Part shown: positions 1 through 64,000 of the stretch, piece by piece | How positions within the stretch are numbered: position 1 is the first letter of the stretch | How the letters are laid out: each line of letters begins with the position of its first letter | IMG/VR virus record: IMGVR_UViG_3300044701_004668 | Span: 2,644 to 66,643 of that record | Reading direction: 5' to 3' (one strand) | Source of the DNA: a virus | DNA: 64,000 bases | Notes under the pieces: model-generated | The model's input: the letters and a program-made list of their open reading frames with translations, nothing else | What the model was told of the DNA's origin: nothing | Database searches by the model: none | Made by a program: the position numbers and the translations under genes

Positions 1-3000
1 GCCTTGATTAGGTGAGGCAGCCCAAGAAAGTGAAAGCCCCCCTGAAAATCAAAGCCTCTACCGAATCTCATGTTCAAAGGAATGCAGGCAAAGTGGAACT
101 GATTACTGGAATCAGCGGATGGCCTCAGAACAATGAAGAAGCTGTAAAAATTTACCGAACCAGTAAAATCGTCATAGCCACTGCCGTCAAAATAATTATT
201 TTCAACAGTGTTTGTCCCAACGCTGTTACTGGGCCACTTAAGACCGGCAAAGTTCGCAGTATAAGCGACAAACTTTGCATTACAAGTCCAGACAGAAGAC
301 GGATTGTATAGCCCCGGCGCCATCCTGATCTCAGCAGTCTGGTTTCCGCCCCCAATAACCGAGTTTGCGTAGTCGGAAGCGAGCGCAAGGGTTGGGATTG
401 CTTTTGATGGCGAGGTCGGCGGATCAGCAATCATCTGATCAAGCGTTTTGGTAGCGGTGCCAGCCTTCACATAGATCGGAATCGTGTCAGTTGAGGTGCT
501 GACAAGTTTTTGTGCAATCTTCCAGCGATTGAGAGCACGGATGGTAACGACATCTGGGTTGCCCTCAATGTCTGCATCGCTTCCAGCGGTAGGAGGATTG
601 ACGGACTCGACAACTTCCGCGTAAGAGGCAAGTTTGACAGGTCCAAGCTTGTCAATTTTTGCAGAAGAAAGATCCGGGAACTCAACATCATTCTCAATCG
701 CAAGATTGAAAATAGTAGCCTCCCCGAGAACATTGATATTGTTGAAGTCTTGAGCCTGAGCAGCATCAAGATCCTGCCCGGAAAGATTCTCCAGTGTTGT
801 CGTCGCCCCCGTTTCAATATCTTCAAGCCCTCGGGGCGTGATGTTGAAACCGTCTTCGTTGGAGCCCTGGGGAATTACGCGGCCACCAGCGATATTCGTA
901 AAGTAGTAGGTGAACTTGTTGAACTCACTCATGTCCTGCTGAGCTGCAGGCAGGGCCTTGGAGTAGTTGCGGAATCCCGCCCACTCCCAAGCGTGCCCAT
1001 AGAGCCTCAACATGCTCGGACGCCTGAACTCAACCGCCCAGTACCCCAGGCCGATCGCAGCACCCCCGGAGGGGGCGACAGGGAAGTCCAGGGAGCTGTT
1101 CGGGTCTCGCAGCCTGCTGGCGCTCGCACGAGGCACCAGGGCGTCGTGAGCGGCGGATTCGGTGAAGCCGAGAGCCCTCAGTAAGGCGTAGGCGCCGAGA
1201 TAGTCAGTGCCCGAACGGTATTGATCGCGGACAGGCCCAGCATTTGTCCAAACTGAAGTCCAGTTAATTCCAAGAGTCGTGCTTGTATCAGAATCAGAAG
1301 TATCGGTATCAAAGGTAATTGTCGGGGCTTCGTTGGAAATCGAATCTTCGGGATTGAAGTCACTGGGCATGTGAACATAAATTTCGCCCCAAAGCGAGGG
1401 ATCTGGCGAAGAGCCAGAGCTAACCATTGTTTGTTTTGCCTGCCAATGCTTGTTGGCATAGCGAACGACGGTTCCTACCCTGTAGTAAGTATCGGCTTGA
1501 TAGACACGATCTGCAGCGCCGCGACGAATTGTGATTTCACTCGTCCGAGTCACGCCAGAGCCCGGTGTCGGCCCAACGCCAACTGCGCTGACCAGCAGGA
1601 CTTCGCTTCCGCCCCCGTTGAGAACACGAGAAATCGCCCCACCCGAACGAGCAGGATCGGTCTGAAGTGTGAAATTCCGCTGAGGAAGCCGAGAGCTTGC
1701 CGTGTTATTCAGGAGCAGGCTGATACGGCGTTCGCCAGAGGGGCGTGTATCAACAATTCGACGAATATAAACACGACGACCAATTGCAAGACTGCTGCCC
1801 TGAGGATTAGTGCCAACGGGTGCATCGTTTCCAGATTCAAGTAGTTGAGAGGTGATATTGATGGTTGAGGGGGCGGAAGAAGACCATGCCGATGAGGTCA
1901 GGGTCGCACGCCAATCAGGCCCGACAGGGTTATCAACCCAAACTTTCGTCCCATTCGCAAATGTATAACCTTCTGCGAGAAGCTGGGCCGGAACAGTTGT
2001 CGAATCCTCGCTGGCCAGCAAACCAGTGCTCAGAGTGATTGATGTACCGCTAATTGCCGAAACGGTTCCAAGATAAATCCTGCGGATGTTGCTGGTTTTC
2101 TCTGAAACATTCAGAGGAGCCTTGAGGCGAGAAACAGACCAATTACTGTCCTTCGGGAAAGCAGAAGCCTTGTATCCCTTGCTGATAGCAGCACAGCCAC
2201 CAAATGTGCTGTTGCTGTTGGTAATTGTGATTTCGCCCCCATTATCCGTATAGTTCATCCCATCTTGGCCAATGCCAAAAATGGAAACCTCTTGGATAAA
2301 AGCATCGTTGACGGCTGAGATATGACGAGTCGATCTAGCCGGATTCATCCTGAGGTCATCAGGAGAGGCGTCAATGTATTGCTCGTAATCTTCAGTGGTG
2401 TTTGTCAGTGAAACCCAGTTACCGCTTTCATATACCTGCCAGCAGCGCATGTCTTTCTGGTTGCTGACACCAGTGAAATTGGCGCAGACCATCGACTTCA
2501 GGCCGCCAATTCGATTCCCATCCCAGAAGGCCCCACCGAGGCCATAGTCCGAACGAATCGAACAGTTGAAGATGTAGGGCGAGGCAGAGGCAGTGGTGTC
2601 CCAAGCAGACGTAGGGGCCTGACTGGTATCAATCGGCCCGACAATCTCATGCTCCGTTGAACGAGTCTGAGTCAGAGCACTTGCAAGATCCGCCCCAGAG
2701 CCAACTGCGCTGAGTGTTTTGGCGTAAAAAGCGTCAAGTTCAGACTGGCTGGCAGGGCCAAACAGATCAAGAAGATGATGGCTTTCGTTGAAGCCAATCT
2801 TGTCCATGCCAGTAACGCCAAAAAAGTAACCAGTGCCGGTAACTTTCAGGATCGAACGACGGTTGCTGTAATCGGCAGCTTCATCGGCAGGGGCGGGAAC
2901 GTAATTCGGTCGGATGGTCGTCTTGCGCAGGTCAGGCCCGCAAAGACTGCATCCTCTCGGCAGCAAAACACCACCAACAGAGGCGGGGTTGAAGGAAATC

Positions 3001-3530
3001 AGCTCAGCAATAGTTGGAACTTTTGTCTCGCCCCAAGTCGCAGGGCTCGTATTGCTACTGCCAGGATCGTTGTAAACAATGTGAACACCAGTGCTGAGAA
3101 CAATACTCACGCAATCAACGTGAGCTTTTGGGTCGCTGTAGGTGTACCAATCCTTTGAAGTAATAATTGCAGCCTCGATGGCGGCGCGGTTAATCGTTTT
3201 GAAGGGGCGGAAAGGAGTGTAACCACACTCAAGCCTTTGCATCTCAATTCGCTTGAGCTTGCTTGCAATAATTTCTTCGTCGGTCGTGCCAGTCTCAAAG
3301 CTATTGTAACTGCCGCCTACAAACTTATCGCTACCGATATAAGGGTTGACGTAAAGAGTGAAGGGGGCGGACAGAGGATCTGCTTGGGCCAGATTCCCTG
3401 CAATGATCGAGGCATTGCCGCCAAGCTGACGCATTGCGTCAACAAGTGCCGCGATCTGCTCTCGGAACTGATCGTTTGACGGTGTTGCGTTCAGCGCTCC
3501 ATCTTCGCCCGCCAGCTTAATAACCGTCAT
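1..3530 (-). CDS. Large cyanophage-type virion structural protein / tail spike (runs off the window, 3' partial)
   Basis: Absent from the ORF track, presumably because no stop lies in the window. ATG at 3530 gives MTVIKLAGEDGAL...LYVNPYIGSD...PFKTINRAAIEA...GGVLLPRGCSLCGPDLRKTTIRP...SASPYIFNCSIRS...RRPSMLRLYGHAWEW, motifs I recognise from large beta-helical structural proteins of cyanophages. Frame spot-checked at the start, middle and position 1, not codon by codon. Confidence 0.8.
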   Translation of the reverse strand, partial: MTVIKLAGEDGALNATPSNDQFREQIAALVDAMRQLGGNASIIAGNLAQADPLSAPFTLYVNPYIGSDKFVGGSYNSFETGTTDEEIIASKLKRIEMQRLECGYTPFRPFKTINRAAIEAAIITSKDWYTYSDPKAHVDCVSIVLSTGVHIVYNDPGSSNTSPATWGETKVPTIAELISFNPASVGGVLLPRGCSLCGPDLRKTTIRPNYVPAPADEAADYSNRRSILKVTGTGYFFGVTGMDKIGFNESHHLLDLFGPASQSELDAFYAKTLSAVGSGADLASALTQTRSTEHEIVGPIDTSQAPTSAWDTTASASPYIFNCSIRSDYGLGGAFWDGNRIGGLKSMVCANFTGVSNQKDMRCWQVYESGNWVSLTNTTEDYEQYIDASPDDLRMNPARSTRHISAVNDAFIQEVSIFGIGQDGMNYTDNGGEITITNSNSTFGGCAAISKGYKASAFPKDSNWSVSRLKAPLNVSEKTSNIRRIYLGTVSAISGTSITLSTGLLASEDSTTVPAQLLAEGYTFANGTKVWVDNPVGPDWRATLTSSAWSSSAPSTINITSQLLESGNDAPVGTNPQGSSLAIGRRVYIRRIVDTRPSGERRISLLLNNTASSRLPQRNFTLQTDPARSGGAISRVLNGGGSEVLLVSAVGVGPTPGSGVTRTSEITIRRGAADRVYQADTYYRVGTVVRYANKHWQAKQTMVSSGSSPDPSLWGEIYVHMPSDFNPEDSISNEAPTITFDTDTSDSDTSTTLGINWTSVWTNAGPVRDQYRSGTDYLGAYALLRALGFTESAAHDALVPRASASRLRDPNSSLDFPVAPSGGAAIGLGYWAVEFRRPSMLRLYGHAWEWAGFRNYSKALPAAQQDMSEFNKFTYYFTNIAGGRVIPQGSNEDGFNITPRGLEDIETGATTTLENLSGQDLDAAQAQDFNNINVLGEATIFNLAIENDVEFPDLSSAKIDKLGPVKLASYAEVVESVNPPTAGSDADIEGNPDVVTIRALNRWKIAQKLVSTSTDTIPIYVKAGTATKTLDQMIADPPTSPSKAIPTLALASDYANSVIGGGNQTAEIRMAPGLYNPSSVWTCNAKFVAYTANFAGLKWPSNSVGTNTVENNYFDGSGYDDFTGSVNFYSFFIVLRPSADSSNQFHFACIPLNMRFGRGFDFQGGFHFLGLPHLIK

Positions 3531-3558
3531 CTGAAGCAGCTAGAGTTCTGAGCTTATC

Positions 3559-4653
3559 TTAGCCCCCAGTCGTAGAAATGAGCTTGATTTTCCCGGTGGC
3601 AACAAACTGGAGTGTCATGGTGATCACCTCAGCAACAGAAGCATTCACGCTTGAGTTGGATATAATTATCGGAGTTTCGTAGTAAATTGTTTTGTCGTTG
3701 CCACAGTCGCTACCAGAGTTGCCAGCATCAGCAATGACAAACTTTGCATTTGCCTTCGCCCCCACTTGAGTTACAAGCATGAGGCGAAGCAAGGAAGATG
3801 GCCCAAAGTTCTCCTTGGCTTCTTTTGAGTCAACAATTGCATTGAAACTGCCCGCCCCCTTCAGCGATCCCTTTGCGGAATCTCCGAATCTCTGCCCAAT
3901 AGCATTTTGATCGAGTACATCGACATTTGTTTCAAATACCCAGCTTGTCAGATTTGCAACCTGCTTCCATCCGCTTGTCTCTGAGGATTCTTCAATAAAA
4001 TCTGCAATCTCTTGCGAAAGTGCTTTCGGCAAAAACTGATCACCAGAGACTTCGCCCATCGACCTTGAGAAAATCAGGGGCGTGGCATAAGAGAGAATTT
4101 GATTGATCAGCGATTGCGTGTAGTTACCTTCGGGGGCAGGGCTGATGACAAGTGCCCCAACATCAAGAATTGAAATGGGGAGAAGCGAATCGCCTTTCCC
4201 GTTAATTGCATCGTCTTGATCAGAATAAAAAGTAACATTATCCATTTCATCTCGATGGATGTAGACATACGCAGATGTCGTAGTCGGAAGATTGTCGTAG
4301 AACGGAGCGTTTCCACTTCCGATATATGCTGAATTGAACTTATGCCTTGAGCGCCCAACTGGGCCGGAGTCGAACTGCCCCTCGCCGTAGAAGGCGTGGC
4401 CGCCTGGGCAGGGGGCGTAGGAGTCCAGAGGTGGGGCAACGAGGCAGCAGTCGTCCTGAGGCGCCCCCGAGAGGCCCACTGGCACGCCTCGATCGCACAG
4501 CAGCAGCACCCTGTCCCCAGACCAGAACGCCGGGTCGCTGAGGTCCAGAGAGTTGCCCTGGCTGCCCGAGATCAACCGAGAGTTGTTGACGGCAGCAGGC
4601 TGCGCCCATTCCCTACGAAATGAAACCGTTCCGTAGGTTCCAAGAAGAGCCAT
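3559..4653 (-). CDS. Tail structural protein with C-terminal tail-tube-like domain
   Basis: 364 aa. The C-terminal part (SWVFETNVDVLDQNAIG...GAGSF...QFVATG) resembles a siphovirus tail-tube fold. Lies in the tail operon. Confidence 0.6.
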   Translation of the reverse strand: MALLGTYGTVSFRREWAQPAAVNNSRLISGSQGNSLDLSDPAFWSGDRVLLLCDRGVPVGLSGAPQDDCCLVAPPLDSYAPCPGGHAFYGEGQFDSGPVGRSRHKFNSAYIGSGNAPFYDNLPTTTSAYVYIHRDEMDNVTFYSDQDDAINGKGDSLLPISILDVGALVISPAPEGNYTQSLINQILSYATPLIFSRSMGEVSGDQFLPKALSQEIADFIEESSETSGWKQVANLTSWVFETNVDVLDQNAIGQRFGDSAKGSLKGAGSFNAIVDSKEAKENFGPSSLLRLMLVTQVGAKANAKFVIADAGNSGSDCGNDKTIYYETPIIISNSSVNASVAEVITMTLQFVATGKIKLISTTGG

Positions 4654-5051
4654 CAGTATTGAGCAGAGGGCTTTCCACTAATTACAAAGTTGATACTGAC
4701 GCTTGTATTCTCGCCAGGGGCGATAGATTCACTCTGGCTGGAAATCAAAACCTCTCCTTCAATCGTGCCCTGGGACTGCCCCTTGTAGAGGATCAAAGTA
4801 AGATTGTCAACCGCTTCCCCATCATTGAGGATTCGATTCATCAGATCAGTGGTTGCGGTGTCATCCGTCTTGTAAAGAAGAGTGGCACTGCCGCTGGTAT
4901 TTCTTTTCCCATAGGTAAAAGTATCGTCCATGTCACCAATCCCAGTGGTCTGCAACGTATCCCTGGTTTTGTTGATTGAAGCGTTAGTCACCTTGGCGAC
5001 CTTCAGGCCATTCCAGCGCAACTCCCCATGTGTGCCGTTGAGAATAGTCAC
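4653..5051 (-). CDS. Minor tail protein, tail-tube-like fold
   Basis: 132 aa. GTHGEL...TTGIGD...SGSATLLY...SINFVISG is a tail-tube family pattern. Confidence 0.65.
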   Translation of the reverse strand: MTILNGTHGELRWNGLKVAKVTNASINKTRDTLQTTGIGDMDDTFTYGKRNTSGSATLLYKTDDTATTDLMNRILNDGEAVDNLTLILYKGQSQGTIEGEVLISSQSESIAPGENTSVSINFVISGKPSAQY

Positions 5052-5452
5052 GAGAATCTAAGCTCTGCTCTAAGTGTCACTCTAGTCGTGTATCTCCTGC
5101 CGGGTACTCGCTGAAGCTGCGGTGGCTGATCTTCAAAGAAATGCCACGTTAGCCCAGAATCCGTCTGCTTGATAAAAGCAAGAAGTTCTGAATCTGTAAT
5201 CCCATTGAAAAGAATTGAAGGCAGGCTGAGCCCCTCAACAGGCCCCTTTGCCTCTCTGTACGCCTCAAGGATTCCAAGCGCTGCCTCTTGGCTGATATTT
5301 TCAAAATCAAACTCAAGAACAGCATCTGATTCTTTTGACGCCCAAACCCTGTAGCTTCTCACCCCAGACTGAGATCGAGAAGATGAAATCGGGAAGGAGG
5401 GCGGAGTAAAAGAGCAACCTGTCGGCTGGACTGCGGGAAATGCTACGGTCAT
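5048..5452 (-). CDS. Minor tail protein (distal tail / lambda gpM-like)
   Basis: 134 aa, FPAVQP...SQSGVRS...W.F...P. Translationally coupled within the tail-tip cluster. Confidence 0.5.
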   Translation of the reverse strand: MTVAFPAVQPTGCSFTPPSFPISSSRSQSGVRSYRVWASKESDAVLEFDFENISQEAALGILEAYREAKGPVEGLSLPSILFNGITDSELLAFIKQTDSGLTWHFFEDQPPQLQRVPGRRYTTRVTLRAELRFS

Positions 5453-8400
5453 GATTCAATTACCCAGTTTGATGAATTGTTCCAGCCAGCAGCAATCAGA
5501 AGAACACTGTTTTCGTTGACAGGGGCGTGAACAGCCTCGATCGAAAATCTGCCATCTTGCACTGGTGTAATCTTGGAAATCTGATAAGTTCTCACCTGAG
5601 TTGTACTGCTTTTTACGGTGAAGACTATTCCGGTTGGAGAGCCCTCACCGTCTGAGTTTACTGCCAGTGTCGCATCAGCAGGATCATTAGAAGTCCCATC
5701 CCAAGCGATTACGTTATACGTGCCAGGATCAAGGGGCGTGGAGCAAACAATTTGCCCGTTACTCAATACCGCCCCATTATTGAATTGATTGTAAACAGTT
5801 GTGTCCATAGCGACTTTAATGTAATCGCCTGGGAATAGCTCAGAACAAACCCCCTCCAGGGCGTCGTAGGTTATCTCAAAGCTGACTGTATGATCTCTGA
5901 GTCGTTTCGCCCGAATTCTAAACTTGCAAACATCAATGGCGTGCTTTTCGTTTGTGACATAGCTAGAGAGGTCGATTGATTCGATCGGGTCGGAATCACT
6001 GCCATAGGGGGCGGCCTCAGCAACCAGCACCTCTCTTTCAACAGGAAAGAGGCCGGGGTTGTTGGGGTCCAAACCAGCCCTCTCTTCTCGCCATTTGGCG
6101 CTCACCCGAACAGGCTTCAGGTCGTCTACTGGAATAGTTTCAAACTTAAAAGTGCCCTCCTGTATATTTCCAGCGGTAAATAGAGCTTTGTGCTGAATTG
6201 CAGAAAAGCTGAGGGCGGGAGAAAGTGAATAAATTCCGCCCGTCTCTCTGAAATCAAGCAGCATTGTTGCTGCAACATCAGCAGCCCATTGGCGAGGCGA
6301 ATTGCTCCCAAGCATTACGGGGCCATCGAAAAAGTAGCGATTGTCGTAACACCACTGAGCTGCAGTAGTAAAAGAGGGAATGTCGATCAGGCTATCGTCA
6401 ATCCTTCCAGGCCCATACTTTTCATTTGTGAAGCGATCAAGGGCAACGTCAGGGAAAAGATGAGAGGCGCCAAGACTAAGCCCGTTGAGCAATCTTCTAA
6501 TTTCCGCCCCCTGATTCACATAGCCAGAAAATTGCCTGAACTGCGCCCACTCAAACGCCGATCTGACATTGATGCCAACGAGGGCAATTCCGTCATATAG
6601 AGGGGCAGTTGTGTTTTCAACGATTTCATTGACGTAAACTATCTCGTGCTCTGGCCCATTAGAAGCAGAGGACTGTATTTCCTCGTAGACAAAAAATTCA
6701 GCAAGCTTGCCCCAAGCGTCCGCATAATTATTACCGGTATCCACATGAGGCAGGCCCATATTGTCTCTCTTCGTCTGCCTGAGGGCAAATGTGCCACCGC
6801 TCCTAGTTACATTGTTGACGCCATTGAAATAAGTCTTGACGGTCCCGTATGACGTAGAAGTTGTAACGACGTGATATGAGGTAGCCCCCGTCAGCGTGGC
6901 ATTCAGAACACAAAGGGCGCCAGTAGCGATGCTCTCTCTAATTTCCCACCCCGTCAAAGGCTCAATTCTGAATTCCCATCTCGCCTCTTCTGGCATTTCA
7001 AGCCGAATGTAGTTGAAGACAGGCTGCTGAGTAATGCTCACAACCCCAAAACATTGATTCAGGGGCGTGAAAGAAGCATCAGAATACTTTCTTACACTTA
7101 CACGGAAAAAGCTATATCTTTCTTCGCTTGTTGAAGTCACCCCACTTTGGTACTGATCTGTTTTCAGCTTGTCCCCACTCTTGATCGTGTCGCCCTCGTA
7201 GTTTTCACATGCACGCCCATCGGCCTCTGCAAAGGTCAGGCATTTCCTGAAGCGCATAAGCCCACTGATCCTGATCCCGAGAGAAGACCTGATACCAATC
7301 TCAATGATCCTGCAGTCTCTAGTTGTTGCGATATTTGCAACCGCAACCCTCATTAGGTGAGGGCCATTTGTTGCGTTTTTTCTGTCGATTGTTTGAAGCC
7401 CGTCCGCCTCAAGGTCGCTGGTTGTGTAAACAGCAGCCTGTCCGGGGCGCACAACTTTGAAAGTTGCCGTAATCGTTTCACCAGAATCCTCTTCTTCCAG
7501 CTCGGCATCGCTGCGGAAGATCGCGTTCTCAGGGTTTCGTGCAGAGCAAACAGCAAGACATGAGCCAATCTTGTAAATCTCCCCTATGACAATTGCATCA
7601 TCCCAGGCTCTTTGACGAGCGAGAACAGAAGACGCAGCGTCGTCAGCCTTTTCAGAGTAAATGTCAGAGTTTTTATACCTAAAAATGATGTCAACGCTCA
7701 AGTCCCCGTTTGGGGCAGTGCTTACATTACTGTAAGAGTCTTGATCCTCCGGCAGGCCAAAGTTGATGTCAACCTGCTTGTTGATTAGCCCGTCCTGATC
7801 AATTCCAGTGCCAATGGAAAAAGTGCTGTTATTGAAATCAATAGAATCCCCAGAGCTATTTCTAATATATTTTCTGAGCGCTCTAACCGTAACAACTACA
7901 TTGAGCTTGATTCTGAAATCAATGTCTCTGTCATTATTGCTTGCCTTGATCCAGTATTTTACAATGTACTGCCCAAAACTTGCATTTTGATAGATACTTT
8001 CAAAATCACTCTTGTCGGCAACAACCCCCAGCGTAAGAGTCTTGTCGGTTGTATTAAGCGTTGGCGGTGTTTGCAACTGAATTGCGCTCAGCAAGCCAGA
8101 AAGATCAACTGATCCTGGAAAGATTGTTGAACCACTATAGTTTGGCTCGCCATAAACGTTTGTAACATCTCTGATCTCCTTTGACGTATTCCAAGTATCT
8201 CCGTCTTCACCGATCGACTGAAACTGTGTATCGTAATCACTACTCCTGAACAACTTATATGTAATTGTGTCCCCAACGCTTGCAAATGTTCCAGCGGTGA
8301 TTCCAGAGCGAGTTGAGAAAAAAGCTGCAAACTTATCTCGCTGCACTTGAACTACGTCATCCTTGTCGCACGCAACTTTGGCGTCCCCGTCGTCGCCCTT

Positions 8401-9255
8401 CGGCTTGAGCCTTGCCGTAACGCCAGGTCTTACATTTGGATTTAGCTTGAAGCCAAGATTGTTTCCAATGGGCGAGTAAACACCAAAAGTAGTGCTAGTG
8501 CTTGGCTTGATAGATGCCGAAAAGTCAGGCGCCCACTCACCATCAACGGATTTAAGCTGAAAAACATCGTCCGCCCCATCGGACTGAGCGTTGCCGATGT
8601 CCTGAGCGGCAAGCCTTCCGGCAATTCTGCTACCTGAAACAAGCCTGCCCCCATTGTTTCTGTAATAAATAGTCAGCCTGCTGCCAATTTCATTGGCCCC
8701 TGCCGTCAGAAGGTCATAGGTGCCAATCGTGTTGTCCCCGATAGCAAAGCCCAGGGGGTCGAGGCCAACAATCTTGCCCTCCCCGATCATGAAGACCGCC
8801 CTGAGCATCTGAGAGCCCCCAAGGCTCCAGATCTGAGACCAGAGAAGCGAAGTGTTCGCCCTGACGCCCCCGTAGGTTTGGCCCCCAATCGTTTCTCTGT
8901 TGGCATAGATGACAGGAATCGGCTCCCCAATTGCTGCTACGTCCTGAACAGCATCAAAACCAGCTCGGGGCGCAAAAGAAGTAATTCCTTTTTGGTTTTT
9001 CCCGGTTGTTTCTCTGCCATCAATTTCAGCGGGGCGCCCTGGCTTGGGCTGAAGCAATGCCCCAATAATTTGCAGCCCAGTGCCGATAACAGTTAGCACG
9101 AGAGAAACAATCGCAATAGTTGTTGCAGGATCTCCGCAAACAACCGATGGCTGAGGCCCTTCCTGCGCCCTTGCCCTCACATAGTCTTTCCAGTATTTGT
9201 ATTGCTCGTCAGTCAGCCCAAGAAGAGATGCAACGTAGCGATCAGCAGGCAACAT
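5449..9255 (-). CDS. Tail tip / host-specificity protein (lambda gpJ-like central fibre hub)
   Basis: 1268 aa. Hydrophobic N-terminal segment then GEPIPVIY, and later LFTAGNI...F and PGDYIKV motifs typical of J-like hubs. Follows the gpL/gpK-like genes. Confidence 0.75.
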   Translation of the reverse strand: MLPADRYVASLLGLTDEQYKYWKDYVRARAQEGPQPSVVCGDPATTIAIVSLVLTVIGTGLQIIGALLQPKPGRPAEIDGRETTGKNQKGITSFAPRAGFDAVQDVAAIGEPIPVIYANRETIGGQTYGGVRANTSLLWSQIWSLGGSQMLRAVFMIGEGKIVGLDPLGFAIGDNTIGTYDLLTAGANEIGSRLTIYYRNNGGRLVSGSRIAGRLAAQDIGNAQSDGADDVFQLKSVDGEWAPDFSASIKPSTSTTFGVYSPIGNNLGFKLNPNVRPGVTARLKPKGDDGDAKVACDKDDVVQVQRDKFAAFFSTRSGITAGTFASVGDTITYKLFRSSDYDTQFQSIGEDGDTWNTSKEIRDVTNVYGEPNYSGSTIFPGSVDLSGLLSAIQLQTPPTLNTTDKTLTLGVVADKSDFESIYQNASFGQYIVKYWIKASNNDRDIDFRIKLNVVVTVRALRKYIRNSSGDSIDFNNSTFSIGTGIDQDGLINKQVDINFGLPEDQDSYSNVSTAPNGDLSVDIIFRYKNSDIYSEKADDAASSVLARQRAWDDAIVIGEIYKIGSCLAVCSARNPENAIFRSDAELEEEDSGETITATFKVVRPGQAAVYTTSDLEADGLQTIDRKNATNGPHLMRVAVANIATTRDCRIIEIGIRSSLGIRISGLMRFRKCLTFAEADGRACENYEGDTIKSGDKLKTDQYQSGVTSTSEERYSFFRVSVRKYSDASFTPLNQCFGVVSITQQPVFNYIRLEMPEEARWEFRIEPLTGWEIRESIATGALCVLNATLTGATSYHVVTTSTSYGTVKTYFNGVNNVTRSGGTFALRQTKRDNMGLPHVDTGNNYADAWGKLAEFFVYEEIQSSASNGPEHEIVYVNEIVENTTAPLYDGIALVGINVRSAFEWAQFRQFSGYVNQGAEIRRLLNGLSLGASHLFPDVALDRFTNEKYGPGRIDDSLIDIPSFTTAAQWCYDNRYFFDGPVMLGSNSPRQWAADVAATMLLDFRETGGIYSLSPALSFSAIQHKALFTAGNIQEGTFKFETIPVDDLKPVRVSAKWREERAGLDPNNPGLFPVEREVLVAEAAPYGSDSDPIESIDLSSYVTNEKHAIDVCKFRIRAKRLRDHTVSFEITYDALEGVCSELFPGDYIKVAMDTTVYNQFNNGAVLSNGQIVCSTPLDPGTYNVIAWDGTSNDPADATLAVNSDGEGSPTGIVFTVKSSTTQVRTYQISKITPVQDGRFSIEAVHAPVNENSVLLIAAGWNNSSNWVIES

Positions 9256-9631
9256 TGCGGACTCTCCAGTAGTTCGGCTTCTGGATCAATGATACTGGAA
9301 TCCAAGCAACACCTTTGGTGTGCCTGACGATCAGAAATCCCCCATCTATGAAGACCCCGAGCCCAAACAACTGCTCTTTGTCCGAGTGCATGTAAACACA
9401 GCCGTTACTAATGTCGTCAGTCTTTTCCATTAGCCTCCCCCACTCTCGATACAAACTATCCCATCTCTCCTGCCTGGCCATCTCAAACCAGTTTGGATTC
9501 AGGGGCGGGCAAAAAAGATTTTGTGATTTCAAGACTTTACTTGTCATCACCAGGCAATCGGCAGCTACCCCATCGTCAGGATCAGCCCCAATCTCATGTG
9601 GAAGCCCAATCCACTTGTAATAATCAATCAT
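9242..9631 (-). CDS. NlpC/P60-like tail assembly protein (lambda gpK-like)
   Basis: WIGLPH...ADCL motif and position between the gpL-like and gpJ-like genes. Confidence 0.65.
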   Translation of the reverse strand: MIDYYKWIGLPHEIGADPDDGVAADCLVMTSKVLKSQNLFCPPLNPNWFEMARQERWDSLYREWGRLMEKTDDISNGCVYMHSDKEQLFGLGVFIDGGFLIVRHTKGVAWIPVSLIQKPNYWRVRNVAC

Positions 9632-10095
9632 TGCAGGCTAAGCGTTCCGCTTGTTGGTAAAGCCCCCACCAGCTTTTGTGACAAGACTCTGCCCCCAATG
9701 CGAGTAACAGAATCAAGGGGCGAGGCAAGCTGAAGAACCACGCCATCAAGGGAAATATCATATTGAACCTGAGAGCAGGCCCAGGTCTCTGAGGTCAAAA
9801 GGGCGCCAAGTGAAAAGTTCGCCAGGTTTACTTTTACGGTCTTGATCTCAAGAAGCCAGTCTTCCTTGCAGGCTTCGCAGAAAACGTTATGGGTGATGTC
9901 GTTTGATGGGGCGCTGATTGCAGCCTCGGACCTCTCCCCGCCTTGTGTGCTGGAATTGGTCGAAACAGCTATCGGTATAAATTGATAGTTTGCAGACTGG
10001 AAGGTTTTAGTCTCGCCGGGGAAGAAATTTTGGGCGAGCCAGGTGGTGTAAGCACCACCCCTTTCCTTGAAGCGCAAGAAGTTGCAAAGTTCCAT
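9628..10095 (-). CDS. Minor tail protein (lambda gpL-like)
   Basis: 155 aa directly after the tape measure gene, with YQFIP and LASPLD motifs. Confidence 0.55.
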   Translation of the reverse strand: MELCNFLRFKERGGAYTTWLAQNFFPGETKTFQSANYQFIPIAVSTNSSTQGGERSEAAISAPSNDITHNVFCEACKEDWLLEIKTVKVNLANFSLGALLTSETWACSQVQYDISLDGVVLQLASPLDSVTRIGGRVLSQKLVGALPTSGTLSLQ

Positions 10096-10099
10096 TTAC

Positions 10100-13000
10100 T
10101 TAGCTCGGAATTCCAAGGGACTTGCGAAGTTGATTGTTGTTCTTGATCCGGCGATTTGCAAGATCCGCCCCCCGATTCGCCCCTCGGATCTCTGCCTTGC
10201 GCCCGATCTCCTCGGCTTCATCCCTGGTGACAAACTCTTGATTATTGATAATAACCGATTCAAACCTGATAACGCCAGAATCTCCAGAGCTGCCAGTAGC
10301 TGCAAGACCTTCGCTCTTCGCAAAAGGAATACTCAGCCCAGCCTCTTCTGCAATCTGCATCATCCTGGCTGCGCTCATCGCCCCGCCCTCCTTCCTGAAG
10401 GGAACCGACAGCGTGCGAGCCGCCACGGCCTCATCATCGCCCTCCTGGTCGTCGCCAAGGGCGTCGAGAGACTCAAATGGCACCGACAGATCAGCCTCAA
10501 CGCCCAGGCGCCCATCAGCCCCTCTGCGCAGCGGCATGATCGCCTCCGGCCCAGCCTCGCCCGTCAGCCCGGTCTTCTGGATGCCGCCCTCTTCAAACTC
10601 AAAGAGCGTGGGCGATTTAACAATTCCGCCCATCGCAAATTGATAACCAGGAGCAACCGATGAATTGCCGAAAACGTTAAATCCAGCAGGGGGCGCAGAG
10701 AAGCCGCCAGTGCCACCAGAGGGGAGACCTGGCTTCATCATGCCAGCAACACTCAGGCCAATACTTCCCACCGTGGTAAGAATTGAGCCAATACCACCAA
10801 GAACATTTCCAATTCCGCCCTGCTTAACCTGCTGAACACCGCCAACAATTCCAACGACAGCACTTGAGGCAAGCCCAAGGGCTGTTACGGCTTGCCCAAG
10901 ATTGAGTTGCCACTGGCCAGAGGCCGTCGAGAAATCAAGTGTCTTGCGCTTGAAATACTCATTAAACAGATTGGTCTCCTCCCCAAACTGCCAGATCCCC
11001 TCGGCAGCGCTATATGTATAGCCAGTTAGCTTATCGGTTTGTGTTTGGACCTCATTTACCGAGTTGGTAAATTTTTCGACCTCAAGCTCTGGCGCACTGT
11101 CAGGCAGCGGAAATACCTGGCGACCACCTGGAACCTGATCATTTGACCCGCCCATTCCAGTAAAGGCGCTGGTCGGCAGGCTGGATCTGGTGTCAAACTG
11201 CTGGGAGTAAGGGATTCGCTGAATGGGGGTGGCCTGCGGCTGGGTTGGATTTGTCGTTGTCGGATTTGCATAGGGTTGCCCATTGACCATTCTCTCAAGC
11301 GCTTCAAATCTTCTCACTTGATCTTTCATCATTTCCCCCAGAGCTTCTGGGTATGCGTCAAGCGGAGGTGAACCAGGGTCCGTCACGACATCGATCAACT
11401 TCTTCCTCGCCAGCCCATATAGGCGAGTGTCTGGATTGGCAACCCCGGACTTAAACTCTTGCTCTGCTTGCTGTAGGAACAATTCCGCCATATTTGCATG
11501 ACGGACTGCCGCTTCCGTCCATTTATCCTGCATCGCAGATTCAGGAATTTGAGCAAGGCCGCCAATTAACCCAGTGCCTCCTGGAGCCTGCCCAATTTTT
11601 GTATTGATTTGTTCAATATTCGTTCTAATAATCTTGATTTCTTCAAGTTGCTGCAGCGACTCTGGCTTGATGTCAAAGCCAAGCTTGCCGGCAATGTCAA
11701 AGATTGACTTTTGCATTGCCTGTTCAACAGGCTTGAAGGCAATATCAAGAATAAGCCCAAGCGATTTCTGGCCCAACTCCTGCCCAACCCTCTTAACGGC
11801 CTCGGACGCACTGCCAAGCTCGTAGAAGTTCTCAATCAGCCCCCTAAGGGAGGAGGTGAGACTATCAGAGAAGGTCTTAAAGCGATTGATGACTTCAAGC
11901 TTTTCTTGAAGGATGTCAATCTTTTTCGCCCCGTCTATCAGGGTTTGGAATTCCTCTGAGGTGGGCTTGATACCTCTCTGAGTGAGGTCAATTAGCGTTT
12001 TTTCATATTCGCTAGTACCCACAATTGCAGAGTTGATTTCGGCTTTGAGTGACTCAATCCGAGATATTTGCTCCTCAACGGCCTCATTAAAATACTCAAG
12101 AGATGCAACAAGTTTGAGGTTTGCCTTGGCAAGATCGCCATAAAGCTTGAACAACTCTTTGTATGAAGCAGCCCCAGCAGCTTTAGAGATCTTTTCAATC
12201 GCATTATCAATTTCCCTGTTAGATCGCTCAAGTGGGTTGCCAACAAGCGCTCCCCGAAGATCTTCAAATTTATCAATTGCAGCGTTGGCGCCCTGATCAG
12301 CAAGAGCCTTGAGCTTTGCATTCAGCTCATCAATATTTCCGCCCTGAATAAGCTGAGAAATTTGATCTTCAACAGCTTTAATATCTCTGGCAAGTTGAAT
12401 GCCCTTGTTTGAGACGGATTGAATACCGGCAGTCGAAACAGATGCGCCTACAGCGAGGGGGGCGAAGGAAAGCTGAGGGGGCGGAGCGAAGCCCTTGACA
12501 AGGTTTTTCTGTTGCTCAATGAATTCAGCTTGCTTCTCAAATACAGACGCCCTGCCAAGCGCCTCTTGGGCCGAAAAAGGATTGGCCTTGGCAATATTTC
12601 TGTAAAGTTCTTCTTGCTGCTTTGCTTCCAGTCTCTTGATTTCAAGATTATTGATTGCAATATTTTTTTCAAGATTAAAACGCTTAGCATCATACTCTTG
12701 CTTTTTCCTCAGAACACTTAGCTCAATTTGCTCAATCTGCTTTTGAGTTGAAGTGTTCAGCCTCGCTACTTGCTGAGCAACATCGGCCCTGTACTGCTCT
12801 ACCTCAACTTTTTTGCCCTCGATCTCAGCTTCAAGCGAGCGACGACGATTAGCAATTTCGTTCTCAGTCGAAAGCTGCTTTTCTGTAAATTCAGTAACAA
12901 CGTCGGCAAACTGCTGCCCAAAATCGTTACCGGCAAGAGAGTTCTTTAGCTCAGCATTTGCATTTTGAAGCTGCTGAAGTCTTAAATTTCCCTGTGCGGC

Positions 13001-16000
13001 GAAAAGCTCATTTTCTTTTTGGAGATTGGAAAGTCGCTCTTGGACGATCCTTCTTTCAACGCCAAGCCTGATGTCAGCAATAGATTCCTCGTAGGACTTG
13101 ATAAGCTCACTTCTTTGGCGATCCAGATCTTGCTGCTCATTAGCCGCAGCCCTTATCGCATCCGTATATTTCTTGGTAATATCAATAGATTCAAGCTCTC
13201 GGTTAATTTTGTCAACCTGCTCTTGATAGGGCTTTAGCTGTGCTGCCTGTTTTTCTTCAGGGGTGAGGGCTGCCTGTGGTGGGGTGACTGTTGAGCGGCT
13301 TGAAAACTCTTTGGCAATTGCGTCGTACTCTTTAATAAGCCTGGCTACTCCGCCACTGCTTGCAAGATCACCACTAAATGACGATTTTGCGTAGGCTTCA
13401 TTCATCCGCCTATCAAGTTCTTTCCTTTGGCTTTCTGGCAGTCCCTGTCTTATGTTTTTGATATTCTCGGCAGCCTGAATTTCGCCAGAGACACTCTTGA
13501 CTGAACTGGTCGCCCAACGGATAAGGCCAGTGAGGGGTCCAGCCAAGACAGCTTGCATTTGCAAATTCAGCTCACCCCACGCCTTGCTCAGCTCAATGGA
13601 GCTGTCACCAAGCCTCGTTAGATCCTTGGAGCCCTGAACACCAATCTTTTTGATAATCTCGCCCTGAATAACTGCGGAAGCCTCTGCAGTTTTTCCGGAC
13701 TCAATGAGCTTAGAAATAAGGAATTCCTGACTGCGCCCAGCAAAGAGCCCGGCGTCTTTTAGCTGCTGAAAACTCTCAACGGGATACATGAGGGCCTTGC
13801 CAGTATCCTGAGCTGCAACGGCAAGCGCATCAAGAGCGGAGCCAGCAGCCGTACCAATCAGCGACAGACCGAAGCCAAGGGCGCCACCGGCAGCACCACC
13901 AGCAAAACCGCCGACACCACCACCCACAGACGCCCCCAGGCCCTGCCCAAACAGCAGCGGGAAGGCGCCACCGATCAAGCCCTCGCTAATACCAGCGGAA
14001 AGCCTGGGGTTCTTCGTGATGCGATCGAGAAAATCAGCATCAGGGGCGCGACTGGCCTGGATGTTATCAAGAGCAGGAATAGTCTGAATTAGCTCCTTGG
14101 CAAGACGCTGAGCAGCGGGGCCTACGGGATCGAGTTGAGAGTAAATTTCCTGAAGAACAGTAGAAAGCGCCTTGAGCCTTTCGGAGGAAAGCTTTGCCGG
14201 CTTTTCAAGCTGACTCAGTGTTACAAGACCGGGCGTGCCAAGAAGTGAAGGGGTGAATTCGCGGACGACTTTATCAATGGCCTCCTGCGGCGAAACTTCC
14301 CCAAAGAATGCCCCGGACCCAGCCAGTGACTCCCTAAGGCCCTCAAAGCTTTTGCTGAACCCAGTCGCTCTTCCTCTCTCTGCGAGCACATTTCTGGATT
14401 GCTTTGCTGCGTTTTCAGCTTCTTGCGTTGCCCTGAGTACCGCTCGGAGATCGCGTGCAGTATCCTCTATATTTTTCTCGGTAATTTGCCCTTCAAGTTG
14501 CTTGAGGTTGTTAATTCTCGTCTGTACGGCAGCACGCTCTTCAGCGACATCAACGCCCTTGCCCTGAAGAGAGATTAACTGCCCCTCAAGGGTGTAAGAC
14601 CTGCTAAGAAGAGCATTCCTGCGGCCCTCGATTGCTTCAACGGTTAGACCCCTGGAGGCAGCACTCGCCCCGCCAGTTGCATAAGTGCCCGCAGCCCTTG
14701 CTTCGCTAATTGCAACACTAAGCTGCTTTTTCAGAGTGGATACTTCCGCAGAAATAATGTTCAGATTTTCTTTACTTGCTTCAACAGAATTCGATTCAAG
14801 CTTTTTAATTAGCTCCAGCACCCTTGCTCGGGCAGTCTCCGCCTGAACCCCCTTCTTTGACTCAATGGTGTAATCATTGTTGAGCTTCTTCAGGTCAAGC
14901 AGGCGATCTTTGAAAGGACCGCTCGCTTTCAACCTATTATCGAAATCTCTTCCGGCTTCCAAGCCTTGCTGGTTAAGTTCTTTGTAAAGATTTTCAAGCT
15001 CTCCAAAACTACCGGTAAGTTTACTTGTAAAATCATCAATATCTGAGCTGTCAAACAGTTCTTTGTTTTCAAGTCTTTCAAGGTACGAGTCCCACTCTTG
15101 AGTGTACTCGATAGCTTTTTTATAAAGATTATTGACTCGCTCAGTATCCTTGTTAAGCTTTTGGTACGAAGAAGTTGATTCTTTTACCTGATCGGAAATT
15201 TTACGGGCGGCATCAAAGTTTCTGCCTTCAATTTCGCCTCTCGCTGCAAGAGTTTTGTTCGTCAACTCTTGCTTCTGAGAAGAGGTCAGCGAGCTTTCAT
15301 TGATTTTCTTCTGAAGAGCATCTTGCTCCTCAAGCAACTTGTTTACCTTCTCAACGGTTTCTATCTCTTTTTCTTTTGCCTTCGGAGAACCAGCAACTAG
15401 GCTACCACCCGGCAGCTTTCCGGTAATCGGGAGGAAATCAGTCCCCAGAACGCCAAAGGTTCTAGTTTTACCAAGCCCGCCAGCCCCGGCAACCTTGGTT
15501 CGCATCTCGCCCAAGGCATTGCTAACTTTATTGACATCCCCAAGCAACTCTCTGACTTGAGCGGTAGAAGCCTCTGCGTTGCTTTGCGTAATATTGCCCT
15601 CAAGCTCCTTGAGTTTATTCTTGGCGGTCTGTATATTTACAAGCTCTTGCTCAACTGCTATGCCCGAGGCCCCAAGAGTCAGAAGACTCCTCTCGATGCC
15701 CTGAGCCTTTGCGAATACTCTTTGCCTGCGATCTTCAGTTTGCTGCGCAGGATCCTGAGCAGCTCGCCTATTCAGTCTTTCGTAAGACTTTCTCTGCTCG
15801 TCAAGCTCTCGCGTAATTGAGTGAGCCGTGTCCAGCCTGCCCTTCACTAGAGCAGTATTTGCCTCATCTAGCCTGAGAAGCAAGTCTTTTTGCTGGGTTT
15901 TAGTTAAATTGGCATTTTTGATTCTTTCTTCAATTGCCGTTTGCTTCTCAAGCTCAGCATTTACCAGTCTGTTGAATTTCAGCTCTTCCGCTGATCTTTC

Positions 16001-17056
16001 TGGGCCAAAGACAATACTTTTCGCTGGCCCCATGCGAGGGGCCTCTTCAGGGCCAAAGTCCTTTTTATTTTGATTCAGCGCAACCCGGTCTAGCTGATCA
16101 TCGACCAGCTTGATTGCACTAGCAACTCTTGTCCATTCAGAGCTGGCGATTGGAAGAAGCGAAAGAATATTTGAAAGCTCGCCTCTGTAAGCACCAAGTC
16201 CGGCAATACTTTTTGCGATGCCTGGGTAAGCGGCAATTACTTCATCAACCTGCTTTCTCGCCCCGGCGAGATCCTCTTTCCCCAGAAAGCTACCGAAGCT
16301 AGTTTTAGGAGCTTCAGCAGAAAAAGCCTCGGCAAGAACCTGAAAAGTCTTCCTAGAGGTGGCAGCAAGTTTCTGAGATGCAAGCTCAGAAGAAATAGTA
16401 AACTTCCTGAAAGATTTTGATGCCGTCTCGGAATTGCTTGCAATTTCCGAAAACAACTGAACTTGCTGCTTGAGACTTGCTTGCGGCAGATTTGAAGCCA
16501 GTCCTTTCAGGAATTGCCCCTGCACCCCAATCTTTCTTGAAGCGCCAAGCTTCAAGTATTGATCGGCCAATTGATTTACAAACCGAATTTCCTCCTCAAG
16601 CGCAGGAATGGCAGCAGCCCTTTTCTGTGCTCGCCCTATCTCCTTGAAGGTACTTGTGACACCAGAGCTGAGTCTTTCATATTCTTCGCCCAATCGCTTA
16701 GCAAGATCTATGTTTCTTTTGAGAGCCTCTTGATCGGCTTTGTACGCTTTGCTATCTGGATTCCTTCTTTTATTTTGCAGCTTAAGCTCCAGGGTTGCCC
16801 GTTTAAGGAGCAAGTCTGTCTGCTGCTCTTCATTTCTTTTTAGCTGAGTTTGATATATTGCTTGTTTTTTGATTAGGCCATCTATAGCTTTTTGAGCAGC
16901 AACACTTGCCGTTGCAACGCCCTTGGTGTTAAATTGAATTGGCGTAGCCTTAACTTTATCGACCAGGGAAGAAAGCTGGTCGATGCTGCTAAGAACGCGA
17001 TCAATTTGCCGCTGACCCCTAACAATCAGATCAATAGTTGCCTGATAGTTGGCCAT
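10100..17056 (-). CDS. Tail tape measure protein
   Basis: 2318 aa, largely coiled-coil, with Gly/Ala hydrophobic stretches and a C-terminal AMGGIV...GEAGPEAIMPL motif. Follows the chaperone genes. Confidence 0.92.
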   Translation of the reverse strand: MANYQATIDLIVRGQRQIDRVLSSIDQLSSLVDKVKATPIQFNTKGVATASVAAQKAIDGLIKKQAIYQTQLKRNEEQQTDLLLKRATLELKLQNKRRNPDSKAYKADQEALKRNIDLAKRLGEEYERLSSGVTSTFKEIGRAQKRAAAIPALEEEIRFVNQLADQYLKLGASRKIGVQGQFLKGLASNLPQASLKQQVQLFSEIASNSETASKSFRKFTISSELASQKLAATSRKTFQVLAEAFSAEAPKTSFGSFLGKEDLAGARKQVDEVIAAYPGIAKSIAGLGAYRGELSNILSLLPIASSEWTRVASAIKLVDDQLDRVALNQNKKDFGPEEAPRMGPAKSIVFGPERSAEELKFNRLVNAELEKQTAIEERIKNANLTKTQQKDLLLRLDEANTALVKGRLDTAHSITRELDEQRKSYERLNRRAAQDPAQQTEDRRQRVFAKAQGIERSLLTLGASGIAVEQELVNIQTAKNKLKELEGNITQSNAEASTAQVRELLGDVNKVSNALGEMRTKVAGAGGLGKTRTFGVLGTDFLPITGKLPGGSLVAGSPKAKEKEIETVEKVNKLLEEQDALQKKINESSLTSSQKQELTNKTLAARGEIEGRNFDAARKISDQVKESTSSYQKLNKDTERVNNLYKKAIEYTQEWDSYLERLENKELFDSSDIDDFTSKLTGSFGELENLYKELNQQGLEAGRDFDNRLKASGPFKDRLLDLKKLNNDYTIESKKGVQAETARARVLELIKKLESNSVEASKENLNIISAEVSTLKKQLSVAISEARAAGTYATGGASAASRGLTVEAIEGRRNALLSRSYTLEGQLISLQGKGVDVAEERAAVQTRINNLKQLEGQITEKNIEDTARDLRAVLRATQEAENAAKQSRNVLAERGRATGFSKSFEGLRESLAGSGAFFGEVSPQEAIDKVVREFTPSLLGTPGLVTLSQLEKPAKLSSERLKALSTVLQEIYSQLDPVGPAAQRLAKELIQTIPALDNIQASRAPDADFLDRITKNPRLSAGISEGLIGGAFPLLFGQGLGASVGGGVGGFAGGAAGGALGFGLSLIGTAAGSALDALAVAAQDTGKALMYPVESFQQLKDAGLFAGRSQEFLISKLIESGKTAEASAVIQGEIIKKIGVQGSKDLTRLGDSSIELSKAWGELNLQMQAVLAGPLTGLIRWATSSVKSVSGEIQAAENIKNIRQGLPESQRKELDRRMNEAYAKSSFSGDLASSGGVARLIKEYDAIAKEFSSRSTVTPPQAALTPEEKQAAQLKPYQEQVDKINRELESIDITKKYTDAIRAAANEQQDLDRQRSELIKSYEESIADIRLGVERRIVQERLSNLQKENELFAAQGNLRLQQLQNANAELKNSLAGNDFGQQFADVVTEFTEKQLSTENEIANRRRSLEAEIEGKKVEVEQYRADVAQQVARLNTSTQKQIEQIELSVLRKKQEYDAKRFNLEKNIAINNLEIKRLEAKQQEELYRNIAKANPFSAQEALGRASVFEKQAEFIEQQKNLVKGFAPPPQLSFAPLAVGASVSTAGIQSVSNKGIQLARDIKAVEDQISQLIQGGNIDELNAKLKALADQGANAAIDKFEDLRGALVGNPLERSNREIDNAIEKISKAAGAASYKELFKLYGDLAKANLKLVASLEYFNEAVEEQISRIESLKAEINSAIVGTSEYEKTLIDLTQRGIKPTSEEFQTLIDGAKKIDILQEKLEVINRFKTFSDSLTSSLRGLIENFYELGSASEAVKRVGQELGQKSLGLILDIAFKPVEQAMQKSIFDIAGKLGFDIKPESLQQLEEIKIIRTNIEQINTKIGQAPGGTGLIGGLAQIPESAMQDKWTEAAVRHANMAELFLQQAEQEFKSGVANPDTRLYGLARKKLIDVVTDPGSPPLDAYPEALGEMMKDQVRRFEALERMVNGQPYANPTTTNPTQPQATPIQRIPYSQQFDTRSSLPTSAFTGMGGSNDQVPGGRQVFPLPDSAPELEVEKFTNSVNEVQTQTDKLTGYTYSAAEGIWQFGEETNLFNEYFKRKTLDFSTASGQWQLNLGQAVTALGLASSAVVGIVGGVQQVKQGGIGNVLGGIGSILTTVGSIGLSVAGMMKPGLPSGGTGGFSAPPAGFNVFGNSSVAPGYQFAMGGIVKSPTLFEFEEGGIQKTGLTGEAGPEAIMPLRRGADGRLGVEADLSVPFESLDALGDDQEGDDEAVAARTLSVPFRKEGGAMSAARMMQIAEEAGLSIPFAKSEGLAATGSSGDSGVIRFESVIINNQEFVTRDEAEEIGRKAEIRGANRGADLANRRIKNNNQLRKSLGIPS

Positions 17057-17092
17057 GCCGCAACAATTACTCGTATCAACAGTCTAGGCAAG

Positions 17093-17123
17093 AAAAAGCC
17101 GCCAACCCAGGAGAGTCAGCGGC
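17093..17123 (-). terminator. Rho-independent terminator after the tail chaperone
   Basis: GCCGCTGAC-TCTCCTGG-GTTGGCGGC followed by TTTTT on the minus strand. Confidence 0.7.
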
Positions 17124-17310
17124 GTCTCTTGATTTTGTCCATTTCTTCTTTATGTCTCTTTGACTTAATCGAATAATATGCTTGCCACAGAATCATTTCT
17201 TCTTCTGTGACTTTATTCTTTAAGTCCGAAAGAGTCATTTTTAACTCTTCCGCGAGAGACAATTGAAAGTAGAGTCTGTTGTCAGACTCAAGCTGCGATT
17301 CAATCGCTTT
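17116..17310 (-). CDS. Tail assembly chaperone C-terminal (gpT-like) frameshift segment
   Basis: The +1 frame relative to the chaperone reads KAIESQLESDNRLYFQLSLAEELKMTLSDLKNKVTEEEMILWQAYYSIK...RRR*. LAEEL.MT..L...EE..W.AY is the usual gpGT C-terminal pattern. Confidence 0.7.
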   Translation of the reverse strand, partial: KAIESQLESDNRLYFQLSLAEELKMTLSDLKNKVTEEEMILWQAYYSIKSKRHKEEMDKIKRRR

Positions 17311-17680
17311 TCATGTCATCATTGATCTCTTCGTCTTCGTTCGGACGGAAAACCTTCAGAATCATCTGCTGAAGGATTTCGTCAGGAACTTCCTGCTTCA
17401 GGATCGCTGCCTCGCCGGGGCGAAACAGAGGCTGCCCGGTCTCGTCCTTCGCCTTCAGGATCAGGAGCTGGAGGGCGTAGTCACTGGTCGAGTCAGTCTT
17501 GGCGTTGCGCTGAGCCTTCTCGCGCTCAGCAGCCGTCAGGGGCGTCACGTAGAACTCAAGCTCATCGCCATTGTCGAGAAGCACGACTTGCTTGATGGGC
17601 TCAAAGTTGGCAGCCTTGCGCAGACGGTCGATCGCACGCATGGAAGAAGTGGAGGGGGGCGTAGCAGGAGTGGAAGCCAT
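17300..17680 (-). CDS. Tail assembly chaperone (gpG-like)
   Basis: 126 aa upstream of the tape measure gene, PLTAAER...KAKDETGQPLF, with an overlapping downstream frame. Confidence 0.8.
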   Translation of the reverse strand: MASTPATPPSTSSMRAIDRLRKAANFEPIKQVVLLDNGDELEFYVTPLTAAEREKAQRNAKTDSTSDYALQLLILKAKDETGQPLFRPGEAAILKQEVPDEILQQMILKVFRPNEDEEINDDMKSD

Positions 17681-17755
17681 TGACCAGTGAGGGGCAACTT
17701 GCCTGAAAAGTCTAGTACGCCGGAACTCAAGTTTTCAAGGGGCGTGAGAAAATGA

Positions 17756-18331
17756 TCACTCGATTCCAACAAACTTCAAGAAGCCAACCGTGATCGAGGA
17801 AGTGCTGCTTTGGTTCTGAACAATGAAAAAGATTCTATCGTTCGTGTTCAATTGACATACCGTTTGGATAGCGGCAGGCTTTGGTTGGTTAGAGCTAGAG
17901 CCTGCGTTTGCATAAATCTCTGACTCGGAAATCCTGTCGGCATTCGGATCGAGGGCAGAAGATGGATTCTGATTTCTTCCAATATAAAATCCACAAATAT
18001 CTTGAGAGCCAGAAGTAAAACTAAATGTGGCAACAATATGGAAAATGCCCCCATCCCCCGTATATTTGAGAGAATTGCTTGATGGATCTTTGATGAAGTT
18101 GACAAGCGTGCCAGTCTGCATCGTGCCCTGAACCACTGCTCGGGCATTGATTTCTGCAATTGTCGTCGGAGTTGTATTATTTTTCAAATAAATCACCCCA
18201 ATATCCCTTGAAGGCGCAGGCCCCGGAGGCCCCGGAGGCCCTGCAGGCCCTGGAGGCCCCGAAAAGCCAGGGGTGCGAAGAATAATCTTCGGATGCTCTT
18301 GAACGTTTCCAGAGTTTCCAAAGTTTGACAT
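17756..18331 (-). CDS. Collagen-like fibre/adaptor protein
   Basis: IILRTPG followed by GPP triplets and a beta-rich C-terminal domain. Confidence 0.6.
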   Translation of the reverse strand: MSNFGNSGNVQEHPKIILRTPGFSGPPGPAGPPGPPGPAPSRDIGVIYLKNNTTPTTIAEINARAVVQGTMQTGTLVNFIKDPSSNSLKYTGDGGIFHIVATFSFTSGSQDICGFYIGRNQNPSSALDPNADRISESEIYANAGSSSNQPKPAAIQTVCQLNTNDRIFFIVQNQSSTSSITVGFLKFVGIE

Positions 18332-18398
18332 AGCCTAGGGGGCGAAATGCTCTCTCATGAGGTTAGCAGATAAGTCAGCAACCGCAGCCTCTAGATGG

Positions 18399-18809
18399 CT
18401 ACTGAGGCACTTGAAACACTTGCAGGAACTCCTGTGGCAAATGATGAGCTTCTGCAGCCTGTTCCATTGCAAGCAAGACTTCATTGGACAGCAAGCCCTG
18501 ATTACGAAGCAAGGAGATAGCCGTGCGAAGATGCCCAATCTCGCCGGCTTCTGCAGCCAAAATCGCCCCAGGAAGACTACAGGTAGTAATTGCGTTACCG
18601 GCAAGCGCAAGATCATAAGCCTCGCGTATCTCTACACTGGTGAGCAGCGATTCCCCAAAACCATCAAAGTCTGGCTCAGGGTGCAGATAGCCAAGCGCAG
18701 CAGAAGCTACATCGTCCGACGAAGTACCTAGTGGCAATACAATTGCTGGACGACTTGGATCAAAGTCATCAGTAATTGTAATATTTTCGTGCCCGTAATG
18801 AATAGCCAT
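18399..18809 (-). CDS. Hypothetical protein, possible fibre chaperone
   Basis: Start moved to ATG 18809 (MAIHYGH), directly after the stop of the upstream gene. Confidence 0.55.
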   Translation of the reverse strand: MAIHYGHENITITDDFDPSRPAIVLPLGTSSDDVASAALGYLHPEPDFDGFGESLLTSVEIREAYDLALAGNAITTCSLPGAILAAEAGEIGHLRTAISLLRNQGLLSNEVLLAMEQAAEAHHLPQEFLQVFQVPQ

Positions 18810-18811
18810 AA

Positions 18812-19513
18812 CTAGAGAAGAGCGGATACCTTCAGATAGACAATGCCTCCACGCCCCGCCCCCGTCGCCTTCGTGGTCGAAGCGCCCGTCAGATTTGGCC
18901 AAGTACCAAAAGTTTGAGCGAAAATTCGATAGTAGGACGCAACAGCGGCAGCATTTGTAATGTCACCAATTGAATCAGAGCCAAGTATATAACCTATGGC
19001 ATTAGAGGCTGCTGAAAGATGTTGCAATATCGGCGTGCCGCCTGAATTTGTCGCCATCCAGTAAATCGCGCCAGCCGAGATATTGAAAGAGGTAACAGAA
19101 GCGGTAATGGTGCCGGTAGCGGCAGAACTCAAGTTTCCAGTTGAAGCCAGGGGCGTGCCAGTTGGCAGCCCACTCAAAGATGAATAAATTGCAAGCTGAG
19201 TCGAGCTTCCCACAGATGCCGAGGTAACACGAGCCCCAAGTGCGTCAACTGAAATTGATCGCTGAAGAATAAAAGGAAATAGATAAATGTTATTGGCAAC
19301 ATGAGCAATACCAGCCGAGACAGCCCCCAAAACAGGACTAATCCAGTTGCCAACTGCATAGCCGGCAAAGCTACTGCCAGAACCCGAAGGCGTTGCCCAT
19401 GTAGGAACCTGACCAGGGCCGGCAGATTGCAGCACCTGGCCAGCCGTACCGGCACTACCATTTACCTGCAAAGGGCCGCTAAAGTTAGCGCCCGTAAGCA
19501 AATCTCTTGTCAT
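18812..19513 (-). CDS. Tail fibre-like protein
   Basis: GTAGQVLQSAGPG..PTW fibre repeat followed by a beta-sandwich-like domain. Confidence 0.6.
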   Translation of the reverse strand: MTRDLLTGANFSGPLQVNGSAGTAGQVLQSAGPGQVPTWATPSGSGSSFAGYAVGNWISPVLGAVSAGIAHVANNIYLFPFILQRSISVDALGARVTSASVGSSTQLAIYSSLSGLPTGTPLASTGNLSSAATGTITASVTSFNISAGAIYWMATNSGGTPILQHLSAASNAIGYILGSDSIGDITNAAAVASYYRIFAQTFGTWPNLTGASTTKATGAGRGGIVYLKVSALL

Positions 19514-20301
19514 CAGCCAACCACGACAACGCGATAAGCGTTAGAAGTAGGCGCAGTAGCAAATACCACCGTCAAGGTATTAGTCGTAGCGTGAGTGACA
19601 TCAGTAATCACCTCTTCGCCCGTACTGTTATTGAACACAGTGACGTTCACATCCAAAGTTGCAAGATTGTGAGTCACAGTGTAGCTAGTGTTGGTGCCGT
19701 CACCAATACTTGCGGCATATTTCTTGATGCGCCCACTCCAGGTAGCGAGCTTCAGGGGCGTAATAAAACGCTGATCGTCAGTCCCGGTGTTGACCTCTGC
19801 TTGCGTAGCAATTTCGGCAATGCCAGCAGTCGTCTCAGAGGCCGAAGGGGCGGAAGTGCCAAATGTAACCCAGCTAACAGGGCTACTATCAATCGTGCCG
19901 TTGATTTGATCCTGCCTGTAAGAAGTGGAACTGCTCGTCCCCTCCTCAACACTTGTAACTGCTTGCTCAAGCTCTGCGAAAGTATTTGCGTCCAGAGCAC
20001 GAGTCATGGCAACGGCAGCGCCGTTCCAGACATAAATTCCGTTTTGAGAATCGGTAGCCTGCGCACGCACAAGAACACGATCCTGTGACGCCATCGTGAC
20101 GCCATCAATCGTGGCCCCAGGACTTGAAAGATTCAGGCTGGACTGAGTAGCAACCCGACAGGAATCCTTCCACGCCAGGCCCTCAACAAGACCATCGACA
20201 TAGGACTTGGATGCCGCATCGCCAGCACTGCTAGGGGCGGGAAGATTGATGACTTTGCTGACCGACTGGAAGTCAAAGTCGGTAAAGATTTTCCGTGGCA
20301 T
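19513..20301 (-). CDS. Tail fibre-like protein
   Basis: DAASKSYVD, WKDSCRVAT, DRVLV..Q...QNGIY, ASETTAGIAEIATQAE and VTHNL motifs, all common in phage fibres. Confidence 0.75.
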   Translation of the reverse strand: MPRKIFTDFDFQSVSKVINLPAPSSAGDAASKSYVDGLVEGLAWKDSCRVATQSSLNLSSPGATIDGVTMASQDRVLVRAQATDSQNGIYVWNGAAVAMTRALDANTFAELEQAVTSVEEGTSSSTSYRQDQINGTIDSSPVSWVTFGTSAPSASETTAGIAEIATQAEVNTGTDDQRFITPLKLATWSGRIKKYAASIGDGTNTSYTVTHNLATLDVNVTVFNNSTGEEVITDVTHATTNTLTVVFATAPTSNAYRVVVVG

Positions 20302-20302
20302 C

Positions 20303-20596
20303 TTAGTTTAACCGCGCAAAGCCGCTGGTTGGTACTGTAAACACGATAGCGACAGTGTTGACACTCGGATGGGACACATCGGCTTCGATCTTCTGACTAC
20401 CACTATCAAACACTTGAACACTTGGCTGAAACCCGAGGCCGTGATTGATCAGCCATGTAGAAGAGGGGGCGACCTGTGAGTAAAAATAAAACGATGAGGG
20501 CGGTCCGGGGGGACCAGGGACGCCGGAAAAACCAGGGGTGCGAAGAATAATTTTCGGCTGCCCCTGGACGCTCTCAACGTTTCCGTAGCTTGTCAT
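20303..20596 (-). CDS. Small collagen-motif fibre/adaptor protein
   Basis: IILRTPG-GPP N-terminus followed by a W.INHGLG..PSV domain. Confidence 0.65.
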   Translation of the reverse strand: MTSYGNVESVQGQPKIILRTPGFSGVPGPPGPPSSFYFYSQVAPSSTWLINHGLGFQPSVQVFDSGSQKIEADVSHPSVNTVAIVFTVPTSGFARLN

Positions 20597-20712
20597 AGCT
20601 TAACTACCAAGGGCCTACTCCATAATATTAGCAAGTGCAGCAACTGCCCACAGTTCTGCATAATTGGTAAAAGCAGAAGGTTCAAAATTCTTACATAGCA
20701 ATCACTTGAGCG

Positions 20713-21048
20713 CTATTGCTGATCTGTTCCCGCAAACACTCGACCGGCGCTGCCGTATGGCAACTCATACTCGGCAAGACCACTTGGCAGTTCTTCCCCT
20801 ATCACATTGACAAACCAGCCAGGGCGATAGACGGCGGGAATGGCAACCGTGCCGTCGTCATTCATCACAGCCATTGTGTCAACAACGTCCCCAATCACGT
20901 CAATGCCCCAACTGTAGTAGGTGCCATCGCTGCGCTGCTCTTGACCAGCAGTTCGCAGTTGATCGGTTTCATCGTCCCAATAGCCGAGTGCTTTCGCCAC
21001 TGTTACGGCAGTTGGCTGATCAGGGAATCGAAGCGTAACGTAGATCAT
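20713..21048 (-). CDS. Putative fibre assembly chaperone
   Basis: ATG 21048 overlaps the upstream stop (ATGA). IDVIG...GWFVN...RVFAG pattern of small proteins that follow fibre genes. Confidence 0.55.
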   Translation of the reverse strand: MIYVTLRFPDQPTAVTVAKALGYWDDETDQLRTAGQEQRSDGTYYSWGIDVIGDVVDTMAVMNDDGTVAIPAVYRPGWFVNVIGEELPSGLAEYELPYGSAGRVFAGTDQQ

Positions 21049-22136
21049 CGCCTTGTCAGGGTCGCCATGAGATCGGCGGTAAAACGAGCGGGCCAATAAG
21101 TAATGCGACCAAAAGTTTTAACATTTATCATGTTTTGATCGGCTGAGCCAAAAATAAGTCCCGGACTTGTTGGGAGGCCATCTCCCGGCACGGTACGGAG
21201 CAAAGCTGTGGGAAGGCCGTTTTTTGTGATTTGATAGTACGTGTTTGCTGTGTCACGCCAAAATGTATAACCATAGTTTGACTGAACCCCAAGATCAATG
21301 CCCACGCCAAATGCGCTAAAGGCTACGCCCGTTGTACTATTACTACACAAAACGGTTGTACTCAGCAACCTATTTTCTCCGCCGCCATTGAACTGTGCGT
21401 AGCGCGTTAATCCACCGCCTGCCACTCTCGTAAACCGTTGAAACAAAAAGGTGAATTCATTGCCGCTGAAAAATGATGAAGGTATAATGGCAATGTCTCC
21501 GCTTCTCGTTGCCGCAGCACCTGCAGTGGGAATGTAACTTGTCCTGAGGCCCCCTGACTCTAGCTGCGCGTTAAGCACCTCGCCAGTAACTGTCAGCGTA
21601 AGCGTGCCCGCTGCTGCTGGCGCGAAGATCAGCGACACTCGATTCCGCTCAAGGCTACCTGCTCCCACTAGGGGGCCAGCAGTAGATGCTCCAGAAAGAG
21701 CAATACTTCCAGTACCAGTGAAATGCAATACGTAACTCGTTTGAGCCACTGCAACGCTTTGAGTGCTAAGAACACTTGAGTTTAGCAGCAGATTTGTTCC
21801 TGCAGGCTCAATAAGCAGACCGAGACACCCGCCCGTGGTTGCGCTATGAGTGAATCTTGGTTCATTGATGCTTGCAATCTGCAGTTCACCGCCAGCATCA
21901 ACGAAAGTCGCAGTCGATGCTCTTGAAAAAGAAACCAGACTGCCTCCCGTGACCTGATCTTGCAAAGACTTTGCATCCGCAAATCGCAGATCAAACTGCG
22001 GCACTTGCCCAATGCGCTGCCACAAGTCATCAGCTTGCGGCCAAGTTTGCTCTGCCCGCAATGCGCGTCGCCTCGGCCATCCCCCTTGCGCTATGGCCCA
22101 GCCTGGATTTGCCCAGCTCAGTGGTGAGGTGTTCAC
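21045..22136 (-). CDS. Fibre / lectin-like (LamG-type) receptor-binding protein
   Basis: FSRASTATFVD...PRF...GLLIE..TNL...AQLESG...TSYIPT..AATR motif set. Probable GTG start at 22136. Confidence 0.7.
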   Translation of the reverse strand: MNTSPLSWANPGWAIAQGGWPRRRALRAEQTWPQADDLWQRIGQVPQFDLRFADAKSLQDQVTGGSLVSFSRASTATFVDAGGELQIASINEPRFTHSATTGGCLGLLIEPAGTNLLLNSSVLSTQSVAVAQTSYVLHFTGTGSIALSGASTAGPLVGAGSLERNRVSLIFAPAAAGTLTLTVTGEVLNAQLESGGLRTSYIPTAGAAATRSGDIAIIPSSFFSGNEFTFLFQRFTRVAGGGLTRYAQFNGGGENRLLSTTVLCSNSTTGVAFSAFGVGIDLGVQSNYGYTFWRDTANTYYQITKNGLPTALLRTVPGDGLPTSPGLIFGSADQNMINVKTFGRITYWPARFTADLMATLTRR

Positions 22137-22525
22137 GTTAGGTCGGCAGCCAGCGCCCATACCTGCGTGGCTTGGCTGATCGTCGTAGTGCAGCCTAGCC
22201 TCGCATTTGCATTAGGAAGTACCAGATTGGTATAAGCCGCTAGGTTTCTAGCGGCCTTGCCGGTATTGCTCGATATGGCCGCAGAAATGAGAATTTGATC
22301 AAACAGCGACCAAGTTGTACCACCATCGAGTGACAAGAACAGATTGACCAGTGCAGTAGCCGAAGTAGCCAAGCATTGTGTATTGATCTCCAACACGCGA
22401 GTACCTGCCGCTACGCCAATGAGCAGTGTTTCAATGGCGCCAGTGCCATCGAGTGCAGTATTGGCTATGGAGAGGCTAGCACGACCGATGCGAGGCGTCG
22501 AAACAAAGGAGGGTGATGTAGCCAT
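22133..22525 (-). CDS. Virion accessory protein
   Basis: 130 aa (MATSPSF...ANTALDGTG) coupled within the fibre cassette. Confidence 0.55.
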   Translation of the reverse strand: MATSPSFVSTPRIGRASLSIANTALDGTGAIETLLIGVAAGTRVLEINTQCLATSATALVNLFLSLDGGTTWSLFDQILISAAISSNTGKAARNLAAYTNLVLPNANARLGCTTTISQATQVWALAADLT

Positions 22526-22528
22526 GAT

Positions 22529-22882
22529 TCAGATGTAGAAGGCTGAAAGGATTAGGGCGGAAGTGGCTCTGGTCTGCTGAACACTACCGGCAGAAGCAGC
22601 AGCGGCATTGGCACTGTCTAATGCTGATGCAGCAGATCCAGATGCCGCCAAAGCACTTGCGGCGGCCTCATCGGCAGATAGCTCAGCAGCGTCTGCATAG
22701 GCCATTGCAATGCTGTTGGCTTCCTCTGCCAAGCTCGCCAACCACTCGGCCTCAGTTCCTGTAAACCCCTCTTCAACCGCTATAACATAAGCACTTTTAC
22801 CAGGCGGACCAGCAACCCCAGGAGTCCTGAGAATAATATTTCGCTGCCCATAAATAGTAGAGGCGGCAACCGGCTGAGTCAT
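22529..22882 (-). CDS. Fibre adaptor with GKSAY...EWLASL motif
   Basis: IILRTPG..GPPGKSAY..A...GF.GTE.EWLASL followed by an Ala-rich coil. Confidence 0.65.
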   Translation of the reverse strand: MTQPVAASTIYGQRNIILRTPGVAGPPGKSAYVIAVEEGFTGTEAEWLASLAEEANSIAMAYADAAELSADEAAASALAASGSAASALDSANAAAASAGSVQQTRATSALILSAFYI

Positions 22883-23217
22883 GATGTATAACCCTCCGAA
22901 ACAAAAACAAGCCCCTCAATCACATAATAAGGATTGGACAGTGAATCGACCACCTGCAGATCGTAGAAACATTCGCAGGGAAGAGAAATAGTGCTTGCAG
23001 CCGGCAGGGTCCAGTAAAACTGCCCAAGCTCAGCGTCAATGTATTCAATGACGAAATCAGCCAGTTTATTTTCTCTGTTTTTGTCCCAAATCTCAGAATA
23101 TACATTTGCGCCCGTGAGATCAATCGGATTATCGGCTTCGTCTCGCAGCTCAACATGATACCGCCAAGTGGCTCTTCGCTGAATAGGGATATTCCATTTT
23201 CCTGGCTGAATTGACAT
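22879..23217 (-). CDS. BppU-like fibre attachment domain protein
   Basis: PIDLTG...G...L....T......YDL...EG pattern of stand-alone baseplate-upper-like domains. Confidence 0.65.
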   Translation of the reverse strand: MSIQPGKWNIPIQRRATWRYHVELRDEADNPIDLTGANVYSEIWDKNRENKLADFVIEYIDAELGQFYWTLPAASTISLPCECFYDLQVVDSLSNPYYVIEGLVFVSEGYTS

Positions 23218-23274
23218 GACGGAATAGCTCTTGATCTTACCTTAGCAAACCTGGGAGGGCAGAGGTAGGCGGAC

Positions 23275-23300
23275 AAAGAAAAGCCCCTCTTGCGAGGGGC
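23275..23300 (-). terminator. Rho-independent terminator after the major tail gene
   Basis: GCCCCTC-GCAA-GAGGGGC followed by TTTTCTTT. Confidence 0.85.
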
Positions 23301-23327
23301 GAAGGGGCGAGAAAGAGAAAAGTAAAT

Positions 23328-24080
23328 TCAGCTCTTCAGCAGGTCGAAAGTAGGAGTGCCGGAAGGACGGAAGTTGATCGACACAGACTGAGCATCATCA
23401 GGGTTGATGCCAAGGCTCGCAGAGGTGAGCACGATGGGCGACTCGATGAAGCGGCTCAGGGTGTCGCTGACGCTGCCCCCGGAAACCACTTGGTCGATAT
23501 ACAGCTTGACGCGAGCACCGAGCTGTTTGCGCTGAATCACGTCCTGAATCATGCGATTCGCAAACGACGTATCATCTTCAGTGGTGTAAACAGTTGCAGT
23601 GCCGGTGCCGTCTGCGAAACCTGTCACGAACTGACGGAACGGAGCGTACTGGCCGGTTCCCTGCCCGATCACGGTAACGTCGATCTCGTTACGAGTGATC
23701 TCAAAGGTCCAGTCACGAACCTGCAGGAGGATCTGGTGATCCTTGAACTTGATGCTTGCCTTGTTGCCATTGAAGCCAGAGGGCTGAGCGGTTGCAGTTG
23801 CAGCACTGCCGCCTTCCGTGCTGGAAATCGTCATGATGCCGGTATCGGCAGCATAGGTCTTGACGTAGTAATCACCAGCAGTGATTGCGCCCGTGGTGGT
23901 AGAGCCAACCGGATAGGCCAGGGTCACTCGGTCCCCAACACGGAAACCTTGGAAAACGCCAACCTGGATGTTGGAGCCAGTGGAGGGAAAATCGGTGGCG
24001 AGGAGGCAAACTTCGGTGCCAGCGGGCTTATAGTAAAAAGCCCCAGAAGTCCCAGTCAGGACAGTAGTTTCGCAGGACAT
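23328..24080 (-). CDS. Major tail tube protein
   Basis: 250 aa, LTGTSGAFYY...VRDWTFEITRNEIDVT...GFADGTG...INFRP. Strongly biased codon use, lies after the neck genes. Confidence 0.85.
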   Translation of the reverse strand: MSCETTVLTGTSGAFYYKPAGTEVCLLATDFPSTGSNIQVGVFQGFRVGDRVTLAYPVGSTTTGAITAGDYYVKTYAADTGIMTISSTEGGSAATATAQPSGFNGNKASIKFKDHQILLQVRDWTFEITRNEIDVTVIGQGTGQYAPFRQFVTGFADGTGTATVYTTEDDTSFANRMIQDVIQRKQLGARVKLYIDQVVSGGSVSDTLSRFIESPIVLTSASLGINPDDAQSVSINFRPSGTPTFDLLKS

Positions 24081-24145
24081 TGTTGTTTAGGCGAAAAACG
24101 GCAATGCGGGCACTGCCCGACTACGAACACGGTAGCCAGATGAGA

Positions 24146-24640
24146 TCAGTCGGAACAGGGAACTGTTGCCTGCCAGCCAGTCGAGATTTTGCCCATAAAA
24201 TGCGGAACATAATTCGCAAGAGACGCCTCAATTGACTCGGTTCTTTCCTGGAAAAAGTCAGGCCCAACGATTTCACTGGTTCTCACAAACACATGAGAAT
24301 TTGTTTTTCGACTCGCCCCAAGCTGTTGAATAATTCCAGCGGCAATCGCAATAAGCTCCTGGCATCTTGCAGGTCCGCCCCCAATAGGAGCAAAGCAGCG
24401 AATGATCAGGGCGCCCCTGGCATTTTTTAGACTAGAAGAAAGACCGCAAACGCCCATCATGCCGAATGTCAAATTGACACGCACGTACTCATTTGGCGCG
24501 TCAGGCGGAACAGCAGTGATGTTATCAAAATACACCGGAACTGGCGGAACTTGAGAGTTGAAAGCGGTTAGCAATGGCGCTTCAATTGCAGCTCTAATGC
24601 GCTGATAGTCCGTTAGCTGGTTTACTGATTGATCAGCCAT
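24146..24640 (-). CDS. Tail terminator protein
   Basis: YQRIRAAIE...VYFDN...G.G pattern, immediately upstream of the tail tube gene. Confidence 0.6.
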   Translation of the reverse strand: MADQSVNQLTDYQRIRAAIEAPLLTAFNSQVPPVPVYFDNITAVPPDAPNEYVRVNLTFGMMGVCGLSSSLKNARGALIIRCFAPIGGGPARCQELIAIAAGIIQQLGASRKTNSHVFVRTSEIVGPDFFQERTESIEASLANYVPHFMGKISTGWQATVPCSD

Positions 24641-24642
24641 TT

Positions 24643-25224
24643 TTAGTCGATCCTAATTCCAAGTTCAACGCCGCCCTCAAGGGATTTTTGAAGACCGCCC
24701 CCATTCAAATAGTCAATATACCAGTCAAGCTTTGCGGTGATCACAGCTTTACCTGGCGACCCATCTTTTCGCCTCCCGCCAGAAAGAATAGAGCCGCGAA
24801 TGCCGGGATTGCTTCTCAAGCCCTTGTCAACAACTCGACCTTGCGGCTCAAATTCTTGAGCAAAAAACACATCCCCTTCTAAGTCAAGTGCCTGAGGTGC
24901 GTAAGGCGCAGTATTTTCAATGGTAAATTTAATTTTTCTTCCAAGCTCTCTTGAAATAGTTGTGGAAAGCTGAGGAACTTGAGACATGCTGTATGGGTAG
25001 CCCCCGCCAACCGAACCAGTAGCGCCCTTGCCAACTGGAATGGCGATCCAGCTATCCCGAAAGGCCCCGCTGTAATTAGGCCCAGCTTCCGCAAGATCAT
25101 TCATAATCTCGACAGCAGCTCTTCTGGCTATATTGTTAATCTTCCTTTTCGTATCCTCCGCAAGATCAGCCAGGCGCTTGCCAGAAGAAGAATATCCGCG
25201 ACGCTGTGAACGCTTTGGTGCCAT
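24643..25224 (-). CDS. Neck protein (HK97 gp10-like)
   Basis: GP..SGAFRDSW...N.APYA motif. Confidence 0.65.
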   Translation of the reverse strand: MAPKRSQRRGYSSSGKRLADLAEDTKRKINNIARRAAVEIMNDLAEAGPNYSGAFRDSWIAIPVGKGATGSVGGGYPYSMSQVPQLSTTISRELGRKIKFTIENTAPYAPQALDLEGDVFFAQEFEPQGRVVDKGLRSNPGIRGSILSGGRRKDGSPGKAVITAKLDWYIDYLNGGGLQKSLEGGVELGIRID

Positions 25225-25601
25225 TATCCCAGCCTCCCAACAGCTACATGCAGTATAGGACTGTCCCCTCGATAGGAAAGCATTCCAATAATTTTTGCAG
25301 TTCTCTTCACCCCGTTTTGCATATAGCCAATCGAGTCGGTTGTCTGAGGATAATAGGAGCCAAGGGAAGAGGCTGCGATGATCATCTTCACATCAGTCAT
25401 TTGATAAAGGCCCTGAACTTCCTCTGGCCTCAACTGTGTTACGACAATCTTGATCGGAATCTCTTGATCACAGCCAAATACAGTTCCAGTTTCGGGGTCG
25501 TACTGTCTATTAGGCGATGCCTTAAAATAAGTAGCAGAAATCCCCCACTGAGCAATCAGCGGCCCCGGAATGCCCCCAAATACCTGATCTACGAGTGACA
25601 T
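25224..25601 (-). CDS. Head closure / head-tail joining protein
   Basis: 125 aa with YDPETG motif, in the expected syntenic position. Confidence 0.6.
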   Translation of the reverse strand: MSLVDQVFGGIPGPLIAQWGISATYFKASPNRQYDPETGTVFGCDQEIPIKIVVTQLRPEEVQGLYQMTDVKMIIAASSLGSYYPQTTDSIGYMQNGVKRTAKIIGMLSYRGDSPILHVAVGRLG

Positions 25602-25606
25602 GGCAA

Positions 25607-26269
25607 TCAGAGAGGATTACTGGCCCAACCGCCATAAGACGGAAAAACCTGGCCCCCGGAAAATCTAATGCGACGCCCCCTGAAGGCCCCAGCAGCATAA
25701 AACGGGTCAACCATTGCAACACTATTTTTTGTCAGGTAAGGCTGATGAAAACTGCTATCAATAATATACCTTGACAATATATCCATTGCAAAAGGCGGGA
25801 TGAACTCAAAGCCAGACTGAGACGAATCATCATTTTTGTATTTAACACGAAGAGCCCCGCTACCAAGCTCAACCTCTTCGTATTGATCATTTTGCCTCAA
25901 CGTAACACCACCATCGTTGTCAGAGGCCAGCCCGGTATAACCCCCAGTGGCTGTCAGAAATGCCGCCATGTAAGAGACGGCAATTTCAAAATCAAGAGGC
26001 AGTTCATCGTTTGGCAGAACACGCCCATCAATTTTGATCATTCTCGGCCATGCAAGTGATTGCTCCTGAGTCGCAACAGCCCCCTTCCACTTCAAGGGGT
26101 TGATGGTCATAGAAGCAGCAACAAGAGTCTGCTCTTTTTGCGTAGTACTCAGAGACAGCCAGGAAGTAATCCCAGGACTGGCCGGAAGCTCAGACAGAAG
26201 AGATGAGGCCCTCGCAACACTTACGAAGGAATTTGCGTTAGACGCGCCCAGTGTTGATACGAAGGCCAT
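25607..26269 (-). CDS. Head-tail adaptor protein
   Basis: GASNANSFVSV...WKG.....QSLAWPR motif of adaptor proteins that follow the capsid gene. Confidence 0.7.
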   Translation of the reverse strand: MAFVSTLGASNANSFVSVARASSLLSELPASPGITSWLSLSTTQKEQTLVAASMTINPLKWKGAVATQEQSLAWPRMIKIDGRVLPNDELPLDFEIAVSYMAAFLTATGGYTGLASDNDGGVTLRQNDQYEEVELGSGALRVKYKNDDSSQSGFEFIPPFAMDILSRYIIDSSFHQPYLTKNSVAMVDPFYAAGAFRGRRIRFSGGQVFPSYGGWASNPL

Positions 26270-26288
26270 TTTCTATCTCGGTTGCCCC

Positions 26289-26486
26289 TCAGACAGTTTT
26301 CTTTACAGCCGTCTGAGGCTTTGCTTTCACGGTAGCGGAAGGCGCAGCCTGCGACTGAGGCGCCTTTTGCACGGGCTCGGGTGCTTTCATTTCGCACGCA
26401 GGCTCGGGCTGCTGTTCCTCAGCAAGTTTCGCGGCCATTTCGGCCTCACGCTCTTCTTGTGCAATACGGAAAGTAGCAATAGACAT
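26289..26486 (-). CDS. Small hypothetical protein after the capsid gene
   Basis: ATG 26486, MSIATFRIAQEERE..., with a low-complexity tail. Confidence 0.55.
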   Translation of the reverse strand: MSIATFRIAQEEREAEMAAKLAEEQQPEPACEMKAPEPVQKAPQSQAAPSATVKAKPQTAVKKTV

Positions 26487-26497
26487 GGGTTTGCATG

Positions 26498-26535
26498 AAA
26501 AAGGCCCTATCAGCATACTAGATGCCAACAGGGCC
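26498..26535 (-). terminator. Terminator after the major capsid gene
   Basis: GGCCCTGTTGGCAT-CTAGT-ATGCTGATAGGGCC followed by TTTTT. Confidence 0.8.
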
Positions 26536-26564
26536 GAGAAGCAGTCAATCAACAAGATAGTCGA

Positions 26565-27551
26565 TCAGACGTAGCAGAGCAGACGGGTGATGCGAATGTT
26601 CCGGTCATCGGTGAACACCTTGCTCCAGTTGGAGCCGGTGGCCAGCTCGACATTGCTCGGAGCATTGCCAGCAGCGTTGCCGACCCAGGAAATGCCGTTC
26701 GGGTGAACGAGATAGTGGGTGCGGTTGATCAGGTAGTCGATACCCTTCAGCGAATCGCGGTCGGTCTCCACCGGAGTCTTGGCAGGAGCGTTCGCATAAG
26801 CGAAAGCGCCAGGGCCGAAGAAGTAGGTGTGATGAGCGGTCTTGCCGCTGCCGTCACCAGTGCCGGCCTCGGTCGGCAGGGTGTCGTCCACGAACACCGG
26901 GCGGCCCAGGTAGGTGCCCAGCTCCAGACGCTGCTCAGAGAGGCGGGTGTCGAGCTGACTGGTGGTGCTGGCGGGCTCGATCAGGTCGAGCTTCATCAGG
27001 GCGTAGTAGACCGGGGAGCGCATGATCACGCCGGTCAGCTCCTGGCCAGCGTCACCCAGCTTGGCGATGCCGTCCACCATCAGGCCCTGGGTCAGGGCGG
27101 TACCGGTGCCCCCGACAGCGTGAGAGCTGGTCAGCGGGCCGCCAGTGCCGAAAAGGCCCTTGAGCACGTTGATCATGGTCTTCTGCATGTCGCGCACCCA
27201 ATACTGACCAGTGCGGCGAGCAATGGCCTGCATGGGGTCGGAACCAGCCAGTTCGCCAGCCAGGTCAGAGGCGCTCCAGGCACGGCCACGCATGTTGCGA
27301 ACGCCGGTCTGCACATCGCCAGCAAGGTTGGCAGCGGTGAGACCGGTCACATCCGAGAGAATCTCGGAATCGCCGGTCAGATCACCGAAGAAGGGCAGGT
27401 CGATGGTTTTGCCGCCCTTGGCGAATTCAGCCTGGATGGCATCGTTCGTCACCATCAGGCCAGAAGTGGCCAGGGCATTTTTGTCTTGGATCTCTTCCTG
27501 TTGATACTCAAGGAAGAGCTGGGGAATAAAGGGAACGCCTGCGAGCAGCAT
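26565..27551 (-). CDS. Major capsid protein
   Basis: Start at ATG 27551. GGKTIDLPFFGDL...DLAGELAGSDPM..IA...ETDRD....D.LI.R....HP.G motifs, very strong codon bias, downstream of the scaffold. Confidence 0.9.
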   Translation of the reverse strand: MLLAGVPFIPQLFLEYQQEEIQDKNALATSGLMVTNDAIQAEFAKGGKTIDLPFFGDLTGDSEILSDVTGLTAANLAGDVQTGVRNMRGRAWSASDLAGELAGSDPMQAIARRTGQYWVRDMQKTMINVLKGLFGTGGPLTSSHAVGGTGTALTQGLMVDGIAKLGDAGQELTGVIMRSPVYYALMKLDLIEPASTTSQLDTRLSEQRLELGTYLGRPVFVDDTLPTEAGTGDGSGKTAHHTYFFGPGAFAYANAPAKTPVETDRDSLKGIDYLINRTHYLVHPNGISWVGNAAGNAPSNVELATGSNWSKVFTDDRNIRITRLLCYV

Positions 27552-27732
27552 TGTTTTTGCCTCGTTGAGGTAGTGATTTGCTTGTTCGATTCGCAAGCTC
27601 GGCACTGCCGACAGAGACGAGGCTGGCCCATGCCAATCGCTCTCTCAACACTTGGATCTGTGCGGTACAACCGCTGGCATTTGGGCACTGCCTCAAACGC
27701 CGTAACAGATACAGCATAGCAGCAAACCCAAC

Positions 27733-27756
27733 AAAAAAGCCCGGCTTATGCCGGGC
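27733..27756 (-). terminator. Rho-independent terminator
   Basis: GCCCGGC-ATAA-GCCGGGC followed by TTTTTT. Confidence 0.85.
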
Positions 27757-27779
27757 CAAAGGGGCGTGAAAAGAAAAAC

Positions 27780-28070
27780 TCAGGGGGTGACATCCAGAGT
27801 CCAGCCCTTGCCAGTGGCAACAGCTTTTTCACCAGTGGTGACAGTTGCATTTCCAGTGGTCCCGGAAATGTCCAGGGTCTGAGTGCCGGTCACAGTCGGA
27901 AGACCAGCAAAAAGACTGACCAGATCGGTGCGAGTAAAAGCAGCGGGAATCACGTACACGCTGCCGCTGGCCATCCCAGCGTCATAGGCGATGCGAAGAG
28001 CCGTAACCACTTCCTCAACGGCGGAAGTGATTTGGCGACCAATCACGTTGCGATCAGTTTTGTAAGGCAT
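27780..28070 (-). CDS. Small virion protein, possible capsid decoration
   Basis: ATG 28070, MPYKTDRN...KAVATGKGWT. Has its own terminator and sits just upstream of the capsid gene. Confidence 0.55.
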   Translation of the reverse strand: MPYKTDRNVIGRQITSAVEEVVTALRIAYDAGMASGSVYVIPAAFTRTDLVSLFAGLPTVTGTQTLDISGTTGNATVTTGEKAVATGKGWTLDVTP

Positions 28071-28104
28071 GTGGTTGAGTTGAGCGCTCTGCATCATGAT
28101 AGCG

Positions 28105-28320
28105 ATGAATCCCAAAGCCCCCCGGACAGTGGCCAGAAGAGAATTCAACACCCCTGTACGAGAGCCCTGGAACGACGCAATCAGAGAAATACTGAAAGCG
28201 ATTGACAATCACAATCAAATTTATTTTGAAACAAAAAATTTCTGGCACATTGAAAAGGCCAGGCAGCTAAGGGAGTATGTAAAAGAATTGAAAGACTGGA
28301 TTAAGCTCAATGAGGGTTGA
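28105..28320 (+). CDS. Small hypothetical protein on the opposite strand
   Basis: REFNTPVREPWN...LKAIDNH..., a protein-like sequence filling an otherwise empty gap. Confidence 0.55.
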   Translation: MNPKAPRTVARREFNTPVREPWNDAIREILKAIDNHNQIYFETKNFWHIEKARQLREYVKELKDWIKLNEG

Positions 28321-28900
28321 CCGAATCAACACAATCCTTAAACGCGGAAATATTGACTCTGCCCTTGGCAAACCACAACTCTTTTGGGCAGCCTGCATCC
28401 ATTCTCCTTTTCACGGTGCTTCGATCTACGCCAGCCAGCTTGGCTGCGTCACCTAGGCACATATTCTCACCATTGTAGCTGACCATGATAGTAGTGCGAC
28501 GATTTCGTGACTGCTCACCAGCAGTTGCCCATCTAACATTACCGGGCTCATAGTGACCATTTACATCTATTCGATCAAGCGTCATGCCTTCCGGCCTTGG
28601 CCCAAGCTCTTCAAGAAATTGCTCATACGACTCAAATCTAAATTCAACATGCCCATAGGCGCCATTGTGATTTCTGGCAACCCTGCCCTTCGCCAATCTA
28701 TAAGAGGTGTAAGCTCCTTGTTCGGTACAAAGCTCACCCTGCTTCTTCTTCCATGTAACCGGTCTCGATTTCATCGCACAGCTTTTACACATCAAAGTAG
28801 TACCATCTTTTTTTGCTTTTGCCAGCAAGTCTTTTCTTGTTGTTCTAATATTTTTACAAGATGGACACTGCACTTCGACGTAGCCATGATGAGCGGCCAT
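28307..28900 (-). CDS. Free-standing HNH homing endonuclease
   Basis: CxxC...CxxC zinc finger, GPRPEGMTLDRIDVNGHYEPGNVRWAT...Q.RN HNH motif and a C-terminal HTH. Start taken at ATG 28900. Confidence 0.88.
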   Translation of the reverse strand: MAAHHGYVEVQCPSCKNIRTTRKDLLAKAKKDGTTLMCKSCAMKSRPVTWKKKQGELCTEQGAYTSYRLAKGRVARNHNGAYGHVEFRFESYEQFLEELGPRPEGMTLDRIDVNGHYEPGNVRWATAGEQSRNRRTTIMVSYNGENMCLGDAAKLAGVDRSTVKRRMDAGCPKELWFAKGRVNISAFKDCVDSVNPH

Positions 28901-28934
28901 GAGAAGAGGAGGAGGCGGTGAACTGGTTACCAGT

Positions 28935-29228
28935 TTACCACTTAGTAGTCGAAGCCCACCAAGCCGCCGAAAGACGCCCTCTGGCGATATTCTTGGCATG
29001 GCGAGCCTTAAACGCCTCTCGCCTTGCCCGGTAAGCAGCGGTCTCACCCTCTTTCTTGGGTGATCCAGAAACACCTTGCTGCCCAAAGCGAATAACTTTG
29101 TAGGTATCCCCCTCCTTGGCCATGACCACATGGGATTTGGTCGGATGATTCGGAGTACGCTTGGGCTTGTTTACCCCAGAAAGGCCCAACTCCTTCATCT
29201 TGTTCTTGACCCTTTCAGGCACAGCCAT
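28935..29228 (-). CDS. Small basic phage protein
   Basis: KPKRTP.HP.KSHVV.A......IRFGQQG...FKARH...SAAWW...W, a widespread phage family pattern. Confidence 0.75.
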   Translation of the reverse strand: MAVPERVKNKMKELGLSGVNKPKRTPNHPTKSHVVMAKEGDTYKVIRFGQQGVSGSPKKEGETAAYRARREAFKARHAKNIARGRLSAAWWASTTKW

Positions 29229-29230
29229 GA

Positions 29231-29383
29231 TCACTTCCTCTTTTTTGCGGTTTTGGCGGATCGCTTGAAAGCGCCCTTTTCCGGGTAATCCTTTTCGCCA
29301 GGGCGAGCTTTCCTTTCTTTCGCCCCAGCAGCAATTCGCTTGCGCTTGGCATTGATGTTGTAATACAGGCCCTTGCGTGCCAT
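29231..29383 (-). CDS. Small Lys/Arg-rich protein
   Basis: MARKGLYYNINAKRKRI...AFKRSAKTAKK. Confidence 0.7.
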   Translation of the reverse strand: MARKGLYYNINAKRKRIAAGAKERKARPGEKDYPEKGAFKRSAKTAKKRK

Positions 29384-29384
29384 G

Positions 29385-29531
29385 TCACTTCCTCTTGGGT
29401 TTCTTTTTGCTAGACTTGCCAGCTTGGCTATAAGCAATGGCAATAGCCTGTTTTTGCGGGTAGCCCTCCTTCCTCAGCTTTTCGATGTTGGAGGAAATAG
29501 TTTTTTTTGACCCGCCCTTCTTTAGAGGCAT
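29385..29531 (-). CDS. Small Lys-rich protein
   Basis: [16 protein letters not shown].....[13 protein letters not shown], a common phage head-region family. Confidence 0.75.
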
Positions 29532-29557
29532 TGCTGGATGGCAGCCATACATACTAT

Positions 29558-29585
29558 AAAGCCCCACCCCCAGGAGGGGCAGGGC
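29558..29585 (-). terminator. Terminator after the scaffold gene
   Basis: GCCCTGCCCC-TCCT-GGGGGTGGGGC followed by TTT. Confidence 0.55.
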
Positions 29586-29611
29586 AAAAAATAAAAGAGG
29601 GGGCGTGAAAA

Positions 29612-30469
29612 TTAGCTAGAGAAAGCCCGAGCCATCACAGGATCAAGCTTGCCAGCCGCACGAGCTTCATTCATCAAGCGACGTGCCTTGTCCGGGTTCT
29701 TGGACATCAACTCAGAAACCTGAGTCGCGTTCACCGAGCCAGTAGCAAACGGATTATTGCCAGAGGTGTAGGCAATCGTCCGTGACGGAGCCATGCCAGA
29801 TCCTGTCGCCCCCGATCCATTGAAGTAAACCGAATACTCCTCGTCTTCACGAAGACGGCTCACCGCATCGCGCAGGGAAACCGGCTCGTCCTCCGACCCG
29901 TAAACAACCGTCTCTTCGTCATCAAGCAGACGGAAATTTTCCCGCTCCAGCTTGTAGAGATGAGTGGGACGACGGCAATCAACCTTTGAAAGCTCCTCCA
30001 TAATCTTCTGCTCAAGGCGAGCAGCACGCCGCTTGTCACGCTCCTGATCGCGCTCTTTTGTAACTTGCTCCAGAAGCTTCTTCTGCTCCTGGGTCATGCG
30101 CTTCAGCGAAGCCAGCTCAGTCTTGATAGCGGTGTCCACGGCATCGGAAGGGGCCGTGAAGACCTGCTGCTGGGGCTGCTGACCGGCCTGCGGCTGCCCG
30201 GAGTCGGACTGTCCGCCCTCTTCCCCGCCCTGGCCCTCAGCGCCCCTCAGGGAAGCGATCTGATCAGCGATCTCGTCTTCGGTCATCTCGGCGGAAAGCT
30301 CGATCCCCGCCACCTTCAGGAAGGAATCGACGGCCTTGCGCTTCTTCAGATCCGACTGGAGCCCCTGCTTCGTCGCCTTGAGCTTGGCATTCTCGCTTTC
30401 CATTGCGTTAAGGCGAGCTTCAAGATCCTTGAAGGCGTTTGTGGCCTGCTCCAGGTTTTCAAAGTCCAT
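29612..30469 (-). CDS. Capsid scaffolding protein
   Basis: Coiled-coil, acidic, F...GATGSG...NPF C-terminus. Lies between portal and capsid. Confidence 0.8.
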
Positions 30470-30501
30470 TGGGAGAAGTGAAGTTGTCAGCCAACTATAG
30501 C

Positions 30502-32226
30502 TTATGCCTCGTCGGGTTCAAACCCCCCTTCCTGATTTTCTCTGTCAGCGCCCTCACTCAAAGCGGTGGTGTTATCAACCTCGACCTGCTGCCTGGTAGA
30601 TCGCCCATCCTCAAGCTTTGCGTAGACGCCAAGCCCAAGTTCTTTTGCTGTTTCGCCCCCCTCCAGGCCCATCGCAGTCAAAATCTCCCTAATGTTGAAG
30701 CCCGAAATACCTTCAAAAAGCTCCCCGGCCTCAAGCATACGCATAAACAGTTCAATCGGAATAATTCCATCTTTGAACAGGCTGCTATAAGCCATGACTT
30801 GCTGGCTGTGCAGCTTAACAGGAATAAAGTTTTTGCTAATTTCCGCTCTAACAACAGGAAAATTGCGATAAGCGGCAGCATAAAGGAGGGCGCGATTCAA
30901 GGCATCCTCAAGAGATTGCACCAAAACAGCAAGTTGAGAGTCACTTTGAGAGCGATCAAGCAGTTTTGCGAAGCCAGATTCGGCCTGCGTCTTCCCAGTT
31001 GTCATTGCAACCGCAGCAAGACGCTCCATAGACTTCTCAATTCGCTCCAGATTCCTCAAAGTTACATCCGCCCCGTCCATTGTAGAGTTGATCATCCCAA
31101 ATCTTGCATCAGGATTCTCTGAAGTGAGACACCTGCCAGACCCCGATTTAACCTCATCGTCCGCCCGAACGCCAGTCATAGTCAAAATGGGCGAAGCGGT
31201 GAGGTGAATTGACTCTGCAAGATCCGCAGAAACCGCCCAATGATGAAGATTGAGGCGGGCAATATCAAGAAGGAGGGGGCGGGCACGGAAAAATGACTCC
31301 TTAATGCCCCCAAACACCGGAACAAACGGAATAAACGGAATTGAAAGGAAATTTTCCGAGTCAAGAATATATTTATCTGTATTATTTGGCGTATTCAGCT
31401 TTGCATAAGTCCTGCAGCGAACTCTTTGAGTCGAACTGAACGCAGTCGTAGAGTCCTGAAGCTCGGAAAAAGAAGAATTGGGGGCGGAGGGTTGAATATC
31501 GTAAACAAAAACAGCAGGAATCACCTCTTCAAAGAATTCGTTGTTTGGAGCAGCCCTCCTAATTTCCGTTTTTACCCTCAAGTAGGTCGGAAAAGCCCCA
31601 AAAAGCGACTGCCCGGCAATATTTACATTGTAAATATCGTATCTGCAGTCCAAAACTTGGTCTGTTTTCATCAGAACAAAGTAGGGGCGTGGGTTAAGTT
31701 CACGCTCTTCCTCTGCAGAAATACCCTCAGGAACTTTGGGATATTCAACCCAAATCCCCGCAACCCCATTGTCAAGGGCGGAAGTGAAAACTTCTTTGCA
31801 GTAAGAAGTCAGAGAATGCCCTTCAAGGTCGCAATCATCAAAAAATGTGCCCCAAGACCCATCAATGTCCTCGGGGAGAGCAATCCCCTTACGCAGGGCA
31901 GTACCAACTACAAGATTTCGCAAATGTGAATAGAACGGCTCAAAGCTGCTTTGTGCCCTGGTCTTGCGAACCTGATAAGTTGCAGCCTCCTCAAGGTAGT
32001 CCTGGGGAATATATTCGCTAGTCGCCTCGTACAGATAAAATTCAGGCAGCGTGCAAAACTTGATCGGTGAAATTCGTTCAAGTTGCTGGGCCTGCTCCAT
32101 CGAGTATTCCGCAACGCCCGTAACCCCCTCAACGTTGACCTCAAGCTCTGGGTGCCGCCTCTCAAACGGATCAAGCCCCAACGGGTCATCAGCGTTTGGG
32201 ACCAGGGAGTTAGCGACCTTGACCAC
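30502..32226 (-). CDS. Portal protein (DUF4055-like)
   Basis: 574 aa after TerL, with Y..R..RA, DCDLEG, G.AGIWVEYP, RPYF and PLL.DIA.LN..HW motifs. Confidence 0.88.
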   Translation of the reverse strand: MVKVANSLVPNADDPLGLDPFERRHPELEVNVEGVTGVAEYSMEQAQQLERISPIKFCTLPEFYLYEATSEYIPQDYLEEAATYQVRKTRAQSSFEPFYSHLRNLVVGTALRKGIALPEDIDGSWGTFFDDCDLEGHSLTSYCKEVFTSALDNGVAGIWVEYPKVPEGISAEEERELNPRPYFVLMKTDQVLDCRYDIYNVNIAGQSLFGAFPTYLRVKTEIRRAAPNNEFFEEVIPAVFVYDIQPSAPNSSFSELQDSTTAFSSTQRVRCRTYAKLNTPNNTDKYILDSENFLSIPFIPFVPVFGGIKESFFRARPLLLDIARLNLHHWAVSADLAESIHLTASPILTMTGVRADDEVKSGSGRCLTSENPDARFGMINSTMDGADVTLRNLERIEKSMERLAAVAMTTGKTQAESGFAKLLDRSQSDSQLAVLVQSLEDALNRALLYAAAYRNFPVVRAEISKNFIPVKLHSQQVMAYSSLFKDGIIPIELFMRMLEAGELFEGISGFNIREILTAMGLEGGETAKELGLGVYAKLEDGRSTRQQVEVDNTTALSEGADRENQEGGFEPDEA

Positions 32227-32331
32227 TGCCTTTTTGCATCACTATGGCTATTCTAACCCATCATTTTGGCCGGGGCGAAAAAAAATTGAAGGGGGCGGGT
32301 AAATAAAAATAGAGGGGGCGAAAGAAAAATA

Positions 32332-33735
32332 TCAACGCCACCGCTGACCGCGCCCGAGACCCATCGAGGGCCTTGGCATTGTTTGCCAGACGAGATACCT
32401 TACAGCGTCCCCAAAGTGTGAATAATCCAATCGCCCGCCCTTTGCAGGCTTGAGTGTATTGTCATACCCCCAGTTTTCCAGCATTTCTACAGTGTCGTGA
32501 CAGGACGAGACATTTACAGCAATCTGCCCCTTATTGAAGCAGTTGTTTGCGTGGACAACAGTTTCTGCAATTGGGGGGTTTCGGCGTTCCGCAATAACTT
32601 TCGCGCCCGTCTCTCTGAGAATGTCGTGATCGCTCATCGTGGAAGAGGTGCTCGCATGAGAGCCAGAGCTGTCTGGGTAGATCATCACCATGTTTCTTGC
32701 AACATGAGCCGCGTACTTTTTCTTGATATGCGCCCCAAGAGAGAAAGTATCCCTACAAATATGCTCATCGAAAATGTGTAAACCTTGGCCCCCGGAAGGC
32801 AAGGGGCGCATGACGGCATAAACACTGGAGACCTTGCCAACGTTGAAGTCGCACCCAATGAGAACGGCCTCGCCCGCCTCGGGATGAAAGACGTTGCTAT
32901 AATGCTTATCTCTGTCATATTCACTGAAGACAGTTGCGGTTTCAAGATTGACAAATTCCCCTCTAACGTAGGCGGCAACCAAGTGGGCAGGATATTTTTC
33001 AAGTAGGTCTTTCACGTAATTTTCGTCGAGATATGGGTTATCTCGCGTGTCAGCTCTATACAGCTTTTTGTCTTCGCCCGCATTTTTCTCAAAGAAATTC
33101 CATATAAATTTCCGCCCCTCAGGAGTGGAGGCGAAGCAGATCTGAGGGCAGCCCCCAACACGAACCCGGCCCTGCAGCCTGACCAGGGCGGCCTCAGCAA
33201 TGTCCTGCTTCACGGTGTCCGCCTCGTCAATCACCAGAGAAGCAGCGTTGATGCCCACCAAACGCTCATAGTTCAGCAAGGGCAGCAAAAGAATCAAAGT
33301 ATCGCCCTTAGGCAACTTCAGCGTAATCTCTGGAGTAGGGGCGCGACGAAAAGTATAAGGTATTCCATAACGATCCATCACCTTGAACCAGGCTGGCAGG
33401 GCCACCTGATTGATCATTGGGAAGGTGGGCTCAAGATAAATGTGCTGCTCGCCCTGAGAGCGAAAAGCCAAAAGTATTGCCTTGACAACAGAAGCGTAAG
33501 ATTTGCCCGCCCCAAGACCCCCAACATACAGGCAGTAGCGATGCTCAAAGTCACATACAAATTCTCGCTGCACAGGCAGCAAGTCATGAATCATTCTTTC
33601 TTCGCACGTTTCAACGTCAAAAGAATTACTGTTTCTTCTTTTGATGGCCTTGAGGGCCGAGGTATCATGAAAAAGCCCGAGCGATTGCAGAGATGCTCTA
33701 TCTGCATATTTTAGAGTTCGGGCTTTTGCAGGCAT
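32332..33735 (-). CDS. terL: Terminase large subunit
   Basis: Walker A GGLGAGKS, Walker B LVIDEA, STPEG coupling motif and RNase-H-like GCDFN...YPD...H..DAVRY. Confidence 0.95.
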   Translation of the reverse strand: MPAKARTLKYADRASLQSLGLFHDTSALKAIKRRNSNSFDVETCEERMIHDLLPVQREFVCDFEHRYCLYVGGLGAGKSYASVVKAILLAFRSQGEQHIYLEPTFPMINQVALPAWFKVMDRYGIPYTFRRAPTPEITLKLPKGDTLILLLPLLNYERLVGINAASLVIDEADTVKQDIAEAALVRLQGRVRVGGCPQICFASTPEGRKFIWNFFEKNAGEDKKLYRADTRDNPYLDENYVKDLLEKYPAHLVAAYVRGEFVNLETATVFSEYDRDKHYSNVFHPEAGEAVLIGCDFNVGKVSSVYAVMRPLPSGGQGLHIFDEHICRDTFSLGAHIKKKYAAHVARNMVMIYPDSSGSHASTSSTMSDHDILRETGAKVIAERRNPPIAETVVHANNCFNKGQIAVNVSSCHDTVEMLENWGYDNTLKPAKGGRLDYSHFGDAVRYLVWQTMPRPSMGLGRGQRWR

Positions 33736-33741
33736 ATCTAT

Positions 33742-34476
33742 CTATGGGGCAAGCTTCGCCTTGTGCAGGCGTTTTTCACTGTACCAGTTTGCAACCTCAG
33801 GCGCCCAATCAGCGAAGTGAGGCCACATCAGGTCACACAGCCATTGAATTTCAAGCTGGGCGTCGAGCTTGGATCTGAGGTCGAGGAAGTGCATCATCGC
33901 TCTCATGGTGAAGCTAACCACAAAATGCTGTCTAATTGCGTAGGGGATCAATTCCCTCGCGTGTTCTTCAGATTTGCCCTGCTGAATCTGATGGGCGTAG
34001 TGACAGGCAGAGTCATAACATTTCCCAAGATCTACAATTCTCTCGTCTTCGGTGTATTCGTAATCCGCCCCGGCACGATCTCTATATCTCTGAGGGGGGC
34101 GAAGGTAAAATACTTCTTCAACAGAACGAACCCCGGCTACCACGTCAAGAATTCTTTGAGAAGTATAACGCCCGGACTGAACATCAAAAGAAACCCCGAC
34201 ACGGTGAGTCCTTGCCTGCTGCATTACCGAGTGAGGAAACCACCCCACATTCAAGGTAATTTGAGGGTGCTCCAAACAGCCAAAATGCCCTCTATCTCCA
34301 TGCAACAGTCTTTTTACAGCAATCCGCCCGGCTGCAGACTCTTCAGGTAGCTCTTGATCTGCAACAAAATCCTCGCAGTAGTCTTGGTGCATCGCCGCGT
34401 AAATGCACCTCTGCGGCTCTTCTGTTCTGCGAATCAATGCGACTCGCAGCAGAGGGTCGATTTTTTCGGGCTTCAT
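33742..34476 (-). CDS. thyX: FAD-dependent thymidylate synthase
   Basis: GHFGCLEH, QQARTHR...FDVQSGRY (RHRx7SxR-type motif), EHAR, HFLDLR and AQLEI. Start at ATG 34476. Confidence 0.95.
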   Translation of the reverse strand: MKPEKIDPLLRVALIRRTEEPQRCIYAAMHQDYCEDFVADQELPEESAAGRIAVKRLLHGDRGHFGCLEHPQITLNVGWFPHSVMQQARTHRVGVSFDVQSGRYTSQRILDVVAGVRSVEEVFYLRPPQRYRDRAGADYEYTEDERIVDLGKCYDSACHYAHQIQQGKSEEHARELIPYAIRQHFVVSFTMRAMMHFLDLRSKLDAQLEIQWLCDLMWPHFADWAPEVANWYSEKRLHKAKLAP

Positions 34477-34664
34477 GGATTGAGTGACGCGAACATGCGA
34501 AGTGTAGCCTAGAATGGCGCGAAAGCTCAAACTGTTCTGCAAAATGCAAGAAAAAAATAAAATGATTAGAGTGTAAATATTGCGGTAAAATGAAAAAATA
34601 TTTGAGTGGAATGCTCAAAAAATATTTGGGGTGGGGGGCTGCCGCACCACCGCGCTAACTATAA

Positions 34665-34731
34665 CTCACCCCGCCTAACTTAACGGGGTGAGCATAGCTA
34701 ACTGTGCCCCGGTAGCTGTAACTACCGGGGC
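34665..34731. other. Two perfect inverted repeats downstream of the PQ-repeat gene
   Basis: CTCACCCCG-10nt-CGGGGTGAG and GCCCCGGTAG-6nt-CTACCGGGGC. Confidence 0.8.
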
Positions 34732-34738
34732 GGTGAAA

Positions 34739-35401
34739 CTATTTGCCGGTGATGATGTAGTCTGCCATCTTAACTAGTTGGTCATGCATAGCCTGTCTCC
34801 CATTAGGAGTGGCCATGATGTAACCATCTTCCGTTCTAGTTACCTTAGTCTTAAGCGTTTGTTGCATGGAAGTTACAAACTTCCCGACATCAGATACCCA
34901 AGTTCCGTTTGCTCCGGTTGAGGTGAGAATCAGGGCAAGATGTCCGACATGGAGTTTGCCGTATTGTGCCAACTTGGCACATACGATGGCACGCGCCTGC
35001 CAATTGGCCATACCCTCAGCCGTAACTAACCCGCGACGCACTTTATCTACATCCGGCGTCTGAGGGCCAGACTTAGAAAACTGCGGCGGGAACACCGCGC
35101 TAACTGTACGCTCTCTGACGGTAGGCCAGGCGCTCCAACCCAGCTCAGCGAGAGCCTCGCTCTCAGCCACTGAGAACGACCTGACGCCTTCCCATGGGTC
35201 GATGGGCGTGGTTTCCCGGTGGCGGCGGAGAGTCGGCTTTGCGGCCGCCATCTCGCTGACCATGGCGGCCATCATGGCCTTCAGTCCTGCCTGCAGCTCA
35301 GCACGGGTGGGTGGCTGGGGCTGGGGCTGGGGCTGGGGCTGGGGCTGGGGCTGGGGCTGGGGCTGGGGCTGGGGCTGTTCCTGGGGCTTGCGTGCAGGCA
35401 T
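34739..35401 (-). CDS. Hypothetical protein with N-terminal (PQ)n tract and possible C-terminal winged helix
   Basis: Start at ATG 35401 (MPARKPQEQPQPQ...), just downstream of a predicted promoter. Confidence 0.65.
   Translation of the reverse strand: MPARKPQEQPQPQPQPQPQPQPQPQPQPQPPTRAELQAGLKAMMAAMVSEMAAAKPTLRRHRETTPIDPWEGVRSFSVAESEALAELGWSAWPTVRERTVSAVFPPQFSKSGPQTPDVDKVRRGLVTAEGMANWQARAIVCAKLAQYGKLHVGHLALILTSTGANGTWVSDVGKFVTSMQQTLKTKVTRTEDGYIMATPNGRQAMHDQLVKMADYIITGK
35313..35377. repeat. (GGGGCT)n tandem repeat, about 10 units
   Basis: Ten GGGG runs separated by CT. Encodes poly-PQ on the minus strand. Confidence 0.95.
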
Positions 35402-35449
35402 GGATCTGTCAAATAAAGGGCGGCGAGGCCTCCGGCCCCGCTTGCGAGA

Positions 35450-35477
35450 ATCATACCACGGATCCGGCCGGCGGCAA
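35450..35477 (-). promoter_or_regulatory. Sigma70-like promoter for the PQ gene
   Basis: TTGCCG-16bp-TATGAT with extended -10 TG, then a GCGGGGC/GCCTCGC hairpin. Confidence 0.65.
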
Positions 35478-35704
35478 CACCCACACCTAAATAGATTTGC
35501 GCCACACCTAGAAACTAACCAACCACTCCAAACGCAAACTATAGCCACACTCGCAAACTTGCAACGATAACTATAACCGCGCGGGGCTTGTGATAACTAT
35601 AACTTATAACTTAGACTTCAGCCTATAACTTACAACTTACAATCTCAAACGTTAACCGTAACCTATAGATTCTCCTGACAACTCTATAAACTAAACTTAA
35701 ACCA

Positions 35705-35996
35705 TAACTTCTAACCATAACTATAACCATAACCTCTAACCATAACTATAACCATAACTATAACTATAACTTCTAACTATAACCATAACTATAACCATAA
35801 CTATAACTTCTAACTATAACCATAACTATAACTATAACTATAACTGTAACCATAACTATAACCATAACTGTAACTATAACCATAACTGTAACTATAACTA
35901 TAACTGTAACTATAACTATAACTGTAACTATAACTATAACTGTAACTATAACTGTAAGTGTAACTATAACTGTAAGTGTAACTATAACTGTAAGTG
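35705..35996. repeat. Tandem array of about 48 TAAC(CA/TA/TG/TTC/CTC) and TAAGTG units
   Basis: Parsed unit by unit from the sequence. Confidence 0.97.
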
Positions 35997-36047
35997 TTAA
36001 CCCTGAGTGAGAACTATAAGTGAAAGCCCCTGGCGAGTGTGGATGCT

Positions 36048-36186
36048 AAATGTGAATGCTAAGTGTGAATGTCACAGGTGAATGTCATAAGTGAATGTTA
36101 TAAGTGAATGTCACGGGTGAATGTCATAAGTGAATGTGAATGCTAAACATAAATGTCAAGGGCGTGAATCATAAATGTGAATGCTA
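36048..36186. repeat. Array of ~13-bp units with core GTGAATG
   Basis: Units such as ATAAGTGAATGTC, ACAGGTGAATGTC and ACGGGTGAATGTC. Confidence 0.9.
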
Positions 36187-36204
36187 AAAACACGAGGCTT
36201 GCGA

Positions 36205-36276
36205 CAACTATAACTATAACTATAACTATAACTATAACTGCAACCATAACTATAACTATGACTATGACTATAAGTG
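36205..36276. repeat. Second TAACTA-type array (12 hexamers)
   Basis: CAACTA (TAACTA)n ... TGACTA TAAGTG, ending exactly at the stop codon of the adjacent gene. Confidence 0.95.
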
Positions 36277-36660
36277 CTAACTCTCACTCTCAAAAACTGA
36301 ATCGAATTTCTTAAGATAAAACCCTTGCTTCTTTTTGCCCCCTACAGAAAAGATACCAGGGTCTATTAAATAATACTTGCCCCCATTCTCTTCTTGAAAG
36401 GGCGCAATTAACTTAGCCTTCTTCAATCGTGAAAGGCTGGAAGAAAGTGAACTCGCCGTAATCCCTAGCTCATCAGCGAGAGCTTTAACCATAAACTTAA
36501 TCTTCCCAGTCCTTGAATCACAAATGCTCATCATGATAAATAACACAGAAACGTCTCTCTGGTTAATGCACTTTTCTCGCAATAACTTAAATGTTTTCGC
36601 CCCTTGCCTAACATGAAAGATCCCAAACCCAAGCCCTTCCAAACCCTGATTTTCAGCCAT
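36277..36660 (-). CDS. Winged-helix DNA-binding protein, RepL-like
   Basis: LADELGITASSLSSSLSRLKKAKLI...YLIDP.IF..G resembles the plasmid/phage RepL-type HTH. Start taken at ATG 36660. Confidence 0.65.
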   Translation of the reverse strand: MAENQGLEGLGFGIFHVRQGAKTFKLLREKCINQRDVSVLFIMMSICDSRTGKIKFMVKALADELGITASSLSSSLSRLKKAKLIAPFQEENGGKYYLIDPGIFSVGGKKKQGFYLKKFDSVFESES

Positions 36661-36881
36661 AGTTTGAATTAGTTCACCAGTACTAAAAAAATCCAACCCA
36701 GTCATAGCAATGAGTCTCAACAGTGAGATTGTGCGCCACTTACAATTTCACTCTCAAAAACCCTGTCCCTGACTGGGCTGAATCGACGTTCTCTATTATC
36801 TTATTAGGTAAGAAGCTAGGGGATTCGCGCAACATACATTTGTCACATGCTTAAGGGTTCGCGTCATACAAATAAATCGCA

Positions 36882-37589
36882 TCATTCTTCAACTTCCTCC
36901 AATGCCGCCAGTAACTGATCAACCCCCAAACTCGACGCCTGTAGATTCTTCCCGAGGTCTGCAGCCTTAGAAGCCGCTGCTATGATTCCAGGCACATCCC
37001 TGAGATCGAGATTTTCCCCTTCGCGTAAAACTCTATCTAATGTCCGGTTAGCAACGGCTGCAAGTTTCGCGGCATTTGCACTTAAACTTCGCCCTATAAA
37101 CTCCTGCGTCTGTCGATACTCTTCAAGCTTCTTCTTATGCTCGATTGCTCTACGACTATTTTCCTCCTGCAAAAGCAACTGCAAATTGTGACGGTCATAA
37201 TCTGCAACTCTTTTCGCCCAACAGTTCTTTTCAGCTATCTTCAGGATTCGGTTTTCTGCAAAATTAAAGGTCAGAGATATATACTTTGTAGAACGTCCCG
37301 ATCCGCTATCGCGGTAGAGAGAAAACATTTCAAATTCTTTCTCGCCCTCTCCAGGGGACAACCTACCCCTAAAGTCCCAGGTATTTAACTTATTCACATT
37401 CATTGCATAAGGGTCTTCTAAACTTAAAGTTTCATCGCCCTCATCAAAAAGCCGCGAATCCTCGTAACTATCATCATCTGTAAATTCTTGTCGGGGCGAG
37501 TAAAACGAGCCTTCTTCGATAACCTTCAAGCTTGCAGATTCTTGCGGGGCGCTGAAATTTGTGTCTACGGGGAAACTTTCTTCATTCAT
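36882..37589 (-). CDS. Probable terminase small subunit
   Basis: GE..KEF..F..YRD.G..RS...W..R...YD HTH pattern followed by coiled coil. Same strand as, and upstream of, TerL. Confidence 0.55.
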   Translation of the reverse strand: MNEESFPVDTNFSAPQESASLKVIEEGSFYSPRQEFTDDDSYEDSRLFDEGDETLSLEDPYAMNVNKLNTWDFRGRLSPGEGEKEFEMFSLYRDSGSGRSTKYISLTFNFAENRILKIAEKNCWAKRVADYDRHNLQLLLQEENSRRAIEHKKKLEEYRQTQEFIGRSLSANAAKLAAVANRTLDRVLREGENLDLRDVPGIIAAASKAADLGKNLQASSLGVDQLLAALEEVEE

Positions 37590-37662
37590 AACTCAAGGGG
37601 GGCGAGGGGCGAAAATAACTTAGCACTAAATCTCTTTGTGTAGGGGGCGGGCAAATGTAAAA

Positions 37663-38148
37663 TCAGAACAGATCTAAATACTCTGTAGACTTCTGATAGA
37701 TAACCCGCCCGGAAAGTTCGTCTCTGTAGAAGATTCGAGGGGCGTGATAAATACTACCTAGGCAAATAATTACATGCTTCTCAACTTTATCTTGTTTGCG
37801 ATACTTGGTAAAGAGCATCGCAGTAACAGAAAAGCTCTTACAAATCTCTTGACAGTTATCTTGTATGTACTGCTGAATAGATGAGCAAAAACTAAAGCTG
37901 TCTCTGTCGAAGAGATTGGGGCGATCTATAATTTCAGATAAAAAGATTGACTTGTTAAACGCAACTTTGTTGTTTGACAGAGCGGAATAAAATGTGGCTT
38001 CGTCTTCTACCTCGATCGGCAAAGAAAAGATCTGCCCTTGATAAAGTAGAACTTGATTCTTATTTGACAGCATCCTTTTAACTGATCTCAGCCTTCTATG
38101 TACCTCAGCATTTGTCATGTAATTGCAGTTGCTAACTTTGTACGGCAT
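37663..38148 (-). CDS. Hypothetical protein
   Basis: 161-aa ORF with no recognised motif. Confidence 0.55.
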   Translation of the reverse strand: MPYKVSNCNYMTNAEVHRRLRSVKRMLSNKNQVLLYQGQIFSLPIEVEDEATFYSALSNNKVAFNKSIFLSEIIDRPNLFDRDSFSFCSSIQQYIQDNCQEICKSFSVTAMLFTKYRKQDKVEKHVIICLGSIYHAPRIFYRDELSGRVIYQKSTEYLDLF

Positions 38149-38414
38149 GAAAACTTATGTGGTCACAAGCCGAAAAATAATCAAATTCTCAAACTTTTGC
38201 AAGGTGTCGGGGGATTTCTGAGTGCTCGGGCAAACTCTGGCCTCGCCCATCTCTTCTCCGAGGCCCAGGAGCCTCAGGAAGCTGCCTCTAACCTCAGACA
38301 CGAGGAAAGACTAGGGGGCGGGGATAAAGCGCCTCACAGAGCCTCCTGAGAGGGCAGGGGCGAGAAAATAGAAATAAGTTGTTTATGAGTTATCTGTAAA
38401 TGCAGAAGAGCATT

Positions 38415-38446
38415 AAAAATGCGCCATGCTCAAAGAGCACAGCGCA
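38415..38446 (-). terminator. Terminator closing the early region
   Basis: TGCGCTGTGCTC-TTT-GAGCATGGCGCA followed by TTTTT. Confidence 0.8.
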
Positions 38447-38492
38447 CACACAATGTATTTAAGAAAAAGCTACAAACCAAATCACTGCATAA

Positions 38493-38684
38493 TCAATCAG
38501 CACTCTCCTCGTAAACAACTCTTGCCGTTGCCAGAATGTCTTCGTTGATGATTTCTCTGTTGCGACGCATAATGCTTTGCGCTTTCTCGATTGCAAGACT
38601 TTCGCTATTGTCAACTTCAGTAACAACTATTTCAGGCCCGCCATCAAAGCGAACGTGGTAGTTGGTGAAATAAGTTGCAGACAT
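38493..38684 (-). CDS. Small early protein
   Basis: 63-aa ORF in the early operon. Confidence 0.55.
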   Translation of the reverse strand: MSATYFTNYHVRFDGGPEIVVTEVDNSESLAIEKAQSIMRRNREIINEDILATARVVYEESAD

Positions 38685-38712
38685 GACTTAAGGGTGGGGG
38701 CGAGAAAAAGAT

Positions 38713-38973
38713 TCAGGCATAAACGGGATCTATTTGATCTCCGCAATGCCCACAGAGGAGTTCACTATCTTCATAATTTTCTTGGGCGCCAACTAGATCC
38801 CAACCATCTCCATAGGTAAAACCTATGGACATTCTCTCTGTTCTGCAGCACTTCCTGCAAATCGGAATCCCGTCCGACGCGACTCCATAAATGGAATCGC
38901 TGTTGGAAGAAATTACCTGATCTCGCACTTTGCGAGAAAGAAGCTGAACCTTGCGAAGCTCTAGATAATTCAT
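38713..38973 (-). CDS. Small Zn-finger early protein
   Basis: ICRKC...GW...NYED..L.CGHCG..I. Confidence 0.65.
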   Translation of the reverse strand: MNYLELRKVQLLSRKVRDQVISSNSDSIYGVASDGIPICRKCCRTERMSIGFTYGDGWDLVGAQENYEDSELLCGHCGDQIDPVYA

Positions 38974-39031
38974 TGATCTAAAAAAATGTGCGGTGCCTAT
39001 CTCCGCTGAAGGCAAAGAAAAAGGGATCGAA

Positions 39032-39256
39032 CTAAAATCTCCGGGCGATAGAAAAGTCCGGCCGGAAGACTATCCCCTGGTCCAAATCATGGATCAGGCT
39101 GCAGCCAAATTCTCGACTGTAAGCCTCCGGGGAGGCAAAAACCTGCCTCGGAATAAACCCAAACGAGGCATTGTATCTCGCTGTTTTCGCCCAGCGGCGA
39201 ACTTTTTTCTTGCTCCTGGAAAAGAAAACATCCAGATTGGCGATTGCGTAATACAT
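39032..39256 (-). CDS. Small early protein
   Basis: First ATG after promoter cassette 1. Confidence 0.55.
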   Translation of the reverse strand: MYYAIANLDVFFSRSKKKVRRWAKTARYNASFGFIPRQVFASPEAYSREFGCSLIHDLDQGIVFRPDFSIARRF

Positions 39257-39277
39257 AATTTTGAGGTAAAAGAAAAA

Positions 39278-39344
39278 TGGCAAGGCTTCCCCTGCCATGC
39301 CTTAATTGTACACCATGCAGGGGGCAGAGTCAAGCATAAATAAA
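39278..39344 (-). promoter_or_regulatory. Early promoter-hairpin cassette 1
   Basis: TTTATTTATGC-TTGACT-17bp-TACAAT, then TGGCAGGG/CCTTGCCA hairpin. Confidence 0.88.
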
Positions 39345-39374
39345 ACATATTTTGCTTTTATCCGCCCCGACAAA

Positions 39375-39635
39375 CTAACAATTCTCATCCCAGATTGCAG
39401 CAAGAGTGCTGTTTAGCTCGGCATCAGAGCCGGCGAACTCTACCTTGATTGCCGCTCCATAGAGCGAACGCTCAAGGATAAACTCTTTCCATGCGTGGAA
39501 AGAGTCAAACCGCCCAATCTCCAACGTGATATCTTTATAATTGCTATACAAGATAAAGTCAACCATTTGGCGGACAGCTTTTGCTAGCTCACACTCCTCG
39601 CTGGCGAGGAGTTTGGCGAGGGCAAGATTAGCCAT
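39375..39635 (-). CDS. Small early protein
   Basis: Single gene between cassettes 2 and 1. Confidence 0.65.
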   Translation of the reverse strand: MANLALAKLLASEECELAKAVRQMVDFILYSNYKDITLEIGRFDSFHAWKEFILERSLYGAAIKVEFAGSDAELNSTLAAIWDENC

Positions 39636-39662
39636 GACAAAGATAAAACGAAGAAAGAAAGG

Positions 39663-39728
39663 TGACAGGTCTCCCCTGCCATGCCTTAATTGTACACCAT
39701 GCAGGGGCGGCTGTCAAGCATAAATAAA
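39663..39728 (-). promoter_or_regulatory. Early promoter-hairpin cassette 2
   Basis: TTTATTTATGC-TTGACA-17bp-TACAAT, then TGGCAGG/CCTGTCA hairpin. Confidence 0.9.
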
Positions 39729-39741
39729 TCTATTTTGATCT

Positions 39742-40008
39742 TTATCTCGCCCCCTTAAGAAGCTCGGCGGTGACAATTTCGTTGTACCTGTCTCTATTTT
39801 TTTCGTCATCGTACCAATCGTCCATCTCTTTCATGCTTTGTTCGTGCTGCAATCTACTGAGAATTGCGTCATACTTCTCTTGAAGTGGTTCCAGTAGTTG
39901 ATAAAGCTTGTGAACTTCCTCCCAGTCTTTCAATTGTCTGTGGCATTGAATTAGTAGCTCAAGCTTGGCTATTTCGTCGGAAAGCTTAAGCAAGTCGATG
40001 TTTTCCAT
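39742..40008 (-). CDS. Small coiled-coil early protein
   Basis: ATG 40008 after a pyrimidine-rich leader. Confidence 0.6.
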   Translation of the reverse strand: MENIDLLKLSDEIAKLELLIQCHRQLKDWEEVHKLYQLLEPLQEKYDAILSRLQHEQSMKEMDDWYDDEKNRDRYNEIVTAELLKGAR

Positions 40009-40192
40009 GGGGAAGAAGAAAGTGATGAGGGGCGAGAAAAGAAAACTAAAACGATTCAGCAACTCTTATTGCTTATGCTATGCACTCAAGAAATGAGTCA
40101 AAGCCGAAGCAGCACGCGAAGGCAAAAGTTACAGAAGACATGGCTTAAAAAGAGAATAAATAAAAACCGCCGCAAAGACGGCTTGCGAACAA

Positions 40193-40786
40193 TCAGAAAG
40201 TTTCCAGCAACTCCTCCTCTGGCTTATCTGAGTCATAAGTTGGCATGAAGCCAAAATCCTGCGGAACATCCGCAAAATCATGACTGCCATACATTGCCTG
40301 ATGCCATCTCGCGGTTCCAACATTTGCGGAACCGAAGAAAGTCTTAGCCGCCATCTTTGACAACTCTTCAAGGACAAACTTATAAGGGTCTCCAGAAATC
40401 TCTATTTCCGCCCCCATCGGCATACACATATCTTTCCCCCCGTGAAACCTTGCCAGCCTCCAAACGTAGTAACCCCTCGCATCATCAGGGCGCTTTGACC
40501 TTAATCCCTTTCGCCCCTTGATTAACTTGATGATCTCTTCCGGGTCGGGGGCGTGAAAATAACCCAGCCCCTCGCAACTTATGCACTCTTTCCACCTGCT
40601 AGGGAAAACTTTCCCCTCGTCCGTCTTGAATCCCTTGCTTAAGGTATGCCCGTCGCCCTTACATCTTGTGCAAGCCATAAGTGGCTCAATGGACGAATCT
40701 TTCAACGTGCGAGGCAAAGGTCTTACCTCAGGCTTAACTGCCACTGGGGGCTGAGGTGGGAACTCGGTGTCGTAAATAATTGACAT
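40193..40786 (-). CDS. Early protein with DnaJ-type CxxCxGxG zinc finger
   Basis: CTRCKGDG and CISCEGLG. Confidence 0.7.
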   Translation of the reverse strand: MSIIYDTEFPPQPPVAVKPEVRPLPRTLKDSSIEPLMACTRCKGDGHTLSKGFKTDEGKVFPSRWKECISCEGLGYFHAPDPEEIIKLIKGRKGLRSKRPDDARGYYVWRLARFHGGKDMCMPMGAEIEISGDPYKFVLEELSKMAAKTFFGSANVGTARWHQAMYGSHDFADVPQDFGFMPTYDSDKPEEELLETF

Positions 40787-40838
40787 AACAAAAAGAAAAG
40801 AAGTGAATCGAAAAGAAATGATTGAGAAAAATCAAAAA

Positions 40839-41036
40839 CTAAGTAAAACAGCGCTTGGTTACGTCCATGTGGCCGGGAACAGAGTAAAAGTGACTCTCTT
40901 CTCCGTTTTTATAGACATTGCACCTTGCGTCGTAAAGCTCCGCGAAAAGTTGAGCGGAGACAACGGCTGCCCCATAATCATCCGTTTCGCATTCGTAGAA
41001 AACCTTATCCGCATTGAAACATTTGATCCTGAACAT
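40839..41036 (-). CDS. Small early protein
   Basis: 65-aa ORF with TTG start. An alternative overlapping frame exists. Confidence 0.35.
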   Translation of the reverse strand: MFRIKCFNADKVFYECETDDYGAAVVSAQLFAELYDARCNVYKNGEESHFYSVPGHMDVTKRCFT

Positions 41037-41089
41037 CGCTCGGTAAATGACAAACTACAGGAGTGAACGGCTTGTGAGACTCTTGCTAT

Positions 41090-41434
41090 TCAACCATAAA
41101 CAATCTCATCAAAGCAAGCAAGCTGAAAGATAATGTCAGCATCGGCTGCATCAATCTCGCCGTATTCATGATAGATAACTGCCCACTCAATAGATTTCCA
41201 GGTTGCCTCAGGGCAGGTCTTCCTGCGACTAAAAAGATCAGCAATAACTTGCTCAACTTTTTCCTTGGAGACATGATGATGCACTAACTCCTCGTCAACA
41301 ATTGTGAATATTCCGTCTTCTTTGTTCAGATGTGACTCATGCGCCCATCCGTCAATACCGCCAAAGCTGGCAGTAGAACAAATGTCCTGGAAATCATCCC
41401 AAGAAATTTTGAAGTCAAATTGAATAGTGGCCAT
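41090..41434 (-). CDS. Acidic early protein
   Basis: IDAADADIIFQLACFDEIVYG C-terminus, a recurrent phage early-gene pattern. Confidence 0.7.
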   Translation of the reverse strand: MATIQFDFKISWDDFQDICSTASFGGIDGWAHESHLNKEDGIFTIVDEELVHHHVSKEKVEQVIADLFSRRKTCPEATWKSIEWAVIYHEYGEIDAADADIIFQLACFDEIVYG

Positions 41435-41481
41435 GTGAAAAAGGAAACAAAAAAGAAAAAAGAGAAAAAAGAAACAACTAA

Positions 41482-41712
41482 TCAGTCGGGATACGGATAC
41501 GAGTATCTTTCGTTATAGAGGTCGCAAGCGTACCTCTCCTCTGAACTTATTTCCTCCTCGTAAAACTCATCCTCCTCCTCAGACTCAAGGATAAATTTGT
41601 AAGTCGCGGAGTTTTCCGCGACCTCTAAGCGCAACCAAGGAACCGGACATTCAATGAGCCAGTTCTCAAATTCTTGAGAAGGAAAACCGTAAGGCCAGAG
41701 ATCGTTTGCCAT
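41482..41712 (-). CDS. Small very acidic early protein
   Basis: FENWLIECPV.W followed by EEEDEFYEEEISSEE. Confidence 0.65.
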   Translation of the reverse strand: MANDLWPYGFPSQEFENWLIECPVPWLRLEVAENSATYKFILESEEEDEFYEEEISSEERYACDLYNERYSYPYPD

Positions 41713-41743
41713 AGCAGAAAAAAATAAACAGCAAGAGCAGAAA

Positions 41744-41899
41744 CTAGAAAATGTCTACGTTGTTTTCGTCGCAGGCATTCACAATCTCGCTGTCGAGAAT
41801 GTCTTCGTGCGTAAACCATAATCCAAGATTTTCCACAACTTCGTACGGATCAGCATTTTCGCTGATTTTCAGTTGGACAGTCAAATGAATTGTTTTCAT
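41744..41899 (-). CDS. Small acidic early protein
   Basis: First ATG after cassette 3. Confidence 0.6.
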   Translation of the reverse strand: MKTIHLTVQLKISENADPYEVVENLGLWFTHEDILDSEIVNACDENNVDIF

Positions 41900-41921
41900 A
41901 GTAAAATAGCGATTGATAAAA

Positions 41922-41987
41922 TGACAGGTCTCCCCTGCCATGCCTTCATTGTAACGTATCCAGGGGCGGTTGTCAAGCATAAATAAA
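41922..41987 (-). promoter_or_regulatory. Early promoter-hairpin cassette 3
   Basis: TTTATTTATGC-TTGACA-17bp-TACAAT with the same hairpin as cassette 2. Confidence 0.9.
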
Positions 41988-42019
41988 ACTAGATTTACAC
42001 TTTCCCGCCCCTTGCAAAA

Positions 42020-42349
42020 TCAGATAGGATTGTTTTTGGCCCAATCGGCCAGGAACCGAAGTCTGTCGATAATTTCATCGACAGATTTAACCCTGGACTT
42101 GCGCATCCTTATGCACCTTGAAGCAACAAACTGCTCCAGCTTATAAACTCCGGCACCGTAAGAGTGGACGGAGATTGCAGACCATCTGCTGTTCTCAAAG
42201 ATTCCGTTGGCCCAGGTTTCCCTGGGGTCAAGAGAAACTTTAATCATCAGCGATGAACTACCCCCTAGGTCTGAAATGTAAGCAGTGCTCGCTGAAAAGT
42301 TATCAGCGAGGAACGCCTGCACATTCTCTAGGCACCTTTCGTCAATCAT
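42020..42349 (-). CDS. Early protein
   Basis: SDLGG...SLDPRETWANGIFENSR motif. Confidence 0.65.
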   Translation of the reverse strand: MIDERCLENVQAFLADNFSASTAYISDLGGSSSLMIKVSLDPRETWANGIFENSRWSAISVHSYGAGVYKLEQFVASRCIRMRKSRVKSVDEIIDRLRFLADWAKNNPI

Positions 42350-42350
42350 T

Positions 42351-42524
42351 TCAGCGCCCAAAGAATTTGATTTGACAGTAATTCACGTTTTCTTTCTTCA
42401 TGCAATCTCGCATGAGGTACTTGTCTTGAGCATAAAGAGTAGAAACGAAGGAGATGAAAATTGCTGTTGCGACAAACCAGACAGGAAAGTAAGGATTGCG
42501 GATGAAGGCTGATACTGTTTTCAT
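42351..42524 (-). CDS. Small membrane protein (57 aa, below the ORF-track cutoff)
   Basis: MKTVSAFIRNPYFPVWFVATAIFISFVSTLYAQDK..., one hydrophobic helix, fills the gap exactly. Confidence 0.55.
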   Translation of the reverse strand: MKTVSAFIRNPYFPVWFVATAIFISFVSTLYAQDKYLMRDCMKKENVNYCQIKFFGR

Positions 42525-42562
42525 GATCGAAAAGAAAAAATAATTGAACTGGCTTGTGAAAC

Positions 42563-42961
42563 TTAGCTGTGAGCCCTGCCAGTTGGCTCGATCAGGAAAA
42601 ATACCTGACCAACAAAGCCCTTGAGATTTGTCGGATAGCTGTATTGAGACAAGCCATCAGCGGCATCCTTGACGCACATGAAGTTTGTCTCAAACTCCAT
42701 GTTTCTGATCACTTCAGAAATGTTCGCCTTGAAATTGATGCAGAGAATTGCCAGCGTTTTCCACTGAGCATCTGTTAGAAATTTGTCAAACCTCCACGCA
42801 TTGATTGAACAGTCAAAGTCATAAACAGTGACTTCTCTTACCTTGTGGCTTCTGTAACAAGTCAGCCCCGCTGACTCATTGATCTTATCGTAAATGTCAG
42901 GCTTTGTTTCTTTGAGTTCCCCCAGGGTTGGAAACTTGACTTGATCGACAGAAGTAGTCAT
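42563..42961 (-). CDS. Early protein
   Basis: First ATG after cassette 4. Ends IEPTGRAHS. Confidence 0.65.
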   Translation of the reverse strand: MTTSVDQVKFPTLGELKETKPDIYDKINESAGLTCYRSHKVREVTVYDFDCSINAWRFDKFLTDAQWKTLAILCINFKANISEVIRNMEFETNFMCVKDAADGLSQYSYPTNLKGFVGQVFFLIEPTGRAHS

Positions 42962-42983
42962 CTGAAAAAAAGAAGAGCAATGG

Positions 42984-43055
42984 GATAAGTGGCAGAACCT
43001 GTCCGCCACTGTTTAATAATACCACAGGGCCAGCCCCTTGTCAAGCATAAATAAA
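42984..43055 (-). promoter_or_regulatory. Early promoter-hairpin cassette 4
   Basis: TTTATTTATGC-TTGACA-17bp-TATTAT, then AGTGGCGGA/TCTGCCACT hairpin. Confidence 0.9.
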
Positions 43056-43068
43056 ACAACTTTGAAAG

Positions 43069-43464
43069 TTAGAGATACTTAAAAGCCCAGTGATCCAACT
43101 CTTTTACCGGAAGCCTGGAAAAATCTTGGTGCTTCTTGAAGCTACTCAAAACGTAATCCGCAAAGTCCATTGCGTGCCGAGCCTGATAAAAATCTTCCCC
43201 GAGACACCAATTCGACTCGGCGTGACATTCTCCAAATCTTGTTTCTTTGACGACGCAAAGAAAAACAAAAAACGAATCACAGTCTCTCGTGGCACAAGAA
43301 AATTCTTTTACCGCGAACTCAATCGTGCATTTTTCCGCCCCCAACTCAAAAACAGTAATCTCCTGAGCCGTGTAAAATCCCCCTTGAAAACCGCGAGAAA
43401 GGTTTTGCCAGACAATCTCCTCGTGAACTTGATCCATTGTCATCCCGAAAAAAGAAGTAATCAT
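43069..43464 (-). CDS. Early protein
   Basis: 131-aa ORF, start uncertain. Confidence 0.55.
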   Translation of the reverse strand: MITSFFGMTMDQVHEEIVWQNLSRGFQGGFYTAQEITVFELGAEKCTIEFAVKEFSCATRDCDSFFVFLCVVKETRFGECHAESNWCLGEDFYQARHAMDFADYVLSSFKKHQDFSRLPVKELDHWAFKYL

Positions 43465-43480
43465 GATTGAAGTGCAATTG

Positions 43481-43509
43481 AATAAAGCCGCAACTCATAA
43501 TTGCGGCTT
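43481..43509 (-). terminator. Terminator-like hairpin
   Basis: AAGCCGCAA-TTATGAG-TTGCGGCTT followed by TATT. Confidence 0.6.
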
Positions 43510-43522
43510 GCGAAACTTGCGA

Positions 43523-43774
43523 TCAGCTTTCTTTTCTGATACGCTGGGCGGCCTCTTTTGCGATTCCAACAAGAAGGGCAATAGAAGCAGGTTCCCCCGC
43601 TTCCTTGACTTTCTTCCTGAGGTGAAAATGAATTGCGGGAGCAATAAGCTCCCAGCTCTTCATGTTGATGTCGTTAAAATTCTTGTCTCGACTGGCCCTT
43701 ATCTCTCGCTCGCCAATTCCAACGCGAACGGCTTCGACAATAGTTTTGTCGATAAAAATTGAAAAATCAGTCAT
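43523..43774 (-). CDS. Early protein
   Basis: 83-aa ORF overlapping the upstream stop. Confidence 0.6.
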   Translation of the reverse strand: MTDFSIFIDKTIVEAVRVGIGEREIRASRDKNFNDINMKSWELIAPAIHFHLRKKVKEAGEPASIALLVGIAKEAAQRIRKES

Positions 43775-44171
43775 CGAAGTTCTCCGAATTTGAGGTGGGG
43801 AGGGATTCGTAAAAATCCCCCCAGGTTGTCAAACGCCATCTGTTCTTGATGTGATCAAGAAGAATGGTTGGCGAGTAAGTGTCGCCAGTGTTGATGTAAC
43901 TGGCAACAATGTTGCGATGGTAGCGATCAACATAAATCTCTTCATGCTGAATCGCTTCTACCCCGTGACCGCCAAGAAGCTCGTTCAGGGCTTCAAGAAT
44001 CAACTCATTCTTTCGGGGCGGATGATAACAGGAATTGAACCATCGACAAGTTTGCGGGAACCTGCGAAAATGTAGCTCGGGATTGATCCTGTAACGAATT
44101 AACAGAATTGCAAGATTTGCGTCAAACAAAGAAACGTCGAACGCTTCTGCAATGTTTTGAGCTTTGATCAT
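43767..44171 (-). CDS. Early protein
   Basis: LNELLGGHGVEAI...YINTGDTY..T.L...TWGD, a recurrent phage family pattern. Confidence 0.7.
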   Translation of the reverse strand: MIKAQNIAEAFDVSLFDANLAILLIRYRINPELHFRRFPQTCRWFNSCYHPPRKNELILEALNELLGGHGVEAIQHEEIYVDRYHRNIVASYINTGDTYSPTILLDHIKNRWRLTTWGDFYESLPTSNSENFDD

Positions 44172-44244
44172 TTTAATCAGAGGTTGGATCCATGTCCTGT
44201 AACTGTAAGGCTATAGCCAGGTGATAGCGAAAGACCCAGCATTA

Positions 44245-44442
44245 TCATTGCAGCAGTCCTCGCTCTCTCAAGACCTGACAACCAATCTCGTCTATTTGAT
44301 TGTAGATTGGCGTGAAATCGAAACGCTTGATAATTTCTTTTGCGATCTCGGGAATTAGGGACTGATCAATTGACTCGTCATGCGGCGGGCAGGCACTCAA
44401 ATAGCCCTCAACCTCAACAACAATCCAGTTCGGGTTTGACAT
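44245..44442 (-). CDS. Small early protein
   Basis: 65-aa acidic ORF. Confidence 0.55.
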   Translation of the reverse strand: MSNPNWIVVEVEGYLSACPPHDESIDQSLIPEIAKEIIKRFDFTPIYNQIDEIGCQVLRERGLLQ

Positions 44443-44481
44443 GAGAAGACAGGCAAAAGAAAGAAAGCAGAAGTGAAAAGA

Positions 44482-44976
44482 TCAACGGCAGTCAAAACTA
44501 AACTCAGCAATGCTCGACTTGAGAGAGCTGATTTGCTTTTCCAGCTCAGCAATCTTGTTACGAGCAGCGGTGATTTCCTCCAATGTGTAGTCACAGCGAT
44601 ACTTGATGAACTCACGAGTTTCCTCTGTCATCAAGCCGGTTTCACGATTAAAGCCAGCAACGAAGAATTCCGCCTTGCAATAGTTGACCGACTCCTCAGA
44701 AGTTCTGTAGGAGTCTTTAACGTTGAAGTAAACAGAACCGAAAGAAACCTCAAACCAGCAACGAAAGCCCTCGGCCTCCACTTTTCTTTCTATCGGCTCC
44801 ACCGCCTTGCGAACGGAAGCTGACAAAGAGCCGTCTGTTAATTTGTAAATCCTCTTGCCAATGAACTGGCTGAAGACTTCTTGAAGCTGAAGCCGGAACT
44901 TTTCAGCTTCTGCATTCAGCCGATTACGGCAAACGACTTGATTCTGCAGAATCTGCAAACGAGAGAATTGAGCCAC
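44482..44976 (-). CDS. Early protein
   Basis: GTG start directly after cassette 5, C-terminal coiled coil. Confidence 0.65.
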   Translation of the reverse strand: MAQFSRLQILQNQVVCRNRLNAEAEKFRLQLQEVFSQFIGKRIYKLTDGSLSASVRKAVEPIERKVEAEGFRCWFEVSFGSVYFNVKDSYRTSEESVNYCKAEFFVAGFNRETGLMTEETREFIKYRCDYTLEEITAARNKIAELEKQISSLKSSIAEFSFDCR

Positions 44977-44997
44977 GATCTAAAAGAAAGAGAGGAA

Positions 44998-45069
44998 GAT
45001 AAGTGGCAGAACCTGTCCGCCACTGTTTAATAATACCACGACAGGGGGCGCCTGTCAAGCATAAATAAA
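44998..45069 (-). promoter_or_regulatory. Early promoter-hairpin cassette 5
   Basis: TTGACA-17bp-TATTAT. 44998-45039 is identical to 42984-43025 in cassette 4 (42 bp). Confidence 0.9.
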
Positions 45070-45078
45070 TCTATTTTG

Positions 45079-45849
45079 TCAGTTATCGCCCTCTTGCAAT
45101 TCAACAAACTGCAGCAACTGTCGCTTTGCTTTCTTGAAAAAGCTCCTGAAAACTCGCTTCAAGAACTTTGTGTCACCATTCTTGCAATTCCGTTCGATCA
45201 TCCAAAAGATCAAACCAGGGTCTTTGTAGCCTTCGCAATAGAGAACATAAATCAGAAAACTGCCGTGAACATACAACTCCTCCAAGTGAGAGTAAACATG
45301 CTGAAGGTCGTCCACGCCTCTTTTCTCTTTTGAGGCTTGCGAATAAATCTTGCACAGCAAACAGTCTCCACTATCGGGCTTAGGCAGGCCCTCTGCAATT
45401 GACTGATCCGCAAAAGCTTTGATATAATCGCAAATCATCTTATCCAACTTGCGATTCTTCTCGATGTCATCAAGAGAAGCTTCGGCAGAATTAACCACTC
45501 GCCCAGACTGATCAACAGTCATTCCGTCGAAGAACTGCACAACCTCTTCTCGCCCTTCTTTCTGCTGGGGGACATACCAAACACCACGCTTCTGAAAAAT
45601 TCGCAGGGGCGTGAAAGAATTGATACGTTCTTTCGTCGTAGAAGTCATCCAGCCGTCAGTATTGACAGTAAAAAAGCTTTGCCCCGCTTCCTGAGTGATC
45701 TTCACAATGTCTGTATTGTGAAGACGAATCAAGAACTCATCTTCTTTCTGCAAGAGATAAGTGTTGTTTGCGAGCTTCTTTTTGTCAAGATTGCGCTTTG
45801 CCTGCGCAGCAAGAATTTCCTGTGCGCGATCAAAAGTGAAAACTGTCAT
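45079..45849 (-). CDS. Early protein
   Basis: NNT.L...IRLHNTDIV...GW.TSTTKERIN motif plus GDCLLC. Confidence 0.7.
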   Translation of the reverse strand: MTVFTFDRAQEILAAQAKRNLDKKKLANNTYLLQKEDEFLIRLHNTDIVKITQEAGQSFFTVNTDGWMTSTTKERINSFTPLRIFQKRGVWYVPQQKEGREEVVQFFDGMTVDQSGRVVNSAEASLDDIEKNRKLDKMICDYIKAFADQSIAEGLPKPDSGDCLLCKIYSQASKEKRGVDDLQHVYSHLEELYVHGSFLIYVLYCEGYKDPGLIFWMIERNCKNGDTKFLKRVFRSFFKKAKRQLLQFVELQEGDN

Positions 45850-45893
45850 TGATCTAAATGAAGTGAATTAAATGGAAAGGGGGCGAGAAAGTA

Positions 45894-46052
45894 TTAGCTG
45901 GAATACTTCTCAACAATGTCCGGGAAAGCCTTGATAATTCTTTCCGTATTCTGCGGATCTGCCGCAGAAAGTGCATCTGCAAGGCGGGAAACAAAACTTC
46001 CGCCGTAACGACGCATGTTGTTAATAAGCTGAAACTTTTGAGTGTGATTCAT
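45894..46052 (-). CDS. Small early protein
   Basis: M..YGGSFV..LA.A...AD..N...I..AFP....Y, a recurrent phage family. Confidence 0.7.
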   Translation of the reverse strand: MNHTQKFQLINNMRRYGGSFVSRLADALSAADPQNTERIIKAFPDIVEKYSS

Positions 46053-46053
46053 T

Positions 46054-46311
46054 TCAGGGGCGAACGGGGGAAAACTTTTCAACCTCAACAGAAACCAGAT
46101 CGGGTCTGTTTTTCTGCAACAGCAAAGCTTTGTGCAAAGCAAGCTCCGCAGTTGACTCAAGAATGGAGAAGGAGTCCAGGATCTCGCCCTTGCGATTCCT
46201 TCTGACAAATCTCCAGCCATCGCAATTTGACGAGAAAGAATCTCTGTCGAAAGATCGAACGAGATCGTCTTGAAACGTCATCACCGTAAACTTGCAAATC
46301 TTGGAAAGCAT
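46054..46311 (-). CDS. Small early protein
   Basis: First ATG after cassette 6. Confidence 0.55.
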   Translation of the reverse strand: MLSKICKFTVMTFQDDLVRSFDRDSFSSNCDGWRFVRRNRKGEILDSFSILESTAELALHKALLLQKNRPDLVSVEVEKFSPVRP

Positions 46312-46334
46312 AAAACTAAGCAAAGCGAGGAAAC

Positions 46335-46402
46335 GTGACAGAGCTTGCCCCATCACTCTTTAAGTGTAACACACTGAGCCAGTGCTGTCAAGCATAACTA
46401 AA
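46335..46402 (-). promoter_or_regulatory. Early promoter-hairpin cassette 6
   Basis: TTTAGTTATGC-TTGACA-17bp-TACACT, then GTGATGGGG/CTCTGTCAC hairpin. Confidence 0.85.
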
Positions 46403-46411
46403 AGAATTTTT

Positions 46412-46669
46412 TTAGTTATCTCTGAGCATTGGGATTCTGTTGCCGCAGTAATCACAGAACAGAGCGGAGAAATCCCTGTTGTCTCTATCAAAGACAATCT
46501 CCCATGAATTATCAGTAGCAAATTTATCCTGATTGTTGCAGCAACAATTAGAACAAATAGCTAAATCACCTTTTGTCCTTAAATATCTACTCGCCCCTCG
46601 CAAGGGATCTGTCAGATAAAAAGCTCTTGTTAGCTGAGCAATTCGCAGAGAAGTGCTTTTAGCTGTCAT
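46412..46669 (-). CDS. Small Zn-finger protein, likely paralogue of 38713-38973
   Basis: ICSNC...W.IV...LFCDYCGNRI. Confidence 0.6.
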   Translation of the reverse strand: MTAKSTSLRIAQLTRAFYLTDPLRGASRYLRTKGDLAICSNCCCNNQDKFATDNSWEIVFDRDNRDFSALFCDYCGNRIPMLRDN

Positions 46670-46697
46670 AAATCATTCAAAAATTAGAACTGCCTCA

Positions 46698-46753
46698 ATG
46701 CTAGAAACGGGCTGTGGGGGCGTCAAAAAGCCCGAGCCGGGAAAGACTCGGGC
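46698..46753 (-). promoter_or_regulatory. Terminator fused to a sigma70 promoter
   Basis: GCCCGAGTC/GGCTCGGGC hairpin plus TTTTT. The T-run supplies TTGACG-17bp-TAGCAT. Confidence 0.65.
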
Positions 46754-46770
46754 GGGAGCAAACCATAGCC

Positions 46771-47046
46771 TCAGGGGCGATCCTGGGCGGGCTGAGAAGG
46801 TCTTGGGGGCTGGCCGGAACTGCCGGGGGCGGGGGAATCTTCTCTGGGGGCGGAAGAATGAAACTTGAGAATTAACTGAGTTCTAAGCTCAGCAATTTCC
46901 TCCTTCAACTTTACCCACGCCCTTGCATTATCCTTCCGATGCCCCACATACCTTTCTTTGATGAGCCCAGTAAACATGGACCCGTAATCATGAAAGAAAT
47001 TGAGCGACATCAAAATGATCTGACGCTGGCGCTTGGTAAGAGACAT
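46771..47046 (-). CDS. Hypothetical protein
   Basis: 91-aa ORF with a GC-rich low-complexity 3' end. Confidence 0.5.
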   Translation of the reverse strand: MSLTKRQRQIILMSLNFFHDYGSMFTGLIKERYVGHRKDNARAWVKLKEEIAELRTQLILKFHSSAPREDSPAPGSSGQPPRPSQPAQDRP

Positions 47047-47357
47047 CAGCCTTTAAGTTCAAGCTTTTGCCGAAAAGAAATGTCTGCCATTTCCTTTGCG
47101 CTCAATGGCGGCTCCCCTGAATACTCGGGGGTTGGGTCGCAATCAACGATCTCCGTCAAATTGAAAACAAATTCATCAATGACATCGTGGAGAAAAGGAA
47201 AAAGTGCATCCATGCCGCGTTTCTGGTCGGCATCATTTATCGCCTTCAATTGTTGGGCCAAAAGAATTACTTGATCCGTTGGCCAAAGAGTCTGACCCTC
47301 CGGCACGGAAAACTGAAGCGAGCAATCCTTAGCACGAGCAATCTTTTTCATTTTCAT
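47046..47357 (-). CDS. Hypothetical protein
   Basis: Coupled ORF with DPTP...GEPPLS..EM motif. Confidence 0.6.
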   Translation of the reverse strand: MKMKKIARAKDCSLQFSVPEGQTLWPTDQVILLAQQLKAINDADQKRGMDALFPFLHDVIDEFVFNLTEIVDCDPTPEYSGEPPLSAKEMADISFRQKLELKG

Positions 47358-47803
47358 TTGTCAGAAAGTGATGTTTTGGCTTGTGAAATAATCTGAGAGA
47401 ACTTTTCCGGCCCGAGAGCCTTCCTGGCAAGAACAATAATCTCTTTGTCCATAGCAGAAAAACTCTTGCTTCTTTCAACTTGAGTCCTGTACTTGATCTC
47501 CTTGGAAATTGCCTTACCGAAGAAAACCAGGACGAAACGCTTAAACGCAAAACGCTTATGTGATTCCTTCCATTCGTGGGAAGGATCAATTTTTTCAATT
47601 TCCGAGTTGACATCGGAATGAAATCGCTGAATTGCGTTTTCCGCCTCAATCTCAAGCATCAAGCTCCTGAGATCATCAATGTGCATTGAAAGTACGTCGG
47701 GCAAAGCAATTTCTCTTTCAAGAGAATTACTCTTAAAATAAAGCCCTTTCTTATCTTGAAACTCAGGAGTGTTGAGCCAGCGTTCGTCCGTTGCAAATGT
47801 CAT
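47354..47803 (-). CDS. Hypothetical protein
   Basis: 149-aa ORF with ATGA overlaps on both sides. Confidence 0.6.
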   Translation of the reverse strand: MTFATDERWLNTPEFQDKKGLYFKSNSLEREIALPDVLSMHIDDLRSLMLEIEAENAIQRFHSDVNSEIEKIDPSHEWKESHKRFAFKRFVLVFFGKAISKEIKYRTQVERSKSFSAMDKEIIVLARKALGPEKFSQIISQAKTSLSDK

Positions 47804-48174
47804 TCGTTAGTCCAGCGAATAATTTGTCGAGTTTGAAAGAGGTGTCGAGTTTGAAAGAGGCAGCCGTCTTGATAAAGAGCAATCTGCCACTTGTTTCCTG
47901 CATCATCGGACTCCTGGAAACCCCAGTTGTCCAAGATAATTTCCCAGGATTCCCAATAGTATTCATGATCCGGCCCCGAAAGGCAAATGTCCCAATCTTC
48001 TTGCGGAACATCTTCGGTTTTCTCGTAACGCTCGCAGAAAACCTGCGGAACATAGATCCCGTGGTGATCGTCAACAATAAGAATTGACTCAAACCTGGAA
48101 GCGTCTTCGCCCTCTAAATAGTGATCCTCCCAGTTTCTGTCCGGGCTCATCTGAGGATTCATGGAAACTGACAT
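47800..48174 (-). CDS. Acidic early protein
   Basis: DDHHGIYVPQ.F...GPDHEYYWESW...LYQDG. First ATG after cassette 7. Confidence 0.7.
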   Translation of the reverse strand: MSVSMNPQMSPDRNWEDHYLEGEDASRFESILIVDDHHGIYVPQVFCERYEKTEDVPQEDWDICLSGPDHEYYWESWEIILDNWGFQESDDAGNKWQIALYQDGCLFQTRHLFQTRQIIRWTNE

Positions 48175-48195
48175 GATAAATAAAGCAGTTGAAAA

Positions 48196-48263
48196 GTGAT
48201 GGCAGGATGCCCCCACAGACTCAATAGTACCATCAATGGGGGCGGCTGTCAAGCATAAATAAA
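48196..48263 (-). promoter_or_regulatory. Early promoter cassette 7
   Basis: TTTATTTATGC-TTGACA-17bp-TACTAT. Confidence 0.88.
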
Positions 48264-48276
48264 TGAATTGCTGAGT

Positions 48277-48687
48277 CTAGCTGAAATAGATTCTCCCGTC
48301 ATCGCTCAAACAAGCCGTAATCTCACCAAAAGTCTTGGCGGCAGCATTTAGCAACCCCCCAACTTTTTCATCCCAGATAGAGGAATCCCAGAAACCAGTT
48401 CCCTCATAATTCCTGCTGCAAATGAAGTAAAACTCAGAACAGCCTTCGGGGTGGGCGCCAATGTAAAAATCATCAACGCTTTCCCAGGCATGATCGACTA
48501 CCTCATCAATCTCGCCCTCGACTTTATCAATGAATTGCTGAAATTCAAGATAAATTCTCTTGACGGAATCTGGGTCAACCTCTGCCGGGGAAAAAACTTT
48601 GTCCAGGGGCGTGCCAAAATCATCAGTTGAAGTTGACAGCATTGCGTCAACAAGTGCAAGAGCCGTAGGGTTCTTAATGGTTGTCAT
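48277..48687 (-). CDS. Acidic early protein
   Basis: F..SRN..GTGFWD...L...A..FGE......DG motif. Confidence 0.7.
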   Translation of the reverse strand: MTTIKNPTALALVDAMLSTSTDDFGTPLDKVFSPAEVDPDSVKRIYLEFQQFIDKVEGEIDEVVDHAWESVDDFYIGAHPEGCSEFYFICSRNYEGTGFWDSSIWDEKVGGLLNAAAKTFGEITACLSDDGRIYFS

Positions 48688-48692
48688 TTGAA

Positions 48693-49010
48693 TCAATTGA
48701 AGTAGTTGCCGATTTTGAATTCTTTTTCCGCCCCAGCAAGAATCTCTGCGGCAGCAAAAAGAATGACCGTATTCTGATAAAGCCTGAAATCGTATTTCAG
48801 CTCCTGGGGGCAGAAACTGTACCAATACTGCCCAAACCACTTATCGACAAACTGAAGACAGGGTTCCATTCCTAGCCCGAAATAGCAATACCCGAAATTT
48901 GCCTGATGAATAGAAGACAACTCCCTCATTAGAGAATTCCAAGAGGGGCCATCTACATTCTCCAGATAAAGAACAAACTTTACGGCTTCATCAATGACTT
49001 GCTGATTCAT
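48693..49010 (-). CDS. Hypothetical protein
   Basis: ORF in the operon, start at ATG 49010. Confidence 0.55.
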   Translation of the reverse strand: MNQQVIDEAVKFVLYLENVDGPSWNSLMRELSSIHQANFGYCYFGLGMEPCLQFVDKWFGQYWYSFCPQELKYDFRLYQNTVILFAAAEILAGAEKEFKIGNYFN

Positions 49011-49359
49011 GATCCTTGAGAATTTGTTCAAGAGTGATGGGGCGCATGTCGTCATCGACGCCCGTACTTTGCATCATCTTCTCCCTGATCTCCCGAAGGT
49101 GATGAAGATGTGCCAAGGCCATGTTGCTTTTAGAAAGCAAGAATTCACGAAGATAGTCGCGCCTCCAGAACTGAAAGAACATTTTGCGCTTTACTGTTTT
49201 TGAAAGGCCCACTGTTTCTTCCGCAACAGATCGAGCCCTTTTGTCCAGGGCCTCGATAATCGCAAGAACGTCACCAACATAAAGCTCGGGAGTTTTCACG
49301 TTTTGATAGAAAAGAGAAACTTTTGCCTGCCTTGAGTCAGAATAGTCAAATGAATTCAT
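48991..49359 (-). CDS. Hypothetical protein
   Basis: ORF in the operon. Confidence 0.55.
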   Translation of the reverse strand: MNSFDYSDSRQAKVSLFYQNVKTPELYVGDVLAIIEALDKRARSVAEETVGLSKTVKRKMFFQFWRRDYLREFLLSKSNMALAHLHHLREIREKMMQSTGVDDDMRPITLEQILKDHESASH

Positions 49360-49849
49360 GAAGATGCTCGGGAATTTCTGCATTGTTCCAGCTCGGAAAA
49401 ATCAAGCTGGTGAGATCGGCAAAAGAGATGGGCGTGATAGAACCGCCGAAGCTGTCATAACCCTTGGCAACCATGTAAAACTTGGCTGACGCGAAAAGAG
49501 ATTTATTGAGGATCGCACCATCAAGATCAATCCTCAGCAGCCTTGCAATCATCACCTCAGCAGAAGAAAATACATAATCTTTCGACTCCTGCTTTTTCCA
49601 TTCGCCTACCTTGCAGGACATAGGGAGAAAGTGAGTGCCAAACTCAGTAACAATCCAGAGCCTGACTTCGCCGCGACACATCCTCTTGAGAATGCGTGCA
49701 TCGTGAACTGCGACATCGGAAAGGTTGTGCCTAACAATGTCATCTGCCATGAAACACATGCGTTCATGCAGAGTTTGTTTTTCGTTGGCTGCGGGCGCAA
49801 CCTTGACCTGTTCTTGATGTGAAATAATTTGGAGACTGGAAGTGGTCAT
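49346..49849 (-). CDS. Early protein
   Basis: First ATG after cassette 8. D..VHD...L...WIV...GTH motif. Confidence 0.65.
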   Translation of the reverse strand: MTTSSLQIISHQEQVKVAPAANEKQTLHERMCFMADDIVRHNLSDVAVHDARILKRMCRGEVRLWIVTEFGTHFLPMSCKVGEWKKQESKDYVFSSAEVMIARLLRIDLDGAILNKSLFASAKFYMVAKGYDSFGGSITPISFADLTSLIFPSWNNAEIPEHLHEFI

Positions 49850-49915
49850 GCAGGGCTGGTGCCTTGGACTCTTACAGTATGGCACCAATCGGCCCCCTTG
49901 TCAAGCATAAATAAA
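49850..49915 (-). promoter_or_regulatory. Early promoter cassette 8
   Basis: TTTATTTATGC-TTGACA-17bp-CATACT. Confidence 0.85.
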
Positions 49916-49954
49916 ACAATTTGCATCTTTACCAGCAAGTACAACTGCGGGAAA

Positions 49955-50500
49955 TCACTCAAGATCAAGGTCTGGATAACGAGACTGATTCATCAACTTT
50001 GAAAAAATGTCAATAACTTCTGAGTAGGGGCGAAAAGGATCAAGTCTAGGAAATCCCCCAGGTGAATAAGGGCTGATCCATTTTGCAACTTGATTGTCAA
50101 CGAAGATTCTTGGGTGTTCAAACCTTGTGCCCAGCCAAATACAACCCGTGTCGATTGGGACAAAACTAGAGGCGGCGGTTCTCACAAATGGGAACAGAGA
50201 GCCTTCAGGGCAATAACTTTTATCGTATTTGTAATACTCGCCCCCATCAGCACGCACTGCAAGATCAAAATACCTTGTGTGCAAATCTCTGACAGATCGG
50301 TACTCTACAACCGCTGACCGCTCAACATCCTGAGTCGAAGCATAAACTCTTCTCAGTCTGATCTTCACGCCCTTCTTAAATCTCAAACATTCCTTGCACA
50401 AGGCAAATCTGTTATCTACCTGAGTAAGTGAAAAATAAAAATGACCACTATCTGAATAGCGCTCTTGAAATCTTTGACTCCCTGTTCGTCCTGTAGGCAT
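49955..50500 (-). CDS. Hypothetical protein
   Basis: ~181-aa ORF. Confidence 0.55.
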   Translation of the reverse strand: MPTGRTGSQRFQERYSDSGHFYFSLTQVDNRFALCKECLRFKKGVKIRLRRVYASTQDVERSAVVEYRSVRDLHTRYFDLAVRADGGEYYKYDKSYCPEGSLFPFVRTAASSFVPIDTGCIWLGTRFEHPRIFVDNQVAKWISPYSPGGFPRLDPFRPYSEVIDIFSKLMNQSRYPDLDLE

Positions 50501-50969
50501 CAACCTGATAAGAGGTGGGGCGAGGAAAAATTAAAAGTCTAAGCAGATAATGATGCAAGTCTTCCGTGTATTCTGTTGGCTCCAAATGAAGGAGCCAATT
50601 GAGAATCAGTCGAGACTTCTCAATGCAACGAGCATACCACATTCGATAAGCAACGGCTTGTGACTCCTCGATTGTCCTTGCTCTCATGAAAGTAAATGGG
50701 CAGAGAAACTCTTTGTGCCCTGGCGCCCCATAACCAGTAACTTTGTAGTAGCAATACCAGGGGCGTTTTATTTGCTGCTTTAACCTGAGAATCTGAAATA
50801 CAAAAAACATGATTGCGTCTTCATGCCTGATTGCTCGCCACCTGTCCGATTCGTGAATAAACCTCCCCCTGCTCTGCGCCCGTCTCGCCTTTTCTGATTC
50901 GTAGGTGCTTTTATCACGAACACTGATCTTGTAGGCAAACGAAGACCATTTGTTGCGCTTTCTCGCCAT
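50448..50969 (-). CDS. Basic hypothetical protein
   Basis: 173-aa ORF, last gene before the strand switch. Confidence 0.55.
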   Translation of the reverse strand: MARKRNKWSSFAYKISVRDKSTYESEKARRAQSRGRFIHESDRWRAIRHEDAIMFFVFQILRLKQQIKRPWYCYYKVTGYGAPGHKEFLCPFTFMRARTIEESQAVAYRMWYARCIEKSRLILNWLLHLEPTEYTEDLHHYLLRLLIFPRPTSYQVDAYRTNRESKISRALFR

Positions 50970-51164
50970 GACAGCAAAACTTGAATTGGTGGTCTCAGCT
51001 CAATGTTCCCATGTACGCCTTCATTTACGAAGCAGTCACGCTTAAAGGGGAATCCGAATCCGGGATTCTACCTGAATCTTGCTGCACCATGAGCCAAGCA
51101 GTGCATTTTCTTGACAGCATGGAGTACGCTCAAGTTACAATCAGGAAAATCACCAAAGAGCTTC

Positions 51165-51437
51165 ATGATCAAATTTGCGATTTCAGAATCAGAAAAGCAA
51201 ACGATTCTGAATCAATTGAAGAAAACTGAACAAGCTCTTAAACTTGCATCAAAAGAAACCACGGAACTTCTTGAGTGCCTTAAATCTGAACACTGTTCCA
51301 TCTCAAAAGAGCTTCAGGGCGAACTTGAAAAACATGTGACCGGCATCTGCGCCAACATGTTTAAGCTTAATGTGCAAAGAGTAAAACTGCAAGGGCAGGA
51401 AAGAGAGCTTTCCGGCAAACCAACAGAAATACTTTGA
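51165..51437 (+). CDS. Coiled-coil hypothetical protein
   Basis: ATG 51165. Overlaps a short upstream ORF (51089-51229). Confidence 0.45.
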   Translation: MIKFAISESEKQTILNQLKKTEQALKLASKETTELLECLKSEHCSISKELQGELEKHVTGICANMFKLNVQRVKLQGQERELSGKPTEIL

Positions 51438-51444
51438 AAAAGCC

Positions 51445-51473
51445 TTGACAAGGGGGCTCGTACCATGTATCGT
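51445..51473 (+). promoter_or_regulatory. Sigma70-like promoter
   Basis: TTGACA-17bp-TATCGT. Shares CTTGACAAGGGGGC with cassette 8. Confidence 0.65.
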
Positions 51474-51499
51474 CGAAAGCGATCCATGAAACACTTCTC

Positions 51500-51991
51500 A
51501 TGTCTCACATGTCAGAGCTTCGCCCAGGAACCAAGGTTTACGTCAGAGGTTTTAATGATCAAGAGTTTGAATTGATCAAGCACGAGGCAAATCAGCCCGT
51601 CGCCCTTGTCAAGCTCGACAACGGCAAAACATTTAAGACGCGGGCATTTCCGAATATCGTCTGCCGCCTCCGTTGTACGTTTTTGACTGACGACCAGAAC
51701 TGGAGGGTTCCAGCTATTCACGTCAGCAAGAAACCCTTTTCAGCTATTGCAAGCTTTACTGCAATTGCAACAATGTTTTTTACCGGAGTGGCGCAAGCAG
51801 GCGAGTCGAACAGCATTATCAAATTCTGTCAGACCGCATCAGACGCAAACATCTCAGGTATTTCAGTTGCGCCCGGATCTGAGCTAATCAGGCGCATCAT
51901 CAGAAAAGGAGATTTAACGGAAGAGGGCTATCTGTCCGTCTGGAGAGCTGCAAAGGGCTCAATTATTCCGATGTGCAGGGGTTTGTGGTGA
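51500..51991 (+). CDS. Hypothetical protein with internal hydrophobic segment
   Basis: 163-aa ORF followed by a GGCTGGCGCA/TGCGCCGGCC hairpin. Confidence 0.6.
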   Translation: MSHMSELRPGTKVYVRGFNDQEFELIKHEANQPVALVKLDNGKTFKTRAFPNIVCRLRCTFLTDDQNWRVPAIHVSKKPFSAIASFTAIATMFFTGVAQAGESNSIIKFCQTASDANISGISVAPGSELIRRIIRKGDLTEEGYLSVWRAAKGSIIPMCRGLW

Positions 51992-52054
51992 CATGCGGCT
52001 GGCGCATACTGCGCCGGCCTTAAATCTTCAAATCAATTCTTTAACTACATCAAA

Positions 52055-52429
52055 ATGGCAACCTTCCTCACCAAAAGAGAAGCACAAGAAAGAAAGTCAG
52101 CGGAACGAGAACAAAAGAGAGCAGACAAGCTGGCCTATTCAGATTTGATGTGGGCGGCAAAGAGAAGGTATCTCGATGAAGAAGAATGGTACAAGCTCCA
52201 TCAGCTTCATAAGACGTATGGCAAATGGGGGCCTGAAAGAAGTGAATACGAGTTTGGCATCCTTGAAGAAATGAGAGAGTTTTTCAAGCGCCATCAGGTT
52301 GGCAGCAAATGCCCGCACATGAACGCTCTTGAGAAGCATCTTGCAATGCACGCAGAGCAGCAAAAGGTAGAAGAAAAGGAGAAGAACAAAAAGATTGTGA
52401 TTGCACACCCTAGCGAGAAGAGAAAGTGA
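52055..52429 (+). CDS. Hypothetical protein
   Basis: 124-aa charged ORF. Confidence 0.65.
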   Translation: MATFLTKREAQERKSAEREQKRADKLAYSDLMWAAKRRYLDEEEWYKLHQLHKTYGKWGPERSEYEFGILEEMREFFKRHQVGSKCPHMNALEKHLAMHAEQQKVEEKEKNKKIVIAHPSEKRK

Positions 52430-53427
52430 CAGCGCCAACTCTTACCATTCAAAACTTCAATAAGCTATCAGTCAAGAATTTGACCGATGCTCTTGACAGC
52501 AGCCAGCCCTACATAGATGCAATAACAAGCCAGGAATCTCTTTATCGGTCGCCCAGTGGTTACACCGATTGGAACCTGCACCTGAAGATATGTTTTGCAG
52601 CAGGTAGCACTGGAGTAATCTTGCGTGGTTACGAAACACGCGACATACTTGCGGTGAAAGTTGGGGAGCTGAGCAGGGAAACCTTGTTGAGTCACGCCCC
52701 AGCGCGTTTCATCACAAAAGAAATGTGCGAGGCATTTTGCAATACGCCAATCCCCACGCTCACGAAAGACATTCTTGAGGTGCTGCCATACGTTCACCTG
52801 TTTCTGCCCAGAAAGTTTATTTATGACCACCAGGGTGACGAAGTAATTTCACTTATCATCAAGGCTGGTGAGCTTTTCCCCGAGGGGAACAGCGAAGAAG
52901 CAGAAAGAAGCAGAGAAATCTGCAAGCAGTTTTTCCCAGGCGAGAAGCTGGCCCCACAAGATTTTCACGGGGCGAAGGGAATACAAATAGGGACAATCAC
53001 GCCTGGCGGCAGCAACTTCTGGCAGGAATTCATTGACGAAAATGCAAAGAGCTGGCACGAGGAAAACGTAAAATATACAGATAAGTCTGGGTATCAGCAT
53101 GAGAGCACGGAGAGAATCATCAGAATTGCAATCAACTCGCTACTGGTGCATCTATACGAGCCGGAGCTAATTACTACAGACTCTCGCCCCATCACAAGAG
53201 GCATGGGTTTTGGTGGGGGCGGAAACAAGCAACCTCTCGCCCCAACCTGGATTGGCAAAGGCTTTAAGTATCAGAGAGAAAGAAAGAAAAGCGTCGAGCA
53301 AGCAGGAACGAAAAAGAACGTCAGGGCGCACTGGAGAAGGGGGCACTGGCATACAGTTCTATGCGGCCCAAAGAAGTCTGAAAGAAGGGTTCAGTGGTAC
53401 AGACCTGTTTTTGTTACAGGCGCCTAA
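52426..53427 (+). CDS. Phage protein with C-terminal HWRRGHW motif
   Basis: VRAHWRRGHWH...GP......W..P..V, a recurrent motif of unknown function. Confidence 0.75.
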   Translation: MTAPTLTIQNFNKLSVKNLTDALDSSQPYIDAITSQESLYRSPSGYTDWNLHLKICFAAGSTGVILRGYETRDILAVKVGELSRETLLSHAPARFITKEMCEAFCNTPIPTLTKDILEVLPYVHLFLPRKFIYDHQGDEVISLIIKAGELFPEGNSEEAERSREICKQFFPGEKLAPQDFHGAKGIQIGTITPGGSNFWQEFIDENAKSWHEENVKYTDKSGYQHESTERIIRIAINSLLVHLYEPELITTDSRPITRGMGFGGGGNKQPLAPTWIGKGFKYQRERKKSVEQAGTKKNVRAHWRRGHWHTVLCGPKKSERRVQWYRPVFVTGA

Positions 53428-53695
53428 CTTGCAAGCCGAGACCATGCTGGCTTACCTGATTCACTGGCGGCCCCTGAGTCGCTTTTCTTTTGCCGAGCCG
53501 CTGAGGACACTTTGTACTACTGTCATAAGTACAAAGAGACTTTGCCCGATTTACCTTCCTTCGGCGCCCCGTGCAATTAAAAATCAAAATCCACCATTGC
53601 TGGCGACTTAACAGATTTGGGCGCAAGGAACAGATCGAGGCGGCCCCTGGGTTGCGGAGGGGGCTACACTGACTAGATCACGACCCCTGAAAAGG

Positions 53696-55180
53696 GTGAA
53701 ACCCAGAGAGCGGCAAACTCTCTGGGCTTCGATAGCGGATACCGCCGCTCCCAAAATGATAACAGCCCCTCACCCGAATCAGCAACTCACCCCCCAGGAA
53801 CAATGGCTCAGGGCGGCCTACACCGGGGAGTGGTACGAGCTGATTGAGAAAACAGCCGGCGGGCAGTGGCGCTCGCTAGTGAAGCCGTACAAAATTGAAG
53901 GCGCTCTAAAACATCTTGCAGATGAACGCAAGATTACAGGCTACCGCCCCGAAAAGAACACTCGGGCAATCGTAATTGACATTGACCACAAAAAAGGCTA
54001 TCGCAGCAAATACTGGCACAAGGGCGGAGAGAGCAAAGAAATTCTTTTGCTGCAAGAACAAGTAGAAAAAATTGGTTGCTCCTTATCTGTAATTCGCAGC
54101 AGCTATTCAGGGGGGCTTCACCTCTATGTCTCTCTGCCTGAGGCGATCCCCTGCTGGGTCGCTCACTGGGCCGGGGTGGCTCTCCTGAGGGCCTCCGGCA
54201 TGGAGGAGGGCCAAGGGCAGGCAGAGGTCTTCCCGAGCCGCCTCGACTACCTGGAGCAGGGGCGGGCAAGGAGCCACGGGTTCAGGCTGCCAGGCCAGGA
54301 GGGCAGCGCCCTGGTGGTGAATGGGGCGATGGTGGAAGATGGGGATTTGATATATAAACAGTTGAATGAAGATTTGGAAAACACGGAAATCTGCTATGAA
54401 TGGCAAAATTTTATTGAGAGCGCAAAATCACAACGCAAATTGCGCAACAGAAAACCGGGGGCGAGCAATGAATGCGTAAATGCAAAAGATTTAAGGTGGA
54501 CCGAATCAGGGCAAAGTCAAGAGATACTTAAAAAAGTCACAACCACTGTAAGATTTGCCCACCCCAACATAAATTGCCCGGTTGAGCTGGGGCGGATTAT
54601 TCGTGAAACGGTAGTGCGCCTGGAAGGCTTTGATAGATACGCCTCAAATAACACCAAAAAAGATTTGATGCGCGAGAATGGGGGCATACATGAAAGATGG
54701 GCGCGTTCTTCACTAAGAAAAGAATTCAGAGGGCGTGCATCAGAAAACGAAACGGGTCTGGGCGGTGATAAAAAACGCAATGAAAGACTTTTCAAGCAAA
54801 GTCGAGTCAAACTTCAACGTTTATGGAAAAAATACAAGGAAGCTGGCAAGTGGAGCAAGAGGCAGGTTGCCAAAGCAGCCGGAATGGCCAGGGCAACCCT
54901 TGAGAAGCACTGGGAATACTGGGTTTCTCTACTGGCCTACACCCCCCCTAGTAACGGTGTCCGCCAGGGGGGCAGCCGGTACAGGAAGGCAATGTCGCCT
55001 TCTGGTAGGTATATTTGCAGAAAAATTGCTTCAAAATTCGATCAGGCTTTTGTTTACCTTGATGAATTCGATTGCTTTATCAAAAATCCACTTAAAAAAT
55101 TGCTAGATAGCTCAATACTTTGCAGTTCCTCGCCCCCAAGAGATTTACCAGTGGTTGACACATGGCACCATCGGTGCTAG
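53696..55180 (+). CDS. AEP-family primase / plasmid-type replication protein with C-terminal HTH
   Basis: IVIDID (DxD), RSSYSGGLHLY (SxxGxH), EVFP and FRLPGQ motifs, plus HTH SKRQVAKAAGMARATLEKH. True start may be ATG 53756. Confidence 0.72.
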   Translation: MKPRERQTLWASIADTAAPKMITAPHPNQQLTPQEQWLRAAYTGEWYELIEKTAGGQWRSLVKPYKIEGALKHLADERKITGYRPEKNTRAIVIDIDHKKGYRSKYWHKGGESKEILLLQEQVEKIGCSLSVIRSSYSGGLHLYVSLPEAIPCWVAHWAGVALLRASGMEEGQGQAEVFPSRLDYLEQGRARSHGFRLPGQEGSALVVNGAMVEDGDLIYKQLNEDLENTEICYEWQNFIESAKSQRKLRNRKPGASNECVNAKDLRWTESGQSQEILKKVTTTVRFAHPNINCPVELGRIIRETVVRLEGFDRYASNNTKKDLMRENGGIHERWARSSLRKEFRGRASENETGLGGDKKRNERLFKQSRVKLQRLWKKYKEAGKWSKRQVAKAAGMARATLEKHWEYWVSLLAYTPPSNGVRQGGSRYRKAMSPSGRYICRKIASKFDQAFVYLDEFDCFIKNPLKKLLDSSILCSSSPPRDLPVVDTWHHRC

Positions 55181-55205
55181 GCTTCAAAGGTTCGCATTCT
55201 TTTCA

Positions 55206-55511
55206 ATGTTCTATCGCAAAATGTCAGTCCAGAAATTCAGGTCACTAATTGAAAGATTTTCAAGTAAGCAAAAAAATCTGAACGCAATCGCTATCGGTCT
55301 TTATACGCTCCCAATTGATAAGCCGGTTGCGTTGGCAGAGCGGTTGCCGGAGGATTCCGATCTTGATGAATACGGTCGGTGTCTTTATGGGTGCTGGAAT
55401 GGATTAAACGAATTTTGGTGCTGGGACTTGCAAAAGAAACCGCTTGATATTGATACGCATTGGCTGCCATTTGATGTTCAGGTTGCCCCTCACAAACTTT
55501 TCAAGCCGTAG
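55206..55511 (+). CDS. Hypothetical protein (PV..ERLP...THWLP domain)
   Basis: PVALAERLP..D.D..GRC...THWLP. Confidence 0.65.
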   Translation: MFYRKMSVQKFRSLIERFSSKQKNLNAIAIGLYTLPIDKPVALAERLPEDSDLDEYGRCLYGCWNGLNEFWCWDLQKKPLDIDTHWLPFDVQVAPHKLFKP

Positions 55512-55521
55512 TCCATAGATA

Positions 55522-55957
55522 CAAGAAAGGCCCGAGAGTCAATCCCCCGGGCCCTTCCGTGACCTTCGCGCTTGCCAAATGGGTCGAGGGCGCACCAGCG
55601 GATCAACTGGCAGAGATGATCAACCTCTGGCCTGCAAACACAGGACTTAGCCCGATGCGGCGACTGGAGATTTCCGGTCCATGCAGAGCGGGAACACAAC
55701 CCGGAGATTCCTACTGTCGCGTCTGGCGCGGATTCAGAACCAAAGAAAGGGTTGCGTCGAAGATGGGTAGCTCGAAGTTGGCGAGAGAATGCCATGGCTA
55801 ATGACAAGCTTTGAAATCACCGGGCGAGCATCCATCTTCATTTCCAGTATTTACTAGGTTTTCCGGTTGCAACACTGGCAAACTCCCCGGAAACCGCCCT
55901 GCCGCCTAAGCAGGGTCTTTGTTGCGGCCTACGGCCCGGTAGGGGCTTTGAGTCGCT
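55522..55957 (-). ncRNA. Predicted ~440-nt structured non-coding RNA
   Basis: Extended -10 TGATAGAAT at 55963-55971, more than ten hairpins, a long-range helix and a terminator at 55522-55555. Family not recognised. Confidence 0.6.
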
Positions 55958-55968
55958 CAGGGATTCTA

Positions 55969-56217
55969 TCACGGATTGCGTGAAAGAAAGACCCTGCCCC
56001 ATGAGCCCTCATCTTGGTCCGAGTTGAACCAGCGAATGCGCCCAAAGCATCCCTTTTCGGGCTGACAACCAAACCACCAGAGCTGATCTCGATCTGGCTG
56101 ATGCCAAATAACTCTTTTCGATTCACTTTTATCTTTAATAGAAACCACTATCTTTACAAGCTTTCCAATAAATGTCTTATTGCCTTCACTGTCGGTAAAA
56201 TACAAACATCTTTCCAT
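55969..56217 (-). CDS. Hypothetical protein
   Basis: 82-aa ORF behind a strong promoter. Confidence 0.55.
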   Translation of the reverse strand: MERCLYFTDSEGNKTFIGKLVKIVVSIKDKSESKRVIWHQPDRDQLWWFGCQPEKGCFGRIRWFNSDQDEGSWGRVFLSRNP

Positions 56218-56247
56218 GTTTGAGGGGTTAAGAAGCTTGGCATCTTA

Positions 56248-56276
56248 ATTCTATCACGCAGTTTTCTCTTTGTCAA
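56248..56276 (-). promoter_or_regulatory. Sigma70 promoter
   Basis: TTGACA-17bp-TAGAAT with extended -10 TG. Confidence 0.8.
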
Positions 56277-56569
56277 GTCATGCCATGATCCGTTTGTTTT
56301 TTCTTCAGCGTCGCTCTATTGGTTTTAGCGTTATATTTATATTCACTCGGTTTTCTGCCACTTCTCTTTGCCGCCCGATCCTTCGCTCTTCCCGCCGCGC
56401 CCATTGCCTGCCTCTTCTTGCCATATTCGGTTAATTCGTCGCTGCCTTTTTTCAAAATACCGGAATCTTGCAATCTTTTTCTAGCTGTTGCATTTGCCGC
56501 CCCCTCTGACATCCCATTGCGACGAAGCTGGGTTACGAGTCTTTTGAGGATACTTGCCTTAACTGCCAT
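56273..56569 (-). CDS. Small basic protein
   Basis: ILKRLVTQL...A.A...LQ.SG.LK.G...LT..G..R..M....RAKDRA.K...YKYN...N.A. Confidence 0.7.
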   Translation of the reverse strand: MAVKASILKRLVTQLRRNGMSEGAANATARKRLQDSGILKKGSDELTEYGKKRQAMGAAGRAKDRAAKRSGRKPSEYKYNAKTNRATLKKKQTDHGMT

Positions 56570-56634
56570 TTCGCTGGTTTTGCCTATCAAGATTTTAGCT
56601 GCAGGGGTTTTTCGTGTGCAGATTTGCAAACCTG

Positions 56635-56663
56635 TTGCGCACTGGGACCAATGGTGCTACTGT
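56635..56663 (+). promoter_or_regulatory. Sigma70-like promoter
   Basis: TTGCGC-17bp-TACTGT with extended -10 TG. Confidence 0.55.
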
Positions 56664-56697
56664 TTGAAAGTTGTTAGCCCGTTGAAGCGCACCAGCC

Positions 56698-56880
56698 ATG
56701 ACCACGATCACCTGCACCATCCTGGTGCTGCTGCTGTTCCTTGTTCTGTTCTTGCTCTGGGCTACTGAGTCCAGGCAGCAACGCGCCCGTCGCTGGCGGC
56801 GCGACGGGATGACGTACCGCTTGATTGCGGAGCGCATCGGCTGCAGCCAGACAACGGCGCGACGGCTGGTAGCAGCCTGA
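56698..56880 (+). CDS. Membrane-anchored small HTH protein
   Basis: Hydrophobic N-terminus followed by GMTYRLIAERIGCSQTTARR. Confidence 0.7.
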   Translation: MTTITCTILVLLLFLVLFLLWATESRQQRARRWRRDGMTYRLIAERIGCSQTTARRLVAA

Positions 56881-56940
56881 GCGCAACGGCCCGCCGGAGC
56901 CTATTCAATCCGGCAGCATCCCTTCAACCCATCACACGCC

Positions 56941-57351
56941 ATGTTTGAAAACCACCAACCCGGCGAGCCCTATGTGCTCACCCGCGAGCAGTTCATTCGG
57001 TTCGTAGGTTTACCCGTTGCCACCGAAGCCGACGTCAAGGTGGCCATGTGGGCGGCGATTGCATCGTGGGAAGCGCGTCGCACTTTCAATCCCCTCTCCA
57101 CCCTGTGCCACAGCAACCTGCGGATGGACACCATCAATGGCTGGATGGTCTGGGAGTACCAGACCACCAGCGGCACGCTGCTCGGAGCCGCTGAGTGCCG
57201 GACGTTTCTCACCCAGCCTGGCTATCCGGGTGTCGAATGCTCGGACCAGTTTCCCGAGCCTGATTTCACGGTCATCATCCCAGTGGACCGTGACCAGCCG
57301 GGGCGCTACCACTACCAGCAGCTTCGTGAAGGAGGGGCGTTTGATGCCTGA
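56941..57351 (+). CDS. Hypothetical protein
   Basis: 136-aa ORF. Confidence 0.55.
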   Translation: MFENHQPGEPYVLTREQFIRFVGLPVATEADVKVAMWAAIASWEARRTFNPLSTLCHSNLRMDTINGWMVWEYQTTSGTLLGAAECRTFLTQPGYPGVECSDQFPEPDFTVIIPVDRDQPGRYHYQQLREGGAFDA

Positions 57352-57859
57352 ATCACAAAGACACATGACACAAACTGAGCTAGACCAAATCCTTGAAGCA
57401 CACAAGCTATGGCTTGCCGTTGATCCTGCTGGCATCCGCGCTGATCTGAGCGGCGCTGATCTGAGCGGCGCCAATCTGCGCGGCGCTGATCTGGGCGGCG
57501 CTGATCTGAGCGGCGCTGATCTGAGCGACGCCAATCTGAGCGGCGCCAATCTGAGCGGCGCCAACGGGTTGCCAATTGCTGCAGATGCCAAGCAACGGCT
57601 GCGTGCGGTTGCCAGCCATGTATTGGCTCACCCCCAAATCCTGCAAATGGGAAAATGGCATAGCGAGTGCGGCACTACTCACTGCTTGGCGGGGTGGGCT
57701 ATTCACCAGGCTGGAACGCTAGGCGAAGTCTTGGAGGAACTTCATGGCCCATACATGGCTGGATTGCTGTTGTTAGGCGCTGATGCTGCTGCGCACTTCT
57801 ACGACGAGAAGAACGACGCCATTGAGTGGCTGCAGTCTGTTGCACAGGAGGCGGCATGA
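57344..57859 (+). CDS. Pentapeptide-repeat protein
   Basis: ELDQILEAHKLWL, about 8 A(D/N)LSG repeats and a C-terminal CGTTHCLAGW motif. Start at ATG 57344 or 57365. Confidence 0.85.
   Translation: MPESQRHMTQTELDQILEAHKLWLAVDPAGIRADLSGADLSGANLRGADLGGADLSGADLSDANLSGANLSGANGLPIAADAKQRLRAVASHVLAHPQILQMGKWHSECGTTHCLAGWAIHQAGTLGEVLEELHGPYMAGLLLLGADAAAHFYDEKNDAIEWLQSVAQEAA
57438..57565 (+). repeat. 15-bp coding tandem repeat (GCTGATCTGAGCGGC-like)
   Basis: Encodes the pentapeptide repeats. Confidence 0.9.
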
Positions 57860-58518
57860 CCACGCCACACCGCGCCACGCCATCGGACTGGGCGTGGCTT
57901 GAAGGAAACTCAACCTGCGACAGGTGCGATGCCGCATGGTCGCGAGGACTGATTGAACTCCGCGCCCGCATTGAAAAACTGGAATTGGCTTCGGAAAACA
58001 AGGATGATTTGCTGGCCCAGCCCGAGCCGCAGGGGCCGAGTGATGAGGAATTGCTTGAATTGCTTAGTCGTGCCAGTGGTCTTCCTGAACCCGACTCATA
58101 CATCGTTGATGGTGGAAGGATTATGGCTGAGCCCGGCGAGATTCTCAGCTTTGCCCGCGCCGTCCTAGCCCGCTTTGCCCGCCCGGCCATCGAGCCGGTG
58201 CCGGTGAGCGAGCGGCTGCCGGAACCCCACACGAAAGTCATCGCCCACTATCTCAACGATCTCGGAAATTCTCGGACCATTCTTGCTGAGTGGGTGCCAG
58301 CAAAGTCACGGACCGATGACTGCTTAGTGGATGACGACTTTGCCGAATACGACGAAGAAGCCGATGAATACTACTGGCCGGAAGGCTGGTATGAAAGCAT
58401 TGAGAACTGGGATGATTACGGGGCTGTGTTTGTTCACGAAGGCATGATTACGCACTGGCAGCCGCTTCCGCCTCGACCCCACCACGCGCTGCCGGTGCCG
58501 CAGCAGGAGGTGAAGTGA
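57856..58518 (+). CDS. Mosaic hypothetical protein (PSDEEL / PVSERLP...THWQPLP)
   Basis: Coupled ORF with a DUF551-like ERLP...WQPLP domain. Confidence 0.7.
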   Translation: MTTPHRATPSDWAWLEGNSTCDRCDAAWSRGLIELRARIEKLELASENKDDLLAQPEPQGPSDEELLELLSRASGLPEPDSYIVDGGRIMAEPGEILSFARAVLARFARPAIEPVPVSERLPEPHTKVIAHYLNDLGNSRTILAEWVPAKSRTDDCLVDDDFAEYDEEADEYYWPEGWYESIENWDDYGAVFVHEGMITHWQPLPPRPHHALPVPQQEVK

Positions 58519-58856
58519 TGGCTGACCACAGCATCACACCACCGCCGGAGCTGGTGCGGCAGTGGTTTCTGGAGTGGACTTGTGACAAGTCCATTAAAGG
58601 GGTGGGTCCAGACATCTATGTCGCCAACCGCGCCGCCAAGTGGGGCGCCGACATTGAACTGGAGGCGTGCTGTGAGTGGTTACAGCATGACTATCCCAAC
58701 ATTGGTGCAAACGCACTCCGCGCCGCCCGCCGCCCAAAGCCCCAGACACTGAACAGCATTGCACTAGAAATGCTGGGGACAATTGAAAGAATGGATGTCG
58801 TGATTCCAGAGATCACCGACACCATCCGCCGAGCCTTGGAGCAACTCGATGACTAA
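58518..58856 (+). CDS. Hypothetical protein
   Basis: ITPPPELV.QW...WGAD.ELEACCEW...LRAARRP. Confidence 0.7.
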   Translation: MADHSITPPPELVRQWFLEWTCDKSIKGVGPDIYVANRAAKWGADIELEACCEWLQHDYPNIGANALRAARRPKPQTLNSIALEMLGTIERMDVVIPEITDTIRRALEQLDD

Positions 58857-59157
58857 CCTCACCCCCAACGATCTAAGCCACCTCAGTGATGAGGAGTTCA
58901 ATGCGTTGTGTCCACAAGGCCATCATGCACCTGGACCAGCTCAGCCGTTATCGCCCGCCGCGCAGGCGGTTCTGGATGCCTACTTGAAAAGCCCGTGGGA
59001 TCCATGCTTGCAACATGAAGATCGTTTAGCCATTGCCGCCGCCCTGCGAGCTGCTGCGAACGATTGGCGGGTAGACACTGAGTTCATAGGCGGCGTCGAA
59101 TACATCCGCACAAGCACCTTGGATACCATCGCCGCCGAGCTGGAGGGGAGTCAATGA
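58849..59157 (+). CDS. Hypothetical protein
   Basis: LSPAAQAVLDA...AAALRAAA...IAAELE. Confidence 0.7.
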   Translation: MTNLTPNDLSHLSDEEFNALCPQGHHAPGPAQPLSPAAQAVLDAYLKSPWDPCLQHEDRLAIAAALRAAANDWRVDTEFIGGVEYIRTSTLDTIAAELEGSQ

Positions 59158-59486
59158 ACGACTTATTGAAACAAGTTGCCGAGCTTCATAGGTTGATTAA
59201 GCTAAGCCGAGAAAGCTATAAAAAGAAACTTTCTGAGATTGACGATCAAAGAGCCAATCTTTTTTACAAAGCGGCTCAACTACAAGAAGAGACGCCAGCA
59301 ATTGATGAAGTTTACAGACAACTAGATTTACTTGACAACGAAGAATTTTCTTGCTATCTTAAATTCCGAAGCTTCCTTTCAAAAACAGATGAACAAATCG
59401 ACAGAACAATTAAATCAATCGTTCAGCGAAGATTTGAATCCCTCGGACCAATTCTTCCATATCTCAGTAGCGATTCGCTTGGCTGA
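59154..59486 (+). CDS. Coiled-coil hypothetical protein
   Basis: ATGA-coupled ORF. Confidence 0.55.
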   Translation: MNDLLKQVAELHRLIKLSRESYKKKLSEIDDQRANLFYKAAQLQEETPAIDEVYRQLDLLDNEEFSCYLKFRSFLSKTDEQIDRTIKSIVQRRFESLGPILPYLSSDSLG

Positions 59487-59499
59487 GATCAATCCACTC

Positions 59500-59694
59500 A
59501 TGACTGAAGATCAAGCTGTTAGGGCGGAAGACATATCAGATAAACTGTGCAGGTTTTCTGTCAGAAAACTAAGCATGTTAGCAAACGATAAAAACAGTAA
59601 GGTATCTCACATTCAAAAACAGCAGCTTGAGCTTGCAATGCTAGGCTACAAGTTAATTAAAGAGGTCGATACTGACCTTTCGGCGGGGGCGTGA
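59500..59694 (+). CDS. Hypothetical protein
   Basis: Start uncertain (ATG 59500 or 59389). Confidence 0.4.
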   Translation: MTEDQAVRAEDISDKLCRFSVRKLSMLANDKNSKVSHIQKQQLELAMLGYKLIKEVDTDLSAGA

Positions 59695-59695
59695 A

Positions 59696-60430
59696 ATGAG
59701 CAAGAATTCCGTCCCACTTTCAGCCCATAAGTTTATCATCGCCCCTTCAGAGCTTCTGCAGGAGAATAGGGATTATATTTGGATTTTTATGATTTTGCTG
59801 GAAAAAGCTAGCAATTCAAAGGCTGCATCTATTTCTGGCAGTCAGTTGATCGAGGCTTCTCGCTTGACGCCTCAGCAGGTTAGGGACGCTTTGCAGTGGC
59901 TAAGGGAGAATGGATATGTCAAGAAAACAGTTGACGAAAATGAAAACAGTATTTACCTGCTTAGTGTTGAGGGCGCTTTCCCCCCGGATCTTTCACGTTA
60001 CTCCTATGCTTCCGAAGCCTTAAGAAAGGCAAACAAATCCGTTTCTCTCCCACCAGTCAAGCAAGGCAGTAGAAAGTTTGTAGCCACTCCATTTGGCACT
60101 CCTTTTATTCCGCCTCAGCTCAGTAGTGTTGCCTCAATTATCTGTGACTTCTTCAATGATCACAAAGGGGGCGTAAAAAGTAAAAGATCGTTTGACAGCC
60201 TGCTTAATTCATTGATGCAGATTTTTGATGATAAAGGGGGCGGAATTGATGCAGTCAAGCAGCAGCTTGAACTTGCAATCGAAAGATCGAAGTCTGGGGA
60301 AAAGAAGTGGGATTCTATTACTTATTCCAACTGGGATAAATTTGGCAGGAAAAAGCAACAGCATTGGGAGCAAAATTCTAGGCCCTCAACAGAACGAATA
60401 GTCAACATGTTTGAAGAGGATCTCGCTTAA
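59696..60430 (+). CDS. Winged-helix protein, putative replication initiator
   Basis: S..QLIEASRLTPQQVRDALQWLRENGYV...N.Y.L N-terminal wHTH, immediately upstream of dnaB. Confidence 0.6.
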   Translation: MSKNSVPLSAHKFIIAPSELLQENRDYIWIFMILLEKASNSKAASISGSQLIEASRLTPQQVRDALQWLRENGYVKKTVDENENSIYLLSVEGAFPPDLSRYSYASEALRKANKSVSLPPVKQGSRKFVATPFGTPFIPPQLSSVASIICDFFNDHKGGVKSKRSFDSLLNSLMQIFDDKGGGIDAVKQQLELAIERSKSGEKKWDSITYSNWDKFGRKKQQHWEQNSRPSTERIVNMFEEDLA

Positions 60431-60433
60431 TCC

Positions 60434-61855
60434 ATGACCGTAATCAAAATCGAGCAACTTGAGTCACAGCAAGACTCCTCTGAAATTGAAAGGCACTTTC
60501 TTGCTGCCGCTTACAATCATTTCTGTTTCGCCTTTGGTGAGCAGGAGTGGGCGGATAAGTTTATGGAAATGCCGAAGGGCAGGGAGCTGTTTTCTAACCC
60601 CTTCAATAGATACATGTTTGACTGTCTATGTGAAGAATACGCCAATTTTCATCAGTCGCCCACGAATGACATTACTCTTGCAACTCTGCTGAGGGACATC
60701 TCAGGCTGTGAGATACGAGCGGCTGAAGAATACATCGAGCTAATCGCCTCATATCCAGTCGAGAAAAGTCTGGAGGTCTGGGCGGAAAAGATTATGCCTA
60801 TCTGGTATTTTCATCATTCTCGCTCAAGGATTAAAGATTACATCCAAAACTCCTCTGACATCATCAACAGGAGCTGCAGCGTTACCGAATCGAGAACAGC
60901 AACCTCCTATCTCCTGCAGGCAGTTGACCTGATTGAGGGGGCGGAAACTTACAAAAAAGAGATTCACCCCTTAATTGCAGCAAAAGAGCTTTTCCTTGGG
61001 CCAAAGATCGCCAACCGAGTGATCAAAACTCGTTTCTCTGGGCTCAACAGCGCCCTGGGGGGTGGGTTGAACCACCCGAGCGTGGGAACTGATGGGCGAC
61101 TGATGGTTGTTGCAGGCCGCCCCGGCAGCGGTAAATCGACCTGGGCGATGAACCTTGCTCTTGACGTTGCTATGAACGGTTTCAAGGTTCTCTACTACAC
61201 CCTTGAAATGTCAGATCGAGAAGTTTGCCAGAGAATGCTTTCTTGCATGGATTACATGAACTGCCTCGACATTGGGGGCAGCCCACTGACTTACGGGCAT
61301 GTGATCAGGCAGGTAAAAGATGAGGCGCAAGGCAGAAGGATAATTGAGACAGGCGTAGAGTCGATTGCAGATAATCTGCTCTTTGCCAATACTTACGATG
61401 TCACGCCCTCTCAGGTTGCCAATAAGATCAAGTCTGAAAAGCGTAAAAACCCAAACCTTTCGCTGGTGGTTGTTGATTACCTGACTCTCATGGATATTGA
61501 TTCAGATTCAATGAAAGCTGAGACCAGGGCTCTCGCAGTGGGGGCGGCAACGAGAAAATTCAAAAAGATAACATTGCAAACGGGGGTTGATATTTTGCTT
61601 GTTTGTCAGCTCAATAGAGGTGTTGAGGGGCGGAATGATAAAAGGCCAATGCTTTCAGACCTAAGGGAATCGGGCAAGATTGAAGAAGATGCCGATCTGG
61701 TTGTTTTCAACTATTGGCCATATTATTACGATAAAGGCCAAGATCAGATGACATATGAGTACGCCATCGCCAAGAACAGAAAGGGGGCGACAGGGACATG
61801 TCAGATTAACTTTGCAGCAGAATGTTATGCAATGTTTGAAAGTAAGAAGTGGTAG
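60434..61855 (+). CDS. dnaB: DnaB-like replicative helicase
   Basis: AGRPGSGKST, LEM, VVDYL, QLNRGVEGR.DKRPMLSDLRESG.IEEDAD and AKNRKG.TG. Confidence 0.96.
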   Translation: MTVIKIEQLESQQDSSEIERHFLAAAYNHFCFAFGEQEWADKFMEMPKGRELFSNPFNRYMFDCLCEEYANFHQSPTNDITLATLLRDISGCEIRAAEEYIELIASYPVEKSLEVWAEKIMPIWYFHHSRSRIKDYIQNSSDIINRSCSVTESRTATSYLLQAVDLIEGAETYKKEIHPLIAAKELFLGPKIANRVIKTRFSGLNSALGGGLNHPSVGTDGRLMVVAGRPGSGKSTWAMNLALDVAMNGFKVLYYTLEMSDREVCQRMLSCMDYMNCLDIGGSPLTYGHVIRQVKDEAQGRRIIETGVESIADNLLFANTYDVTPSQVANKIKSEKRKNPNLSLVVVDYLTLMDIDSDSMKAETRALAVGAATRKFKKITLQTGVDILLVCQLNRGVEGRNDKRPMLSDLRESGKIEEDADLVVFNYWPYYYDKGQDQMTYEYAIAKNRKGATGTCQINFAAECYAMFESKKW

Positions 61856-62461
61856 ATGAAATCCTCTTCTAAAAAATCCCCTTGTCCTATCTGTGGGCGA
61901 GATTCAGACGATAAGTGTCGCTGGAATGATGAGAGCATTCTTTGTTATTCCGGCGATAGATTTGGCCCAGGTAATTCACTCAAGAAGGGCGATAAAATAC
62001 AAGCTCTTGGCAATAGTTGGCTACTTATTGGTTACGACGCGGGGTTCTCCGGCTCATCTTATTTGTTTGTCATAGACGATGGCAGGTATAAGAGACTTTC
62101 GCCCATAGAAAAAAGCCAGCTAAATAGAAAAAAAGTTGCCCTGGCCAGAAAGGCAATAACTGCATTTAGAGAAATTGAGAGCGAATTTTTCTTTTTTCTC
62201 GCCCCCAAAGACTTTTTATCGTTGCCGCCAGAAGAACTTGACTACATTGAGTTCTTCACTTCTAGGTTGATTGAACTTTGCAAAAACCTAGATGATTTTC
62301 TTTCTCTCAATCGAATCACGCTCAAGCCGCTCGGGGCGATCAGGGGGCGGCTGAAGCACATGCACTGCCTGCTGAAGGCCCTCCAGGGCGACGTTCTGCA
62401 CTTCCGGCAGGAGTTCCTGGGGGAGGCGATCGTGCCGCCTTCTCGGGGCTCCGGGGCCTAG
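61856..62461 (+). CDS. Protein with primase-type N-terminal Zn finger
   Basis: PCPICGRD.D.KCR......LC. No TOPRIM motifs visible. Confidence 0.6.
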   Translation: MKSSSKKSPCPICGRDSDDKCRWNDESILCYSGDRFGPGNSLKKGDKIQALGNSWLLIGYDAGFSGSSYLFVIDDGRYKRLSPIEKSQLNRKKVALARKAITAFREIESEFFFFLAPKDFLSLPPEELDYIEFFTSRLIELCKNLDDFLSLNRITLKPLGAIRGRLKHMHCLLKALQGDVLHFRQEFLGEAIVPPSRGSGA

Positions 62462-62610
62462 CTGGCAGGGTTGTTGAAGTGGGCCTTCTCCCACTCCTTG
62501 TACCCGTATTCAACGAGCATTGCACAAAAGGTGCTCATTGAAAGCGTTCTAGGTTTGAAAGTTGCAATCTTAAAAGCAGTTTCCTCTTCGATCCGCATTT
62601 TTACAGTCAT
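62458..62610 (-). CDS. Small ribbon-helix-helix-like regulator
   Basis: MTVKMRIEEE...KPRTLSMSTFCAMLVE. Divergent from the next operon. Confidence 0.55.
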   Translation of the reverse strand: MTVKMRIEEETAFKIATFKPRTLSMSTFCAMLVEYGYKEWEKAHFNNPAS

Positions 62611-62709
62611 CACGGAATTCCTTTTCGTGGTGACTTCCTCTGCTTGAAAACCTGCTTCTGGCATACTATGATTTGTCCGAGGGACCATTAGGGACTCCAG
62701 GCTATCGCA

Positions 62710-62922
62710 ATGACAGAGGAAAGTCAACAACGCCCAAAACCCCATCCGCTCCCAAACTGGCGGGCTATTTTCAGCGTTCACTATCATCTTTCCCCGCCCG
62801 GCTATGACGAAACTTTTTTGGATTGCCTTGAAAATCCTATCAAAAGCAAAAAAGAAATGATGTGGGAGCAAAATCTTGAAAAGAAAAAGAAAAAAAAGCT
62901 GGGGCGAGGACAAACTAGATGA
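62710..62922 (+). CDS. Hypothetical protein
   Basis: W..IF.....LSPPGY.E motif. Confidence 0.55.
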   Translation: MTEESQQRPKPHPLPNWRAIFSVHYHLSPPGYDETFLDCLENPIKSKKEMMWEQNLEKKKKKKLGRGQTR

Positions 62923-63116
62923 ACGATATTGCAAAAACAATTCGGAGAATTAAGCTTTTTAGGGGCGATCAGATTGTGATACCTGGCATTCAACCATATA
63001 TTGATAGTTACTCGCCCCATACTCAGCCTGTCATAGAAAAGAAAAAAGCTGCCAAGAAGCGCAGGCGCCAAAAGCCGGTTCAGCTTTCGCTCCTTGATTT
63101 TGCAAAAGAGGGTTGA
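62919..63116 (+). CDS. Small basic hypothetical protein
   Basis: Overlapping ORF ending QLSLL, a possible clamp-binding-like motif. Confidence 0.5.
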   Translation: MNDIAKTIRRIKLFRGDQIVIPGIQPYIDSYSPHTQPVIEKKKAAKKRRRQKPVQLSLLDFAKEG

Positions 63117-63165
63117 CAGACGGAACCAACGGTGCCATTATTCATGGGCACACACAGCTTCCGAC

Positions 63166-63441
63166 ATGGAACAGCCTGAAATCCACGCAAAGGTTGAGTC
63201 GCTCATTGTTGAGCATCTCGCCAAGGGGCCTGCCGCATTTGATGATGTTTATCTTTATGTGGGGCGGAATTTCTCTTCAAGGCAAAAAGCCAAAACATTG
63301 CCAGATAGGTTTTATTTTCTGGCCGAGGGGAGGATGAAATCCCTGAAGAGAAAAGGCTTTGTTTCCTATGACAGGAAAGGCGGAAAGTGGCACCTTGCAT
63401 CCACGGTAACTCTCAATGAACAAGCTCCTGTTCTCGCCTGA
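63166..63441 (+). CDS. Small winged-helix-like protein
   Basis: MKSLKRKGFV.Y....GKW.L. Confidence 0.5.
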   Translation: MEQPEIHAKVESLIVEHLAKGPAAFDDVYLYVGRNFSSRQKAKTLPDRFYFLAEGRMKSLKRKGFVSYDRKGGKWHLASTVTLNEQAPVLA

Positions 63442-63646
63442 TAGCACTGCGATTGTTTCTTCTTTTGACAACGAAGAACAAGAGATCGTAACCGTCAAGA
63501 CAAGGATTGGCAATTATGTAATTCTCAGCAATGGAATCAGGTTCCACATCCTTGATGATCGTTGCGGGCCTCGTGATCGTCCCTCGATGTCCTGGGAGCT
63601 TCCGCAGCATGGGGTGAAAATTCAGCCAATTCTTGCAGGTTCATGA
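63416..63646 (+). CDS. Hypothetical protein
   Basis: 76-aa ORF. Confidence 0.45.
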   Translation: MNKLLFSPDSTAIVSSFDNEEQEIVTVKTRIGNYVILSNGIRFHILDDRCGPRDRPSMSWELPQHGVKIQPILAGS

Positions 63647-63840
63647 CTTTTGGCTCAATGCGACTCGATCTTCAAAACTGCGGGAATTGCTACTACATGC
63701 GAGATGCAATCGGCCCAGGTGGCACTTGTCATGAAGTTTGCTGTTACCACGCCCCTTCTCTGTCAAATATGACAGAGCTTTCCCCTCCGACGCCTGCAGC
63801 TTACTGGTGTGGGAAATGGGTTAAACACCCCGAAGCCTAA
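63643..63840 (+). CDS. Small Cys-rich protein
   Basis: CGNCYY...C...AP......P......WCG.W. Confidence 0.6.
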   Translation: MTFGSMRLDLQNCGNCYYMRDAIGPGGTCHEVCCYHAPSLSNMTELSPPTPAAYWCGKWVKHPEA

Positions 63841-63879
63841 AGTCTGTTCATTCAATCTCTCGGTTAATCATTTTTTCTC

Positions 63880-64000
63880 ATGACTTCCGCTGAACTGTCC
63901 TCCATTTCTGTCAATGGCGTTCAATACGTCAGGGCCGATTCTCTTCCTGCCGCCAAGCCCAATGGTAATCGCGCTGTAATTGTTGTTGATCGTGGTTGGA
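63880..64000 (+). CDS. Hypothetical protein (3' partial)
   Basis: MTSAELSSISVNGVQYVRADS...RAVIVVDRGW, runs off the window. Confidence 0.6.
   Translation, partial: MTSAELSSISVNGVQYVRADSLPAAKPNGNRAVIVVDRGW

Follow-up and report, generated by a model that had tools for sequence, protein, structure and literature searches.

The element that is conserved and covaries in the early promoters of this uncultured freshwater phage is a short hairpin at the transcription start, not the long stem that the promoter spacer can form with its own leader. Eight sigma-70-type promoters were found on the minus strand at 39305-49904 of the window (the whole stretch of DNA analysed, 64,000 nucleotides). Our favoured reading, to which we give an even chance, is that the eight loci represent composite cassettes for early genes in a tailed phage, resembling the promoter-early stem-loop (PeSL) cassettes, and that their spacer-leader complementarity is mostly inherited and is not the cassette's purpose.

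Layout of the repeated promoters

Between 39328 and 49910 the minus strand carries eight copies of TTATGCTTGACA, seven of them exact and one with one mismatch. On this strand each copy consists of an AT-rich tract, a TTGACA -35 box (TTGACT in copy 1), a 17-nt spacer, a -10 box of the TAnnnT type (TACAAT, TATTAT, TACACT, TACTAT and CATACT occur among the eight) and a leader. By sequence, the copies group as 1-3, 4-5 and the single copies 6, 7 and 8. Copies 1 and 2 flank an 86-aa ORF, and the leftward early operon has copy 8 as its first promoter. Small ORFs, some shared with relatives and some lineage-specific, make up the early region as a mosaic; against the cassette reading, the genes by which this genome differs from its relatives do not lie at cassette borders. 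The features are as follows.

39305..39333, minus: copy 1 promoter core, TTGACT, 17-nt spacer, TACAAT; spacer arm CCCCTGCATG at 39314-39323
39277..39298, minus: copy 1 5' hairpin, 9 bp, GAAG loop, then TTTTCTTTT; overlaps leader arm CATGGCAGGGG (39289-39299)
39689..39717, minus: copy 2 promoter core, TTGACA, spacer, TACAAT; spacer arm CCCCTGCATG at 39698-39707
39663..39683, minus: copy 2 leader; leader arm CATGGCAGGGG at 39673-39683, 5' hairpin at 39663-39681
41921..41976, minus: copy 3; promoter 41948-41976, 5' hairpin 41921-41941, long stem of 6+5 bp
42988..43044, minus: copy 4; promoter 43016-43044, 5' hairpin 42988-43010; predicted fold two local hairpins, no long stem
45002..45058, minus: copy 5; promoter 45030-45058, 5' hairpin 45002-45024
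46335..46391, minus: copy 6; promoter 46363-46391, 5' hairpin 46335-46356; spacer-internal hairpin CACTG/CAGTG
48196..48252, minus: copy 7; promoter 48224-48252, spacer arm GCCCCCA 48237-48243, leader arm TGGGGGC 48209-48215, 5' hairpin 48196-48216
49857..49904, minus: copy 8; promoter 49876-49904, TGGTGCC 49881-49887, leader GGCACCA 49857-49863
35432..35477, minus: the 35450 site, promoter-like TTGCCG-16-TATGAT; CCGGCC(GG) in spacer, GGCCGG in leader
56635..56694, plus: the 56635 site, promoter TTGCGC-17-TACTGT; palindrome GGACCAATGGTGC at 56645-56657 in spacer, GCACCA just 5' of the ATG at 56698
55165..55177, plus: operator-like palindrome GCACCATCGGTGC, in the spacer of a TTGACA-17-TAGGCT promoter

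The hairpin at the transcription start

The 5' hairpin is G-rich, has 8-11 bp and sets in at the expected transcription start or no more than 1-2 nt from it; in nearly all promoters of the family its onset lies 5-9 nt past the -10 box, and in most of them a U-rich tail comes next. Copy 8 has no 5' hairpin. Beyond the hairpin the leader is pyrimidine- and U-rich and reaches the ATG of a small gene without a Shine-Dalgarno sequence. Among 21 leaders, five of the eight predicted pairs showed two-sided changes, and 92.3% of cells were paired compared with 80.2% in shuffles (none of 500 reached the native value) and 42-56% in a control with a slid partner. Additionally, the sense strand folded better than the antisense strand in 66 of 78 promoters (p=3e-10), and the hairpins of copies 1 and 2 were flagged by a scan for terminator-like structures. 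The same type of cassette is widespread among relatives (G001-G003, G005, G007, G010, G011, G015, G016, G023 and G024). The hairpins of G013 and G022 have no U tract after them, a point in favour of a role at the 5' end alone.

Pairing between spacer and leader

The preliminary description had proposed that spacers differing between copies are each complementary to, and covary with, their own leader. The complementary words on which this was based were all found in the sequence, in copies 1-8 and at 35450 and 56635: CCCCTGC-ATG/CAT-G-GCAGGGG in copies 1-2, CCCCTG/CAGGGG in copy 3, CCTGT/ACAGG in copy 4, CCTGTC/GACAGG in copy 5, GCCCCCA/TGGGGGC in copy 7 and TGGTGCC/GGCACCA in copy 8, together with the -35 TGACA and a downstream TGTCA in copies 2, 3 and 6. 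These words do exist, and they yield two or three good stems (copies 1-2 and 7); the covariation, however, is unsupported. Copy 6 has no spacer-leader stem, and the better partner of the copy 5 spacer word CCTGTC is GACAGG in the -35 region, not the leader. The CCGGCC/GGCCGG pair at 35450 is a word that is its own reverse complement, and the TGGTGC/GCACCA pair at 56635 belongs to a plus-strand promoter. Furthermore, the spacers are homologous rather than independently different, since five of the eight (copies 1, 2, 3, 5 and 7) share a GCCCC(C) core.

The longest Watson-Crick match between each spacer and its own 30-nt leader, set against 2000 spacer shuffles, gave p values of 0.034, 0.027, 0.096, 0.24, 0.079, 0.69, 0.014 and 0.15 for copies 1-8. 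By duplex energy (1000 shuffles) the values were 0.146, 0.136, 0.393, 0.176, 0.186, 0.793, 0.026 and 0.158, so that copy 7 alone matched its leader significantly beyond composition-matched shuffles. Own leaders compared with permuted ones gave p = 0.061 within this genome, and were better with genomes pooled (p=0.004 for 25 promoters, p=0.002 for 41), orthologues across genomes not being independent. The energy gained by the whole fold relative to the local ones was significant only for copies 7 (p=0.03) and 2 (p=0.045), and reached p<=0.05 in 6 of 78 phage-family promoters, which is the chance rate. In addition, a search for a fixed-register covarying stripe between spacer and leader found none, and in eight groups of orthologous promoters native pairs were equivalent to chimeric ones (-13.14 vs -13.09 kcal/mol, p=0.55). 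A similar slight bias was present in 250 unrelated phage promoters (mean z -0.23, sd 1.32, 7.6% at p<=0.05); the mean z of the eight copies was -0.81. Shared ancestry and base composition account for most of the spacer-leader matching, and selection on the long stem is weak or absent. The earlier idea that structure rather than sequence is conserved thus fails for this stem, which has no covarying register, tolerates swaps and draws on a shared spacer core.

As had been noted, the long stem precludes the short 5' hairpin, and the reverse also holds. The accompanying suggestion, that read-through RNA folds differently from locally started RNA, holds in prediction for half of the copies (2, 3, 7 and 8), where the long stem is the minimum-energy fold of the read-through RNA, whereas in copies 1, 4, 5 and 6 local hairpins are favoured. 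The best-supported long stem is that of copy 7; the read-through fold of copy 2 is a composite long stem (-24 kcal/mol) in which the -35 box pairs with CTGTCA and the spacer with the left arm. Loops measure 14-27 nt (15-27 in copies 2, 3, 7 and 8). In every significant stem the spacer's partner is the left arm at the start site, the long stem shows a modest sense-strand bias (p=0.008), and several of the best stems in relatives rely on G.U pairs that are possible on the sense strand only. The long stem is missing in distant relatives that keep the promoter and 5' hairpin (G005, G007, G010-G016 and G023/24). There are hints of real selection on the long stem: the pooled permutation test; the copy 7 orthologue in G002, where CGCCCTCA/TGAGGGCG replaces GCCCCCA/TGGGGGC and both sides have changed; a 9-10 bp stem at 38566 in G001; and stems of 10 and 8 bp in the unrelated fragment G008.

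Cassette function and comparison with known systems

The closest known system is the PeSL cassettes of the T4-type phages RB49/phi1, PST/T4 and nt-1/KVP40 (Arbiol et al. 2010, PMC2839356; Comeau et al. 2014, PMC4122927). As these reports describe them, PeSLs are defined in T4-type phages, have a Shine-Dalgarno sequence and carry stem-loops before the start site, commonly overlapping the -10 (PMC2839356; PMC4122927). On that description, both systems combine a near-consensus sigma-70 promoter and an AT-rich upstream tract with a fused G/C-rich stem-loop that uses sense-strand G.T pairs and varies in position, -10 overlap included. In both, a variable region holds many copies interspersed with small early genes of unknown function, and near-identical cassettes can surround one ORF, as copies 1 and 2 do here. 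In contrast, the present phage is not T4-type (genome 66.6 kb, portal at most 30% identical to that of any cultured phage), its conserved stem lies after the start site and its leader lacks a Shine-Dalgarno sequence; terminator activity and inter-cassette recombination are putative here. The set looks like PeSL-like cassettes in a lineage unrelated to T4-type phages.

In such a cassette the promoter would be a strong one for the host sigma-70-type polymerase, the hairpin could protect the 5' end of locally started mRNA, and hairpin and U-rich tract together could attenuate transcription from the upstream cassette, making the early region a chain of partly insulated units; we infer the start site, termination and RNA stability alike. 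A hairpin and U tract at the start would be expected to terminate locally started RNA too, which makes the insulator role awkward. Stem-loops of the ompA type at the 5' terminus stabilise bacterial mRNA. The present hairpin likewise lies at, or at most 1-2 nt from, the expected 5' end with little or no single-stranded overhang, and differs in the intrinsic-terminator-like U-rich tract that usually follows immediately. The complementarity would stem mostly from the C-rich spacer core (GCCCCTGC) lying opposite the hairpin's G-rich 5' arm. Both probably go back to one ancestral cassette that multiplied across the genome, with pairing decayed in half of the copies. Where pairing is still strong (copies 1-2 and 7, weakly 3), read-through RNA may pair the spacer with the left arm instead of forming the short hairpin; the -35 could additionally pair with the right arm in copies 2, 3 and 7. 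This might alter the share of read-through transcription terminating at the cassette, and we would regard it as a minor, weakly selected modulation rather than as the reason for the cassette.

It is doubtful that the pairing is instead a selected RNA switch keyed to transcription origin, with the spacer as an anti-hairpin segment present only in read-through RNA. The spacer would be the first pairing partner of the terminator-like hairpin's 5' arm, and polymerases from upstream would act differently at the U tract, with termination prevented in some copies and the hairpin extended in others. Transcription attenuators use alternative terminator/antiterminator pairing, and their classical topology is recognisable here as spacer (1), left arm (2), right arm (3) and U-rich tract, with 1:2 and 2:3 pairings in copies 1, 2, 3 and 7; however, segment 1 lies inside the promoter and so occurs only in RNA from upstream, there is no evident sensing element, and the alternative pairing is not kept in relatives. 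The uniform targeting of the left arm, the sense-strand bias, the pooled test and the G002, G001 and G008 stems speak for a switch. Against it stand the chance-rate energy gain, the cost-free swaps, the missing register, the absence of the long stem where relatives keep the hairpin, the similar bias of unrelated promoters, the preference of four copies for local hairpins and a predicted effect on the hairpin base that varies among copies. We also think it improbable that the spacers are binding sites of a lineage-specific phage regulator recognising a conserved word in every early promoter, for example for early shut-off, with the leader match as a side effect or second half-site. Spacers are indeed alike within lineages and unlike between them (GCCCCTGC core here and in G001/G002, CGTAACGTGTAACGTGC in G010/11/15/16, TACCACT...AGTGGTA in G023/24), and a recurrent palindrome, described below, fits such a role; however, copies 1-7 share no palindrome or fixed-spacing repeat, no candidate regulator was found, and in G023/24, where the promoter core itself contains strong hairpins (mean z -2.3 and -4.2), the arms change jointly with G.T pairs, a better fit to a nucleic-acid hairpin than to one protein's operator.

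The two functions raised in the preliminary description are less plausible still. T7 early mRNA has RNase III sites, and the present stems are likewise intergenic hairpins of polycistronic early RNA, existing only in read-through transcripts. RNase III substrates require about two helical turns, which makes processing very unlikely: copy 2 reaches some 16-17 interrupted pairs at its -24 kcal/mol, but the remaining copies have at most 11 around their wide loops, much shorter than in T7, and relatives have not kept the stems. A DNA cruciform or single-stranded DNA hairpin presenting or hiding the -10, which inverted repeats do flank, is hardly credible. Cruciform extrusion requires near-perfect repeats and short spacers, and the loops of N4-type hairpin promoters measure 3 nt; here the arms are imperfect, the loops long, and several of the best stems depend on G.T pairs, which turn into A.C mismatches on the opposite strand.

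Lastly, copy 8 and the 55165 and 56645 sites look like something different from the other copies, namely a conserved, operator-like palindrome in the spacers of early-control promoters, whose binder would be a phage regulator. The palindrome GSACCAWTGGTSC occurs in three promoter spacers of this genome, copy 8 and the 56635 site included, and recurs in the first promoters of relatives. Copy 8 and 56635, previously offered as differing examples, thus carry one word that is part of this palindrome; in copy 8 it is degenerate (49882-49894), and TGGTGCC falls within it.

The early promoter cassettes and their genomic setting

The virus record is a single contig of 66,643 bp, and the DNA sequencing runs containing it carry freshwater or lake metagenome labels. 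PHROG matches were obtained for a terminase large subunit, a portal, tail proteins and a DnaB-like helicase. The best matches of the portal among cultured phages were to cyanophages and Pseudomonas phages at 24-30% identity, and megablast of the cassette region against cultured phages gave no match. On the minus strand, the structural genes extend up to ~35.5 kb and a series of small ORFs, in which the cassettes are located, goes from ~50 kb down to ~36 kb; the replication genes are read rightward from ~51.5 kb. A tRNA scan found none, and no Rfam family covered the cassettes in a scan of 35000-57000, where the sole hit was a sub-threshold match to sar RNA at 53694-53745 on the minus strand (29.5 bits against a gathering score of 43, E=0.027), probably due to chance. 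A stretch of ~700 bp of non-coding hexamer arrays (35550-36290) separates the early block from the packaging genes. Its plus-strand units TAACTA, TAACCA and TAACTG form families with 15-24 overlapping copies and periods of 12/18 nt, and eight 13-nt GTGAATGTCAYAA-like repeats lie at 36026-36169; possible roles of this stretch are those of an origin, a packaging site or an array for protein binding. Additionally, a strong terminator-like hairpin (38419-38447, minus strand; 13 pairs and then TTTTAATGCT) was found inside the minus-strand early block, with more minus-strand ORFs downstream of it, to ~36.3 kb.

The cassettes are eight repeated minus-strand early promoters at 39305-49904 (copies 1-8, numbered from the low coordinate up), packed within 10.6 kb, and TTATGCTTGACA occurs eight times on the same strand at 39328-49910 (seven exact copies and one with a single mismatch). 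In every copy an AT-rich tract, gttttatttatgc, precedes the -35 box TTGACA (TTGACT in copy 1), which is followed by a 17-nt spacer and a -10 box that reads TACAAT, TATTAT, TACACT, TACTAT or CATACT; as TTGACA-17-TAnnnT promoters, the eight copies match a sigma-70-like consensus at 10-11 of 12 positions. Each leader extends as far as the start codon (ATG or GTG) of a small ORF; the early leaders are rich in pyrimidines and lack a Shine-Dalgarno sequence. Such sequences are little used in the genome as a whole, where 14 of the 67 ORFs of at least 100 aa carry a Shine-Dalgarno-like 4-mer at -20 to -5. The host of the phage family apparently makes no use of Shine-Dalgarno sequences and its translation probably starts without such pairing. 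By descent the copies fall into the families {1,2,3}, {4,5}, 6, 7 and 8, and a GCCCC(C) core is common to five spacers (copies 1, 2, 3, 5 and 7). Copies 1 and 2 (39305-39717) are near-identical cassettes on either side of a single 86-aa ORF at 39375-39635. Copies 4 and 5 (43016-45058) have identical upstream tracts and identical -10 boxes plus leaders, with a CCCTGT core displaced by a few bases between their spacers.

Two relatives, G001 and G002, were obtained at 73-74% identity with the early-region protein at 45079-45849 as query, a third (G003) was picked up by a motif scan, and portal alignment gave 77 further loci. Early regions were compared in G001-G003, G005, G007, G010, G011, G013, G015, G016, G022, G023 and G024, plus the unrelated fragment G008. 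For each orthologous promoter the comparison covered about three independent lineages. All of these except G008 carry the same cassette type (AT-rich tract, TTGACA, 17 nt, -10 box, hairpin), and relative to G001 and G002 the early region is mosaic, with some ORFs shared and others unique. The hits of pattern scans of viral and metagenome contigs for the upstream tract plus -35 motif were nearly all unrelated phage sigma-70 promoters, which we kept only as a background set.

The hairpin at the predicted transcription start

A short 5' hairpin is present in copies 1-7, and its first base falls on the canonical start position (7th nt past the -10 box, +/-2); in relatives it begins 5-9 nt after the -10, and in each genome the first promoter of the operon lacks it. 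RNAalifold predicted eight pairs from 21 leaders of the present genome, G001 and G002, five of them with changes on both sides. Paired cells amounted to 92.3%, against 80.2% in shuffles (0/500 were as high) and 42-56% after sliding the partner by 1-3 columns, and the covariation score was 0.512 against 0.285 in shuffles. Furthermore, two stem positions are mostly G.U. In 66 of 78 promoters the sense strand gives a better fold than the antisense strand (p=3e-10), and the hairpin is therefore a structure of the sense RNA. Conservation of the hairpin extends through the phage family to ~52% portal identity. The short 5' hairpin, and not the longer stem formed by spacer and leader, is the conserved element with compensatory changes.

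In most lineages the hairpin is followed by a U-rich tract, e.g. TTTTGTTCTTT, while G013 and G022 have the hairpin without it. Copies 1, 3 and 7 have a good combination of hairpin and U tract, copy 2 a moderate one and copies 4-6 a weak one, and a terminator-consensus scan, working from the sequence alone, flags the hairpins of copies 1 and 2 as terminator-like.

Complementarity between spacers and leaders

The preliminary description had claimed that promoter spacers covary with the leader of their own copy, so that a long stem with the -10 box in its loop is conserved as structure. All the word pairs that it listed are present in the sequence. Against shuffled spacers, the expected excess was found for copies 1, 2 and 7 by longest match and for copy 7 by duplex energy, and for no other copy, and the excess of word pairs over chance depends on the test used. 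Since shuffles on average already give a 4-5-mer, the 5-mer and 6-mer matches in copies 3-5 are unexceptional.

Spacer against own leader in copies 1-8: p by longest Watson-Crick match (own 30-nt leader, 2000 spacer shuffles); p by duplex energy (1000 shuffles)
Copy 1: 0.034; 0.146
Copy 2: 0.027; 0.136
Copy 3: 0.096; 0.393
Copy 4: 0.24; 0.176
Copy 5: 0.079; 0.186
Copy 6: 0.69; 0.793
Copy 7: 0.014; 0.026
Copy 8: 0.15; 0.158

The spacers of copies 3-6 pair better with the leaders of other copies than with their own, and own against permuted leaders gave p=0.061 within the present genome. When the energy of the whole region was compared with that of its two parts folded separately, which allows for competing local hairpins, the gain reached p≤0.05 only in copies 7 (0.03) and 2 (0.045). 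The predicted minimum-energy fold from the -35 to the hairpin end is the long stem with the -10 in its loop in copies 2, 3, 7 and 8, and two separate local hairpins in copies 1, 4, 5 and 6; z-scores of this segment range from -0.38 to -2.78 over the eight copies. Stems overlapping the promoter occur in every copy, at differing places. A segment upstream that is complementary to the 5' arm of the hairpin, as an attenuator with alternative pairing would have, was found in copies 1, 2 and 7, and in relatives it shows neither conservation nor covariation.

In ungapped alignments of the present genome, G001 and G002, no register of spacer and leader columns beat permuted leaders. Pooling 41 promoters gave one fixed-register stripe (p=0.017). 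Its two sides are the 3' ends of spacer and hairpin, both of them conserved, and we read it as conserved sequence instead of covariation. Among 78 family promoters, the energy gain had p≤0.05 in six, which is the chance rate, and its mean z was positive in several lineages. Pooled tests of own against permuted leaders gave p=0.004 (25 promoters) and p=0.002 (41 promoters), values inflated by the lack of independence among orthologues of different genomes. Of the long-stem tests the cleanest is the exchange of spacers and leaders among orthologous promoters of the present genome, G001 and G002, with orthology taken from flanking genes: native pairs averaged -13.14 kcal/mol and chimeric pairs -13.09 (p=0.55, 8 groups), and native pairs were favoured only in the copy-4 group. 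The background of 250 unrelated phage promoters had a mean z of -0.23 (sd 1.32) with 7.6% at p≤0.05, from which the mean z of -0.81 of the eight copies is not clearly different, and a test for any structure from -35 to +16 gave a mean z of -0.96 here and -0.65 in 150 background promoters.

Several results speak for the preliminary description. In the copy-7 orthologue of G002 the pair is CGCCCTCA/TGAGGGCG, against GCCCCCA/TGGGGGC here, with both sides changed, and G001 has one mismatch at that position; we did not retain this two-sided change as strong evidence since, although real in the sequence, chimeras fold about equally well. Promoters at 38566 in G001 and 26380 in G002 have a 9-10 bp stem CCCGTCATG(T)/(A)CATGGCGGG (p=0.012 and 0.008), and G008 has CCCTCTGATC/GATCAGGGGG (p<0.001) and CCATGGAT/ATCCGTGG (p=0.021). 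All these stems, that of the copy-7 orthologue included, pair with the first transcript bases, and several use G.U pairs, which exist on the sense strand only. The sense strand gives slightly better spacer-leader duplexes (p=0.008), a difference to which base composition may contribute in part. A link between U-tract strength and spacer-complement strength was suggestive in this genome and failed in G001 and G002. The promoter-straddling dyad is, then, recurrent but patchy, and does not amount to a conserved helix. The original observation is confirmed in part, in that its words do exist in the sequence; covariation of spacer and leader is not shown.

Two other spacer arrangements were seen in the family. 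In G023 and G024 (loci L528 and L529) a spacer hairpin extends from the last -35 base to the first -10 bases and its arms change together (ATACCACTA/TAGTGGTAT, ATAGCACT/AGTGCTAT, plus G.T variants), and in G010, G011, G015 and G016 (L524-L527) most spacers are variants of CGTAACGTGTAACGTGC.

The long stem had also been extended to two further sites, 35450 and 56635. At 35450, CCGGCC is its own reverse complement, which makes the match trivial. Copy 8 and 56635 do not use different words but a single shared one. Where the leftward and rightward early genes meet, three promoters have the palindrome GSACCAWTGGTSC in their spacers:

49882-49894, GSACCAWTGGTSC with 2 mismatches, in the spacer of copy 8
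55165-55177, GSACCAWTGGTSC with 1 mismatch, in a promoter spacer
56645-56657, GSACCAWTGGTSC with 0 mismatches, in a promoter spacer

Related palindromes occupy the same place in the first promoters of G001, G002, G005 and G007, and GSACCAWTGGTSC is probably an operator. Its 10 matches window-wide are in themselves not above chance (4/100 shuffles reach this number). The 7-mer GGCACCA is not over-represented in the window either (7 found, 7.35 expected), and its occurrence in the leader of copy 8 is a third half-site or chance.

Related systems and possible functions

By analogy, the cassettes are a set resembling the promoter-early stem-loop (PeSL) cassettes of T4-type phages, a known kind of unit, and a literature search for other promoter/stem-loop repeats in phages found none closer. 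Passages of PMC2839356 describe PeSLs as a near-consensus sigma-70 promoter with an AT-rich region upstream and a stable stem-loop, often polyG...polyC with G-T pairs marked, most commonly placed between -35 and -10 or overlapping the -10, the whole sitting between small ORFs of hyperplastic regions. According to its main text, one such stem-loop was a strong terminator in a lacZ test, and its authors proposed that the stem-loop attenuates upstream transcription and that the cassettes mediate gene shuffling (PMC2839356). The cassettes described here share the sigma-70-like -35 and -10 boxes at ~17-nt spacing behind an AT-rich tract, the G/C-rich stem-loop fused to or overlapping the promoter, and the many copies among small early ORFs in a variable region. 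In contrast, their conserved stem follows the start site, outside the five positions set out in those passages of PMC2839356, they have no Shine-Dalgarno sequence at the 3' end, and the phage, with a genome of 66.6 kb, is not a T4-type myovirus. On recombination between cassettes, through mini-circles or gene swaps at their borders, the observations point both ways: copies 1 and 2 flank one ORF and copies 4 and 5 have identical flanks, but gene differences between the present genome and its relatives do not fall at cassette borders.

The host polymerase would use these promoters early in infection, the start-site hairpin could protect the RNA 5' end, and hairpin and U tract together may attenuate incoming transcription. 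The match between spacer and leader would be mainly inherited, with a C-rich spacer core facing the G-rich left arm, and any selection on it would be weak. Of the mechanisms proposed in the preliminary description, whose interpretation is partly supported, RNase III sites are unlikely, as a T7-type site needs an interrupted helix of ~20 bp and only copy 2 reaches ~16-17 pairs, the others having at most 11. A cruciform is likewise unlikely: N4-type hairpin promoters have a short stem, a 3-nt loop and a fixed position, whereas here loops are 14-27 nt and the register varies. An alternative read-through fold is plausible in half of the copies. In copies 1-2, 3 and 7 the match would re-fold read-through RNA. 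We consider it improbable that the promoter embeds an anti-hairpin, formed by a spacer that only polymerases arriving from upstream transcribe, through which a terminator-like start-site hairpin treats read-through and locally started RNA differently. A difficulty for the attenuation of incoming transcription is that the start-site hairpin with its U tract should act on locally started RNA too. The predicted composite stems of copies 2 and 3 have the same end base as the short hairpin and that of copy 7 ends four bases before the U tract, so that any effect on termination need not be uniform across copies.

If an anti-hairpin did operate, it would provide origin-dependent control of termination that needs no protein or ligand. 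If the cassettes function as PeSLs do, such composite units would not be special to T4-type phages and would also structure the early gene region in an unrelated family of uncultured freshwater phages. The claim of spacer-leader covariation contributes little to the significance of the cassettes, and the start-site hairpin is a clean candidate for studying how phages bring together promoter strength, protection of the RNA 5' end and the insulation of small early genes.

Lastly, in other T4-type pairs, passages of PMC4122927 place the PeSL stem-loop directly upstream of the promoter. This layout is matched on the minus strand at 46698-46753 by a GC-rich, terminator-like hairpin of 9 bp (GCCCGAG...CTCGGGC), whose T run passes directly into a promoter-like site, TTGACG-17-TAGCAT.

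Follow-up and report, generated by a model that had tools for sequence, protein, structure and literature searches.

A structured non-coding RNA gene in a phage genome belongs to a modular family with an invariant core hairpin

To our knowledge, few large structured RNAs have been described from phages, and a function is known for hardly any of them. ROOL (~580 nt) and GOLLD (~800 nt) both adjoin tRNA genes, pseudo-ToxI is a tandem repeat array of ~36-nt units, and protein sponges of the CsrB/RsmZ type are defined by many repeats of one loop motif. GOLLD, ROOL and OLE, large bacterial or phage RNAs, are described as RNA-only homo-oligomers that are partly stabilised by kissing loops (10.1101/2024.12.08.627333). 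The tRNA array of the cyanomyovirus S-CREM1 is annotated with manA, wcaG and abiF RNAs (PMC9964418), manA lying between tRNA-Leu and tRNA-Asn. The RCd22 RNA of C. difficile, which contains two abiF motifs (RF03085), is reported to bind and neutralise the AbiF toxin (10.1101/2025.04.15.648962). Pseudo-ToxI of phage PhiTE is described as a phage-borne mimic of a type III antitoxin (PMC3475682), and provides a precedent for a structured phage RNA neutralising a host RNA-binding toxin.

We analysed a 64,000-nt stretch of a viral record (IMG/VR IMGVR_UViG_3300044701_004668, positions 2,644 to 66,643), hereafter the window. On its minus strand, 55521-55971 is a gene in its own right. The product is a stable, highly structured non-coding RNA of ~390-440 nt, which we call core-hairpin phage RNA and whose family, undescribed so far, has no match in Rfam 15. 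An earlier reading of the letters without database searches (the sequence-only reading) had proposed a novel structured RNA, read from the minus strand between a promoter and a terminator of its own; this was borne out, except that it saw one gene of a family that has at least 25 distinct members. The features of the locus are listed below in the direction of transcription.

56248-56276, minus strand: sigma-70-type promoter, TTGACA-17-TAGAAT with TG, 11/12 consensus matches
55969-56217, minus strand: 82-aa ORF for a W-rich small protein, intact in 3/3 relatives
55963-55973, minus strand: CGTGATAGAAT, predicted extended -10 from which the RNA gene is transcribed, identical to the box of the promoter at 56248
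55855-55957, minus strand: 5' domain of three hairpins, near-invariant in close relatives
55759-55839, minus strand: central domain with a long-range closing helix, covariation, 100% of cells paired
55693-55758, minus strand: helix GACGCAACCC/GGGUUGUGUU around two small hairpins (helices 11-13)
55651-55692, minus strand: invariant core hairpin of the family, identical in P1, internal loop and P2 in 25/25 distinct sequences, including L204, L211 and L214, which were not picked by the core pattern
55611-55649, minus strand: linker UAAGUCC and two small hairpins (helices 4 and 5 of the core-domain alignment), 9/10 pairs change on both sides
55560-55610, minus strand: 3' pseudoknot module, covariation in six sequences
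55521-55558, minus strand: intrinsic terminator, 15-bp hairpin and UUUCUUGU, indicated by fold, covariation and the end of L004 homology

Rfam 15 gave no match in the whole window, and at E ≤ 10 over 55300-56400 it gave two chance matches, His_leader (18.1 bits, on the terminator) and HOTTIP_3. ARAGORN found no tRNA or tmRNA gene in the window and no tmRNA model matched at E ≤ 10; RNase P, 6S, SRP and group I and II introns had no match at E ≤ 10 in the window or at E ≤ 0.5 in six related loci. The sequence-only reading was thus right not to recognise a tmRNA, RNase P, 6S RNA or intron, and known RNA families were ruled out by Rfam 15 together with ARAGORN.

The RNA resembles GOLLD and ROOL as a large, elaborately folded phage RNA whose relatives adjoin tRNA genes. 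GOLLD and ROOL form multimers, and the window RNA has a conserved palindromic loop. It differs from them in being shorter (~440 nt) and built of modules swapped between phages; covariance models of GOLLD, ROOL and OLE had no match in the window. Relatives that carry the core hairpin lie beside tRNA genes, as do manA and wcaG, structured cyanophage RNAs found between tRNA genes of cyanomyoviruses. Neither manA nor wcaG had an Rfam match in the window or in 23 related loci, and the S-CREM1 array gave no match to our core model (R1), whose best score there was 6.1 bits (E 0.33). The core hairpin itself is not an abiF motif, and in the place of abiF the window has a pseudoknot. Unlike pseudo-ToxI, core-hairpin RNA lacks tandem repeats: the conserved core is present in one copy per RNA in the window, the exception being a two-copy minimal core in the L138 type. 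With CsrB/RsmZ it shares the general idea of an abundant RNA that titrates a protein via hairpin loops, but it has no conserved repeated loop. Three loops with GUGUU had led the sequence-only reading to suggest a protein sponge. The three copies are present in the window, but one is a helix strand rather than a loop, and the sites read GCGUU, GUGGCU and GUAUU/CUUCG in L004/L005. The GUGUU sponge, which rested on these repeated loops, was ruled out because they are not conserved.

Two exact copies of the box CGTGATAGAAT exist in the window, one at 55963-55973 and one at 56248-56258, and both read on the minus strand; this confirms the shared 11-mer extended -10 noticed earlier. In the copy at 55963-55973, the part TGATAGAAT (55971-55963) is of the TGnTAnAAT type, a promoter predicted from sequence, and the RNA is predicted to start near 55957. 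The TGA of the box is also the stop codon of the upstream 82-aa ORF. The box is kept in the window, L006, L007 and L176. At the other end, the stem GGCCCGGGGG/CUCUCGGGCC is followed by UUUCUUGU (55558-55521), so that the gene does have the hairpin and U tract of its own that had been proposed as terminator; three pairs of this helix (helix 18) change on both sides among six full-length sequences. A consensus terminator scanner did not list the hairpin, probably because extension of the stem uses up the U tract. The interval has both elements of a bacterial transcription unit, an extended -10 and a GC-rich hairpin with a U tract.

The promoter at 56248 is predicted to drive the 82-aa ORF and lies within a conserved cassette, outside the RNA gene proper. 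Homology of the window with L004 starts at 56278, and the cassette edges there (56278 and 55521) correspond to the upstream promoter of the 82-aa ORF and to the terminator. The ORF has a pN/pS of 0.081/0.203 between the window and L005. HMMER with its protein gave 11 matches at E ≤ 0.001, of which nine were remote small proteins, one a spurious low-complexity match and the remaining one the cluster of the query itself. The protein had no Pfam or PHROG match, its nine remote relatives belonged to no Pfam family at curated thresholds, and its fold model was poor (pLDDT 57.1).

The longest reading frames across the RNA interval measure 100 and 94 aa in the window, 71 and 97 aa in L004 and 55 aa each in L005, which differs from the window there by several short indels. 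The ORFs at 55490-55807 and 55559-55801, whose conservation the sequence-only reading had named as evidence against an RNA, are broken in relatives. A coding region was ruled out since the frames are not kept.

In the alignment of six full-length sequences, 96.6% of cells were paired. Compensatory changes were found at 18/105 pairs, against 8.7±1.9 in shuffles (0/500 reached 18) and 2-5 in slid controls. For the core domain, whose alignment was fitted to a covariance model and so leans towards the structure, 13/23 pairs were compensatory in 25 distinct sequences, against 6.0±1.2 after shuffling (0/500) and 3-5 in slid controls. The covariation that the sequence-only reading had asked of homologues therefore stands above shuffles both at full length and in the core domain. 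Another check that it had proposed, the folding energy of the single RNA sequence, turned out unexceptional and without strand preference: z was -1.82 on the minus strand (4/100 shuffles equally good) and -2.17 on the plus strand (3/100). With three sequences the consensus fold of the plus strand was as good or better (z -6.9 vs -4.9 for minus). With six, the consensus energy was -121.4 kcal/mol for the minus strand vs -106.3 for the plus strand, with 21 vs 40 non-standard cells, and the minus strand had 66 G-U cells vs 11 A-C cells.

The RNA is a chain of modules: 5' domain, central domain, invariant core hairpin, two small hairpins and 3' pseudoknot. The 5' hairpins are GCCC/GGGC (or CCUAC/GUAGG), CCCUGC/GCAGGG (55915-55897) and GGUUUCCGG/CCGGAAAACC (55895-55857). 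Two pairs of CCCUGC/GCAGGG (helix 3) change on both sides, and the other two hairpins show no covariation. The CCUAC/GUAGG stem proposed earlier fits the window but has a C-A mismatch in L204, where RNAalifold favours GCCC/GGGC, and GGUUUCCGG/CCGGAAAACC has two uncompensated changes at the stem base in L176. The central domain is closed by GAAGAUGG/CCAUCUUC and GCUCG/CGAGC (55839-55825 with 55774-55759). This long-range helix, seen already in the sequence-only reading, is the best supported of all, with 4/13 pairs changing on both sides (helices 8 and 9); helices 8-10 together have five such pairs. The hairpins inside the domain vary, and L204 and L138 lack them. By eye, the UGAUCA loop could also pair at long range with GGUGAUU in the central domain, but L204 and L138 have GGUAAUU, and the pairing was dropped. 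In helices 11-13, 97-100% of cells were paired and all changes were one-sided (G-U).

The core hairpin consists of P1 (CCCG/CGGG), a 3x1 internal loop (CUC/U), P2 (UGC/GCA) and a variable apical hairpin P3 with the loop AAAUCU, so that the family-wide invariant hairpin reads CCCGCUCUGC-[variable]-GCAUCGGG. The flanks of this core are unrelated among family members. In P3, 4/6 pairs change on both sides and pair 20-48 has five pair types; L211 and L214 have UUCG in place of P3. A Ro/Y-RNA-like or SRP-like reading of 'GGUCCGG' in P3 was dropped because the position covaries freely and because of the UUCG in those two loci. The core is followed by UAAGUCC, CCUG/CAGG (55644-55631), GGCC and CAGAG/CUCUG (55629-55611), in which AAG.CC of the linker is invariant. 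Both small stems, like CCCUGC/GCAGGG, were proposed from the window alone and show compensatory changes in relatives. Pairing of the linker AAGUCC with the tail or with P3 was judged by eye and rejected as not conserved.

The 3' module comprises CCAG/CUGG with the loop UUGAUCCG (55610-55595) and UGCGC/GCGCG with the conserved loop GACCCAUUUGGCAA (55594-55567). The tail GGUCA (55564-55560), 3' of the GCGC hairpin, pairs with the loop of the CCAG/CUGG hairpin. A 3' pseudoknot had been thought possible; it exists and covaries, but the partners GACC/GGUC assigned to it are replaced by this loop-tail pairing. In six sequences, 2/6 pseudoknot pairs and 1/5 hairpin pairs change on both sides (slid controls 0-1). 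Several window cells count as unpaired in the ungapped alignment because the window tail is 1 nt shorter; by eye it forms five pairs. The letters of the earlier noted CCAG/CUGG stem differ in relatives yet still pair, as judged by eye. The module is absent from L007 and L176.

The RNA is transcribed and abundant, as seen from contig depth in RNA libraries. Contigs from freshwater metatranscriptomes of two studies cover the RNA alone, at depths of 70.9 and 27.8; contigs show cover, and the strand, ends and level of an RNA are not readable from them. The X15 contig (369 nt, depth 70.9) spans 55563-55946 and is a diverged relative, with a second contig at 55685-55921; the X16 contig (depth 27.8) spans 55563-55986 and is L004-like; the X19 contig spans 55573-55692. 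None of the RNA contigs in X15, X16 and X19 covers the conserved ORF part of the cassette, and in X18 a separate 154-nt contig lies on the ORF at depth 2.2. The discrete transcript called for by the sequence-only reading is thus matched by contigs confined to the RNA interval, although these do not show the strand. All four of its refuting conditions (no covariation, conserved ORFs, no discrete transcript, a strong Rfam match) turned out in favour of the RNA. The 5' ends of the contigs lie at ~55950 (X15) and 55986 (X16). The latter is 29 nt upstream of the predicted start, so that part of the RNA may stem from read-through or processing of transcripts begun at the upstream promoter. Depth was zero in all four runs over the flanks (55300-55545 and 56243-56500); since the flanking sequence differs among relatives, only the lack of cover across the conserved ORF part is informative. 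When X15 record 1 was compared with the predicted pairs, its differences were readable only at the M6 and M7 stems, and its central domain had 27 gaps.

The family was collected by degenerate scans. The window carries its pattern, CCCG-CUC-UGC...GCA-U-CGGG followed by YAAGUCC, a hairpin, GGCC and a hairpin. Model R1 placed the window at the top (108.2 bits, E 4e-21), a match that holds by construction because the window is in the seed, and gave 12 matches outside the seed at 41-51 bits. Modules are shuffled between contigs, and the gene beside the RNA varies (82-aa ORF in the window, 202-aa ORF in L176, tRNAs elsewhere) with no consistently adjoining partner. In larger, cyanophage-like contigs the core lies among tRNA genes and on their strand. 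Same-strand tRNA genes were found within ~500 nt of the core in 8/19 loci checked, that is, in 8 of the 11 loci with tRNA genes (manual count); L159 has 22 tRNAs and L136 has 11, and tRNA-Asn adjoins the core in L159, L136, L168 and L181. In L145 a permuted tmRNA, a separate gene, lies on the same strand ~440 nt downstream of the core. The Rfam abiF motif, at gathering score, directly follows the core domain on its 3' side in 8/23 loci scanned (L163, L172, L152, L154, L145, L160, L211 and L214), on the strand of the core in all eight. The placement of the same-strand tRNA genes and of these motifs agrees with the strand assigned to the RNA. This motif, a 37-nt hairpin with the loop CUCUCAACGAU, is absent from the window RNA even at E ≤ 10; the covarying pseudoknot is there instead. 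No abiF gene came up in the general annotation of a few phage regions.

With promoter, terminator, covariation, invariant core, covarying pseudoknot and RNA-library depths of 28-71, the RNA is well defined, and its family is ready for an Rfam entry and bench work whichever reading of its function holds. The explanation that we favour on balance is an independent structured-RNA gene of a modular phage family that would act as a decoy in trans. Host RNA polymerase would start at the extended -10 and stop at the intrinsic terminator, and in members within tRNA arrays the core RNA would presumably be cut out by tRNA-processing enzymes. An RNA-binding protein of host or phage may recognise the invariant core hairpin, and the swappable 3' modules (abiF in sister clades, the pseudoknot here) may be add-on decoys for host RNA-binding toxins. 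The decoy idea is drawn by analogy from the abiF hairpin that follows the core in many loci and from the neutralisation of the AbiF toxin by an abiF RNA; as the window RNA has no abiF motif, its link to AbiF is by association. Further indirect support comes from the unchanging sequence of P1, internal loop and P2 amid unrelated flanks, from the shuffling of modules and from the pseudo-ToxI precedent; the inconstant neighbours of the RNA speak against it. A trans-acting role of the RNA itself, in which it would bind a protein as decoy or sponge, is a tentative proposal and less likely than not. If true, it would widen RNA-based counter-defence beyond pseudo-ToxI to a widespread environmental phage family. 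The family also joins two puzzles, orphan structured RNAs in phage tRNA arrays and abiF-like hairpins without an adjoining abiF gene in the regions looked at. A broader version is speculative and unlikely: modular phage 'decoy-carrier' RNAs, expressed from tRNA arrays or their own strong promoters, would disarm a host RNA-binding defence or RNA-processing protein with the invariant hairpin and neutralise different host toxin-antitoxin or abortive-infection nucleases with their interchangeable 3' modules, forming an RNA-based anti-defence arsenal. The main rival to the decoy reading, and an unlikely one, is a self-assembling architectural RNA like ROOL, GOLLD and OLE, which would form homo-oligomers via the UGAUCA loop and build a multimeric scaffold or cage; if true, it would be the fourth natural self-assembling RNA. 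It would suit a large, ornate and abundant RNA whose relatives adjoin tRNA genes, and the CAGAG/CUCUG hairpin keeps a loop of ~9 nt with the palindrome UGAUCA (55622-55617) while its stem covaries. The self-complementary GAUC had been noticed in two UUGAUC loops. The palindrome of the first is kept in 9/17 distinct sequences by manual count, as UGAUCA in eight and, in L172, as UGGCCA, a double change that preserves self-complementarity; the second loop is also present but engaged in the intramolecular pseudoknot. However, this is one independent double change, with an estimated chance of ~0.2 of keeping the palindrome, and most UGAUCA copies share it by descent, which makes the palindrome weak evidence. 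The loop is GACG in L163 and not palindromic in L152, and in L145, L168 and L181 GGCC can, by eye, join a longer stem with an AUGG tetraloop. TGATCA is over-represented in the whole phage (40 sites vs 20.9 expected), and the missing Rfam matches to GOLLD, ROOL and OLE also speak against self-assembly.

If the RNA served translation or the metabolism of tRNAs, for instance by posing as a substrate of the enzymes that process or cleave tRNA or by diverting them, this would explain the place of the core in tRNA arrays; the permuted tmRNA near the core in L145 and the co-occurrence of manA, wcaG and abiF RNAs in the S-CREM1 array (PMC9964418) also speak for such a role. We consider it distinctly unlikely: the window RNA is kept and strongly expressed without any tRNA gene in the window (ARAGORN), nothing in it is tRNA-like by ARAGORN or the Rfam tRNA and tmRNA models, and RNA genes may cluster simply because they are transcribed and processed together. 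The RNA could also be a structured 3' UTR, the stable 3' part of the 82-aa ORF message from the 56248 promoter, protective or a by-product of decay. The ORF is linked to the RNA in the window, in L004 and L005 and probably in L204, and the X16 contig begins upstream of the internal -10 box. Against this, an unrelated 202-aa ORF precedes the RNA in L176, where homology begins exactly at ATCCGTGATAGAAT of the -10 box; the RNA gene thus does not depend on the 82-aa ORF. Moreover, L130 has a homologue of the ORF without the RNA downstream, distant family members lack such an ORF, and the RNA contigs omit the ORF part, so that this reading is very unlikely. Scarcely credible is a DNA-level element (replication origin or packaging site) or a decayed coding sequence. 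Replication genes do adjoin the RNA (an AEP-primase-like 494-aa ORF, a DnaD-like loader and a DnaB helicase), and with three sequences both strands fold about equally. Yet the RNA-library contigs are confined to the RNA interval, the G-U excess and the lower consensus energy of six sequences point to the minus strand, and in two related contigs 7-9 kb separate the cassette from the primase gene; against a decayed gene stand the broken frames. The sequence-only reading had called the RNA antisense to the replication module. The opposite orientation holds, but no plus-strand gene is overlapped: the RNA 3' end at ~55521 lies 10 nt before the stop (55511) of a convergent 118-aa ORF.

The carriers are probably cyanophages, and the family is probably widespread in environmental phages. 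In a collection of phage isolates (50,697 records), the window RNA region and the inter-tRNA region of L159 had no match, and the L172 region was matched through its abiF motif only. No relative came up in a protein scan of metagenomes, and a pattern scan returned at least 119 stretches, none homologous by blastn among the matches listed. In 401 Planctomycetota genomes the pattern occurred in six genomes, vs ~17 matches of the reversed control, which is no more than chance level, and none was confirmed by the model. The term 'abiF' is absent from the main text of PMC5737381. Pieces of the family may be among the 8,495 unnamed candidate phage RNAs of 29-151 nt described in PMC10690425. In the MAG with L008, the RNA is present as a single copy on a phage-like contig.

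The window covers nearly the whole of the 66,643-nt virus record. Its right part carries a replication block on the plus strand, and the RNA lies in a minus-strand unit.

Features of the locus, in window coordinates
Right part of the window, plus strand: 494-aa AEP-primase-like ORF (weak match)
Beyond the 494-aa ORF, plus strand: DnaD-like loader gene and DnaB helicase gene (annotation)
55521-56278, minus strand: unit of promoter, 82-aa ORF, about 440 nt without a good ORF, and hairpin
56276-56248, minus strand: upstream promoter, TTGACA-17-TAGAAT with TG, near-consensus (consensus match)
56217-55969, minus strand: 82-aa ORF (reading frame)
55973-55963, minus strand: second promoter box CGTGATAGAAT, an exact repeat of the first, overlapping the stop codon of the 82-aa ORF
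55558-55521, minus strand: terminator, a strong hairpin followed by UUUCUUGU (sequence and fold)

The only two exact copies of CGTGATAGAAT in the 64 kb were these promoter boxes.

The sequence-only reading had proposed a structured RNA with a long-range helix. Judged from the single sequence, the fold barely exceeded chance, with a minus-strand MFE of -172.9 kcal/mol and a weak z-score of -1.82 (plus strand, -2.17). The cassette of promoter, ORF and RNA was also present in three other contigs, two from IMG/VR and one from a MAG; L004 was 92.8% identical to the window across 55521-56278, exactly from upstream promoter to terminator, and L005, L007 and L008 (a contig in a Phycisphaerales MAG) were 85.7% identical. 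Among three sequences, both-side changes fell in 8 of 128 predicted pairs versus 4.3 in shuffles (reached by 5 of 500), and the strand of the RNA was not distinguishable. When the full-length set was enlarged with the diverged loci L176 and L204 (full-length) and L138 (partial), compensatory changes occurred in 18 of 105 pairs, compared with 8.7 ± 1.9 in shuffles (none of 500 got that far) and 2-5 in slid controls; the share of cells that paired was 96.6%. It is this comparison of relatives, not the single sequence, that decides for a predicted fold beyond chance. With six sequences the minus strand won, at a consensus energy of -121.4 versus -106.3 kcal/mol and 21 versus 40 non-standard cells. 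The best helices were CCCUGC/GCAGGG, CAGAG/CUCUG, the terminator and the proposed long-range helix, GAAGAUGG/CCAUCUUC in the window, both strands of which are altered yet still paired in L204 (GGGGGUGG/CCACCCUC).

Two reading frames that could have made the region protein-coding are not kept: in the window, L004 and L005 they measure 100, 71 and 55 aa and 94, 97 and 55 aa, and L005 has several short indels within them relative to the window. The region is, on this reading of the frames, non-coding. The 82-aa ORF is intact in all three sequences (pN/pS 0.081/0.203). Searched as a profile against 1.84 billion representatives, it returned 11 hits at E ≤ 0.001, comprising the query's own cluster, nine remote small proteins and one low-complexity false hit. 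Its product had no Pfam or PHROG match and belongs to an unnamed family of small proteins of 71-118 aa, with the conserved C-terminus GCFGRxRWxNSDxxExxWGRVWWS common to the nine.

ORF and RNA also occur apart. In L176 the RNA stands behind a different ORF of 202 aa, and homology with the window starts exactly at ATCCGTGATAGAAT, a box that supplies the stop codon of the upstream ORF in both. The 82-aa ORF homologue of the high-GC contig L130 (2435-2656) overlaps the start of a gene that resembles thymidylate kinase, as read from the translated start of its product, and no RNA homology was found downstream of it. The RNA is a gene of its own, and its -10 box looks like the point at which the cassette recombines. 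At the junction (window 55963-55975; L176 2966-2978), ATCCGTGATAGAAT gives the last codon and TGA of unrelated ORFs, ending '...NP*' and '...HP*', respectively.

All or part of the stretch was found in 20 public runs from 11 studies, six of them RNA libraries, and contigs of four RNA runs from four studies were compared with it.

RNA-run contigs on the RNA, in window coordinates
55563-55946: X15, 369 nt, depth 70.9, diverged relative
55685-55921: X15, 237 nt, near-identical
55563-55986: X16, 462 nt, depth 27.8, running into an L004-type terminator
55573-55692: X19, identical

Contigs give no strand, exact ends or level. RNA libraries can contain DNA, but DNA would run on past the RNA, and these contigs fall on it and end near its edges. 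They leave uncovered the ORF part of the cassette, which is 93% conserved in L004; run X18 had a separate 154-nt contig on it at depth 2.2. The X16 contig starts 29 nt upstream of the predicted RNA start, so the upstream promoter probably contributes some read-through. Another two RNA contigs shared only 55641-55699 with the window, between unrelated flanks, a first hint of a wider family.

An exact 19-mer search returned only the two contigs already known; the wider family came to light through two degenerate patterns that combined helix strands and a free gap, and nhmmer then gave 32 matching loci. The core-domain covariance model R1 was searched against the window and 76 of 102 viral loci (the other 26 being excluded, mostly as duplicates) and produced 26 hits (25 distinct sequences), with one copy in the window. 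P1 (CCCG/CGGG), the 3x1 internal loop CUC/U and P2 (UGC/GCA) of the core hairpin were letter-identical in 25 of 25, including L204, L211 and L214, which had been picked without the core pattern. The apical P3 covaries freely, one pair showing five pair types, and is replaced by UUCG in L211 and L214 and duplicated in the L138 type. On the 3' side, 17 distinct sequences have YAAGUCC and then two covarying hairpins separated by GGCC. Across the core domain, 13 of 23 pairs had both-side changes versus 6.0 ± 1.2 in shuffles (0 of 500; slid controls 3-5), and the flanking modules vary and are shuffled between contigs. Rfam 15 had no family match in the window or in the relatives' core, in keeping with the novelty first claimed, and we found no description of the family in the literature; unnamed candidates in the PMC10690425 supplements may correspond to parts of it. 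The RNA family is new, and its general kind, the orphan structured RNAs of phages, is known.

L138 carries a minimal core hairpin in tandem (6875-6919), CCGCUCUGC-CUCG-GCAUCGG then CCCGCUCUGC-UUCG-GCAUCGGG, and six loci with identical nhmmer scores were grouped with it. Upstream of the core, L137, L145, L150, L154, L159, L163 and L172 share a hairpin whose loop is UGCUCUGUCG (CACAC-UGCUCUGUCG-GUGUG, for instance). This loop resembles the core 5' strand GCUCUGC; the hairpin is absent from the window's RNA.

Two UUGAUC loops had been read as possible kissing loops, and they fared differently. The window, L004, L204, L150, L137 and L163 have three elements in common: M7 (the CCAG/CUGG hairpin), a GCGC hairpin whose loop GACCCAUUUGGCAA is conserved, and a tail. 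The tail, which reads GGAUCA or GGACU, pairs with the loop of M7 (UGAUCC, UAGUCC or UGGUCC), with compensation at two positions (G-C to A-U, A-U to G-C), and the GCGC stem changes to GAGC/GCUC. In the window the tail is GGUCA, shorter by one base, and forms five pairs by eye. The second loop is therefore part of an intramolecular pseudoknot. The first keeps its palindrome in 9 of 17 distinct sequences by our own count (UGAUCA in eight, UGGCCA in one), which is weakly suggestive of loop-loop dimerisation. In the whole window TGATCA occurs 40 times versus 20.9 ± 4.9 expected, so that GATC-type sites are enriched, not avoided.

By ARAGORN, 11 of 19 related loci have tRNA genes (22 in L159, 11 in L136) and the window has none; in eight of the 11, same-strand tRNAs lie no more than about 500 nt from the core. 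In 8 of the 23 loci scanned, a same-strand abiF motif reached the Rfam gathering score immediately 3' of the core domain; in L160, L211 and L214 it directly adjoins that domain, at the very place that the pseudoknot module occupies in the window. In L145, a viral contig, a permuted two-piece tmRNA gene (2078-2261, minus strand; 54.5 bits, gathering score 47), tRNA-Ile, the abiF motif and the core RNA share one strand within about 900 nt. Glutamine-II riboswitches in L144, L163 and L172, and the window's Kyanoviridae Gp96 domain, ThyX and pentapeptide-repeat protein, tentatively point to cyanophages.

With the gene, its fold, its family and its cover by RNA-library contigs in hand, we ranked the possible functions. 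With one short hairpin and its fixed internal loop as the only invariant part, the RNA looks like a protein-recognition RNA. It is probably produced in quantity, whether its own promoter or a tRNA array drives it, and it carries swappable hairpin modules, one of them the abiF motif, described as a toxin-binding antitoxin motif (10.1101/2025.04.15.648962). The invariant hairpin, apparent abundance, swappable modules and abiF motif, and the precedent of a phage RNA mimicking an antitoxin (PMC3475682), lead us to rank a trans-acting decoy or sponge first, as a tentative reading still short of probable. A self-assembling RNA like ROOL or GOLLD (compare 10.1101/2024.12.08.627333) ranks second and a tRNA-linked role third. 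That the region is no more than a 3' UTR, a DNA element or a dead gene is improbable.

In the phage tRNA arrays of L152 (6431-6467), L154 (3037-3073) and L229, the isolate S-CREM1 (1505-1541), an abiF antitoxin-type hairpin precedes a tRNA gene by 4-5 nt. Freed by RNase P cleavage, such a hairpin might serve the phage as a decoy for host toxins like AbiF. In S-CREM1, manA, wcaG and abiF RNAs are annotated in the tRNA array (PMC9964418), with no abiF protein gene annotated near the hairpin and no match to the core model.

Directly upstream of the cassette promoter, a 118-aa Lys/Arg-rich ORF (56273-56629, minus strand), without family match, is kept in L007 and not in L006. A G+C island of about 59% (56600-59000; genome about 45%) contains the pentapeptide-repeat protein gene (57017-57859; Pfam PF00805, E 1.5e-15).
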